From positions 11,348-75,347 of the forward strand of contig NIVC01003819.1 of the NCBI GenBank assembly GCA_002269645.1: a stretch of 64,000 bases of DNA. The letters are read 5' to 3'. Origin of the DNA: Macrostomum lignano. Lineage: Eukaryota. This document shows, one piece after another, positions 1 to 64,000 of the stretch; position 1 is the stretch's first letter; the number at the start of each line of letters is the position of its first letter. The notes under the pieces were generated by a model. It was not told the origin of the DNA. It made no database searches and worked only from the letters and a program-made list of their open reading frames with translations. Position numbers and translations under genes: made by a program.

Positions 1-270
1 GCGCCCTCGGCTTTCATTTTGGCGCCCTCGGCTTTCATTTTGGCGCCCTCGGCTTTCATTTTGGCGCCCTCGGCTTTCATTTTGGCGCCCTCGGCTTTCA
101 TTTTGGCGCTCTCAGCTTTCATTTTGGCGCCCTCGGCTTTCATTTTGGCGCTCTCAGCTTTCATTTTGGCGCTCTCAGCTTTCATTTTGGCGCTCTCAGC
201 TTTCATTTTGGCGCTCTCAGCTTTCATTTTGGCGCTCTCAGCTTTCATTTTGGCGCTCTCAGCTTCCATT
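1..270. repeat. 21-bp minisatellite (TTTCATTTTGGCGCYCTCRGC)
   Basis: About 12 tandem units in an ACO1 intron. Confidence 0.9.
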
Positions 271-373
271 TCGGGGCCATTTTGGCTTTCATTTAGAAAA
301 AAAGACGAAAAAGAATCTTTCTTTCTCGCGAGAAATTACTCACGTAGTCTAAATGCATTATTTATCACTACAG

Positions 374-3300
374 GTGTCGCAGGCAGACGTAGAAAAGGTG
401 GCTTCCTGGTCGCCAGCCGCCGCCGATGCTGTGGAGGTGCCCTTCAAGCCGGCCAGAGTGCTGCTGCAGGACTTTACCGGAGTGCCGGCTGTTGTCGATT
501 TCGCCGCGATGCGCGACGCCGTAAAATCGCTTGGCGGCGATCCGCAAAAGATTAATCCGCAATGCCCAGCTGACTTGGTTATCGACCATTCTATTCAGGT
601 ACGGTGAAACAGAAAAATGAGTTATAGATTAGAAATAAAAACACGAATTAGAAGATGAAAAAAAGAGCTTTTGCGATGAAACACGAAATAATCGATGAGA
701 GTCAAACTGGGGGCGATAAGAAACAATAAATAATCAATAAGAGAGAGAGCTGGAGCGATAAAAACACGAAATAATCGATACTAGAGAGAGCTGAAGCGAT
801 AAAAACACGAAATAATCGATAAAGGAGAGAGAGCTGGAGCGATAAAAACACGAAATAATTGATGCTAGAGAGAGCTGAAACGATAAAAAACAATCAATGA
901 TCTATAAGAGAGACAGCTAAAGCAATAAAAAAAACAAAAATAATCGATAAGAGAGAGAGCTGGAGCAAAAAACACGAAATAATGACACCAGAGAGAGCTG
1001 GAGCGATAAAAAACACGAAATAATCGATAAGAGAGAGAGCTGGAGCAAAAAACACGAAATAATGACACCATAGAGAGCTGGAGCGATAAAAAACACGAAA
1101 TAATCGATACTAGAGAGAGCTGGAGCGATAAAAACACGAAATAATCGATACTAGAGAGAGCTGGAGCGATAAAAACACGAAATAATCGATAAAGAAGAGA
1201 AAGCTGGAGCGATAAAAACACGAAATAATCGATAAAGGAGAGAGAGCTGGAGCGATAAAAACACGAAATAATTGGAGTGAGAACTGAAAGAACAGTAGTA
1301 AGCTGACAAGAAATGTACTTTAACTAAATCTAATAGTATTGTTTTTCAATTTCGCAGGTTGATTTCAACCGAACCACCGAAGCTCTGGAGCGCAACCAGG
1401 CCCTGGAGTTTGAGCGCAATCAGGAGCGCTTCCGTTTCTTGAAATGGGGCTCCAAAGCTTTTCGCAATTTGCTAATTGTACCTCCAGGATGCGGCATTGT
1501 GCACCAGATCAATCTGGAGTACCTGGCTCGCCTGGTTTTCACCGACCAATCGGTTCTGTTCCCGGATTCGTTGGTGGGCACTGACTCGCACACGACCATG
1601 ATTAATGGTCTCGGCGTGCTGGGATGGGGAGTTGGCGGTATCGAGGCTGAGGCCTGCATGCTGGGACAGTCCATGTCGCTGCTACTGCCGGAGGTTGTTG
1701 GATACAAGTGAGCAAGCGTAATTAATAGCGTGAATTAGAATCCAGGTTAATTAGAATCGAGGTGAATTGGAATCCAAGTGAATTAGAATCGAGGTGAATT
1801 GAAATCCAGGTGAATTAGAACCCAGGTGAATTTGAATCCAGGTGAATTGGAATCCAGGTAAATTAGAATCGAGGTGAATTAGAATCCAGGTGAGTTGGAA
1901 TCCAGGTGAATTGGAATCCAGGTGAATTTGAATCCAAGTGAATTGGAATCCAAGTGAAGTAGAATCCAGGTGAATTGGAATCCAGGTGAATTAGAATCGA
2001 GGTGAATTAGAATCCAGGTGAATTGGAATCCAGGTGAATTGGAATCCAGGTGAATTAGAATCGAGGTGAATTGGAATCCAGGTGAATTAGAATCCAGGTG
2101 AATTGGAATCCAGGTGAATTGGAATCCAGGTGAATTAGAATCGAGGTGAATTGGAATCCAGGTGAATTAGAATCCAAGTGAATTGGAATCCAAGTGAAGT
2201 AGAATCCAGGTGAATTGGAATCCAGGTGAATTGGAATCCAGGTGAATTGGAATCCAAGTGAATTGGAATCCAAGTGAAGTAGAATCCAAGTGAATTGGAA
2301 TCCAAGTGAAGTAGAATCCAGGTGAATTGGAATCCAGGTGAATTGGAATCCAGGTGAATTGGAATCCAAGTGAATTGGAATCCAAGTGAAGTAGAATCCA
2401 GGTGAATTAGAATCTGGGTGAATTTTTATCCTGAAAATCCAGGTGAGGTATGCTGGGAATCCAGGTGAAGTATCCTGGGAATCCAGGTGAGGTATCCTGG
2501 AAATCCAGGTGAGTTAGCTTCAAGATCCGTGCAAAGTATAACATAATAGCCAAATAACAAATTCGAAACTGAACTCCAGACTCACCGGCACCTTGTCGTC
2601 TTTGGCCACCTCTACTGACCTGGTACTGACCATCACCAGCCATCTTCGCCGTCTAAACGTCGTAGGAAAATTTGTCGAATTTTTTGGCCCTGGCACGGGC
2701 AGCCTTGGCATCGCCGACCGGGCTACCATCGCCAACATGTGCCCGGAGTACGGCGCCACCTGCGGCTTCTTCCCAGTTGATGGAGCCTCGTTGGCCTACC
2801 TGCGACAGACCGGCCGGAGCGAGGAGACTCTGGCGCTGGTTGAAGCTTACCTGCGCGCTAATCATCTGTTTAGGAACTATGCGGATGCTGAACAGGTAGG
2901 TAACAGGTAGGTAGGTGGGTTAGGAGTGATTAAGATTTTTGATTAGATTCTTGAGTCGACTGCTTAGATTTCTTGCAAGAGAAGAAAGCTAAATATTTTC
3001 AAGGTCACTTTATAGAGTTTCTTATCGTCTTCATGGTCATTGTAGTTAAAACCCTCTGTCTTCATGGTCAATGCAGTTTAAACCCTCTCTGTCTTCATGG
3101 TCATTGTAGTTAAAACCCTCTGTCTTCATGGTCATTGTAGTTAAAACCCTCTGTCTTCATGGTCATTGTAGTTTGAACCCTCTGTCTTCATGGTCAATGC
3201 AGAATTTAAACCCTCTGTCTTCATGGTCATTGCAGAATTTAAACCCTCTGTCTTCATGGTCAATGCAGAATTTAAACCCTCTGTCTTCATGGTCATTGCA

Positions 3301-6300
3301 GAATTTAAACCCTCTGTCTTCATGGTCATTACAGAGTTTAAACCATCTGTCTTCATGGTCATTACAGAGTTTAAATCCCCTTCATGGTTAACCAAACGCT
3401 AATGACAGCTAGTTTGAAATCATCGTTTAAAAGCTCAGTTATTATACTTATTAATCACTATTTTACAACAATTGCCGACCTCACCGCAGGATCCCCAATT
3501 CAGCCAGGTGGTTGAGCTCGACTTAGGCCAGGTGGTCCCCTGTCTGGCCGGTCCAAAGCGGCCGCACGACAAAGTTGCCGTGTCGGACATGAAGTCGGCA
3601 TTCGAATCCGCCCTGACCGCCAAAGTCGGCTTCAGCGGCTACGGTCTGTCAGCTGAGCGAGTCAGTGGCAGCGCCAGGTTCCAATTCGACGGAACGGAAT
3701 ACTCGTTGACTCACGGAGACGTGGTCATCGCGGCGATCACGTCGTGCACCAACACCAGCAATCCATCTGTGATGCTAGGCGCCGGACTGCTAGCTAAGAA
3801 GGCTGTAGAGGCCGGGCTCGCGGTGAAACCGTTCTGCAAGACCAGCCTGTCACCCGGGTCCGGCGTTGTCACTTTCTATCTGGAGCGAAGCGGCCTGACG
3901 CCATATCTGGAGAAGCTGGGATTCTCCATCGTGGGATTCGGCTGCATGACCTGCATCGGCAACAGCGGACAACTGGACTCGAGCGTTGGAGAGGCCATCG
4001 AATCGGCTGATTTGGTTGTGGCCGGAGTTCTGTCTGGAAATCGCAACTTCGAAGGCCGAATTCACCCGCTGACGAGAGCCAATTACCTGGCCAGCCCACC
4101 GCTAGTGATTGCATACGCTCTGGCTGGCACTGTGCGAATTGACTTTGCTACTCAGGTGAGAGAGTATAGTTATACACGATGATTTGTCAGGTATAAAACT
4201 TTGACTGAATTTGCCAGTCATTGTAGTCATCTCGTAGAATGCCAGTCGTTTGAGTATAACAAACTACTTATTGACTTCTAGCCACTCGGTAAAAACGCCA
4301 AAGGCGAGGATGTCTACCTTCGCGATATCTGGCCTAGTCGAGACGAAGTGGACGAATTGGAGCGTCGCTACCTGTTGCCGTCAATGTTTAAAGAAGTCTA
4401 CAATAAAATTGCCGACGGCACTCCGCGGTGGAACGCCTTGGAGACGCCCAGCTGCGATCTGTACCCGTGGGATGAGGCGTCTACCTACATCAGAAGCCCG
4501 CCATTCTTTTCTGGCATGACTAAGGAGCTGCCGCCTGTTCAAGACATCAAGGATGCCCGGGTGCTGCTGAATTTGGGTGAGTTCGAGATCCGAGATAAGA
4601 ACCATACGGAATTGCTAAAGTTCCAGGAGGAGGAGGCCAACTCAGCAGTAAGCGCACCCGACTCTTGAGCTACAACCTCTGGTTCGATGTCAATAAGGGT
4701 TGTCGTGCCATGCACACCAATGTAGCACAGAGTGTGCAAACCCGAAATGTCACAATGTCGAAATACACAGGAGAGATAAGAGATATTTCGACGTTGTGAA
4801 ATTTCGGGCTTGAGAAGTCTCCTACCTCTCCAGTGTATTTCGACATTGTGAAATTTCGGGCTTGAGAAGTCTCCTACCTCTCCAGTGTATTTCGACATTG
4901 TGAAATTTCGGGCTTGAGGAGGCTCCTACCTCTCCAGTGTATTTCGACATTGTGAAATTTCGGGCTTGAGAAGTCTCCTACCTCTCCAGTGTATTTCGAC
5001 ATTGTGAAATTTCGGGCTTGAGGAGGCTCCTACCTCTCCAGTGTATTTTGACATTGTGAAATTTCGGGCTTGAGGAGGCTCCTACCTCTCCAGTGTATTT
5101 CGACATTGTGAAATTTCGGGTTTGCAAAATTTTGAGTTTGTAAAATTTCGGTATTATGAAATGGGCTGCATAGATTTTCTACGATATGAAATTTCGGGTT
5201 TGTGGAAAAACCACCCCCACCCTGAAATATGAAATCTCTATACTGCTACACTGTTGCCACTACTTAATGACAACGGCTTTCATTCAAATTAGAGTAGGTC
5301 ATTGTTAAGGCTCGTTAAGTCCAATATGTGATGTCCACAACTAGATTATATGATATTTTTATGACATGATACTTTTCTCAAAAGATTTCCTCGACACTTG
5401 AGGAATTTTTGTTTGACAATTTTGTAAAGGCTATTTTGACGCATCGTTTGTTTGAACAACTACACAAATGCTCGTAGCTATACGCCTTTACTTGTCTAGT
5501 CCAGTTAATTTTACTCGTATTATGCTATAGTGAAGCTTGATAGATAAAGATAAGATAAGAAAAATTACCCCCTTGTTTTGTTATAATAGTTGACGGCATT
5601 TAAAATCGAAAGAAACAAATGTGTGGCGCTCAAAACGAGAACTTGCGTACACACACGCACACTAGAACTGAATGTACACTCTAGACTAAAACTTCTGTAA
5701 CAGTGTAACCCCCAGAGGGCAAGTTAGGAATGGAAATTTCCAGGTCCAATGTACGCTCTCTAGCAATGTACATTCTGTTGCGTTTACATTTCTCTATAAG
5801 GGAAGGCATTGAAAATTTAGATATAGCTATACTAAGCAGAAAGAAGAAACAGAGCCACACACAACAATCCAAAAGACAAGGAGCAAGGATCACTCGTCGT
5901 GCTTCTAAATCTGAAGCGACATCCAGTTATTTTACCGCCAAATAAAATTTAAAAGTGCTTCAATGAAATCCGAGGCAGACTGCTGGTTAGAGGCGTGCAT
6001 ATCAAAATCTCTTGGCCTCAAACAGGCTGCTATCAGCCTCGGAGTCGAGACTTTCGGAGTTGATGGCCAACTTAGCTATCGACGCAGGGTCACCGTTGAT
6101 AATCAAAACGGTAGCAAGGATGAGAAGTCACTGAGGCTTTACGCTAAGTACACCAGCACCAGTAGGAGCGATATGGAGCGATACTACCAAGAGATGAGCT
6201 ACGCTGTCAGTAAACAGGAGTGCACTTTTTATGGCTTCTTGCTGCCTGTACTGCAGCGAGCGGTGAATGGCAGCAGGCTGTGCCTGGCTGTGCCGCGGTG

Positions 6301-7766
6301 TCACCTGCACTCCGTCAGCAACAGCGGCACTTTATTGCTGATGGACGATCTGCTAGCTCAGGGCTTTTCACCGGCCAGCGCCACTCTGTCTGTGGAGCAG
6401 CTCTCCGCTGTAGTTGAAGGCTTCGGCCGTCTACAAGCGGCCTATTGGCTGGCCCGTCAGCAGTTGAACTTCGAGCTTGACAAGCACGTGTTCGCCGGAG
6501 GCGGCACCCCATTTGCCAATCCGCTCAGCGAGTCCGGCCTAGAGATGTCCACTATTGTTGGCAACGTGCCAAAACTGCTCGACGAACTGAAAAAGTTGCC
6601 GAGCGTCTCCGAAGCTGATGTTGAACTGTTAAGCGCCTATTTAAACAAAGAGGATGGATTTATGCAGATCTGCGAGACTAAACTGCTTGCCGACTTGACT
6701 GACTGGCCTAGTTTGGGCCTAGTTCACGGCGACCTCTGGTACCCCAACCTGATGCTGCGCCCTTCATCATCATCACCCGACAGCACTTACGAAGCGCGCA
6801 TTTTAGACTGGCAGTTTTGCGGTTTCGGCAAGCTAGGCCGCGATTTCGGCACTCTGTTGCTGACCAGCGCCGACTCTCGGGTGCTCACGGACGCTGGCCG
6901 GAGCTTTGAGCAGCTGATCGACCGGTTCTACGACTCATTCGCTGGCGAGTTTGTTGCCGGCGCCCTGGAGTCGACGGAGCCGCCCGTGTCCAAGTCGGCA
7001 GTTCGAGACAACTGCCTGGAGTCCTTGCACGGTGCCGTTCTCTGGCTGCTGTGGGATCCGCGACCAGATGTGGTGCTCGGTTGCCATGCCAACCTGTTGG
7101 CTATGCTTCGGAACCTGCCAATGGGCGATTTTTAATGACACTCTGTGCGCGTCTGCTATGACTCGAGTGGTCTCGTATCAATATTTATTAATTTCCTAGG
7201 CAGAATCAATTCCATTAGTTTGCTTGAAGGCTTGTGTAATAAGGAATAATGGCGGCAATATATATATATTAAATTTATAAATAGCAGCAAATATTCGACT
7301 TGAGCATTTTCGTCCTTTTTTATTACAAATTTTGAAAACCACTTATAATGCAAGCTGGAAGCGCTGTGATTTTATCTTCGTGGACAAAACGTTAAAAATG
7401 CAATAGCTACCTGTATATACAGAATTTTAAAGGCATTTACATGTACATGTAATTCAGTTCCTCATAATTTCGTTAATGTGAAGGCGGAGACTGGTTTTTG
7501 TGCGCAGAGGTTCGTACAAGTTAATGGACTTGGTTTTTTATGAAAAAATGCTACACATAACAAACAAAACTACGAAACTAGTTAGTTAGTTAGTTTGCCA
7601 GTCAGTTAGTTAGTTAGCTAGTTAGTTAGTTTGCCAGTCACTTAGTTAGCTAGTTAGCTAGTTAGCTAGTTAGTTAGTTTGCCAGTCAGTTAGTTAGTTA
7701 GCTAGTTAGTTAGTTTGCCAGTCACTTAGTTAGCTAGTTAGCTAGTTAGTTAGTTTGCCAGTTAGC

Positions 7767-7800
<34 letters not shown>

Positions 7801-7803
7801 ATC

Positions 7804-7848
<45 letters not shown>

Positions 7849-7947
7849 GCCAGTCAGTCAGTTAGTTAGCTAGTTAGTTAGTTTGCCAGTCACTTAGTTA
7901 GCTAGTTAGTTAATTAGTTAGTTAGTAAGTTAGTTAGTTAGTTAATC

Positions 7948-8001
<54 letters not shown>

Positions 8002-8026
8002 CTAGCTAGTTAGTTAATTAGTTAGC

Positions 8027-8072
<46 letters not shown>

Positions 8073-11000
8073 GCCAGTCAGTTAGTTAGTTAGTTAGTGA
8101 GTTAGTTAGTTAGTTAGTCAGTCAGTCAGTCAGTCAGTCAGTCAGTCAGTCAGTCAGTCAGTCAGTCAGTCAGTCAGTCAGTCAGTCAGGCAGGCAGGCA
8201 GGCAGTCCCCTGCTACAGGTACATGTATATTAAGCAACTGTCAATTACCCCCATGCAGGCGACTCGGTGACCACCGATCACATCAGCCCGGCTGGCAACA
8301 TCGCCCGAAACAGCCCGGCGGCTCAGTACCTCACCAGCCGCGGCATTCAGCCTGCCCAGTTCAACTCCTACGGCTCTCGCCGCGGCAACGATCAAATCAT
8401 GGCCCGCGGCACCTTCGCCAATATTCGCCTGGTTAACCGACTGGTGGCCAACCCGGGCCCGAGGACTCTGCACCTGCCTGGCGGCGAAGAGATGAGCATC
8501 TTCGATGCGGCTGAACGATATCGACAGGCTGGGTCGCCTGTGGTGATTCTTGCCGGGAAGGAGTACGGATCGGGTGAGTCAGCGACCGTTGGAGTAGAGT
8601 AGGGTCTGCTTTTAGCTGCCAGAAAAGGGCTTACATATTAATTAAGAAAAGACGCAGGGAGAAGCAGACAAGTAGGCAGAGGCAGGGAGAAGCAAGGAGA
8701 GGACGAGGGAGAGAGAAGTAGGGAGAGGCAGAGAGAAGCAGGGAGAGGCAGAGAGAAGCAGGGAGAGGCAGAGAGAAGCAGGGAGAGGCAGAGAGAAGCA
8801 GGGAGAGGCAGAGAGCAGCACAGAGAGGCAGAGAGAAGTAGGGAGGCAGAGAGAAGTAGGGAGGCAGAGAGAAGCAGGGAGAGGCAGAGAGCAGCAGGGA
8901 GAGGCAGAGAAGCAGGGAGGCAGAGAGAAGCAGGGAGAGGCAGAGAGCAACAGGGAGAGGCAGAGAAGCAGGGAGGCAGAGAGAAGTAGGGAGGCAGAGA
9001 GAAGCAGGGAGAGGCAGAGAGCAGCAGAGAGCAGCAGGGAGAGGCAGAGAGCAGCAGGGAGAGGCAGATAGCAGCAGGGAGAGGCAGAGAAGCAGCAGGG
9101 AGAGGCAGAGAGCAGCAGAGAGCAGCAGGGAGAGGCAGAGAGCAGCACAGAGAGGCAGAGAGAAGTAGGGAGGCAGAGAGAAGTAGGGAGGCAGAGAGAA
9201 GCAGGGAGAGGCAGAGAGCAGCAGGGAGAGGCAGAGAAGCAGGGAGGCAGAGAGAAGCAGGGAGAGGCAGAGAGCAACAGGGAGAGGCAGAGAAGTAGGG
9301 AGGCAGAGAGAAGTAGGGAGGCAGAGAGAAGCAGGGAGAGGCAGAGAGCAGCAGAGAGCAGCAGGGAGAGGCAGAGAGCAGCAGGGAGAGGCAGATAGCA
9401 GCAGGGAGAGGCAGAGAAGCAGCAGGGAGAGGCAGAGAGCAGCAGAGAGCAGCAGGGAGAGGCAGAGAGCAGCAGGGAGAGGCAGAGAGCAGCAGGGAGA
9501 GGCAGAGAGCAGCAGGGAGAGGCAGAGAGCAGCAGGGAGAGGCAGAGAGCAGCAGGGAGAGGCAGAGAAGTCAGGAAAGGCAGAGAGAAGCAGGGAGAGG
9601 CAGAGAGCAGCAGGGAGAGGCAGAGAAGCAGGGAGGCAGAGAGAAGCAGGGAGAGGCAGAGAGCAGCAGGGAGAGGCAGAGAGCAGCAGAGAGAGGCAGA
9701 GAGCAGCAGGGAGAGGCAGAGAGCAGCAGGGAGAGGCAGAGAGCAGCAGGGAGAGGCAGAGAGCAGCAGGGAGAGGCAGAGAGCAGCAGAGAGCAGCAGG
9801 GAGAGGCAGAGAGCAGCAGGGAGAGGCAGAGAGCAGCAGGGAGAGGCAGAGAAGCAGGGAGGCAGAGAGAAGCAGGGAGAGGCAGAGAGCAGCAGGGAGA
9901 GGCAGAGAGCAGCAGAGAGGCAGAGAGCAGCAGGGAGAGGCAGAGAGCAGCAGGGAGAGGCAGAGAGCAGCAGGGAGAGGCAGAGAGCAGCAGGGAGAGG
10001 CAGAGAGCAGCAGAGAGCAGCAGGGAGAGGCAGAGAGCAGCAGGGAGAGGCAGAGAGCAGCAGGGAGAGGCAGAGAAGCAGGGAGGCAGAGAGAAGCAGG
10101 GAGAGGCAGAGAGCAGCAGGGAGAGGCAGAGAGCAGCAGAGAGGCAGAGAGCAGCAGGGAGAGGCAGAGAGCAGCAGGGAGAGGCAGAGAAGCAGGGAGG
10201 CAGAGAGAAGCAGGGAGAGGCAGAGAGCAGCAGGGAGAGGCAGAGAGCAGCAGAGAGAGGCAGAGAAGTCAGGAAAGGCAGAGAGAAGCAGGGAGAGGCA
10301 GAGAAGCAGAGAGAAGCAGGGAGAGGCAGAGAAGCTGAGAGAAGCAGGGAGAGGCAGAGAGCAGCACAGAGAGGCAGAGAGAAGCAGAGAGAGGCAGAGA
10401 GAAGCAGAGAGAGGCAGAGAGAAGCAGAGAGAGGCAGGGAGAAGCAGGGAGAGGCAGAGAGCAGCAGAGAGAGGCAGAGAGAAGCAGAGAGAGGCAGAGA
10501 GAAGCAGAGAGAGGCAGAGAGAAGCAGGGAGAGGCAGAGAGCAGCAGAGAGAGGCAGAGAGCAGCAGAGAGAGGCAGAGAGCAGCAGGGAGAGGCAGAGA
10601 AGTCAGGAAAGGCAGAGAGAAGCAGGGAGAGGCAGAGAAGCAGAGAGAAGCAGGGAGAGGCAGAGAAGCTGAGAGAAGCAGGGAGAGGCAGAGAGCAGCA
10701 GAGAGAGGCAGAGAGCAGCAGGGAGAGGCAGAGAGAAGTAGGGAGGCAGAGAGAAGCAGGGAGAGGCAGAGAGCAGCAGAGAGCAGCAGAGAGCAGCAGG
10801 GAGAGGCAGAGAGCAGCAGGGAGAGGCAGAGAGCAGCAGGGAGAGGCAGAGAGCAGTAGGGAGAGGCAGAGAGAAGTAGGGAGGCAGAGAGAGGCAGAGA
10901 GAGGCAGAGAGCAGCAGGGAGAGGCAGAGAAGTCAGGAAAGGCAGGGAGCAGTGGTAGCAAGAGAATCAATAGAAAGAGTTGAGTCGAGGAGACATGGCG

Positions 11001-11417
11001 CCTCAGTGCCAAGAAGCCAAAGCCGCAGCCGCGCGGACATTTTAATCATCAAATTTATGTGAACTGATCGCAGGCTCATCCAGAGACTGGGCCGCCAAGG
11101 GCCCCTGGATGCTGGGAGTCCGGGCCGTGCTGGCCCAGAGCTACGAGCGGATCCACCGCTCCAACTTGGCCGGCATGGGCATCCTGCCGCTGCAGTTTCT
11201 GCCCGGCCAGTCGGCTGAGTCGCTGGGACTTACCGGACGCGAGCTGATCAGCGTGTCCGGGCTGTCCGGGGACAGCCTGAAGCCCGGCTGCCTGCTGAAG
11301 GTGAGCACCGACTCCGGGCTGGAGTTCCAAGTGAAATGCCGGTTCGACACGGAAGTGGAACTGGAGTACTATCGCCATGGCGGCATACTGCAGTACATGA
11401 TCAGGAAGCTCATCTAG
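374..11417 (+). CDS. ACO1: Cytosolic aconitase / iron regulatory protein 1, 5'-partial (about 836 aa in window, 7 exons)
   Basis: Exons 374-598, 1358-1707, 2580-2895, 3490-4155, 4282-4576, 8259-8573, 11074-11417, all GT-AG and phase-consistent. Motifs [17 protein letters not shown]|[25 protein letters not shown] (three Fe-S cysteines), [16 protein letters not shown]|SSRDWAAKG and C-terminal [12 protein letters not shown] match the AcnA/IRP1 type. About the first 55 aa lie upstream of the window. Confidence 0.95.
690..1275. repeat. ~40-bp minisatellite (GAGAGAGCTGGAGCGATAAAAACACGAAATAATCGAT..)
   Basis: Tandem degenerate units in an ACO1 intron. Confidence 0.85.
1730..2500. repeat. 15-bp minisatellite (GAATTGGAATCCAGGT-like)
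   Basis: About 45 units in an ACO1 intron. Confidence 0.9.
3025..3385. repeat. ~33-bp minisatellite (AAACCCTCTGTCTTCATGGTCATTGCAGAATTT)
   Basis: About 10 tandem units. Confidence 0.9.
4785..5125. repeat. ~51-bp minisatellite
   Basis: About 6 units containing GACATTGTGAAATTTCGGGCTTGAG..CCTACCTCTCCAGTGTATTTC. Confidence 0.9.
5963..7135 (+). CDS. EcKinase-like / choline-kinase-like (APH superfamily) phosphotransferase, 390 aa, intronless, nested in an ACO1 intron
   Basis: Long GC-rich ORF with Brenner motif [17 protein letters not shown] metal-binding motif, [11 protein letters not shown] and an N-lobe Lys (LYAKY). Lies wholly inside ACO1 intron 4577-8258. Confidence 0.8.
   Translation: MKSEADCWLEACISKSLGLKQAAISLGVETFGVDGQLSYRRRVTVDNQNGSKDEKSLRLYAKYTSTSRSDMERYYQEMSYAVSKQECTFYGFLLPVLQRAVNGSRLCLAVPRCHLHSVSNSGTLLLMDDLLAQGFSPASATLSVEQLSAVVEGFGRLQAAYWLARQQLNFELDKHVFAGGGTPFANPLSESGLEMSTIVGNVPKLLDELKKLPSVSEADVELLSAYLNKEDGFMQICETKLLADLTDWPSLGLVHGDLWYPNLMLRPSSSSPDSTYEARILDWQFCGFGKLGRDFGTLLLTSADSRVLTDAGRSFEQLIDRFYDSFAGEFVAGALESTEPPVSKSAVRDNCLESLHGAVLWLLWDPRPDVVLGCHANLLAMLRNLPMGDF
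7578..8205. repeat. Compound microsatellite (TAGT)n-(CAGT)n-(CAGG)n
   Basis: Seen directly. Confidence 0.95.
8650..10950. repeat. Purine-rich ~20-bp minisatellite (GGGAGAGGCAGAGAGCAGCA)
   Basis: Fills most of the last ACO1 intron. Confidence 0.95.
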
Positions 11418-11641
11418 GTTCTCTAGAATTGTCCGTGATTCAACTTCAAAGAACATGTTTGCAATGATTTAGCCTTGATTTAACTTCTGATGACAATTAC
11501 CTGTTCCCCGATTCTGAATTTCTAAGATTAGGAAGTAAACATAAATTAGGTTTATTTATTAGTGTAATAATTTCAATATAGACGAGTTTATTAGTTATCG
11601 GATTGTCGTAGTTCGGTAAAATTACTACGCTTTTTAATTAT

Positions 11642-12474
11642 TGTCATGAATGTGTTATGACAGTGTGCTCTTTGCTAAGTTGCTGCACCGGGCCAGTGGG
11701 CCGTCCTCTCCCCCTCCCCCCTCCTTAGATATTTTCTGACTCACTCACCTGCACTTCTGCGCGTGCGTACCCCTCCCCTCCCTGCCTAGACCTTTTCTGT
11801 TGAGTCAACCCCCCATGCTCTGCGTGCGACCCCCCCCTGTGCGACCCCGCCCCATTATTTTGTTAGCTTTGCTGCCCCGCCCCTGTTTGTGATTGGCTGC
11901 CAGTCCCAGTCTGCCGTGCTGCGCCCCGGCGATTGGCTGGTACAGCTCATGCGTTGCCTTGGCTGATGTCTAAGCCCCCTTTTCTGCCTTTATCCCGCGC
12001 CCTCGACCCCCAGTTTGCTGCCTATTTATTCGGCCCCCCTGAGACCCCATTCTCGTCGTCTTTGTGGCTCCTCGGCGATTGTGCCAGCGTTGGTTGCTGA
12101 ATTACTATTCCTCGCAGAATTGCTAGACAAATATATAAGTAAAGAATATCGAGATCACCACTGCTCTGACGGCGCTGTTTCTTGTACGACTGAAATCGCG
12201 GCTGGTAAGCCTTCCAATTTGCACGTCATTTGGGTCTGCATCTGTACTAGGCACCTTAGAGGGATTAACTGCGTCGTACGCCGGTCCCACCCCAAGCAGC
12301 TCTGCGTCGTACGCGAGTCTGTAGGCTGTCGTGCGTCGTACGCTCGAGCAGCCTAGTCCCGACGGACACCGCGTCGTACGCGTGTCAGTGGAGGACCGCA
12401 GCCAGGGTCAGTACACGAACCCGGGTCTGGGAAAGGGGCACGAAAGGACCGAGCCCTTGAGCCCCATCATCACA
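11642..12474 (+). repeat. 5' LTR (833 bp)
   Basis: Starts TGTCATGAAT, ends CATCATCACA. Two ATTGG (reverse CCAAT) motifs near 11890 and 11932, TATATAA at 12132-12138. Differs from the 3' LTR only by three poly-C length differences and one C/T change that I could see. Confidence 0.95.
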
Positions 12475-12477
12475 AAT

Positions 12478-12494
12478 TGGCATCCTTGGTGGGA
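12478..12494 (+). promoter_or_regulatory. Primer-binding site (tRNA 3' end complement)
   Basis: TGGCATCCTTGGTGGGA begins 3 nt after the 5' LTR; TGG pairs with tRNA CCA. The primer tRNA is not identified (G discriminator). Confidence 0.8.
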
Positions 12495-12582
12495 CCCTGC
12501 GCTGTGGAAGACTAAGTAAGGAAGAAAGCTCGAGGCGCGGAATATTGTGAGAAATTAAGGTTGGAAACTGTGACGCCGTGGT

Positions 12583-13731
12583 ATGGATGCTGGAGGTGCT
12601 GCTGGAGGTGCTGCTGGAGGTGCGGCTGGAGGTGCGGCTGGAGGTGCTGCGGGAGGTGCTGCCGGAGGTGCGGCTGGAGGTGCGGCTGGAGGTGCGGCTG
12701 GAGGTGCGGCTGGAGGTGCGGCTGGAGGTGCGGCTGGAGGTGCGGCTGGAGGTGCTGCTGGAGCCTTTGGTGTTAATGATCTGGTCGCCGCCTTGACTGC
12801 TCAGATTCAGCAGAACATGCAGCAAGCGGGTGCCCTCAGGATTCAGAGGCCGGTGAAGTATGCTCCAGGAATGAATTTCGTGAAGTGGTTGAGGCTCTTC
12901 GTAGCTTATTGCGATGCCATGCAGATTCCGATGCAGAATCGGCGCGCTCAGTTGCTCAGCAACCTAGACTTTAGCACCTTCCAAGTTGTTGACAACATGA
13001 ACCTTGATGACGACCTGCAGTTCGAAGAATTTACCCAGGCCTTGAGGGATAGGTTCACTATGCACCGTACCGTCGTCGACTACCGCACAGAACTGAGCAA
13101 TAGAGAGCAGAGCGAGAAGGAGTCGGTAGAAGATTTCTCTGAAGCTGTGATTGAGTTGGTCGCAAACGCCTTTCCTGATGCGCCTGCCGATGTGCGCGAT
13201 GATCTTGCGAAAGAGCGATTTATGCGAGGCGTCCGTGCGGGGGTGGCTGTGCGGGAGCGACTGTACATGAGCCAGCCGGAGACGTTAGCGGACGCAATGC
13301 GTCTGGTGCATCAGCTGGAAGCGGCGGTTAGGGCAAGTCATGGTCCACCAGGTCAGGTATCGAAAAGAACCGTTTGTGCTGTTACGACCGAGACCAGAAA
13401 GGAGGCTTCCGAAAGCAGTGAGGTCGAGATGCTTCGAAAACAGCTGGCGGCCATGGAGATGCGAATGAAAGAGATGGAGGAGCGGAGGTCTGAAGAAGCG
13501 GCAGAGCCGACCCCGGCGAGTCGGAAGGCTGTGCAGTGTTTTTCGTGTCGAGAGTGGGGCCATATCTCATCAAAGTGTCCGAAGAAGACCAGTCAGAAGA
13601 GTGAAAACGGGAAATCGCCAGTACGATGTCACAAGTGCAACGGTGAAGGCCACCTATCCTTCAAGTGTCCGAAGTCGGGAAACGGGCCGAGGGGACCGAC
13701 CGGGGAGAGTCGGGACCCTGCCAGGAAATGA
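12583..13731 (+). CDS. gag: Retrotransposon Gag, 382 aa
   Basis: N-terminal (GGAA)x14, a helical capsid-like region and two CCHC knuckles (CFSCREWGHISSKC, CHKCNGEGHLSFKC). Confidence 0.9.
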   Translation: MDAGGAAGGAAGGAAGGAAGGAAGGAAGGAAGGAAGGAAGGAAGGAAGGAAGGAAGGAAGAFGVNDLVAALTAQIQQNMQQAGALRIQRPVKYAPGMNFVKWLRLFVAYCDAMQIPMQNRRAQLLSNLDFSTFQVVDNMNLDDDLQFEEFTQALRDRFTMHRTVVDYRTELSNREQSEKESVEDFSEAVIELVANAFPDAPADVRDDLAKERFMRGVRAGVAVRERLYMSQPETLADAMRLVHQLEAAVRASHGPPGQVSKRTVCAVTTETRKEASESSEVEMLRKQLAAMEMRMKEMEERRSEEAAEPTPASRKAVQCFSCREWGHISSKCPKKTSQKSENGKSPVRCHKCNGEGHLSFKCPKSGNGPRGPTGESRDPARK

Positions 13732-16700
13732 AGTCTCCCAGGAGCGAGGAACCGGGGTTGGTCACTAACTCTGTAAATAAATCCAAGTGCGTCTCTGGTG
13801 ATGGGAATTCAAAGAGCAACCTGGTTCAAGAGGGGGGTTCGTCGGTATCAACGGAGCCCTTGACAGTTTTTATTTCCGGTGCGGTTTCCGGCAAGCCAGT
13901 GGCTCTGCTGTTAGACAGTGGTGCGAGTGTGTCAGTGCTGAGCTGTGATGTTTTCCTGAGGCTGCCGCAAGAAGTGAGAGAGAGACTGACGATGATGGAC
14001 GGGGCCCTTTCAACGGCCAATGGAGGTGCGATGAGGATGAGAGGCTGTATTGTGCTGGACGTGGAGATTGGCGGCGAGCGGTGGTCAGCGAATTTCTTTG
14101 TAGTGGACGGATTGCGCTATGACGTCATTCTCGGGTCCGAATTTTTCAAACAGCATCGTTGCGTCATCAACTATTCAGAATTTGTCTTTCGAGTGGGCGA
14201 TGTTAGAGTTCCGATACGGCAGAAAGGCGAGCTGCCCGTGGTGTGTCGAATCAAAGCCGAGACAACGGTATTCCTGGAACCGGCGCAAGAAGTGATCATG
14301 CCAGCCAGGGTAGAGAAAAAGGGCGCAAGAAACTGCGGATCTGTCGGCATAACGGAAGAAAAGTCAGTGAAGGCCTCTGAGAAGGATTTGGCGCTGGCTC
14401 GAGCTCTGGTAGCGCCCGGCGTGGATGGACGGCTGCCGATGAGATTGCTGAATACGTCCAGTTGTAGGAAGAGGGTCAAGAAAGGAGAGACGATTGGCTG
14501 GTTTATTCCTTTGGAACCGAACGGAGGTATCAACGTGGTGCGCTTGGACGACGACGTAGAGGCCAAGAATGAAGCGGAGGCATGGGACCCGATCGAAGAA
14601 TTCCGCGAGTGGGGTTCGTGTGGCCTGTCGGAGGAGGAGGAAGCCGACTTCAGGGAGCTGATTTCCCAACATCGGGCTGTCTTTGCTAAGGACTCCAAGG
14701 ATCTCGGCTGTACGACCGTGATGAAGCACGAGATCGACACTGGAGATGCCAGGCCTGTGAAGGAAGCGGCGAGGCGGATTCCCCCGTACCTGCGGCAGGA
14801 AGTGGACAAGGAGTTGGATGACTTGCTGGAAGCTGGGAGAATCAGCGAGGTCCAGTCCCCATGGTGCTCTCCGGTGGTGTGCGTGAAAAAGAAGGACGGT
14901 TCCCTGAGGTTCTGTTGTGACTACCGGAAACTGAATGAAGTGACCAAGAAGGATGCAGTACCGTTGCCCAGGACAGATGACCTGTTGGAGAGTCTAGGCG
15001 GTGCCAAGATTTTTTCGACCATGGACATGCAGTCGGGATACTGGCAGATGGCGGTGGAACCCAGCGACAGACTGAAGACGGCCTTTGGCGTTTCACACCG
15101 GGTACAGCAGTACGCCTGGAACGTTATGCCATTTGGATTGACAAATGCACCGGCTTCATTCAGCCGGCTAATGAATGTGGTGTTGGGGAAGTTGTGCTGG
15201 AAGACGTGTTTGGTGTATCTGGACGACCTGCTAGTGTGGTCACGAACGGTAGAAGAGCACCTGGAACGGTTGCAAACGGTTTTTCGACGGTTGCGAGCAG
15301 CGAACATCAAACTGAAGCCGAAGAAGTGCGCATTCCTGCTGAAGTCAGTGACCTTCCTGGGACACGTAGTGTCAGCTGATGGGATCGCCACGAGTCCAGA
15401 AAAGATTGCCGAAATTCGTGACTGGCCAACTCCGAGGAATGTGAAGGAAGTAAGGTCATTCCTGGGACTGTGCGGGTATTACCGGCAATTCATCGCAGAT
15501 TTTTCCCGCATTGCTGAGCCGATGCTGCGACGGACCCGAAATGATTGCCCGTGGAGCTGGGATGAGGAGTGTCAAGCCGCATTCGAGGCCCTGAAGGAAA
15601 GGTTGCAGGGATCTGAGGTCATGGCGTTTCCAAACTTTGCGGAGGACGCTGGAGAATTCGTTTTAGACACAGACGGTAGCACAAAAGAAGGAATTGGCGC
15701 TGTGCTTTCGCAGGTGCAGAAAGATGGGAGTGAGAAGGTAATAGCTTACGGAAGCAGGACGTTGTCGCGAGAAGAACGGAATTACTGCACGACACGAGTC
15801 GAGTTGCTGGCCGTGGTGTTTTTCGTACAGAAGTTTCGTTATTACCTGATGGGGCGAGAGTTTCTAGTGCGCACCGATCACAGCAGCTTGAAGTGGCTGC
15901 ATTCGCTGCGGGACGTAGAAGGACAACTGGCCAGATGGCTGGAACTCTTGGCTCCGTACAGGTATCGCATCGAACATCGTCCGGGAGTGAAACATCAACA
16001 CGCGGACGCTCTCTCCAGGAAGCCACGTCGGCGCCATCAAGGAAGCGAGAGTTGTCCTGGATGTGCACAAGAGCAGATCGGCGTGAACGCGTTGGGATTG
16101 CAGAAGTGGACCTCGGAGGAGATCAGAGAGAGCCAGAAGATGGACAGCGACATTCGTCAGGCGATGGAGCTGCTGGCTCACAGCGACGGAGAGATAACCG
16201 AAGAGCATTTGCGGCGCATATCACCGACGGCAAGGAGGATTGTCGAAAGACGTCGTGACCTTGAGGTGTCGGACAGTGAGGTGTTGCTGTGTCATACGGC
16301 CAGTAGACGTCAGCCGCAAGTGGTGTTGCCACGGAATATGCTGAGAGCGGTGCTGGAAGAAGCTCATGGTGGACGGAGTGGAGGGCACGTTGGGATTTTC
16401 AAGACCAAGGAGAAGGTGCGGCAATCGTTTTGGTGGCCGGGACTTGGCCGCGAGGTCGAAGAGCACGTAAAAGCCTGTTTGGACTGCACCAAGGCCAAAG
16501 CTGGCAAGAAACCAATTGCACCGATGGAGCCGATTCCGAGTTCAAGCCCATTCGATATCGTGATGACGGACGTCATCGGGCCGCTGCCACGGAGCAAGAA
16601 AGGAAACTTCTACATCCTCACGGTGCAAGATGCGTTCTCAAAGTGGCCTGACGCTTATGCCATCCGGAACCAGAAGTCGGCAACGATCGCAAGGGTGCTA

Positions 16701-17615
16701 TTCGAACGCTGGATTGCCAATCACGGGTGCCCCCGGGTACTTCACTCAGACCAAGGAAGGAACTTTGAGTCGGGGATCGTCAGGAAGCTGTGCGAGCTGT
16801 TGGGTGTGAAGAAGACCAGGACGAGCGCCTACCACCCGAGTGGCAACGGACAGGTGGAACGATTTAACGGGTTCCTGAAGAGCAGTTTGCGCACGTATCT
16901 GGTACAGAAGGGTCAGAACGCCTGGGAGGAGTACCTGCCAAGTGCCTTGATGGCTTATCGATCGACGGTCCAGGCGTCCACCGGTTACACGCCCTACTAC
17001 ATGCTGCATGGTCAGGAGATGCCGCTGGGATTCGAACCAGAGGACCTTAGGCGAAAGACGGACAGCTATCCCTTGTTTGTGCAAGAGATCCAGCAGAACC
17101 TGCTTCATGCCCATGAACGCATTCGAGAAGGACGCGAGACGGTTCAGCGACGGCAGAAAATGAATTACGATCGGAAAGTAAAGGGCAAAGCGATTCAGAA
17201 GGGCGACTCTGTCTTGTTGTACTATCCGTGCTTGGAGATGGGAGAGAAAAGCAAGTTCCATATCAACTGGCGCGGCCCAGTGAAGGTCCTGGAGAAGCTG
17301 TCAGATGCGTTGTACCGAGTGCAGGATCCGACACAGCCGCAGAAGACCAAGGTGGTGCACTTCAACAATCTCCGGCCGGTTCAGGTTCAGACGGAGGCGG
17401 CAGACGGTCAAGAGACTAGAGAGGAAATTGGGAGGGCCAGTTCGGGAAAAACCAGGCCGCGACGTGATAATTCCACTGCTGGACGAAGCCGAAGGCAGAG
17501 AGTGCAACGGGGCGAGACCCAGAGGTGGACCGCAGCGACTCTGTCTTGCTGTACTATCCGTGCTTGGAGATGGGAGAGAAAAGCAAGTTCCATATCAACT
17601 GGCGCGGCCCAGTGA
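13665..17615 (+). CDS. pol: Retrotransposon Pol (protease, RT, RNase H, integrase) in the -1 frame relative to gag; native C-terminus displaced by rearrangement
   Basis: LLDSGAS protease, YLDDL RT, DTDGS..GIGAVL RNase H, HGGRSGGH..CLDC zinc finger, DVIGPLP / SDQGRNFES / GQVERFN integrase core, NWRGP (GPY/F-like). After 17534 the ORF runs out of frame into the 332-bp duplicate. Confidence 0.93.
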   Translation: MSEVGKRAEGTDRGESGPCQEMKSPRSEEPGLVTNSVNKSKCVSGDGNSKSNLVQEGGSSVSTEPLTVFISGAVSGKPVALLLDSGASVSVLSCDVFLRLPQEVRERLTMMDGALSTANGGAMRMRGCIVLDVEIGGERWSANFFVVDGLRYDVILGSEFFKQHRCVINYSEFVFRVGDVRVPIRQKGELPVVCRIKAETTVFLEPAQEVIMPARVEKKGARNCGSVGITEEKSVKASEKDLALARALVAPGVDGRLPMRLLNTSSCRKRVKKGETIGWFIPLEPNGGINVVRLDDDVEAKNEAEAWDPIEEFREWGSCGLSEEEEADFRELISQHRAVFAKDSKDLGCTTVMKHEIDTGDARPVKEAARRIPPYLRQEVDKELDDLLEAGRISEVQSPWCSPVVCVKKKDGSLRFCCDYRKLNEVTKKDAVPLPRTDDLLESLGGAKIFSTMDMQSGYWQMAVEPSDRLKTAFGVSHRVQQYAWNVMPFGLTNAPASFSRLMNVVLGKLCWKTCLVYLDDLLVWSRTVEEHLERLQTVFRRLRAANIKLKPKKCAFLLKSVTFLGHVVSADGIATSPEKIAEIRDWPTPRNVKEVRSFLGLCGYYRQFIADFSRIAEPMLRRTRNDCPWSWDEECQAAFEALKERLQGSEVMAFPNFAEDAGEFVLDTDGSTKEGIGAVLSQVQKDGSEKVIAYGSRTLSREERNYCTTRVELLAVVFFVQKFRYYLMGREFLVRTDHSSLKWLHSLRDVEGQLARWLELLAPYRYRIEHRPGVKHQHADALSRKPRRRHQGSESCPGCAQEQIGVNALGLQKWTSEEIRESQKMDSDIRQAMELLAHSDGEITEEHLRRISPTARRIVERRRDLEVSDSEVLLCHTASRRQPQVVLPRNMLRAVLEEAHGGRSGGHVGIFKTKEKVRQSFWWPGLGREVEEHVKACLDCTKAKAGKKPIAPMEPIPSSSPFDIVMTDVIGPLPRSKKGNFYILTVQDAFSKWPDAYAIRNQKSATIARVLFERWIANHGCPRVLHSDQGRNFESGIVRKLCELLGVKKTRTSAYHPSGNGQVERFNGFLKSSLRTYLVQKGQNAWEEYLPSALMAYRSTVQASTGYTPYYMLHGQEMPLGFEPEDLRRKTDSYPLFVQEIQQNLLHAHERIREGRETVQRRQKMNYDRKVKGKAIQKGDSVLLYYPCLEMGEKSKFHINWRGPVKVLEKLSDALYRVQDPTQPQKTKVVHFNNLRPVQVQTEAADGQETREEIGRASSGKTRPRRDNSTAGRSRRQRVQRGETQRWTAATLSCCTIRAWRWERKASSISTGAAQ
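13677..13719 (+). promoter_or_regulatory. Putative -1 ribosomal frameshift signal
   Basis: G GGA AAC (X XXY YYZ, correctly phased in gag) at 13677-13683, a 6-nt spacer, then the stem-loop AGGG-GA-CCGAC...GTCGG-GA-CCCT. Confidence 0.75.
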
Positions 17616-17866
17616 AGGTCCTGGAGAAGCTGTCAGATGCGTTGTACCGAGTGCAGGATCCGACACAGCCGCAGAAGACCAAGGTGGTGCACTTCAACAA
17701 TCTCCGGCCGGTTCAGGTTCAGACGGAGGCGGCAGACGGTCAAGAGACTAGAGAGGAAATTGGGAGGGCCAGTTCGGGAAAAACCAGGCCGCGACGTGAT
17801 AATTCCACTGCTGGACGAAGCCGAAGGCAGAGAGTGCAACGGGGCGAGACCCAGAGGTGGACCGCA
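17203..17866 (+). repeat. 332-bp direct tandem duplication of the integrase 3' region
   Basis: 17203-17534 is repeated at 17535-17866 with GCG microhomology at the junction. One visible difference (TTG vs CTG, synonymous Leu). Confidence 0.92.
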
Positions 17867-18826
17867 GCGGAGGGCACCCAGGACCAAACCCTGGCGTCGC
17901 AGGTCGAACAGCGGGAACACCACCATCACCGACATGTAGACAGCTTGACACGCTTGGCGACTCCACCGACGAACTCCGTGCCCCGGATACTTGCGACCGT
18001 CTCGCTCCAAGTAGCCCAGGATTTGCAGCATCAACTCCGGACCGAATTCCTTGAAATCCACCAAGGCAGTGGCGCACTTCCCCTTCAGGGCTAGCAGCAC
18101 CTCAAAGATGCCCCACGGGTCGCCCTTCCGCATTGCCTGGTGCAGTTTCTTCCGACTGGGTCCTACGTTCTCCAGTTCCGCGACGGTCACTGGTCGGCAC
18201 GGTCTTGTCTGAAGCCGGTACGCTCTCTGCAGATATTCTTCAATCAGGTTTCTACATCCGGCACAATCTTCCTCCGCTTCCCATGACGTCTCAAGCTCCT
18301 CTACACCGGCCCACTGCAGCAGATACTCCGCTCCTCGCTCCGTGACTCGTACTCCTAAGACCTTCTCGACCTCGTACTCCTCCGGCAGTGTCTCACTCGC
18401 CTCGTTCATCTCTTCGTCCTGCTCATCGTCTGAGGCCTCCTCACTTGCCTCCATCTTGACGTGCTCCTCATCCCTCCTCGCCTGTTCTCTCTCGTACGCC
18501 TCCTCAGCTAATCGGTCGCTCTCTTGTAGTCTTTCTATCTCTTCTCGGAGATCGTCGGGCATGTCTTCATCCTCTAACATCCCTTCTGCGAGCCGAAGCA
18601 TCTCATCCCGGTCACGAACAGCATTTCCAAAGATATCGTACAGCTTTCTAAGGAACGGACACGACAGTATTCGGTACGCCTCTTCGCACTCCTGGAATCT
18701 CTTCCGCGTCTCCTCTGTTGCGCTCTTGTCAGGGTGCAGTTCGCGTGCTCGACCGTAGAACGCTTTCCGAATCTGTGCCGCAGACGCCCACAGCTGCACT
18801 CCAAGACACTCGTAGAGGTCCGCCAT
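17633..18826 (-). CDS. Retroelement ORF3 in the inverted segment: DnaJ domain, acidic linker, chromodomain and unknown helical domain (397 aa as present, with a read-through tail)
   Basis: J domain 18826-18635 (YECLGV..ASAAQIRKAF..ELHPDK..RFQECEEAYRILS...RKLYD); chromodomain 18382-18233 (EEYEVEKVL..EYLLQWAG..TSWEAEEDC..LIEEY). Confidence 0.85.
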   Translation of the reverse strand: MADLYECLGVQLWASAAQIRKAFYGRARELHPDKSATEETRKRFQECEEAYRILSCPFLRKLYDIFGNAVRDRDEMLRLAEGMLEDEDMPDDLREEIERLQESDRLAEEAYEREQARRDEEHVKMEASEEASDDEQDEEMNEASETLPEEYEVEKVLGVRVTERGAEYLLQWAGVEELETSWEAEEDCAGCRNLIEEYLQRAYRLQTRPCRPVTVAELENVGPSRKKLHQAMRKGDPWGIFEVLLALKGKCATALVDFKEFGPELMLQILGYLERDGRKYPGHGVRRWSRQACQAVYMSVMVVFPLFDLRRQGLVLGALRCGPPLGLAPLHSLPSASSSSGIITSRPGFSRTGPPNFLSSLLTVCRLRLNLNRPEIVEVHHLGLLRLCRILHSVQRI

Positions 18827-19840
18827 CTGTAACAGTCCGGCCTAACTCCGATGAGCAATGAGACACGCACGACATGTACCTCCCTTCCCCTTTGGCTATC
18901 CAAGCGCCGTACACCGGACCCTTCTTCAGTAGTAGTACACCGGGACCCCAAACCGATCTGGCGGTCGCCGCAGACGTCTTGGTCGCCCTGCTTCCTCCTG
19001 TGCCGTCCTCACTTCCTGCTCGGGTACGTTGGCGTCGTTCGGCTCTGCCTCATCCTCTTCGTCCTGCTCCTCGTCGTACCGCGACTCATCGTCGTGCTCT
19101 TCTTCGTCATCGTCTGCTTCTCGACGCTCAGGTCCGGGCTCACAGTCTTCGGCCGATCTCCGAGAAGAGATAGAAAGACTACAAGAGAGCGACCGATTAG
19201 CTGAGGAGGCGTACGAGAGAGAACAGGCGAGGAGGGATGAGGAGCACGTCAAGATGGAGGCAAGTGAGGAGGCCTCAGACGATGAGCGGGACGAAGAGAT
19301 GAACGAGGCGAGTGAGACACTGCCGGAGGAGTACGAGGTCGAGAAGGTCTTAGGAGTACGAGTTACGGAGCGAGGAGCGGAGTATCTGCTGCAATGGGCC
19401 GGTGTAGAGGAGCTTGAGACGTCATGGGAAGCGGAGGAAGATTGTGCCGGATGTAGAAACCTGATTGAAGAATATCTGCAGAGAGCGTACCGGCTTCAGA
19501 CCAGACCGTGCCGACCAGTGACCGTCGCGGAACTGGAGAACGTAGGACCCAGTCGGAAGAAACTGCACCAGGCAATGCGAAAGGGCGACCCGTGGGGCAT
19601 CTTTGAGGTGCTGCTAGCCCTGAAGGGGAAGTGCGCCACTGCCTCGGTGGATTTCAAGGAATTCGGTCCGGAGTTGATGCTGCAGATCCTGGGCTACTTG
19701 GAGCGAGACGGTCGCAAGTATCCGGGGCACGGAGTTCGTCGGTGGAGTCGCCAAGCGTGTCAAGCTGTCTACATGTCGGTGATGGTGGTGTTCCCGCTGT
19801 TCGACCTGCGACGCCAGGGTTTGGTCCTGGGTGCCCTCCG
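17868..19840. repeat. 687-bp inverted repeat (arms 17868-18554 and 19154-19840, 599-bp spacer)
   Basis: Compared base by base: colinear, no indels, 7 substitutions. Confidence 0.95.
18926..19153 (-). pseudogene. Displaced, inverted C-terminal 75 aa of Pol
   Basis: AEDCEPG...RPRRLRRPPDRFGVPVYYY*, an acidic tail with the RxRRPPxR(F/Y) motif common at Gypsy integrase ends. Joins in frame to pol codon GCA at 17864-17866. Confidence 0.75.
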
Positions 19841-19868
19841 TAGGCTGTGGGATTCGTGCTCTGACTGA
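19154..19868 (+). pseudogene. Sense-orientation 3' part of ORF3 (chromodomain and C-domain, native stop)
   Basis: DLREEIERL...GALRRLWDSCSD*. 19154-19840 is an inverted copy of 17868-18554; the J domain is missing on this strand. Confidence 0.8.
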
Positions 19869-20430
19869 GGCTATGTCTTCCTAGGGACTTTGGGGCTAGG
19901 GGCTTGCAGTGCAGACCCAGGGACAGCGGAGCGGAGGTGGACCGGCCTTAACGGGTGCTGACGGAGCGACACGGCTGTGCAGCAACCGCAGGACTCGACG
20001 ACCAGCGCAGAGCGACCAGAGCAACCGGCGACAGTAGCGACAGGGAGACGAGGCACCAGAGCGACGGCCGTACTCGGCGGGATGCAGGGAAGCAGTGCTA
20101 GTATTACTTGTGAGAGTAAATGTTTGACGGTTTCATTTTTTTTGTTTTTTTGTTAACATTTAGCGTTTTTTTCGAACTTCAGCGTTTTTGTTAAAGTAAG
20201 TTTTTCCCAAAATTTGCGTTTTGCTTCCCAATGATGCGTACTCACTATCCTATGTTGAAGGTTTCTTCGTCATCTTTAAACGGTATAATCACTGCGGTTT
20301 TGTTTTTTGCTCGAACTAGTTGCCATGCGAGTCCAAAATATTTTTCAAATGCGGTTTGTTCCTCTGTTCAATTTTTTTGTTATAGTAGCATCATTTCAAT
20401 ATTCGACTTTTCGAACTCGAACTTTTGTCT

Positions 20431-20442
20431 AGGGGGAGGGAG
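20431..20442 (+). promoter_or_regulatory. Polypurine tract
   Basis: AGGGGGAGGGAG directly abutting the 3' LTR. Confidence 0.9.
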
Positions 20443-21275
20443 TGTCATGAATGTGTTATGACAGTGTGCTCTTTGCTAAGTTGCTGCACCGGGCCAGTGG
20501 GCCGTCCTCTCCCCCTCCCCCCTCCTTAGATATTTTCTGACTCACTCACCTGCACTTCTGCGCGTGCGTACCCCTCCCCTCCCTGCCTAGACCTTTTCTG
20601 TTGAGTCAACCCCCATGCTCTGCGTGCGACCCCCCCCCCTGTGCGACCCCGCCCATTATTTTGTTAGCTTTGCTGCCCCGCCCCTGTTTGTGATTGGCTG
20701 CCAGTCCCAGTCTGCCGTGCTGCGCCCCGGCGATTGGCTGGTACAGCTCATGCGTTGCCTTGGCTGATGTCTAAGCCCCCTTTTCTGCCTTTATCCCGCG
20801 CCCTCGACCCCCAGTTTGCTGCCTATTTATTCGGCCCCCTTGAGACCCCATTCTCGTCGTCTTTGTGGCTCCTCGGCGATTGTGCCAGCGTTGGTTGCTG
20901 AATTACTATTCCTCGCAGAATTGCTAGACAAATATATAAGTAAAGAATATCGAGATCACCACTGCTCTGACGGCGCTGTTTCTTGTACGACTGAAATCGC
21001 GGCTGGTAAGCCTTCCAATTTGCACGTCATTTGGGTCTGCATCTGTACTAGGCACCTTAGAGGGATTAACTGCGTCGTACGCCGGTCCCACCCCAAGCAG
21101 CTCTGCGTCGTACGCGAGTCTGTAGGCTGTCGTGCGTCGTACGCTCGAGCAGCCTAGTCCCGACGGACACCGCGTCGTACGCGTGTCAGTGGAGGACCGC
21201 AGCCAGGGTCAGTACACGAACCCGGGTCTGGGAAAGGGGCACGAAAGGACCGAGCCCTTGAGCCCCATCATCACA
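20443..21275 (+). repeat. 3' LTR (833 bp)
   Basis: Direct repeat of 11642-12474 at offset 8801; preceded by the PPT and followed by the TTAT TSD. Confidence 0.95.
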
Positions 21276-21712
21276 TTATTGTTGTGTAACCCTTCTGGTC
21301 AAACAAATATATAAGCAGCAATGCGAGACGGTTGATTGCGCAATGTAGGTTACCAGTTATAGTGTTTTAATGTTTTATTAATTGGGCTTACGAATACATT
21401 GAAACTGAGCTGAATACTTTAAAAAAATTACCAACACAGAGAGCAGACTTTGGACTAGCTTAATAATTAATAAATCCTCTTGAAATTCGTACTGGTAATT
21501 GGCAAAGTGGACTCCTTTTCAAAGGAGAAGAGAAGTCGTCAAGCCCCACTCCGCTGGGTCATGGACAACTAGGCTTTCTTAGAAATTGGAGCTAGAGGCC
21601 TATGTATTCGTTGCTATAAGTAATAAGATCGTTCTTACATGTAGCTCCGCAGTGTAGAAGTTCCAATGTTTGTAATGTATATAGTGGTCAGTCTAGACCT
21701 GTTCTTCTATTT

Positions 21713-22032
21713 GAGTCTGTAAATTATAATAAATCGATAAGTGAGTACATGTAAGGACTAATAATACTTAAGTACAAATTATTTAGTCTTTTAGGGTTAA
21801 ATTGATTTAACGGATATATGTACTCGAAAATGAAGGCAAGTTTTCGATAATTTACGCGATAGATTTAAATACCAACGAATACGAACATACTTTCATACCA
21901 GTTAAGTAATTTTGAGTGGCATTTGGTATGCTTGAATAATTGTTAACCCTGAAAGACTAAGCGAAAAGTGAGTTACTAAAGCATTTTTTTTATTTCTCAC
22001 TTACCAGGTATTTATTATAATTTGCAGACTAT
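21713..22032. mobile_element. Degenerate MITE-like inverted-repeat element
   Basis: About 90-bp imperfect inverted arms (AGTCTGTAAATTATAATAAAT..GTGAG..TTAGTCTTTTAGGGTTAA vs TTAACCCTGAAAGACTAA..CTCAC..ATTTATTATAATTTGCAGACT). No clear TSD. Confidence 0.45.
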
Positions 22033-22340
22033 AGTTTGAATTAGCTTAAAAAGTTCTCTACAGTCCCCAGAAACGCCATTTATAAACCCCGGAACTTTTA
22101 CTTAAATCTCAGTGTATTAAAATTACTAACGATCACATCATCGCCATCGAATAAGCCATTCACCCAAAGAACGAGTAAAAATGTACAACCCGGATGATCA
22201 CGCAAGAATTTGGCTTCACTTAATGGCGGTTTCGACAAGACTTGATAAGGAGGACCATGAGTCCCTTGACCCCTTATAGTTTGCATGCAGCTTCGGTAGT
22301 AGCTAGAAATTAGTATCAACAGCTGCTCAAATCAGCTTGC

Positions 22341-23399
22341 TCATCCGGGGCCAGCAGCCTGAACGATGACCACCTCGTCATCGTCAACAGGTGCAGCAGC
22401 CGAGGCAGCGGTGGCGGCCTCCCCGCTGGCCAGCTCAAACACCGCCAAAGCCTGGTCCAGCGCCAGTAGGCTCTCCCTGGCTGAGAAGTCTTCTTCCGCC
22501 ATCAGGCCGCCGTACGTCGCCGCTGCGGACGCAGAGTTACCCGCGGCAGCTGGAGCATCGGGCTTAGCCGCGACAACTATCACTTCCTCTTCGTCGTCTA
22601 TAAACTGCTCAGGCGGCTGCTCGAATGCCGAATTCGGCAGAGTCTCCCAGCCGAAGTCGTCGCTTTCAGCGGCCGCCTCGCTAGCCAGCAGGAAGTTGGA
22701 CAGGCGCTCCGCTCTTTTTCGGACACTGATCTCGTCGTCCTCGTCGGTTGTACCGTTGCTGTTGGCCGCTCCGCGACGTACGCGAGGCATCACGAAGCTC
22801 AGAGTGGCCGTGCTCCGCTTGCCAAACTCGGAGGCGCCGCCGCCGTGAGCAGCCAGCTCGGTGAGCGTGTCCTCATGCTCAGACTCGTAGTCAGAGTAGT
22901 CGCTATCGACAATGGTCAGCTCGTTATCGTCGCTTTGAAACACCGAATAGCCGTGCTGGTGCTCGTGCGGTTCTCGAACCTTCACCCAACTAGTTTGGGG
23001 AGTGACCTCTTTGTGCTTCTGCTGTTGCTGAGGCTGTTGCTGAGGCAGCGCTGGCGCGGCAGCTTTCTTGTGCTGCGGCTCGTTACGCAGCGTCACAACC
23101 GAAGTCGGACGAATCTCGGCATCACCCGGACTGTCGACTACGACAGCGGCGTTGCTACCGGAGCTCGGCTGCCTGTCTCGACCATGATCGGTGCTGTCCC
23201 GCATCGGAGCCGCGGCCTCTGTCGCCACGACAGCCGGTGGCTCCGCCGAGAATTCGTGGTCGAGTTTCTTTCGCCGATACTTGCCATCATCGGCAGTCGC
23301 TTGTTGGCTGCCATTTCTGGCGCCGCTTTCAGCGTTGGGATCCTGCAGCAGCAGTTTGCCTTTTTGGCCGGAGCGGCCGCGGCAGCAGCAGGATAGCAT
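22341..23399 (-). CDS. Hypothetical intronless protein, 352 aa, with an N-terminal Cys cluster and a disordered acidic/Ala-rich body
   Basis: Non-repetitive GC-rich ORF set in AT-rich flanks; starts MLSCCCRGR. No recognisable domain. Confidence 0.65.
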   Translation of the reverse strand: MLSCCCRGRSGQKGKLLLQDPNAESGARNGSQQATADDGKYRRKKLDHEFSAEPPAVVATEAAAPMRDSTDHGRDRQPSSGSNAAVVVDSPGDAEIRPTSVVTLRNEPQHKKAAAPALPQQQPQQQQKHKEVTPQTSWVKVREPHEHQHGYSVFQSDDNELTIVDSDYSDYESEHEDTLTELAAHGGGASEFGKRSTATLSFVMPRVRRGAANSNGTTDEDDEISVRKRAERLSNFLLASEAAAESDDFGWETLPNSAFEQPPEQFIDDEEEVIVVAAKPDAPAAAGNSASAAATYGGLMAEEDFSARESLLALDQALAVFELASGEAATAASAAAPVDDDEVVIVQAAGPG

Positions 23400-24134
23400 T
23401 GTGTGTCTGCTGTGTGTGTACTTGAGTAGCTATCTACCTGCTCCGTAGCTCTACTGAGTTTCTAAGCAAGGTAGAAAGAAACACAGGTTGGACCCTTTTG
23501 TATAATTGTGGAATTTTTTTCTGTATGAGCAAGGGCTGCCTCAACTTGAATTGGAGGGTTTCCTACAGTTCGCTTTGTAGTGCCGAATGAATGGCAAGAG
23601 TTGCCCCCCCGCATTATTCACTCTGCGCTCGACCAACTGGAGTAATAAATAAAATAATTCCAGTTGAAACTTAACAATTCGCGGCGGTCAAGTTGAGAAA
23701 AGCTGAAAAACTGAGATAAAAAAAACAGACACACGAGTAATTCCTACAGCCTCATGCTTTGGCTGAGACCCAGGAACAGAAATCATATGTGTATAGTTAG
23801 TTATGTACAAATAAAAACTAATCAAAATTGCAACAATATGAAGACAGACTTCAGTGACTATTTAACAGGAAAATGCTTTCTTCTTTGAGTACAGACCGAA
23901 ATTATGGAATAAATGATGATGATGCAAAGTCAATAGTCAATGTTTTTTGGTCATCATTCACTTTTTTAACACGCGCAATTTCAGTGTCCTGCAGTTTTAC
24001 AATAATTGACTAATTTTTCGGCAATGCAATAATGCTTTTTTCGTGGAAGAATTACATACAAAAATGGAATTATATGCAGATAAAAGTGCAAAAAGTAGAC
24101 GGTAGCATTAGTCGAAGTTCGAAGACTTCAGGCA

Positions 24135-24435
24135 CTCAGATTGCAATCCAATTGAAACTCACTCAGATTGCAATCCAATTAAAACTCACTCAGATTGCAA
24201 TTCAATTAAAACTCACTCAGATTGCAATCCAATTAAAACTCACTCAGATTGCAATTCAATTAAAACTCACTCAGATTGCAATCCAATTAAAACTCAATCT
24301 GATTGCAATCCAATTAAAACTTACTCAGATTGCAATTCAATTAAAACTCACTCAGATTGCAATCCAATTAAAACTCAATCTGATTGCAATCCAATTAAAA
24401 CTTACTCAGATTGCAATGCAGTTGAAACCCAATCA
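24135..24435. repeat. 27-bp minisatellite (ACTCAGATTGCAATCCAATTAAAACTC)
   Basis: About 11 units just 3' of the Dicer stop codon. Confidence 0.9.
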
Positions 24436-24456
24436 GATTAAAATTTAACAACCAAT

Positions 24457-27400
24457 TTAAGTCTCAACCTCGACATCAGCGGAAGCAGCAGACTTTTCCC
24501 GCTCCTTGGCCTTGATGTACCGCAGGGCCACCTTCGCAGCGCTGTTCCTGGCAATGCGGTAGTTGCGGCCGACTCCGGCAAAGCGGCCCTTGCCGATGAC
24601 ATGAACCACGACACGAATGGTGCCGCTGGCTGTGCGAGTCGGCTGTCTGAAGTGGGACCAGTGTGTCTTGATCCGTGTGTCTTGATCAGTGTGTCTTGAT
24701 CAGTGTGTCTTGATCAGTGTGTCTGGATCAGAGTGTCTTGATCAGAGTGTCTTGATCAGTGTGTGTGTCTTGATCCGTGTGTCTCGATCAGTGTGTCTTG
24801 ATCAGTGTGTCTTGATCAGAGTGTCTTGATCAGAGTGTCTTGATCCGTGTGTCTTGACCAGTGTGTCTTGATCCGTGTGTCTTGACCAGTGTGTCTTGAT
24901 CCGTGTGTCTTGACCAGTGTGTCTTGATCAGTGTGTCTTGATCTGTTTGTCTGGATCAGTGTGTCTTGATCAGTGTGTCTTGATCAGTGTGTCTTGATCA
25001 GTGTGTCTTGATCCGTGTGTCTTGACCAGTGTGTCTTAACCAGTATGTCTTGATCAGTGTGTCTTGACCCGTGTGTCTTGATCAGTATGTCTTGATCAGT
25101 GTGTCTTGATCAGTGTGTCTTGATCAGAGTGTCTTGATCCGTGTGTCTTGATCCGTGTGTCTTGACCAGTGTGTCTTGATCCGTGTGTCTTGATCAGTGT
25201 GTCTTGATCCGTGTGTCTTGATCAGTGTGTCTTGATCAGTGTGTCTTGATCAGTGTGCCTTGATCAGAGTGTCTTGATCAGTGTGTCTTGATCAAAGTGT
25301 CTTGATCAGTGTGTCTTGATCAGAGTGTCTTGATCAGAGTGCCTTGATCAGTGTGTCTTGATCAGTGTGTCTTGATCAGTGTGTCTTGATCAGAGTGTCT
25401 TGATCAGTGTGTCTGGATCAGTGTGTCTTGATCAGTGTGTCTTGATCAGTGTGTCTTGATCCGAGTGTCTGGATCAGTGTGTCTTGATCAGTGTGTCTTG
25501 ATCAGTGTGTCTTGATCAGTGTGTCTTGATCAGTGTGTCTTGATCAGAGTGTCTTGATCAGAGTGTCTTGATCAGTGTATCTTGATCCGTGTGTCTTGAC
25601 CAGTGTGTCTTGATCAGTGTGTCTTGATCAGTGTGTCTGGATCAGAGTGTCTTGATCAGTGTGTCTTGATCAGAGTGTCTTGATCAGTGTGTCTTGATCA
25701 GTGTGTCTGGATCAGAGTGTCTTGATCAGTGTGTCTTGATCAGTGTGTCTTGACCAGTGTGTCTTGATCCGTGTGTCTTGACTAGTGTGTCTTGATCCGT
25801 GTGTCTTGACCAGTGTGTCTTGATCAGTGTGTCTTGATCAGTGTGTCTTGACCAGTGTGTCTTGATCAGTGTGTCTTGATGAGAGTGTCTTGATCAGAGT
25901 GTCTTGATCAGTGTGTCTTGATCAGTGTGTCTTGATCCGTGTGTCTTGACCAGTGTGTCTTGATCAGTGTGTCTGGATCAGAGTGTCTTGATCAGAGTGT
26001 CTTGATCCGTGTGTCTTGACCAGTGTGTCTTGATCCGTGTGTCTTGACCAGTGTGTCTTGATCCGTGTGTCTTGACCAGTGTGTCTTGATCAGTGTGTCT
26101 TGATCTGTTTGTCTGGATCAGTGTGTCTTGATCAGTGTGTCTTGATCAGTGTGTCTTGATCAGTGTGTCTGGATCAGAGTGTCTTGATCAGTGTGTCTTG
26201 ATCAGAGTGTCTTGATCAGTGTGTCTTGATCAGTGTGTCTTGATCCGTGTGTCTTGATCCGTGTGTCTTGACTAGTGTGTCTTGATCCGTGTGTCTTGAT
26301 CAGTGTGTCTTGATCTGTTTGTCTGGATCAGTGTGTCTTGATCAGTGTGTCTTGATCCGTGTGTCTTGACCAGTGTGTCTTGATCCGTGTGTCTTGATCA
26401 GTGTGTCTTGATCTGTTTGTCTGGATCAGTGTGTTTTGATCAGTGTGTCTTGATCAGTGTGTCTTGATCCGTGTGTCTTGACCAGTGTGTCTTGATCAAA
26501 GTGTCTTGATGAGAGTGTCTTGATCAGAGTGTCTTGATCAGTGTGTCTTGATCAGAGTGTCTTGATCAGTGTGTCTGGATCAGTGTGTCTTGATCAGAGT
26601 GTCTTGATCAGAGTGTCTTGATCAGTGTGTCTTGATCAGTGTGTCTTGATCAGAGTGTCTTGATCAGTGTGTCTTGATCAGAGTGTCTTGATCAGTGTGT
26701 CTTGATCAGTGTGTCTTGATCAGTGTGTCTTGATCAGTGTGTCTTGATCAGAGTGTCTTGATCAGTGTGTCTTGATCAGTGTGTCTGGATCAGTGTGTCT
26801 TGATCAGTGTGTCTTGATCAGAGTGTCTTGATCAGTGTGTCTTGATCAGAGTGTCTTGATCAGTGTGTCTTGATGAGAGTGTCTTGATCAGAGTGTCTTG
26901 ATCAGTGTGTCTTGATCAGAGTGTCTTGATCAGTGTGTCTTGATCAGTGTGTCTTGCACCAAGGTGGGTTGAACTAAAAATGCCTGTGATATCTGCCCAT
27001 CCCGCTGACTACTGAGCACATGCAAGCGCGTCAATACTGTACGCAGGCACAGCACTCACACACGCTCACACAGGGTGTACAGCGGGCCTGACTTTCGAAT
27101 CGTCATTCGTCAGGCATGTAAACTGTCTGCGCGAAATATGACCCAAAACTCACTCAAACTTTGTGCAGTCCGGCTCAGTCTCTAAAAGTTCTCGAACCAG
27201 CGACTTGGGTATTTCGGCTGTATAGCACTCTGAAATGTTTGTAGGGAGAGGTTAAAGTTAAGGGCGAATCTCAGGGCAGTCTAAGAGGCGAAACTTAAGG
27301 CAGTCCAAGGGCGATTCTCAAGGCTGTCTAAGGGCGAATCTCAGGGCAGTATAAGAGGCAAATCTCAAGGCAGTCTAAAAGGCGATTCTCAAGGCTGTGT

Positions 27401-30400
27401 AATTGGCGATTCTCAAGGCAGTCTAATGGCCGATTCTCAAGGCAGTCAGTCTAATGGGCGATTCTCAAGGCAGTCTAATGGGCGATTCTCAAGGCATCTA
27501 ATGGGCGATTCTCAAGGCAGTCTAATGGGCGATTCTCAAGGCTGTGTAATTGGCGATTCTCAAGGCAGTCTAATGGCCGATTCTCAAGGCAGTCTAATGG
27601 CCGATTCTCAAGGCAGTCAGTCTAATGGGCGATTCTCAAGGCAGTCAGTCTAATGGCCGATTCTCAAGGCAGTCTAATGGGCGATTCTCAAGGCAGTCTA
27701 ATGGCCGATTCTCAAGGCAGTCAGTCTAATGGGCGATTCTCAAGGCAGTCAGTCTAATGGCCGATTCTCAAGGCAGTCTAATGGGCGATTCTTAAGGCAG
27801 TCTAATGGGCGATTCTCAAGGCAGTCTAATGGGCGATTTTCAAGGCAGTCTAATGGGCGATTTTCAAGGCAGTCTAATGGGCGATTCTTAAGGCAGTCTA
27901 ATGGCCGATTCTCAAGGCTGTCTAATGGGCGATTTTCAAGGCAGTCTAATGGGCGATTCTTAAGGCAGTCTAATGGGCGATTCTCAAGGCAGTCTAATGG
28001 CCGATTCTCAAGGCTGTCTAATGGGCGATTTTCAAGGCAGTCTAATGGGCGATTTTCAAGGCAGTCTAATGGGCGAATCTCAAGGCAGTCTAAAAGGCGA
28101 TTCTCAAGGCAGTCTAAGGGCGATTCTCAAGGCAGTCTAAAAGGCGAATCTCAAGGAAGTCTAAAAGGCGATTCTCAAGGCAGTCTAAGGGCGATTCTTA
28201 AGGCAGTCTAAAAGGCGATTCTCAAGGCAGTCTAAGGGCGATTCTCGAGGCAGTCTAAAATGCGATTCTCAAGGCAGTCTAAGGGCGAATCTTGAGGCAG
28301 CCTAATGGGCGATTCTCAGGGCTGTGTAATTGGCGATTCTCAAGACAGTCTAATGGGCGAATCTTAAGGAAGTCTAAGGGCGATTCTCAAGGCAGTCTAA
28401 GGGCGATTTTCAAGGCAGTCTAACGGGTCACTATTGTTAACAATGACCAACACTGACCGATCCTCTCCTTCATAAGCGGATAGAAGATGCGCCACACCGT
28501 GTTTAAAGACATGCCGGAGTCGAGGAACACGGCGCCGGCCACCGACTCGAAAATGTCGCCGAGGCATTTGGGGATTTCGACGTCTTCGGGCCGGTCGTCG
28601 AAGTCCGCTTCCTGAGTTTTGTCGCCAGAGAGAGAGGTGAGTAGAATATGCGGACAGAATAGACTAAGAGGTAGATATGGTAGAGTCAGTCGATAGGAAA
28701 GATAGATATAGGGTAGAGTTAGTAGATAGATATGGTAGTCTGTGGATAGAGAAGTAGACAGGAGATAACGGGTAGGTAGAAAAGTAGACAGGAGACCAAG
28801 GGTAGACAGAGAAGTAGACATATGACGGGTAGGTAAAGTAGACAGGAGACAAAGGGTAGGTATAGAAGTAGACAAGAGACCAAGGGTAGGCAGAGAAGTA
28901 GACAGGAGATGACGGGTAAATAGAGAAGTAGACAGAAGATGACGGGTAGGTAAAGAAGTAGACAGAAGACAAAGGGTTGGCAGAGAAGTAGACATGGTGA
29001 GAAAAGTCGGTAGACTGTGAGATAAAGGGTACATAGAGAAGTAGACAGGGTAGAAGAGTCAGTAGACAGTAAGACCCAGAGTAGACATGACAAGTTGGGG
29101 AGATTAGCGGGCAACCGATTTAAAAAAAACAGCAATCAGACTCGAACGCACCTCAGACGTGACGAAATCCAAATTGTCAGCTTTGTCGTCCTTCTGGAAC
29201 TGCACAAACTGGTCAATGAGCGAGTGCAGAGCGGGACTGACGCAGCGGAAGTACTTGTGAAAGCCCCATTTCACTGCCAGTGCGCCGAAAATGTCGTTAT
29301 TGACCAGAGCCGATCGGAGATCGGTGAGTACGGCGGGCGAATGGCGGCGGGAATCGTGAAACAGGTACCTGTGTTTGCGAATATTTGTAGGGGGGGGGGG
29401 TTGGCAACTCTTGAAGCAGTGGCTTTGTGAATCTTTTGTGGCTTCAGATCAATAACCGGAAGTGGATGAGTAGCTTTAAATCAATGACCGGAAGTGGATG
29501 AGTAGCTCTAAATCAATGACCGGAAGTGGATAATTAGCTCTGAATCAATGACCGGAAGTGGATGAGTAGCTCTAAATCAATGACCGGAAGTGGATGAGTA
29601 GCTCTAAATCAATGACCGGAAGTGGATGAGTAGCTCTAAATCAATGACCGGAAGTGGATAATTAGCTCTAAATCAATGACCGGAAGTGGATGAGTAGCTC
29701 TAAATCAATGACCGGAAGTGGATGAGTAGCTCTAAATCAATGACCGGAAGTGAATAAGCGTGAGGCTCCAGATCAATAACCGGAAGTGAATAAGCGAGAG
29801 GCTACAGATCAATAACCGGAAGTGAATAAGCGGGAGGCTACAGATCAATAACCGAAAGTGAATAAGCGGGAGGCTACAGATCAATAACCGGAAGTGAATA
29901 AGCGGGAGGCAAAGCAGCTACCTAGTAACAACATAGTCCAACACAGCGTCGCCCAAAAACTCGAGCCGCTGATAGCAGTCAGTGAGGTCGTTCCGGTAGT
30001 CAGACGGGTGCGTGAACGCCTGCAACAGGTAGGCCCTGTTGCGAAATCGATAGCCAATCAACGATTCGAATTCGTCGTATCCGGTTAGCCGGCGAGCCAG
30101 TTCGGCTTCTATTGACGCCGAAGTCGCGACGGCGCTTGGCAGCACGGGATCTGGCGGCGTTGGCCAGGCCACGTCGTCGCCGGTGTTGCCTCCGAGCTCG
30201 CCGACTGCGATGCCGAACCAGCGGCAGACGCGCAGGGCCGCCTGTCAGGTGAGGCGGTGGTCAAGGAGGCTGCCTGCCTGTCCGCCTGCCTACTGTATCT
30301 ACCTGTCTGCCTACTTTATCTACCTGCCTGCCTACTGTATCTACCTGTCTGCCTACTGTATCTACCTGTCTGATTACTTTATCTACCTGTCTGCCTACTG

Positions 30401-33400
30401 TATCTACCTGTCTGCCTATTGTATCTACCTGTCTGCCTACTGTATCTACCTATCTGCCTACTGTATCTACCTGTCTGCCTACTATATCTACCTGTCTGCC
30501 TACTGTATCTACTTATCTGCCTACCGGATCTCTACCTGTCTGCCTACTGTATCTACTTATCTGCCTACTGTATCTCCACCTGTCTGTCTACTGTATTTAC
30601 CCATCTGCCTACCGTATCTACGCTTCTACTGTTACATCTACGTAATGTCCTACGACCTACCTGTAATGTCTTACGTAGTTTTACTGTTTTACTGTTCACT
30701 TACCTACCTGTTTACATGTCTACCTGTTGATAATTTACATATCTGTCTACCAGTGTTTCTACCAGTTATTAGTATGAGTTACCAGTCTATCTGCACCCAC
30801 ATCCTGTGCCAACTCTTACCTGCTCATTGCAGCGCACCAAGTAGCAGCCAACAATAGCCTCAACGCTGTCAGCCAGGCACTTGTCAGTCAGGCTCTGCTC
30901 CATCTGCAGGAAAGTGCAATTAGCACTAGCGCCAGGGATGCCAGACAATGACGCAGATGAAGAGGAGGCAGGGCCGGCACCCTGCAGCCTCTGCTGCTGC
31001 TGCTGCCTGCTGCCGCTGAGCTGACCTGATGGTGGGAAGAGAACAAATTTCGAATCCAGGGCCTCGGCATAACAGAACTTGATCGACATAAGATTCGAAC
31101 TCACGACTTATGGGGTAAAAAAGACAGATGTTTGTTTTTTGTATCAAAAGACTTCAATTTAGATAACTAACGCAGATTCGAACCTAGGACCTAGCTACTC
31201 GTAGATGAGAGAAAATTGTGTTATCATAACAGACCCTCAGCAAGATAAAATCGCAGATTCGAACTCAAGACCTACTAAAATCCGAGTACTCACCACCCCT
31301 TCTGCTGAGATAAAAAATCGCAGATTCGAACTCAGGACCTACTAAAATCCGAGTACTCACCACCCCCTCTGCTGAGAAAAAAATCGAAGATTCGAACTCA
31401 GGACCTACTAAAATCCGGGTACTCACCACCCCCTCTGCTGAGAAAAAAATCGAAGATTCGAACTCAGGACCTACTAAAATCCGAGTACTCACCACCCCCT
31501 CTGCTGCCAGCAGATTTTCCTTTGCCTCGATTCCTGGCGCCGCTCCGTTTCTTGTTGCGCTTCTGCGGCGCTTGTCCGCCTGGAGAATTTGACGGACAAG
31601 TGGAAGCGCCGGCCTCCGCCGCTGGAGAGTCAGCCGGTTTTGAATCGGCAATCTTACTGGCTTGCTGCTGCTGCTGCTTGAGCACCAATCCGGGAGGCAG
31701 CCAGTTCTCTCTGGGCTCGAATTTGTTGGCCACAATCAGTTCGCCTAAGCCTTTGGCCGCCGCGCACAGGTACAGGTGCGAATTGCTCACCTGCCGGCTG
31801 CGCAGCTGAGTCAGGCCGCCCTCGTGCAGGCCAGGATTCGTACAGTACAGGCTGACTGTCACGGCGAATTTTAGTAGCGAATCGCCGACCTGAGGGCCAA
31901 TCGGAGCGATGGGGATCAATCCATCTGGGCTTTTTTTGTGTGACTTCAGCTATCACTCTCTCCCAGGGGGACGTGGGGCTGAATTGGAATCTCGGCTTGG
32001 CTCTGCTCGAGCTTAGAGGGCCAACCCCCAAGACACAGTGAAGTGTACATGCCTAACGATAAATAAAGTTAGGGCCGCTGTACACTCCTGTGTGAGTGTG
32101 TGCCTGTGCGTATGACTGCGTACGTATCCGCGCGCTTGTGTGCCTGCTCAGGGGAGTCGGCCGAAATGGGGAGTAATGCCTCTCGCCGGCTGTGTGACAA
32201 TGCACACTGCCCCTGCCTCTAAAATCCCACTCTCCAGGCCTCTCTAACCCTCTCCCTGCCCCCTGCCTGTATTCCCTCTCCCTGCCCCTCTTCCCTCTCC
32301 CTGTTCCTCTTCCCTCTCCCTGCCTCTCAATCCTCCCCCCACCCCCGCAAGCGCTACCCACCGTCTCCAGGCGCTCCAAGTTCATGAGATCGCCAGCATT
32401 GGACGCGGTGAGGCACTGCAGCAGGTCTGCAGAGCTCGGCAACAAGCTTACAGCCAGTCGTACGCTAGGAAAAAATGTCACCATCTCTTCAAAGCTGTCC
32501 GTAGACTCAGCATCTTCGCCATCGCCAGCTTCGCCTAGCAACGGATCCTCGTCATTGTCGGCGCTGTTGCATTGGAACACTCCGAAATCCGCGTCGCCAC
32601 CAGGTGCCGCCGACTTGGCGTTTTTGTCGTCAGCGGTAGCCTGACCCTGCTGCTGGGCGGCAACTAATGATGAATTAATCAATGCATAATAGGCCAACTT
32701 CTCGCCAGATGAAATTGTATTTAAAGCATCGATGCCGACTCCAGTAGACTGGGAAATCTGATGACGGAGAGATTCTGCCAGGAGCAGGTGGTTCAGCCTG
32801 TAGAGAGCGGAGGGTAGGCAGCAGGCTTGTCGCCACACAGAGGCTGGGACAATATGGCGATAGCACAACTCGGGAATGAATAACTGCTTCTGCTGTTCGT
32901 CTCTTGTGCAGCGGAGAGTTGGCTGCTGCTGCACTGGATGTTGCTGCTCCTGCTGCCGCTGCTGCTTGATCCGGGTGCCCAGAGGCCGGCCATCTGTGTC
33001 CAAAAATCTAAAATAATATTTTATGCATTGCTTGAATCCTCTTGCAATCTTATGTCTGCCTCCTGTCTCCCTCTCGTGTCTCCCTCTCGTGTCTCCCTCT
33101 CGTGTCTCCCTCTCGTGTCTCCCTCTCTCTGTCTCCCTCTCGTTTCTCCCTCTCGTGTCCCTCTCTCCTGTTTCCCTCTCGTGTCTCCCTCTCGTGTCTC
33201 CCTCTCCTGTCTCCCTCTCCTGTACCCCTCTCGTGTCTCTCTCTCCTTTCTCCCTCTCGTGTCCCTCTCTTCTGTTTCCCTCTCGTGTCTCTCTCTCCTT
33301 TCTCCCTCTCGTGTCCCTCTCTTCTGTTTCCCTCTCCTGTCTCTTTCTCTTTTCTCCCTCTCATGGTTCCCTTTTTCGTCTCCCTCTCCTATCCAGCCAC

Positions 33401-36400
33401 CCAATCCTACCTTGGCGTCAGTACATTATAACGCGAACTGCTCTGCTCAACATCTAACAAGGGCTGATCTCGAGTTGTCAATCTGATGTTATACTTTTTC
33501 AAATAGTATTCTTCAAAGCTGTCGTAGGCGCTAGTTGGAAATGGCGAGGCTGGATTCAGATCCCAGCGAATCTGGCAGTGAGAGAGAGGGCAAATTTGTT
33601 AGGGCATCAATCAGCAAATAGGTGTATTACTATTATGGTGTCCACCTTAGGTTTAGAGATTCTGGGGCGGATTCTTAGGGCGGATTCTTTGGGTGTATCT
33701 TTGGAGGGGGCGGATTTTCAGGGCGGATCTTTCAGAGGGGGCGGATTCTTAGGGCGGATCTTTCAGAGGGGGCGGATTCTCAGGGCGGATCTTTCGGAGG
33801 GGGCGGATTCTCAGGGCGGATCTTTCGGAGGGGGGCGGATTCTCAGGGCGGATCTTTCGGAGGGGGGCGGATTCTCAGGGCGGATCTTTGGGAGGGGGCG
33901 GATTCTCAGGGCGGATCTTTCAGAGGGGGCGGATTCTCAGGGCGGATCTTTCGGAGGGGGCGGATTCTCAGGGCGGATCTTTCGGAGGGGGGCGGATTCT
34001 CAGGGCGGATCTTTTGGAGGGGGGCGGATTCTCAGGGCGGATCTTTCGGAGGGGGCGGATTCTTAGGGTGAATCTTTGGAGGGGGCGAATTCTCAGGGCG
34101 GATCTTTCGGAGGGGGGCGGATTCTCAGGGCGGATCTTTGGGAGGGGGCGGATTCTTAGGGCGGATCTTTCGGAGGGGGGCGGATTCTCAGGGCGGATCT
34201 TATGGAGGGGGCGGATTTTCAGGGCGGATCTTTGGGAGGGGGCGGATTCTCAGGGCGGATCTTTGGGAGGGGGCGGATTCTTAGGGCGGATCTTTCGGAG
34301 GGGGGCGGATTCTCAGGGCGGATCTTATGGAGGGGGCGGATTTTCAGGGCGGATTTTTGGGAGGGGGCGGATTCTCAGGGCGGATCTTTGGGAGGGGGCG
34401 GATTCTTAGGGCGGATCTTTGGGAGGGGCGGATTCTCAGGGTGGATCTTTGGGAGGGGGCGGATTCTCAGGGTGGATCTTTGGGGGGGGGGCGGATCTTT
34501 GCGAGGGGGCGGATTTTTAGGGCGGATCTTTGGAAAGTGGCGGATTCTTAGGGTGGATCTTTGGGAGGGGGCGGATTCTCAGGGCGGATCTTTGGGAGGG
34601 GGCGGATTCTTAGGGCGGATCTTTCGGAGGGGGGCGGATTCTCAGGGCGGATCTTATGGAGGGGGCGGATTTTCAGGGCGGATCTTTGGGAGGGGGCGGA
34701 TTCTTAGGGCGGATCTTTGGGAGGGGCGGATTCTCAGGGTGGATCTTTGGGAGGGGGCGGATTCTCAGGGTGGATCTTTGGGGGGGCGGATCTTTGCGAG
34801 GGGGCGGATTTTTAGGGCGGATCTTTGGGAAGTGGCGGATTCTTAGGGTGGATCTTTGGGAGGGGGAGGATTCTTAGGGCGGATCTTTGGGAGGGGGCGG
34901 ATCTTTCCGAGGGGGCGGATTTTTAGGGCGGATCTTTGGGAAGGGGCGGATTCTTAGGGCGGATCTTTGTGGGAGGGGGGTGGATTCTTAGGGCGGATTA
35001 TTGGGGCGAGGTGGATCTATTGGGGGTGGATTATTAGTATCAGCAAACAAACGGTATCAGCAAAAGCACAGAGCAAAAATTCAGGCCCTCATACCTGACT
35101 AACAAAGTAGAACTGCGGCTGGTCAAAGTTCCTATAGGATGGCACAATGACGCAATCGTTAAAATCTTCAACTCGAAACTTGAACGGCTTCTCCGGTACA
35201 ACTTCGCACGGTGGCGCGTCGCCCGACTGCGACTCGGCCGAGGCCACCACCCGGCCAGCCAGATCCCAGTCCAGCTGCCAGCTACCTTCATCATCAGCAT
35301 TAACAGTATCATCATCATTTTGATCATCTCCAGCTTCCTTAACCGGCCGGGTTAGCAGGCACACCAAAGGTTTAAACGGAGCCTCATCAAAGTCAGGCGT
35401 CATGCTGGCTTTTTTCTCCAGTCTGAGCACTCGATGAAACAGAACTCGATGGAATCGTTTGAGCAGGCTGAGCTGCTCTGCTGACAGTGTCAGGGAGTCA
35501 GCAATCAGAGGAAAGTCTACGTCGGTCTGTAGAAAATGAGAGAAGACAGAAATTCGCTAAGAACCACTTCATTTCTTTCATTAAGCACCGCTCCTGATTC
35601 TTCACTAAGCATCACTTCATTTCTTTCATTAAGCACCGCTCCTGATTCTTCACTAAGCATCACTTCATTTCTTTCATTAAGCACCGCTCCTGATTCTTCA
35701 CTAAGCATCACTTCATTTCTTTCATTAAGCACCGCTCCTGATTCTTCACTAAGCACCATCTCATTTCTTTCATTAAGCACCGCTCCTGATTCTTCACTAA
35801 GCATCACTTCATTTCTTTCATTAAGCACCGCTCCTGATTCTTCACTAAGCATCACTTCATTTCTTTCATTAAGCACCGCTCCTGATTCTTCACTAAGCAT
35901 CACTTCATTTCTTTCATTAAGCACCGCTCCTGATTCTTCACTAAGCACCCCCTTATTTCTTGCATTAAGCACCTCTCTCGATTATTTACTAAGCACCACC
36001 TCATTTCTTTCATTAAGCACCTCTCTCGATTATTCACTAAGCACCACCTCATTTCTTTCATTAAGCACCTCTCTCGATTATTCACTAAGCACCACCTCAT
36101 TTCTTTCATTAAGCACCTCTCTCGATTATTCACTAAGCACCACCTCATTTCTTTCATTAAGCACCATTCCCATCAGTAAGCGTCAATCTCTAACCTCCCC
36201 CTGCCGCGGATACAAGCAGAACAGCGGCAGGCAATCAGGCAGAGGATCTCGCAGAATCAGGCCAAACGATGATCGACACCTAGAAGTCGTCATCAGCTGC
36301 TCCCGGTCAGTCGCAGCCGCCACGGCAGCCGAAGGCATCGCCCAGACGTGCTCGGGTCGCAGTCGAATGCGGTACAGTCTGCACGGCAGGTCCGGCTCAG

Positions 36401-39400
36401 GCAGGTTAGCGGTCAGCTCAGCAGCCAGCTGTTTCTGATACACCTGACGCCGTTTCGAACCACCAATACCCGTGTTGCTATTGCCAATAACCCCATCGCC
36501 ATTACTAAGTATTGACATTGGCGATTGAATGATAGACTTGTGCGCAAGATTGACCAGCTCCTCTTTGCTGTACGGCTTCAGATTTGAGTCCAGCTGACCA
36601 GCTGAGTGCAACTCTCTGACGCAGGCCAGCGCGGCGCTGCATTTGGCTGACTGGACTGTCGGGCGCCAGGCGCCGATGACTGAACGGCGACAGGGCGAAT
36701 TCATGGGTAGGCAGAGCCGGCACCTGACAAGCAATTGGATTGGTTAGAGTGGCAATGCAGTTTAGCATCCGGGAAGCCTTATGGTGGTTCTAATAACATT
36801 TTTAATGCATGCTGGTTGGCTAATGAAAACTAGGGACTAGAGGTATTAACAATATTTAACAATCTACATGCACACGGAAAAATAACGCACATCATTTTCA
36901 GGTAGCAGCTTACGGAGATCCAGAAAAAGTACAGGTGACATAAAGATAAAACACAGGGGACATCCAGGTAAAACACAGGTGACATCCAAGTAAAACACAG
37001 GGACATCCAGGTAAAACACAGGGAACATCCAGGTAAAACACAGGGACATCCAGGTAAAACACAGGTGACAGCCAGGTAAAAACACAGGTGACAGCCAGGT
37101 AAAAACACAGGGGACATCCAGGTAAAAACGCAGGTGACACCCAGGTAAAAACACAGGTGACACTCAGGTAAAAACACAGGTGACACCCAGGTAAAAACAC
37201 AGGTGACACCCAGGTAAAAACACAGGTGACACCCAGGTAAAAACACAGGTGACACCCAGGTAAAAACACAGGTGACAGCCAGGTAAAAACACAGGTGACA
37301 CTCAGGTAAAAACACAGGTGACAGCCAGGTAAAAAACACAGGTGACAGCCAGGTAAAAACACAGGTGACAGCCAGGTAAAAACACAGGGGACATCCAGGT
37401 AAAAACGCAGGTGACACCCAGGTAAAAACACAGGTGACACTCAGGTAAAAACACAGGTGACACCCAGGTAAAAACACAGGTGACAGCCAGGTAAAAACAC
37501 AGGGGACATCCAGGTAAAAACACAGGTGACACCCAGGTAAAAACACAGGTGACACCCAGGTAAAAACACAGGTGACAGCCAGGTAAAAACACAGGTGACA
37601 CCCAGGTAAAAACACAGGTGACACCCAGGTAAAAACACAGGTGACAGCCAGGTAAAAACACAGGTGACAGCCAGGTAAAAAACACAGGTGACACCCAGGT
37701 AAAAACACAGGTGACACCCAGGTAAAAACACAGGTGACACCCAGGCAAAAACACAGGTGACACCCAGGTAAAAACACAGGTGACACCCAGGCAAAAACAC
37801 AGGTGACACCCAGGTAAAAACACAGGTGACACCCAGGTAAAAACACAGGTGACACCCAGGTAAAAACACAGGTGACACCCAGGTAAAAACACAGGTGACA
37901 CCCAGGTAAAAACACAGGTGACACCCAGGCAAAAACACAGGTGACACCCAGGTAAAAACACAGGTGACACCCAGGTAAAAACACAGGTGACACCCAGGCA
38001 AAAACACAGGTGACACCCAGGTAAAAACACAGGTGACACCCAGGTAAAAACACAGGTGACAGCCAGGTAAAAAACACAGGTGACACCCAGGTAAAAAGAC
38101 AGGTGACACCCAGGTAAAAACACAGGTGACACCCAGGCAAAAACACAGGTGACACCCAGGTAAAAACACAGGTGACACCCAGGCAAAAACACAGGTGACA
38201 CCCAGGCAAAAACACAGGTGACACCCAGGTAAAAACACAGGTGACACCCAGGTAAAAACACAGGTGACACCCAGGCAAAAACACGGCAAACATAGGTGAA
38301 AACAGATAATTTTTTCCAGGGAGAACCCAGAACATTTGGGTAAATCCACAAGCATCCAGTTAAAAACGCAGAAAAACCAGGTGATACGCTTGTAATTGAA
38401 AAATCCACGGTAAAATCATAAGAAAATCAAGGCAATACCATGGAAGGAATCCAGATGTATGAGGAAGAAATCCAGAAAAAATGTCTTTTCGTTTACAAAA
38501 TTAGGATTCTATGTTTTTTCTACGTACATTTCCTGTACCTAAAAATGAGCTGGACTCATTGGTTTTATGAATCTATTTTATCATCTCTGTTACAGATATT
38601 GTTACACACTCAGCTGAGAATAAGCAATTGTACGTAGAATAAACAGTTAACATAGAATCCTAATTTTCTGAACGAATAAGCTTTATGAATATGAATAGAG
38701 CTATAAGAAAGATGAACATTGGGTCCGCCTCCTTTGCGAAAAATTAAAACTTTTTATCTCCGTAGAGCATTTTTTCGGAAAAACCTGCGTACTATAATTC
38801 TTCAAGAAGCGAGGTTTTCAGTCCTTCTGAGTAGTCCTTGGGTTGCAGCCCAGTGGTTCGAGCGTCGAACTCACGACTGAAAGGTCGAGGGTTCGATTCC
38901 CGATCCCACTCGGAACAATTTGTGTCCTTGAGCAAGACACTTAACTCTGCATTGCTTCAGTTCACCCGGCTGTAAAATGGGTGCCAGCATTAGATGGGTT
39001 AATAATTGAGGCTGTGTGTGGCGACCCCCTGGTCCTTGGACTGAACAGCCGTACGCAGCCTTCAGATGCGCCGCGCAATAGCTGCGGCTGAGCTGTCGGT
39101 TGCACATCTGGCCCAATTGGGGCAGGTGTAATCAAGTATTATTATTATATCAGGCATTTACCCTGTCAGTGCCTTGGGGGGTTGACTGTCACAGGCTGTG
39201 CATCGCACTACGACCCCCTCAGCCAATAGTTCGTGCACCAGCCCCTCACAGTGCAGCTACACAAACCTATAAGCATCGCCATCAGCAGACTTCTGAATCT
39301 GCCACAGCGGCACAAGGCTGGCAAAAACATCTGACGGCAGCCGGGCGCAATAGCGATTCACCACGGGTATCGCCGCATCCGCAGTCACCGAAGGACCCGA

Positions 39401-42400
39401 CAGACCGAACGGCGCGAATATCTCCGACTCGGAGGACTCGTCATCGGCGTCAGCGATTGGCGAATCATCTCCGCGAGCCAATCGTCGCCGAGATTCGTCG
39501 GAGGCTGCACCGCTGCGCAGCAGCAGCTCCTCCGTAGCTTTGAACGCCGCGTGACTTTCTTGGAAACCTGCGTCACAAGGCGTCACTATGGTGGCGTAGG
39601 TTGAATTGAAAGACCGGGCGCGATTCTTAGAATGAAAATAGGAATTAAAAGTGCGCGGCGGATTGAACCGGACTACCAGATTGCATTTGGGCAGGTCGCC
39701 GAGGTTCTCCATTGCTTCCGTCACCACTAGCAGGTTGGCCTCGCCCTGAAATGCCGGTTGTGATGAATTAGTAACTGCTGATTCTTACCGGGTGCTGACC
39801 TATATGACTCATTCTTGTATCCATCCTACCGGGGCTAATTACCGGGTGCTGACCTATATGACGCATTCTTGTATCCATCCTACCGGGGCTAATTACTGGG
39901 TGCTGACCTATATGACTCATTCTTGTATCCATCCTACCGGGGCTAATTACTGGGTGCTGACCTATATGACTCATTCTTGTATCCATCCTACCGGGGCTAA
40001 TTACCGGGTGCTGACCTATATGACTCATTCTTGTATCCATCCTACCGGGGCTAATTACCGGGTGCTGACCTATATGACTCATTCTTGTATCCATCCTACC
40101 TGGGCTAATTACAGGGTCCTAGCCTATATGACTCATTTTCCATATGCATTTACGTTTTTATTTAACAACTGTTTTCAATATAATATTAATTATTATTATT
40201 AATTACAGCTGCCCTAATGGGCAGATGTGCAACCGACAGCTCAGCCGCAGCTAATGCGCGGCGCATCTGAAGGCTGCGTACGGCAGTTCAGTCCAGGGAC
40301 TGGGAGGTCGCCACACGCACTCTCAGTTACCCCAGCTAATGCTGGCACCCATTTTTCAGATAAGTGAACTGAAGCAATGCAGAGTTAAGTGTCTTGCTCA
40401 AGGACACAAATTGTTCCCGTGGGATCGGGAATCGAACCCCCCACCTTTCAGTCGTAAGCCGGACGCTCTATCCACTAGGCTACAACCCTCCACTAGGCTA
40501 CAACCCTCCACTAGGCTACAACCCTCCACTAGGCTACAACCCCTCCACTAGGCTACAACCCTCCACTAGGCTACAACCCCTCCACTAGGCTACAACCCCC
40601 CACTAGGCTACAACCACTCCACTAGGCTACAACCCCTTCACTAGGCTACAACCCCTTCACTAGGCTACAACCCCTCCACTAGGCTACAACCCCTTCACTA
40701 GGCCAGCTATTCGGTGCTATACATTTTCAATATGCAGATTACAGAAACGTTTACCTGCCGAAACTTTCTCAAATAGTCCGTGACCCTCTGCTGCTTAGGC
40801 TTAGTAACCAGCGAGAACATATAGGCCGGCTTGACAAAGAAAAACTCCGGATCCCAGATGCACACTTCTTCAAGCAATTTGCACAATCCGTAGGCGGTGA
40901 AACAGTCTCGAACAAAGACCAGAGCGCTAAGCCGTTCGGTTGGCTCTTCATCAGAGACTTTCGGCACCACTTTGTAGGGCAAGCAGTTGGAATTATTCAG
41001 CTCCGTGATTTCAACTCCGCCACCTCGTCTATCATCCTCATCCGAGTCAGTGGATTCTGCGTCGCTCAATCCAACCAATTCGCTATCACCAGCAGCAGCA
41101 CTGCTTGGCTTATTACTATTAGTAGTGACTCCGCAACCGAAGCTCTCATTAATAAATTCAATGCTAAACTCTGTCCGAGGCCGGAAGCGGGCCAGCAGCT
41201 CCAGCAGCCGATGCACATTCGGCGGCACGCAACGACGAAAATCGTCAACATCGGCGAATTGCTCTTGAACAGCGTGGAACCGCTTCTGCAGCACCGCCAG
41301 GCGAGTCACAGTTGACCGGACCAGGCATCGGGCCAGCTGGTCAGCTTCTAGCAGCAGCTCCTGCTCCAGGCTTACCTGTATGGTTGCCAGTTTGTTCATA
41401 ACTATTTAAATATTAAAAATTAATTGGCGCTATTTTAATCTGGGACTTGCACTGACCCCTCTCCTCTGCACCCTTCAACCTCTCCTCTGCACCCTTCAAC
41501 CTCTCCTCTGCACTCTTTACCCTCTCCTTTGCACTCTTTACCCTCTCCTTTGCACTCTTTACCCTCTCCTTTGCACTCTTTACCCTCTCCTCTGCACTCT
41601 TTAACCTCTCCTCTGCACTCTTTACCCTCCCCTCTGCACCCTTTAACCTCTCCTCTGCACTCTTTACCCTCTCCTCTGCACTCTTTACCCTCTCCTCTGC
41701 ACTCTTTACCCTCTCCTCTGCACTCTTTAACCTCTCCTCTGCACTCTTTAACCCTCTCCTTTGCACTCTTTACCCTCCCCTCTGCACCCTTTAACCTCTT
41801 CTCTGCGTTCTTTACCCTCTCCTCTGCACTCTTTAACCTCTCCTCTGCACTCTTTAACCCTCTCCTCTGCACTCTTTACCCTCCCCTCTGCACCCTTTAA
41901 CCTCTTCTCTGCGCTCTTTACCCTCTCCTCTGCACTCTTTACCCTCTCCTCTGCACTCTTTACCCTCTCCTCTGCACTCTAACCTCTTCTCTGCACTCTT
42001 TAGCTTCTCCTCTGCCCACTGACCCCTTTCCTCTGCACTCTTCTTATTCTTCCTCCCTGTGGCTTATCTGACCACTTATTCGCGAGCCCACAAGTTTACT
42101 CCAAACAAAAGTGAATCTGAACTAACCAGGTGCTTCAAGCAGACCCTAGCAATGACATTGCATCCCCAGGGTCCCAGATTGTCCAAGCCGTTCAGGCACT
42201 GCCTCAAAGCTTTAACACAAAACTGCTTAGCCTCCGGACAGCGCGGCGGTGACACGGTGAATTCCTGATCGAGATCCATCAGCCAGTCCAGGTGGGACTG
42301 CAGCAGCTGACGCATGCAGGTGTACAGGCCGAATGCGTCATCCGGTGACGGACAGTCAAGGACTTCTTCGTCGGGTTGACCGCCGTAAATCAGTGCGCTG

Positions 42401-43658
42401 AGCACGTCAGATGCGAAGGTGACTGGGCAGCGGAATGTGGCTTTCAGGCCGGTGATCAAGTCGGACAGACACGGGCCCTGTGGTATTCGCATTTCAGCTG
42501 GTGTTGAGTGCCTGCTCACGGCTGGGGTCTGGGAGGCTGGCCCAGCAACTGAGGGTCTGGGAGGCTGGCCCAGCAACTGAGGATCTGGGAGGCTGGCCCA
42601 GCATCTGATAATCTGGGAGGCTGGCCCAGCAACTGAGGGTCTCTGGAAGGCTGGCCCAGCAACTGAGGATCTGGGAGGCTGGCCCAGCAACTGAGGGTCT
42701 GGGAGGCTGGCCCAGCAACTGAAGATCTGGGAGGCTGGCCCAGCAACTCAGGATCTGGGAAAGCTGGCCCAGCAACTCACGTTCTGGGAGGCTGGCCCAG
42801 CAACTGAGGATCTGGGAGGCTTTAAAAACAAAACCAAAGCAAAGGTTCGAGTCGCAAACTCCGCTAACCTCTAAGCACGCAGTCACACAGGGTATACAGC
42901 ATACATGACCAACCTCAAAATTTCACCTGTCCGGTTCGGACAGGTCGGACAGGTGTTGGGCATGTATGAGTATACAGCGGCCTTGACTCTCACTGTGCAC
43001 ACACAGCGCACAAACTCCAAAATCAGAAACTTACACCAGCCGCCTTACCTGAGCTCCAGTCAGTCCCTGCAGCAGTCCGGCAGAGCTGCCCACAAACTGT
43101 CTCGGCTTCGCCCAGTCCAACAACTCCCGTATTATCCGGCAATCTTCTGTGCCGGAATCGGCGTAGAGCTCCGCATTCTCCAGCACAACTAGTCTGTTAC
43201 CAACGATTGAATCGGCAGTCGCAGCTTCCTTCATCAGGTTGCTATGCAATAAAGCAGGCGTGCTAACCAGAATATAAGCCGAATCGTTAAGAGAATTAGT
43301 TGCTAACCAGGGTAGGTGGCGATTTAGCGTGGCGGCAATTGTCTGACACTGACTTTCTGTGTGTAGGAGAGTGTGTAGATTTTGTATTAAATATGATTTG
43401 ATATAAATATTTTTAAAATTCTTAAAAGTACAATTAAAGGCTGCTCTCACCAGACTGATGCAGATACACAACAGGAGTTGCTATGCCAGCACTGCTGCCT
43501 ACATCGTCTGTGGCCAACTCTGACAGGGCGTCACGGATCACGCTGTACAGCACGAAGTCTATGCATGACTGACTCTCCGTGCAGATTATGCCGCTGGCGC
43601 TATCGCGTACGCTGTCTAGCAGCTCGAACTGGGATTGGTTGGGATGGCTTGAATGCAT
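24457..43658 (-). CDS. DICER1: Dicer endoribonuclease, 16 exons, about 1764 aa
   Basis: Exons 43658-43451, 43356-43049, 42477-42127, 41375-40755, 39745-39267, 36723-36195, 35526-35095, 33571-33411, 33007-32362, 31889-31493, 31025-30820, 30241-29922, 29368-29152, 28611-28458, 27229-27154, 24646-24457; all GT-AG, phases sum to 5295 nt. Domains: helicase-like; DUF283 ([10 protein letters not shown]); PAZ ([22 protein letters not shown]); RNase IIIa (ERLET|VGDS, LADSVEA); RNase IIIb ([20 protein letters not shown]); dsRBD ([14 protein letters not shown]). Start codon and paralogue identity are less certain. Confidence 0.93.
24659..26956. repeat. 14-bp minisatellite (CAGTGTGTCTTGAT)
   Basis: About 160 units filling the last Dicer intron. 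Confidence 0.95.
27260..28420. repeat. ~21-bp minisatellite (GGCGATTCTCAAGGCAGTCTAAT)
   Basis: Dicer intron. Confidence 0.92.
29448..29905. repeat. ~32-35-bp minisatellite carrying ACCGGAAGTG
   Basis: About 14 units in Dicer intron 29369-29921. Confidence 0.9.
31250..31510. repeat. ~66-bp tandem repeat (4 units) spanning a Dicer exon/intron boundary
   Basis: Units at 31272, 31339, 31405 and 31471; each contains GGTG|GTGAGT on the - strand. Confidence 0.85.
33655..35030. repeat. G-rich ~31-bp minisatellite (GGGCGGATTCTCAGGGCGGATCTTTGGGAGG)
   Basis: Dicer intron. Confidence 0.92.
35545..36165. repeat. 48-bp minisatellite
   Basis: About 13 units; a variant subtype occupies the right third. 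Confidence 0.92.
36940..38290. repeat. 23-bp minisatellite (ACACAGGTGACACCCAGGTAAAA)
   Basis: About 55-60 units in a Dicer intron. Confidence 0.93.
38840..39135 (+). mobile_element. tRNA-derived CORE-SINE, copy 1
   Basis: A box (CAGCCCAGTGG) and B box (GGTTCGATTCC, 38890-38900). The central TGTGTCCTTGAGCAAGACACTTAACTCT..CAGTT..CTGTAAAATGGG resembles the MIR CORE domain. Confidence 0.75.
39785..40120. repeat. 54-bp minisatellite
   Basis: About 6 units (GGGTGCTGACCTATATGACTCATTCTTG...). Confidence 0.9.
40200..40488 (-). mobile_element. tRNA-derived CORE-SINE, copy 2 (inverted relative to copy 1)
   Basis: Reverse complement of 38840-39135, with scattered substitutions and small indels. Confidence 0.75.
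40470..40703. repeat. 18-19-bp minisatellite amplified from the SINE head (TCCACTAGGCTACAACCC)
   Basis: The first unit is the 5' end of CORE-SINE copy 2. Confidence 0.85.
41450..42050. repeat. 21-bp pyrimidine-rich minisatellite
   Basis: CTCTCCTCTGCACTCTTTACC units. Confidence 0.9.
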
Positions 43659-43689
43659 TGCTTAATATGGCTTGTTAGTTCACTTTAAT

Positions 43690-44810
43690 CCGCCCCTTCC
43701 ATCTGCCTACATCGATCCGCCCCTTCCATCCTCTACCGCTTAGCCCCCTCCATCCTCTACCGCTCCGCCCCTTCCATCCTCTACCGATCCGCCCCTTCTA
43801 TCCCTCACCAATCCGCCCCTTCTATCCTTTACCGCCCGATCCGCCCCTTCTATCTTTTACCGATCCGCCCCTTCAATCCTCTACCGATCCGCCCCTTTCA
43901 TTCTCTACCGATCCGCCCCTTCCATCCTCTACCGATCCGCCCCTTCTATCCTTTACCAATCCGCCCCTTCTATCCTTTACCAATCCGCCCCTTCTATCCT
44001 TTACCAATCCGCCCCTTCTATCCTTTACCGATCCGCCCCTTCTATCCTTTACCGACCGATCCGCCCCTTCTATCTTTTACCGATCCGCCCCTTCAATCCT
44101 CTACCAATCCGCCCCTTTCATTCTCTACCGATCCGCCCCTTCCATCCTCTACCGATTCGCCCCTTCAATCCTCTACTGATCCGCCCCTTCTATCCTCTAC
44201 CGATCCGCCCCTTCTATCCTTTACCAATCCGCCCCTTCTATCCTTTACCAATCCGCCCCTTCTATCATTTACCAATCCGCCCCTTCTATCCTTTACCAAT
44301 CCGCCCCTTCTATCCTTTACCAACCCGCCCCTTCTATCCTTTACCAATCCGCCCCTTCTATCCTTTACCGATCCGCCCCTTCTATTCTTTACCGACCGAT
44401 CCGCCCCTTCTATTTTTTACCAATCCGCCCCTTCTATCCTTTACCGATCCGCCCCTTCTATTCTTTACCGACCGATCCGCCCCTTCTATCTTTTACCGAT
44501 CCGCCCCTTCAATCCTCTACCAATCCGCCCCTTCCATCCTCTACCGATTCGCCCCTTCAATCCTCTACTGATCCGCCCCTTCTATCCTTTACCAATCTGC
44601 CCCTTCTATCCTTTACCAATCCGCCGACTGCCCCTTCAATCCTCTACCGATCTGCCCCTTCCATCCTCTACCGATCCGCCCCTTCCATCCTCTACCGATC
44701 TGCCCCATCCATCCTCTACCGATCTGCCCCTTCCATCCTCTACCGATCCGCCACTTCAATCCTCTACTGATCCACCCCTTCAATCCTCTACCAATCCTAA
44801 TCCACCCTTT
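43690..44810. repeat. C-rich ~23-bp minisatellite (ATCCGCCCCTTCTATCCTTTACC)
   Basis: Immediately upstream of the predicted Dicer ATG. Confidence 0.9.
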
Positions 44811-46319
44811 CTATTCTAGACTGCTGATCTGCCCCTTTACTACTTGACCTTTCCCCTTTATCTGTATGCCCATCTGATATTTTATTGTCTACCTTATATC
44901 TGCCTTTTAAAACCCTGATCCAAGGTATAGCCATATCTTATTACTAAAGAATTTCAGAAAAATCATTATGCTTATGGCTAAACAAACTCACATAGTAAGG
45001 TATAGGAGTAAACTGATTGTCTGGCACATTCTCCAATATCTTGGCCACAATCTTTTTCTCAATGTTCGATGCTGGTTTTCTCATTATTTATTGATAGCTG
45101 AAATTTGACAAAAATATTATAGTCTTTAAAGATTCAGTTTTAAAATAAAATGATTACTTTATATATTTTAGACCAAAATGTTAGGGGGTCCTTAACTCTA
45201 TAATAAAAATACTAATTTATATTTTATGAAAAAATAATACTATTAAGAACAAATTAACAATAATAGATTATAGGTTAAGCTTGGATCAAATAGTTGAGTT
45301 CTTGGCTAATGAACTTAAAAAGTCAAAATAGCGAACAAAAATATATATCATGATTATTTATGACTATCTATATATAAAATAGGCTATATTATAAATAAAA
45401 CTATAAAAAATGAAAGAAAAAAATCTTGATCTCTTATCTTTTCCCTATTTGATTTTAAGTAGTTTTTGTACTAAGTAGTTTACATCCAAATTAGAGATTT
45501 AGTATATGAAGAATATATAACTTTGTAAAAAAATTGCATATATTTAGATTATAAGGCCTAGTAACTTAGGCCTAGTAAGACATATAAGTTGCAATCAATT
45601 ATATTTTATAAATAAGCTTAAGCTATCATTATAGACCTTAGTATTATTTTCAATCAAAACTGTTACATGGCTAGTCAGTGTCACTGTCAGTGTTTCAATT
45701 TTAAAAGACAGTATCAAACTGTATTAAACTGACATGGTTATATAGGCATGTTTCAGTTCTATACCATAGATAGATAATTGCTAGCAATCTTTGCCCCCCC
45801 CCGTTAGAGGACATCTGGATAGAATCTCTGTTCTCTACAAGTAACAAAAAGACAGCCAAATAAAGCCTTCACAAAGACAACAGACAAATTTCTCAAATGA
45901 AGTGCAATGCAAAAAGAAATCATCCCAAGACAGCAAGCATCCCCTAGATAGCAAGCATCCCCCAGATTGCAAGCATCCCCCAGATAGCAAGCATCCCCCA
46001 AATAGCAAGCATCCCCCAAATAGCAAGCATCCCCCAGATAGCAAGCATCCCCCAGATAGCAAGCATCCCCCAAATAGCAAGCATCCCCCAGATAGCAAGC
46101 ATCCCCCAAATAGCAAGCACCCCCAGATAGCAAGCATCATCTCTCTTAGATAGCAAGCATCCCCTCTCTTAGATAGCAAGCATCCCCCAGATAGCAAGCA
46201 TCCCTAAATAGTAAGCATCCACCAAACAATAAGTAGCTAGTGCAACAATTTCCTTAGCTCTTTAGTGGCTCCTTTAAAATTGGTATGACGCTTACTTTTA
46301 CGTTTGAAATTGTGTATCT

Positions 46320-47165
46320 TTTATGTTTGACATGGTAGCTCTTTTATGTTTGACATGGTGGCTCTTTAATGTTTGACATGGTGGCTCTTTTATGTTTGAT
46401 TCGGGGTTTTTTAATGTCTAACATGGTGTCTTTTTAATGTTTGACATGGTGGCTCTTTTATGTTTGACATGGTGGCTCTTTAATGTTCGATATAGTGACT
46501 GTGGTGACTGCGTTTAGCTTTCTGTGCAGAGTGGGGGATGGGGGGCTGTCTCTCTCTCTCTCTCGGATTGTATTCACGCATGTGCGAACTCTGGAGTGCA
46601 AACACGCCAGAGGTAGCAGCTGATTGGTCAGCCTAGTCAGGCTGGAAAATAAACTGGTATTTATTGAGAGAGCTAGGCTTGGCCGGCTCTAAGATTCCTC
46701 TCTGCAAGAAACACAGACTTTGTTACAGTGACTCTTTAATTTTCGACATAGTGGCTCTTTAATGTTTGACATTGTGGCTCTTTATGTTTGACATGATGGC
46801 TCTTTTATGTTGGACATGGTAGCTCTTTTATGTTTGTTTCGGGGTTTTTTAATGTCTGTCTGACATGGTGTCTCTTTAATGTTCAACATGGTGGCTCTTT
46901 TATGCTTGACATGGTGGCTCTTTACTGTTTGACATGGAGTCACATATATGTTTGACTTGGTGGCTCTTTTATGTTTAACATGGTGGCTCTTTAATTTTAG
47001 ACATGGTGGCTCTTTAATGTTAGACATGGTGGCTCTTTAATGTTAGACATGGTGGCTCTTTAATGTTAGACATGGGGGCTCTTTAATGTTAGACATGATG
47101 GCTCTTTAATGTTCGACATGGAGTCACATATATGTTTGACATGGTGGCTCTTTAATGTTTGACAT
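46320..47165. repeat. ~21-bp minisatellite (TTTGACATGGTGGCTCTTTA..) interrupted by the solo LTR
   Basis: Seen directly. Confidence 0.85.
46500..46727. mobile_element. Solo-LTR-like insertion (228 bp) inside a minisatellite
   Basis: TG...CA ends (TGTGGTGAC...TTGTTACA), 5-bp TSD GTGAC (46495-46499 and 46728-46732), internal AATAAA on both strands. Confidence 0.7.
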
Positions 47166-47381
47166 TGTGCTTTTTTGTGTTTAGCATTTTGTGTTTTTTA
47201 GGTGTTTTAATAAAAAAATCTTTTTGCACTACTAAGATTCAAACCCAGGTCGCTGCATTATCAGTCTAGTCTGTTTGCATCAATGTTATCTCTTGTCAAT
47301 TGGAGAACATGAATTGTGGTTAGTGTAAGAAGTTATGACATAATCAATTTCTCAGTCAGCCAGTATCAGTGTCAATTTAAG

Positions 47382-47626
47382 CCCTATTGCAGCCAATGGC
47401 CATTTTCGTGGACGGCGTCCGGCGCGGATTGGCCTGGTGGCGCGGCGCGTGGCAGCATTGCACGGTGGCGTGTCGTGTGGCGGCGGCGCGCGGCGGCGTG
47501 GCGCGGGGCATGGGAAAATTGAACCAAATCACTGATCCTGGGGACTGGCCCTGGCGCGGTACGGGTAGATGTCTGGCGCGGGAAAGGAGGGCGTCCGGCG
47601 CGGTTCAGACCTTGGCTGCAATAGGG
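47382..47626. mobile_element. MITE (245 bp) with 15-bp TIRs and an 8-bp TSD
   Basis: TIR CCCTATTGCAGCCAA / TTGGCTGCAATAGGG; TSD AATTTAAG (47374-47381 and 47627-47634); GC-rich interior. Confidence 0.85.
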
Positions 47627-47864
47627 AATTTAAGTTAGCAATATTGTTACGCAATTTCAATCAAGTTGTGTATGCATTTCTTTGGCACTGTTTTCAACTT
47701 GTTGTGATGCAATCATTATCAGAATTGAAATTCTGTCAGTCAGGTTTTTATCTAGCATTCTTACAATGCATTTCAAGTCAAAAATTTTGCTTGACCTTTG
47801 CAAAAAAGCATGTTTTTCAAATATTTAATCCCTTTAACATTGAGCAATTTCTTAGCCAAGATGC

Positions 47865-48050
47865 ATGTACCGTCCCAGGAAAATTTCTGATCGAATGGTG
47901 CAAGTTTGAAGAAAATCGGTTGAGTCATTTTTTCTGAAATCTATCGCATACCTACCTACCCACATACATACAGACAACTCATTTTTAGTATATACGACTA
48001 TCGCATACCTACCTACCCACATACATACAGACAACTCATTTTTAGTATAT
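47865..48050 (+). mobile_element. Possible non-autonomous Helitron-like 3' fragment
   Basis: CAAGTTTGAAGAAAATCGG...ACATACATACAGACAACTCATTTTTAGTATAT with the last ~50 bp duplicated; resemblance is from memory only. Confidence 0.3.
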
Positions 48051-50043
48051 TGGACTTTAAACTATAGTCTAAGTCTAGGACTAAAGTATGATAGGTAGTT
48101 TCATTAGAATTTTAAATGTTTGCACTTTGTAGGCCTAGTATGAAATTAAACAAGCTATGTTTAGTCTATTATTATGATATTATCTAATATCATAATAATA
48201 TAGTATTATAGTATATAGTATATAGTAATATAGTATTATATTATAGTATTATTATTAGAAAAGCACAGGCATACACTTTGCACACACAGGCATTTTAATT
48301 CATCTATAGAACTTTTTATAGAAACATTAGTTGGACTTTAGTTTAGACCTAGGGCCGGTTTTTTAATTAAATAAAAGATTCAAAAATCTAATTTCCACCA
48401 AAATTTACAATTAGAATGAATACATTATTTGATTTTTTATAAAATTACTGAATAATGCCGAAATCAGCAAAAGTTAACGTTTTTTCGTACAAACCAAGAA
48501 TCAAAATACTGATTTAAAGCAGATTTCTCCTTCTACTTTAATCGTTCTTGTTTGTGAAGGACTACTTTGTATTCATCACTAGAGACTAGACAGGTCTTTC
48601 CGGTCATGTCATCGTTTGCATTGCATGATCGACGCTGATGATCGCTTCGAGCAGCAGCTAAGTCACGATGAAAATTCGATTACGATTTAATTTGAGCCAA
48701 CTTTCTAGGAATTATGTCGTTAATTTAAAAGTATCCGTATCTAACAGCGACTTCTACAAGCATAACGACTCTTAGCTTGAATCTGATGTGCACTTTAACA
48801 TATATCCCTCGTTTTCTTCCCCACTTCGCTTGGTCGTGTCTGTCTATGGTTCAATGCTTTTTTTCATTTCTTTCGCCGGGCCAATCATATTCTTTCCGTT
48901 TCTTTCTGTCTATGGCCCAAAGTTCCCCGGCTTTGAACTCGCTTTTAGGCCTCGGCCAAGAAACGAGCTCTCAGCCGAGAAATTCGGGCCAAATAAGGGA
49001 AGAAATGAAGAGAACTTATACTGACTAACCTACTAGTCCCCAGAGTCAAATTGGGTAGACTATGGTAGAAAACCGAGAAGAAAGAAAGTAAGAGAAGAGA
49101 GGAAATTGGATTAGATCGCAAGAAAGGATAGAGGATAAATTTCTTATACGATATACTTCTCTGCAAGATAAATATGGATTTGCTATGCGATTTTGAATGC
49201 TATATATGCACGTTCAAGTTTTCATTAACCTAACTATTAAGAGTAATTAAGATAAGAACACTTATATTTAGCTTCGACAATTGCAGTTCTGCTTCACTAA
49301 CGATGTGCTGAACATGGACACCACGATAAGGCTCGATACCCCCTATTTGCAACCCAGCCTAAAAGCAACTTTAATGGTGTTATTGTAACAAAACAATGCT
49401 CTACGAACTCATAAATTTTCTTGTAAATCTTGGAATAAAAGAATCGGGCTTATTAAATACTTTATATTACCAGATTGTATTAGAAATAAAAAGTCCACAA
49501 ATTAGGCATTTCAAATTTCCAAAGTATATAAAATTTTCCAAACCTTTCGATGTTGGTAAGGCACTGTTGACTGTTTTATTGCTTTAAAACTTGGTTTGCA
49601 AAAGGCGGACAAGCAAATTTGTTTGTAAGCAGAGAAGCCGAGACGCAACCAACAAAAGTATCAATCTGGAATATAATGTATTAAAAGCATAATACCAGGA
49701 CGTCTGCAAAAATCGTTTAAGAACTAAATTAACATTAATTTGAAATCAAACATTAAACTGAATCGCACAATCCCTAGATTCTAGATAAGTTTAGAAATCA
49801 TTTTTATTGAGTCAGTTTCTACGAGTATAAATAGCAAAAATTCATAAAAATCTTGAAAAAGGCAATTAAAGTGTCATATCAAAATCAATTTGAAAGACTA
49901 CGATTCAATTATTGTAAAGAAGATCAAAATGATCATGTTTTGTTGCACTGCAATACCTGAACAATAGTCAAATTTGAATGTAAACCAAACGTTTAGCTAC
50001 AATAAGACAACGTTTAAGCATATAATCTAAAACGTAATAGTGC

Positions 50044-52823
50044 TCAGATCAGATGCTCGTCCGTCCATTCGTCGCTCCAACGACAGGGCGGCGCGGTGGA
50101 GTCGCACATCACAGCCGGGGTGTCGGCCGGCCGGACTGGCAGTGCCGGTTCGCTTGGCCGCTGGCCAATTCCAGGAAATGTAGCGTAATGAAATCGTTGC
50201 GTCAGCGTTATTGAACGACCTGTTTGCACCTGCATCGAATTGATTTTCAGGGAAATATTCAACGGACACTCATTAAATTACAGAATCGTTATTACAGCGT
50301 CACAGGCTAAAAATAAAAAATAATTCCCTGGTGTCGAGGCTGACTTAAGTCGAAATTTATTATTTAAATTTTTGGTACCTTAAGAAAGACAGTTGGTATT
50401 CGAGAAAGGATCGTTGAATATTGACAAGAAACATAAAGAACTATTTTCGTGCCTCCAGGTGCCAATATGAAACTGTCTGCCACACTTGTGACCGTGAAGT
50501 GTGACCGCGATGGATTGTCAATTATTAATATGATCTGGCAAAGTGATCGTTAAATGTGACAGTCACAAAACTGTCAACTCGTGTGAGTGTCAAAAGATGA
50601 AAAGACTGTCATTAAGACCATTGTGTGCTAGGTTGATTCAAGAAAGGCATATAAACGTCAAGAAGGAACAACTAAGTATAAGTGGCCGTTTATTTGACGG
50701 TCACAACGGAGAGTCACAATGGAAGGTCAAATGCGATACCGTGTTTAATTAAGTGCGTCAAAACGGTCTCACAGTCAAAATTTTTATATGAGTTCATAGC
50801 AACTCACCCAGCTAGAATTGTAAGCAGCAGCTGGCTCGCAAGCTCCGGTATCTGGTGCCAGTTGCGTCACAAGCAGCGCCCGAGACTTTCTCGGTCGCAG
50901 CCAAATACCCAGTCTGGGCAGGTGAAATTCTCCACCACGCGTCACCGTGTCCAGAAACACCCGCACGGTGGCAAAAATTCCACCGCTGGCACCATTTTTA
51001 GATTTACAATCGAGTCGTTCATAGAATCCCTGGCCAAGAGGATGGCTGGTGACGTCCAAGCGTCCGGCATGACTAGCTGGCAAGCCCATGGATTTGAGGA
51101 ATCTGTCAGCCAGTGGGCCGGCGGTGAACCGGCTCTCGCCAGGGTAGAACACAGTCGATCGGGTCCAATTAAAGCGAAGCCAACTAGCAGCTTTTGCGGA
51201 CAGACTCGCGTTCAGGCAACGCGTGCCGGCGGTGAAATCAGCTGACGAGAGCTGTTTCGGGTTGGTCAAGATAGATAGATAAAATAGTACCTGCCTCATT
51301 CCCTGAATTTTAGCTCTGCTTCTTAATGGAAAGTCTTAATGGGAAGCTTCTAATTTGAATAATAAAATTCTGTATAAATCAGGGGTCGACACACTTTTTT
51401 ACCTCAAGGGCCAGATCGAGAACCAAGAGCATGACTCACCAATGCAGAAATATCAAGCTGCTAGCTATGGAAGCAAAAACCAAACCAAACCTCAATAGCT
51501 CACCCCTCTGCGTACAACTCCGGCCTCATCAGCTACGAGCCGTTGCATTGTAGCTTCCGAATCGAAACAGACAATTGGCTGCCTGCTAGACAGAGCCTCC
51601 AACCGTTTGAAATGAACAGCAGCCAAGCTGTCTGATTCCACATCCGATAACAACTCGTCGAACATGTATACCTGACAGGTGAGAAGAGGGGTTTTCGGAG
51701 TTGGTAGAAAGTTTTACTGTTGGCGGATTCGCCTGACTTAATCTGATGATGCAATCACAAAGGTTGTTTACTTATAGTCGAGGTAATACAGGAGTACGAC
51801 TAAAAATAGATCCCTTCAAGTGCATGCGGCATGAAATTTGTTGAGATTTCGTATTAGTGCCGCATTCGCGTCCGTCATAGTATTCTTTGTCTGTCTGTCT
51901 TTCTGTCTTTCTGCCTGTCTGCCAGTCTGTCTCAGCTTTACCTGCACAGAGCTGCCAGGTGCAGCAATGATTCTCTCCAACTTCACCGGCGGAATTCGTC
52001 TGCCATCTTGAAAGATCTTCTTCGGCTTAATGCCGTGCAGCACCTGTCGACCAAGCAGTTCGCCGCTGCCAGCTCGCACCATCGGCTGCTTGTCGAGTTC
52101 CGCTTGGCGCATGTCGGCCTGCGACATCACCCGAATCGGCGGGGTCGCTCCATCGCCAGCATTTGGCTGGATTCTTTGCGGCGCCGGGGGCGCTTTTGAA
52201 GCAGATGCATCGGTGGTTTTTATGTCTGGTTTAGTTCTAACTACTTCCGGTTTAGCTTTAGCTACTTCCGGTTTAGTTTTAACTACTTCCGGCTTAGTCT
52301 TAGCTACTTCCGGTTTCTCTTTAGCAGCTTTTTTAGACTGAGTAAGAGCCGCATTAGACTCTGGCAGAGGCCTGATTGGTGCTTGCTTTTCTTTCGGCTT
52401 AACTTCCGGTGTCGCCACCGATTGCTGCCTTCGCATAGCAACTGTCAATTCGGCCACATCCGAAGACAGCCGGTCCAGCCTGTGACGCAATTCGATCAAT
52501 GCAAACCGAACCGATTCCAACTGGGCTCCGGTCTCCCCGCTACCAGCGCAAGCTTCCGCAGCGCAACTGGACAGGCCTTTCGTCAATTCGCGTCGAACGT
52601 TCTGCAACTGCTGCTGAATGCTCAATCGGTCTTTTAGACTACTGCTAGTAGTCTCTTCCAATGAGCAGGTGGACAATTCCAGTCGAAAGGAAGGCAATAC
52701 GCCGGAAGCGACGGCCGCAGCTGCGCACACGGCAACCAAACAGGCGGCAGTGGCGCAGCCAATCAGAGCAAAAGTTCGATTGAGACTGGGCGAATCCGCC
52801 TGCTGGTGTTGATGGCGCTGCAT
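50044..52823 (-). CDS. Type II membrane prolyl-4-hydroxylase-like (2OG-Fe(II) fold) protein, probably catalytically inactive; 4 exons, about 559 aa
   Basis: Exons 52823-51942, 51671-51504, 51251-50808, 50229-50044 (all phase 0). N-terminal hydrophobic segment, coiled coil, KPEV repeats, VYMFDELLSDVE, and ATVRVFLDTVTRGGEFHLPRLGIWLRPRKSRAL resembling the P4H ATxLxYxxDVxxGGxTxFP..xxxxPKKGxA segment. Confidence 0.75.
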
Positions 52824-53641
52824 AACCGCGGTTGCTAGGACTGTAATAAAAGGCAGTTGAGTTTTCTATTCTCAGGTACTTGGGAGATCTGTTTCTTGAG
52901 ATAGATTCAGGGGTACGATCTGCAACTATAGAGGTACTTTAAAGGGGATTATCGAGGTACTTTGGTGTGAATTATCGAGCTACTTTGGTGGGGATTGTCG
53001 AGGTACTTTGGTGTGGATTATTGAGGTACTTTTGCATGGATAATCAAGGTACTTTCGTGGAGATTATCGAGGTTTTTTGTTAGAGATGGAGATACCAATA
53101 AAGAATCTGTTGCAAAAGTATTAAGTAAACGAGGAGATTACAGGAGAATGAAATACACCAAAAAACTTTGAAACTAAATGAGGAACGACAAAAACCGGTA
53201 ACAAAGAAACACCAACAGATACAGTTTATCAATTTTTAGCTGTTATATTATGAATAGCATTGCAACGATATTGAAATGCAATTATTAAATGTAGAATTTA
53301 AAAGCTTTAAACTTGTTGCTAGCCCTGATAGCACAGGCAGCAGTAGAAAACCACAAAAATGCCACTTGGAATTGACAAAATCGTTCACGTCAAGAAAAAA
53401 GCTAGGATAGCAGCAAGGAGATCTCCCGCTTTTTGAGGAAGTACACACAGGGTTATATGCCCCAGTTCTAAATAAGGCCGTAGATATATCGTCCGTGTTG
53501 CAGGCGTAAAGTAAACCGCCACATACAGAAAGCTTCCTAGACAAACTAATGGAGTTTTTCAGCGCTTGAAGAAAATGAACCATGGACTGCACTTGCATTA
53601 AGCAACTGCTTAGAGTTAAATAGAATTGGAATGCGTCAGCT

Positions 53642-56600
53642 TCACCTAGCCGAGTAATACTTTCTACCGTTGGCGTTGGACACTCGAGCGTATCGAGCCA
53701 GCAACGAGCCGGGCGTTACCTTGCCGTAACAGACCGACTCTAGATAGGGCTGCAAATCTTCCAATGTCCACTTGGCCCTGGCCTGCGAAGTACGAGTAAT
53801 TTGGCACATTTGAGTAGTGTAGTGAGACATTAATTAATGGCTTACCTACATAACACACCCATAGAGTTTAAAGTAGCTTCTCAAGGTAATTGAGAAGTAG
53901 ACAGGTAGAAACTAAGGTAGACTAAGAGAAATCTAGATTATATCGAGATGTAGCTAGGAGGTAGGCTAAGACGTAGAATGAGAGGTCGAGTAGTCTGGGA
54001 GGAGAAAAGGAGATGGAAGTAGTTTGAGATATAGCTAAGTAGCATACTGAGAGGTAGATAGTAAAGAGAGTGAGACTGACAGGTGGCTAGACTGGGAGAG
54101 GTAGGAAGTAGGTAGCTAGAGGGGATAGACTCAGAAGAACAAGGGGTAGACTGAGTAGTAGCTAGGAGTAGACTGAGAAGTAGCTAGGGGTAGACTGAGT
54201 AGTAGCTAGGAGTAGACTGAGAAGTAGCTAGGGGTAGACTGAGTAGTAGCTAGGAGTAGACTGAGAAGTAGCTAGGGGTAGACTGAGTAGTAGCTAGGAG
54301 TAGACTGAGTAGTAGCTAGGAGTAGACTGAGTAGTAGCTAGGAGTAGACTGAGAAGTAGCTAGTAGTAGACTGAGTATTAGCTAGGAGTAGACTGAGTAG
54401 TAGCTAGGAGTAGAGTGAGAAGTAGCTATTGGTAGACTGAGTAGTAGCTAGGAGTAGACAGAGAAGTAGCTAGGGGTAGACAGAGAAGTAGCTAGGGGTA
54501 GACTGAGAAGTAGCTAGGGGTAGACTGAGTAGTAGCTAGGAGTAGACTGAGAAGTAGATAGGGGTAGACTGAGAAGTAGCTAGGGGTAGACTCAGAAGTA
54601 GCTAGGGGTAGACTCACAAGTAGCTAGGGGTAGACTCAGAAGTAGCTAGGGGTAGACTCACAAGTAGCTAGGGGTAGACTCACAAGTAGCTAGGGGTAGA
54701 CTCACAAGTAGCTAGGGGTAGACTCACAAGTAGCTAGGGGTAGACTCACAAGTAGCTAGGGGTAGACTCACAAGTAGCTAGGGATATAGATTCAGAAGTA
54801 GACTCAGAAGTAGCTAGGCAGAGACGCTCACCTTGAACAGCTCGGCAAACCTAGCAGCATGGTTGTCAGGCAGCAGATCAGCTGGGAAATATCGGACAGT
54901 AATGGAGTCCGCAGACTCGCTGCAGTCTCCTGGGCTGGAAGATGTTAAACAGAGGCCAGCTAGATGATCCAAGCTGACAGTGGCAGCGTCCGAGACCGCC
55001 TCCTGCCACAGCGGCAGGAACACTGACAGATCGTAGGCTGATCCGAGCCGAAGCAGGAAGTGCCCGAATGTGCGACTGATCTGGTGATGAGCGTTGTGGG
55101 GATTTAATAATAAATTTAGAATACTGCAGGCCACATATACTGAGTAGGCCTAGGGAGTGAGACAGAGGGAGGTAGAGCAAGAGAGAGGAGGGGAGACAAG
55201 AGGGAGGGAGAGGAGTGACAGTGATAAGTAGTGACAGAGGGAGGGGGATTGAGAGGAGTGACAGAGGGAGTGAGAGGAGTGACAGAGGGAGTGAGAGGAG
55301 TGACAGAGGGAGTGAGAGGAGTGACAGAGGGAGTGAGAGGAGTGACAGAGGGAGTGAGAGGAGTGACAGAGGGAGTGAGAGGAGTGACAGAGGGAGTGAG
55401 AGGAGTGACAGAGGGAGTGAGAGGAGTGACAGAGGAAGGGGAATTGAGAGGAGTGACAGAGGGAGTGAGAGGAGTGACAGAGGGAGTGAGAGGAGTGACA
55501 GAGGAAGGGGAATTGAGAGGAGTGACAGAGGAAGGGGAATCGAGAGGAGTGACAGAGGGAGTGAGAGGAGTGACAGCGGGAGAAGGAGTGAGAGGAGTGA
55601 CAGCGGGAGAGGGAGTGAGAGGAGTGACAGCGGGAGAGGGAGTGAGAGGAGTGACAGCGGGAGAAGGAGTGAGAGGAGTGACAGCGGGAGAGGGAGTGAG
55701 AGGAGTGACAGCGGGAGAGGGAGTGAGAGGAGTGACAGCGGGAGAAGGAGTGAGAGGAGTGACAGCGGGAGAGGGAGTGAGAGGAGTGACAGCGGGAGAA
55801 GGAGTGAAAGGAGTGACAGCGGGAGAGGGAGTGAGAGGAGTGACAGCGGGAGAGGGAGTGAGAGGAGTGACAGCGGGAGAGGGAGTGAGAGGAGTGACAG
55901 CGGGAGAGGGAGTGAGAGGAGTGACAGCGGGAAGAGAGAGAATGAAGAGTGACAGAGAGGGAATTAAGAGGACAGAAAGAGAGGGAATGAAGAGGGAGAG
56001 TGAAATGAAGAGAGAGAAATGGCAGAGGCAACCAGTGCTCTCTCCGCGAGTTTCAGTAAAACCCGTAGGGCCAGCACTGGCACAAGCAGCAATGCATAGA
56101 TTACCAATGCACACAATCAAAAGCTTCTCCTCACCAGCTTGGAGTCCAACTCAACGCAGTCTCCAAGGACGCCAGACTGCACTGAGTGCAGCTGAATGAC
56201 CCGCCGCGTCACCCTCGGATCGTACAGGTCCGCCAGAGAGGCGCAGGCGTCTTCAACTGGCAGGGCGGCCAGAGTCCAGTCATTCTCAACTGCTGCAGAC
56301 ATCAGGGCCGACAGCACCTGCTGTGGCAGATCTTCGTGCAGCAGGCGAACCCTGCCATCCAGCTCGATGGCGTTGACAGAGTCCAGCAGTCTGGAGAGCT
56401 CGGAGTCACTCATCTTCGGGCAAGAAGATAAAAATCAATATTCGCAGAGGAATTCTGCCTCATCCCCTGACTCCTGAGCACATGCAAGCGCGCCAATACT
56501 GTACGCGACTGTACAGCGGCCTTTTTGACTTCTAATCGTCAGGAACTCTCTGCGCCTCGTGGGTGTTGTGAATCGCACAACAACCCGCTCGGCAATTTTC

Positions 56601-57134
56601 GTGCATAAGTCCCAAATGAATGTGGCTGCGCAGGGAATCGAACCAGGGGTCATGGCGCGGGAGTCACGCGTTTATCACTGAGCTGCTCTCTGTCTGTCTG
56701 TCTGTCTGCCTTAGTGTCTGTGTGTCTGTCTGTCTGCCTGTCTGCCTGTCTGTCTGTCTGCCTGTCTATCTGTCTGTCTTAGTGTCTGTGTGTCTGTCTG
56801 TCTGTCTGTCTGTCTGTCTGCCTGTCTTTCTGACTGTCTGTCTGTCTATCTGTCTGTCTGTCTTAGTGTCTGTGTGTCTGTCTGTCTGTCCGTCTGTCTG
56901 TCTTAGTGTCTGTGTGTCTGTCTGTTTGCCTGTCTTAGTCTCTATCTGTCTGCCTGTATGTCTGTCTGCCTGTCTGTCTGTCTGTCTGCCTGCCTGTCTG
57001 TCTTAGTGTCTGTGTGTCTGTCTGTCTGCCTGCCTGTCTGTCTGTCTGTCTTAGTGTCTGTGAGTCTGTCTGTCTGCCTGTCTGTCTGTCTGTCTTAGTG
57101 TCTGTGTGTCTGTCTGCCTGTCTGTCTGTCTGCC

Positions 57135-57171
<37 letters not shown>

Positions 57172-57310
57172 GTCTGTCTGTCTGTCTGTCTTAGTGTCTG
57201 TGTGTCTGTCTGTCTGTCTGTGTGTCTGTCTGTCTGCCTGTCTGTCTGTCTGTCTGCCTGTCTGTCTGTCTATCTGTCTGTCTGTCTGTCTGTCTGTCTT
57301 AGTGTCTGTG

Positions 57311-57343
<33 letters not shown>

Positions 57344-57425
57344 TAGTGTCTGTGTGTCTGTCTGTCTTGGTGTCTGTCTGTCTGCCTGTCTTAGTCTCTA
57401 TCTGTCTGCCTGTATGTCTGTCTGC

Positions 57426-57459
<34 letters not shown>

Positions 57460-59536
57460 GTCTGTCTGTCTTAGTGTCTGTGTGTCTGTCTGCCTGTCTG
57501 TCTGTCTGTCTGTCTGTCTGTCTTAGTGTCTGTGTGTCTGTCTGTCTGTCTGTCTATCTGTCTTAGTGTCTGTGTGTCTGTCTGTCTGTCTGCCTGCCTG
57601 CCTGTCTGTCTGTCTGACTGTCTGTCTTAGTGTCTGTGTGTCTGTCTGTGTGTCTGTCTGTCTGTCTAGTGTATGTGTGTCTGTCTGTCTGCCTGCCTGC
57701 CTGCCTGTCTGTCTGTCTGTCTGTCTTAGTGTCTGTGTGTCTGTCTGTCTGTCTGTCTGTCTGCCTGTCTGTCTGTCTGTCTGTGTGTCTGCCTGCCTGC
57801 CTGTCTGCCTGCCTGTCTGTCTGTCTGTCTGTCTGTCTGTCTTAGTGTCTGTGTGTCTGTCTGTGTCTGTCTGTCTGTCTAGTGTCTGTCTGTCTTGGTG
57901 TCTGTCTGTCTGTCTAGTGTCTGTCTGTCTTGGTGTCTGTCTGTCTGTCTGTCTTAGTCTCTATCTGTCTGCCTGTATGTCTGTCGGCCTGTCTGTCTGC
58001 CTGTCTGTCTGCCTGTCTGTGTGCCTGTCTGTCTTCGTGTCCGTCTGTCCTGTCCTGCTCACTTAAAGGTAATTTTTATTTCGAGGTCTGCCCTGAACTT
58101 TGCTACTCGCTGATGCATCCAGGCTGATACAAATTAGTTGATACTGAAGCCTTCTGCTGACCATATTAACAAACTTTCTGGGTACAACATTCTTATTTTT
58201 AAAACAATGCTTACAATGTAAAAAAATGTTATACGTCTTGAGCAGCATGTCGAGTTATTTTGCAGTTTCACCAGTCTATAGATGTGGCTAAAAGTGCAGT
58301 ACTACGCTACTGATAGCATACCAAATAGCTTAAAGAACGCCTGGCTATATAAACTTTATACCTGAGCAGTAGTTCTCAGCTGTTCCATTGTAGGCGACTC
58401 GGCGGCTACGGCAGCTGCAGCATCGGCATCCGCCTCCTGCTCTTCAACTAGGCCGCGATAGCTGGCAGACTGGGGCAGCAGGCAGCGCAGAGAGGCTGGC
58501 CCGGGTTTCAATCGTCTGAGCTCGGCGTAGCTGTGCTTCACTGCGGCTATTGAGCTGCGGCGCACCTGAGCGACAGGTGAGTTTCATCTATTTCCCATCT
58601 GCCCATTCCGCTGAATGAATCCTGAGCAGTGAGCATATGCAAGCGCGCCAATCATACATGCCTAAACCACCTGATTTACACCGGCTATGCGACTTACTTT
58701 GTGACCAAAAATGCGACTAACCAATGAACTGAACTTAAGCAAATTAACGCAATTTTGAGTAAACGGCAGGAGTAACTATTACTGTCTTACAAGGGCTAAA
58801 TGCCTCGTTATCTAATTAGTACTACGTCCGTATTCTTTGGGGTGGGCATTTTTGCGACTTACCCCTGGTCCACCACAATTTACGGTGGCCAGATCGGCCA
58901 TGTCGGCCAGCAGTTGCGCATGTATGTACACTCTCTGTGCCTTGGGGGTTGGCCCTCATGGACTGTGAAACAACCCCTTTAGCCAAGAATCGAACCAGGG
59001 GTCCGTGGCGCGAGAGTCAGAAGCGTTTATCACTGGGAAAAATGCTCTGCATCCTTTGCAGGAGAATTCTACAGAAATCAGGTTTATCCTCGGGCACAAA
59101 CTTGCTGGTTAAAAGCAAACTTGAAGCAATTAAAAACAACAAACTCCAGCTCTCTAACCTGAATGCCTCCTCCATCCAGTCCCTCAGCGGAGGCGGTAGC
59201 CGGTGGCATCAGAGTGTCAGTTGACAACATCAAACTATTAGAAGTTTCAACTTCGCGCACTTCATAAGTGCATTCGCTGGTGCACAGCACAGCCTCCTGG
59301 TCAATGGAACCCTTCACCTCCAGTCGATCTTCTCCCTTGATCAGTTTAGCTAACAGAGCTTCATCAAGCTCTAGCAGCATCACTTGATCATCAAGCAGTT
59401 CATTGGCAAAGTGAACGCTTTGCACAACTGGCTGCACCTCCGAGGTAGAGATCTTTGCCATAGACATCAGGCCAATAAGATCTTCTTGACTTCGAATCGG
59501 AAAGTTAGCTGCATTGCTCTTGCTGCTTGTGTCCAT
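53642..59536 (-). CDS. DSCC1: Sister chromatid cohesion protein DCC1, 5 exons, about 416 aa
   Basis: Exons 59536-59159, 58565-58362, 56413-56135, 55080-54832, 53782-53642 (all phase 0). [50 protein letters not shown] and C-terminal NGRKYYSAR align with DSCC1. Confidence 0.88.
54110..54815. repeat. 22-bp minisatellite (GTAGCTAGGGGTAGACTGAGAA)
   Basis: DSCC1 intron. Confidence 0.9.
55210..55935. repeat. 18/24-bp purine-rich minisatellite (GAGAGGAGTGACAG..)
   Basis: DSCC1 intron. Confidence 0.9.
56465..56685 (-). mobile_element. Second tRNA-derived SINE family (related pieces at about 58620-59035 -, 27010-27130 -, 32065-32155 +)
   Basis: Head AGCTCAGTGATAA...GGTTCGATTCC; the 3' part GGCCGCTGTACA...GCGCGCTTGCATGTGCTCAGG is shared with the other copies. 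Confidence 0.55.
56686..58050. repeat. Complex (GTCT)n microsatellite
   Basis: DSCC1 intron, adjoining the SINE head. Confidence 0.92.

Positions 59537-64000: not shown

Follow-up and report, generated by a model that had tools for sequence, protein, structure and literature searches.

We found that the LTR retrotransposon lying in the window (by which we mean the whole 64,000-nt stretch of Macrostomum lignano DNA analysed here) carries after pol a third open reading frame, ORF3, encoding a J-domain protein, and that this ORF3 is real, under selection and clade-wide. When an LTR retrotransposon has an extra ORF, it is usually env or something of unknown nature; the present one is apparently undescribed and adds a new type of ORF3 to an element of a known kind. 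Its conserved unit is a J domain, a linker and a five-helix C-terminal domain. The original prediction, made on the window alone, had taken a J domain plus a chromodomain as the unit, and this was not sustained: the chromodomain occurs in one of the eight ORF3-bearing families (the A lineage only), with the J domain and the C-terminal helical domain being kept in all of them.

The LTR retrotransposon of the window

Positions 11642-21275 of the window are a single LTR retrotransposon, a young copy of a Ty3/Gypsy family (here family A), with the TG..CA LTR pair, the target-site duplication, the CCHC gag and the protease-RT-RNase H-integrase order of that group. The LTRs, of 833 nt each, differ by one mismatch and four gap columns, and the target-site duplication is of 4 nt, TTAT in the window element and GGAC in L041, an unrearranged full-length copy of the same family. 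The features of the element are as follows.

11642..12474, plus strand: 5' LTR (TG..CA), with the target-site duplication TTAT directly before it at 11638-11641
12478..12495, plus strand: primer-binding-site-like sequence immediately 3' of the 5' LTR
12547..12551, plus strand: GTGAG, splice-donor-like by its motif, in the leader upstream of gag
12583..13731, plus strand: gag, with a Gly/Ala repeat, a capsid-like part and two CCHC knuckles
13647..17534, plus strand: pol (protease, RT, RNase H, integrase with p58_C), in the -1 frame relative to gag, broken by the rearrangement
13677-13683, plus strand: slippery-type heptamer in the gag-pol overlap
17203..17867, plus strand: 332-nt tandem duplication within the integrase tail (repeat starts 17203 and 17535), only in the window copy among the fetched loci
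17633..18826, minus strand: natural open frame, ORF3 codons 1-320 followed by unrelated antisense pol sequence
17868..19154, minus strand: inverted block with the pol tail, the spacer and most of ORF3
18224..18376, minus strand: chromodomain (aa 151-201), cage Y/W/V; a second, sense copy at 19332-19484, plus strand
18377..18634, minus strand: helical extension and acidic linker, net charge -17 across aa 101-150
18635..18820, minus strand: J domain with HPD (aa 3-64), Pfam E 8e-16; its model fits solved J domains with rmsd 1.0-1.4 A
18827..18832, minus strand: YTNCAG, splice-acceptor-like, adjoining the ORF3 ATG
18926..19153, minus strand: acidic integrase tail and pol stop, within the inverted block
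19154..19868, plus strand: second, sense part of ORF3 (aa 92-328), with linker, chromodomain, complete C-terminal domain and stop
19545..19865, plus strand: five-helix C-terminal domain (aa 222-328), common to all ORF3 families
20431..20442, plus strand: polypurine tract
20443..21275, plus strand: 3' LTR, followed by TTAT at 21276-21279

A GGGAAAN heptamer of the slippery type lies in the gag-pol overlap of families A-D (in B and C at L031:1579 and L032:2302), which suggests -1 frameshifting in these families. The primer site of family A differs from that of families B and C, which (in L031 and L032, just past the 5' LTR) we take to be of the tRNA-Lys type, and to judge from these sites a switch of primer tRNA seems to have occurred in the clade. 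No chromovirus-type integrase fusion was found, since Pfam gave no Chromo match in pol and all chromodomain matches of the element fall in ORF3; the natural pol tail, as seen in L041, is acidic. The RT motifs of family A look to us unlike those of Mag and CsRN1. For Macrostomum lignano, 40 Gmr1/Osvaldo families are listed (PMC12801592).

The element lies about 220 nt behind the stop of a host gene with exons at window positions 3418-4182 and 11046-11417, which we presume to be aconitase-like; two other genome matches to this flank stop at the insertion point, and the element is thus absent there. A 406-codon open frame lies within the region of this gene (5915-7135). Elsewhere in the window, minisatellite arrays (24625-27000, with a 14-nt unit from 24625, 8600-10950 and 55000-58100) give rise to spurious long open frames, and at 38840-40488 a 1.1-kb core is flanked by a nested set of inverted repeats (86-92% complementary), perhaps a small DNA transposon.

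The window copy is rearranged, the first 687 nt of the inverted block being a repeat of 19154-19840. The three rearrangement junctions tested are confined to the window locus and absent from every other fetched locus. Between the arms of 687 nt there are 7 differences, more than between the two LTRs; 4 of 24 other copies match the inverted arm exactly, and the sense arm is at least 4 positions away from each of the 24. Two templates thus appear to have been combined in the window copy, by template switching, recombination or an assembly chimera. The ORF3 finding is unaffected; unrearranged copies show the whole protein without any join.

The ORF3 protein of family A

The 328-aa ORF reconstructed in the original prediction, placed within the LTRs and 99 nt after the pol stop, is seen without a join in L041, where the order is LTR-gag-pol-99 nt-ORF3-LTR and the ATG lies 99 nt past the pol stop. 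Among 30 loci collected, 27 are family-A loci that reach ORF3, and 15 of these have a single open 328-aa ORF and 2 a 326-aa ORF, so that ORF3 is intact (326-328 aa) in 17 of 27 and broken or cut in 10, the window included; these are counts of assembly loci, lower bounds that may include duplicates of single insertions. Macrostomum lignano has been described as a hidden polyploid (PMC10468722, in part). One database protein, a Macrostomum lignano hypothetical protein, is identical to the family-A ORF3.

Both domains predicted, the J domain with its intact HPD and the chromodomain, stand well above the Pfam cut-offs: in the minus-strand frame of the window (18826 to 17633) DnaJ (PF00226) scores 58.3 bits against a cut-off of 27.8 and Chromo (PF00385) 47.3 bits against 25.1, and in the natural copy the J domain scores 59.1 bits and the chromodomain 47.7 bits against 25.1. 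With a J fold and HPD, and without G/F region, zinc finger or DnaJ_C domain, the ORF3 of this family encodes a soluble J-domain protein of class C type. It was rightly predicted not to be env: Pfam matches are to DnaJ and Chromo only, no signal peptide or membrane anchor of the env type was found, and there is no hydrophobic helix, the top 19-residue hydropathy being 1.35 in family A and 1.04-1.45 across five ORF3 proteins. The same number of proteins (5/5) lack an LxCxE motif. No chromoshadow domain was matched by Pfam, and the C-terminal domain is all-helical.

The best solved relatives of the chromodomain are Swi6 (E 2.5e-10) and HP1/CBX. The reference aromatic cage is Y24, W45 and Y48 (PMC3350952, in part); family A has Y/W/V, with Val at the third position as originally read, the database protein P0005 has Leu there (Y/W/L), and a sister subfamily has three aromatic residues, F/W/F, in 3/3 loci (L030, L034, L038). 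Two family-A copies lack two codons within the chromodomain. In the full-length model the chromodomain is unfolded (pLDDT <50), the alignment having mixed in chromodomain-less rows, and this model was not used for it.

The C-terminal part is helical, as foreseen, with a length of about 107 aa (222-328) instead of the estimated 120 or so. Its model is confident (pLDDT 87.9, pTM 0.81) and found no match with Foldseek (best E 0.48 in the PDB and 0.80 among viral models); VIA-align gave a best Z of 8.6, with rmsd 3.0 A over 100 residues, which is under the tool's meaningful level for helical bundles. A PDB sequence search returned designed helical proteins only, two Atlas look-ups gave no match, and a metagenome scan with the family-A domain yielded 510 pattern matches, 0 of them confirmed. 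This absence of fold matches to a predicted structure does not by itself establish a new fold.

A clade of families with ORF3

By RT, the closest relatives that family A has in the genome show 56-65% identity. In eight families pol is directly followed by an ORF3 with a J or J-like domain and the helical domain; both LTRs, or parts of both, lie within the fetched stretch for A, B (L031), C (L032) and D (L033), and pol and ORF3 only for E (L042), H (L045), I (L046) and K (L049). The helical domain recurs in B at 26 places (at least 94% identity), in C at 20 (at least 99%) and in D at 6 (at least 95%), and its scores are weak in E and H (E-values of 2e-6 and 3e-4 within their own loci). HPDK is invariant in 8/8 aligned ORF3 proteins, which are 25-76% identical to each other; family H has lost HPD, yet it keeps a 571-codon frame in about ten copies.

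Families B, C, D and E have neither a chromodomain nor a TatD-like barrel, and families H, I and K have a TatD-like barrel behind the helical domain. The TatD profile scored above its cut-off in one of three hit pieces (28.8 bits vs 27), and a profile search with the TatD-like part led to TatD proteins with E 1e-5 to 9e-4. Set against two named TatD proteins, all three barrels retain the glutamate of GE and two of the three the first His, and the ETD motif and the other His residues have been replaced in all three; taking our assignment of the metal-binding residues as correct, the barrel is probably catalytically dead. Full-length barrels with most of these residues missing were seen at L045:3215-4741 and L048:58-1734 and in L046, L049, L050, L051 and L043.

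Six further RT lineages were sampled, and two of them (L044, L047) have no ORF3 in the fetched stretch, L044 being interrupted by a minisatellite within the integrase. A third of the six, L043, has the TatD-like part only, and L050, with J, helical and TatD-like parts and no pol within the fetched 5 kb, is outside the count of eight. Three database proteins extend the group: P0005, 76% identical to family A, with a chromodomain, and P0033 and P0039, with J and helical domains and no chromodomain seen. Because the best match of P0033 in the Macrostomum lignano genome is 46%, and the family-A searches show no 76% class, these proteins are probably from other genomes; among the database matches there was no named ORF3 member outside Macrostomum.

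On the ORF3 tree the three chromodomain-bearing sequences group together, and on the integrase tree the TatD-bearing families are a supported clade; the RT tree does not settle the order of the families. A J-domain tree against 40 other J domains (4 changes, 70 columns, one outgroup row being family E itself) leaves most forks open and does not show a single origin. Open frames at L036:1531-3120, upstream of a decayed ORF3 fragment, have a Cys/His pattern that to our eye resembles a ubiquitin-specific protease, and P0106 (ENA), of 263 aa, has a host-type J domain and then an HP1-like chromodomain, is unrelated to ORF3 elsewhere and may be a chimeric assembly.

Selection on ORF3 and its exchange between elements

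In 7/7 subfamily comparisons (Nei-Gojobori, in-frame stretches) dN/dS is 0.16-0.30, with upper 95% limits of 0.25-0.47; several dS values are near saturation, which makes the lower limits soft and leaves the upper ones below about 0.47. Within family A (18 copies vs L011) there are 30 synonymous and 15 non-synonymous variant codons, a ratio of 0.16. ORF3 is thus under purifying selection and is not a decaying capture; absence or decay in other copies with dN/dS near 1, the outcome that would have told against the prediction, did not occur, and the predicted third ORF, encoded by the element and not env, is borne out.

In both close-pol pairs of sister subfamilies (2/2), whose partner copies are decayed, the DNA identity is 68-69% in ORF3 vs 92-94% in pol, and silent divergence is about five times higher in ORF3: dS is 1.29 in ORF3 vs 0.24 in pol for A vs L034, and 1.19 vs 0.25 for B vs L035. 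At the protein level, ORF3s about 57-60% identical thus sit on gag-pol backbones 92-94% identical in DNA. For B vs L035 the shift in identity lies between pol and the beginning of ORF3, and for A vs L034 the final stretch of ORF3 is again 91% identical; A vs L038, a third pair, shows deep divergence in pol and ORF3 alike. Given how much further sister subfamilies have diverged in ORF3 than in pol, we read these patterns as pointing to exchange of ORF3 between elements as a cassette, although recombination homogenising pol could also produce the gap.

Expression signals of ORF3

The top trans-splice acceptor motif of Macrostomum lignano is YTNCAG, and the donor motif is GTRAG (PMC8629364, in part). 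Among the six families with a clear ORF3 ATG, four (A, B, C, H) have a YTNCAG ending 0-16 nt upstream of the start, and a TAG stands directly before the start in D and one base before it in E. The chance of YTNCAG per such window is 4.4%, which gives p about 5e-5 if the families were independent, which they are not, and with a window size picked after inspection. GTGAG occurs in the leader of 4/4 full-length families (A-D), against 1.6 GTRAG per kb, and is missing from the decayed L034; in family I and in L050 the acceptor motif is present and the expected ATG absent. The acceptor-like motifs before the starts, together with the donor-like GTGAG of the leader, suggest that ORF3 is expressed from a subgenomic, spliced or trans-spliced mRNA. 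In contigs of four runs, of which we guess three to be RNA, gag, pol and ORF3 are all covered and the leader-ORF3 joint is not listed, which is uninformative either way. The heat-shock table of PMC12801592, whose ids are not mapped to the ORF3 families, has 6 rows with PF00226 and 0 with PF00385.

Comparison with known systems

A J-domain ORF in an LTR element is not described in the literature that we searched, and the architecture was not found catalogued there; Repbase, Dfam, GyDB and the earlier classification paper on the host lay outside this search. A preprint on Macrostomum lignano LTR elements (10.1101/2024.12.18.629116) names GAG, PR, RT, RNH and INT only in the part consulted, and DnaJ, chromo, ORF, Hsp40 and TatD are all absent from the main text of the published version (PMC12801592). 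Neither DnaJ nor TatD appears in the part consulted of a review on accessory domains (PMC6338049), and the mention of DNAJ in a sunflower repeat study refers to gene families and not to an element ORF (PMC3852528, in part).

The nearest parallels are the LTR elements of bdelloid rotifers, which also have a third, non-env ORF after pol, with no membrane helix, a captured cellular-type domain and a proposed auxiliary role; their ORF3s are, however, single enzyme domains (DEDDy exonuclease, GDSL esterase) with no clear departure from neutrality within the genome (PMC5408684, in part). In contrast, the Macrostomum ORF3 is an adaptor built on a J domain and a conserved helical domain; its modules are swappable, and it is clearly under purifying selection. 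Family A shares the combination of Ty3/Gypsy and an HP1-type chromodomain with chromoviruses and with SM1-Galahad of Selaginella, where the chromodomain lies in a separate 113-aa ORF3 (PMC3350952, in part), and it differs from chromoviruses in having the chromodomain inside a J-domain protein, not on the integrase, and in one lineage only. Errantiviruses make env by splicing. Errantiviruses and other env-bearing Gypsy elements share the gag-pol-ORF3 order (PMC13524379, in part) and splice-like signals that could yield a subgenomic mRNA with the ORF3 families, whose product differs from errantivirus env in lacking a signal, a membrane helix and any fusion-glycoprotein match; integrase chromodomains are also reported in animal errantiviruses (PMC13524379, in part).

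A mobile element encoding an N-terminal J domain with HPD is a feature that ORF3 shares with polyomavirus T antigens. ORF3 differs from T antigen in having no LxCxE or helicase part, in its client domain and in belonging to a retrotransposon and not to a DNA virus. The J protein of phage RB43 (PMC3486835, in part) is a further case, and by analogy an element-encoded J domain could direct host Hsp70. Comparably to the putative reader in family A, a reader of silencing marks is coupled to a J protein in plant SUVH1/3-DnaJ1/2 and MBD5/6-SILENZIO; these complexes differ in being host-encoded, in consisting of two separate chains and in reading DNA methylation, and one of them activates and the other silences (PMC12902148, in part).

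Possible function of ORF3

Class C J proteins combine an Hsp70 recruiter with a client binder, and the invariant HPDK next to a conserved, unrelated domain suggests this layout for ORF3, whose function would then depend on what its client is. We lean, at a little short of even confidence, towards ORF3 being a host-directed Hsp70 recruiter that counters silencing. It would be translated from its own spliced or trans-spliced mRNA, its J domain would bring in host Hsp70, and its five-helix domain would bind a host client, most likely in the silencing machinery (repressive chromatin or small-RNA complexes), which Hsp70 would then loosen or remove, in the way that polyomavirus T antigen remodels Rb-E2F through Hsc70. 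The variable module would set the site of action, the chromodomain directing it to marked chromatin in family A and the TatD-like barrel, if dead, to a nucleic acid or protein partner in other families. A silencing client is favoured because both add-ons are of chromatin or nucleic-acid types and because the chromodomain is closest to Swi6 and HP1/CBX, with a full aromatic cage kept in the sister subfamily, and we infer a host-facing partner, over one matched to Gag or Pol, from the divergent ORF3 alleles on near-identical gag-pol. Among plant complexes, the reader and J protein of SUVH1/3-DnaJ1/2 promote expression of silenced loci, but J proteins also serve silencing, as in MBD5/6-SILENZIO, which by analogy counts against a silencing-counter role (PMC12902148, in part). 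The dN/dS values also count against it, being those of constraint and not of the positive selection often left by an arms race, as does the lack of an LxCxE motif in the five proteins scanned. Moreover, chromatin targeting is weakened as a general reading by the absence of the chromodomain in 7/8 families and the Val at the third cage position, and the presence of this domain in 1/8 makes it a lineage add-on rather than the basic function; Hsp70 recruitment itself does not seem to be required in all families, since family H lost HPD and keeps the frame.

ORF3 might instead serve the element's own machinery, the helical domain binding Gag, RT or integrase, with Hsp70 used for folding, assembly or uncoating and the family-A chromodomain tethering the integration complex to chromatin in trans, a role that in chromoviruses falls to the fused chromodomain. 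This is a real though doubtful possibility, consistent with the position of ORF3 after pol in all eight families, with the largely vertical descent at depth implied by the chromodomain grouping on the ORF3 tree and by the TatD clade, and with precedents in the MAGGY chromodomain, which binds H3K9me2/3 and has been proposed to target integration, and in the free chromodomain ORF3 of SM1-Galahad (PMC3350952, in part). The cassette-like divergence of ORF3 on nearly constant gag-pol speaks against it, as does the window insertion behind a last exon, a single site, but one unlike deep heterochromatin. It is unlikely that ORF3 acts as a general Hsp70 decoy or stress modulator, diverting Hsp70 from clients such as heat-shock factor and so favouring expression under stress: some Macrostomum lignano LTR families are strongly heat-induced (10.1101/2024.12.18.629116, in part) and a phage J protein stabilises a bacterial heat-shock factor (PMC3486835, in part), but no heat-shock elements (at most 1 mismatch) were found in the full LTRs of A and C or in the scanned parts of those of B and D, and neither a conserved helical domain nor add-on modules would be needed for a decoy. 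Finally, the junctions found only in the window locus, and its two arms resembling two templates, might suggest a functionless captured host gene or an artefact of a rearranged locus, which we consider very improbable, being contradicted by selection on ORF3 (dN/dS far below 1) and by its open frames in 17/27 loci and eight families; besides, the helical-domain matches fetched with a readable start or pol are all element-like or decayed fragments, and the genome's closest chromodomains outside elements share no more than 33-38% identity. A small remainder of probability falls to functions other than these.

Stated most broadly, an animal LTR clade may have evolved a modular, programmable Hsp70 adaptor as a counter-defence, with a fixed J domain and a client domain of an undescribed fold family, interchangeable modules (HP1-like chromodomain, dead TatD), expression through host splicing or the spliced leader and exchange as a cassette, which would strip silencing complexes by means of the host chaperone and so be a retrotransposon counterpart of T antigen; as a composite, we would sooner doubt this than expect it. 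To our knowledge, few counter-silencing proteins are known from animal transposons. If ORF3 works against silencing, it would be a case of a transposon directing Hsp70 at chromatin, and if it serves the particle, it would identify a chaperone step for which other retroelements rely on the host. The natural variants, with a chromodomain, with a TatD-like barrel or with neither, offer a ready-made functional comparison in a host for which RNAi and transgenesis are available.
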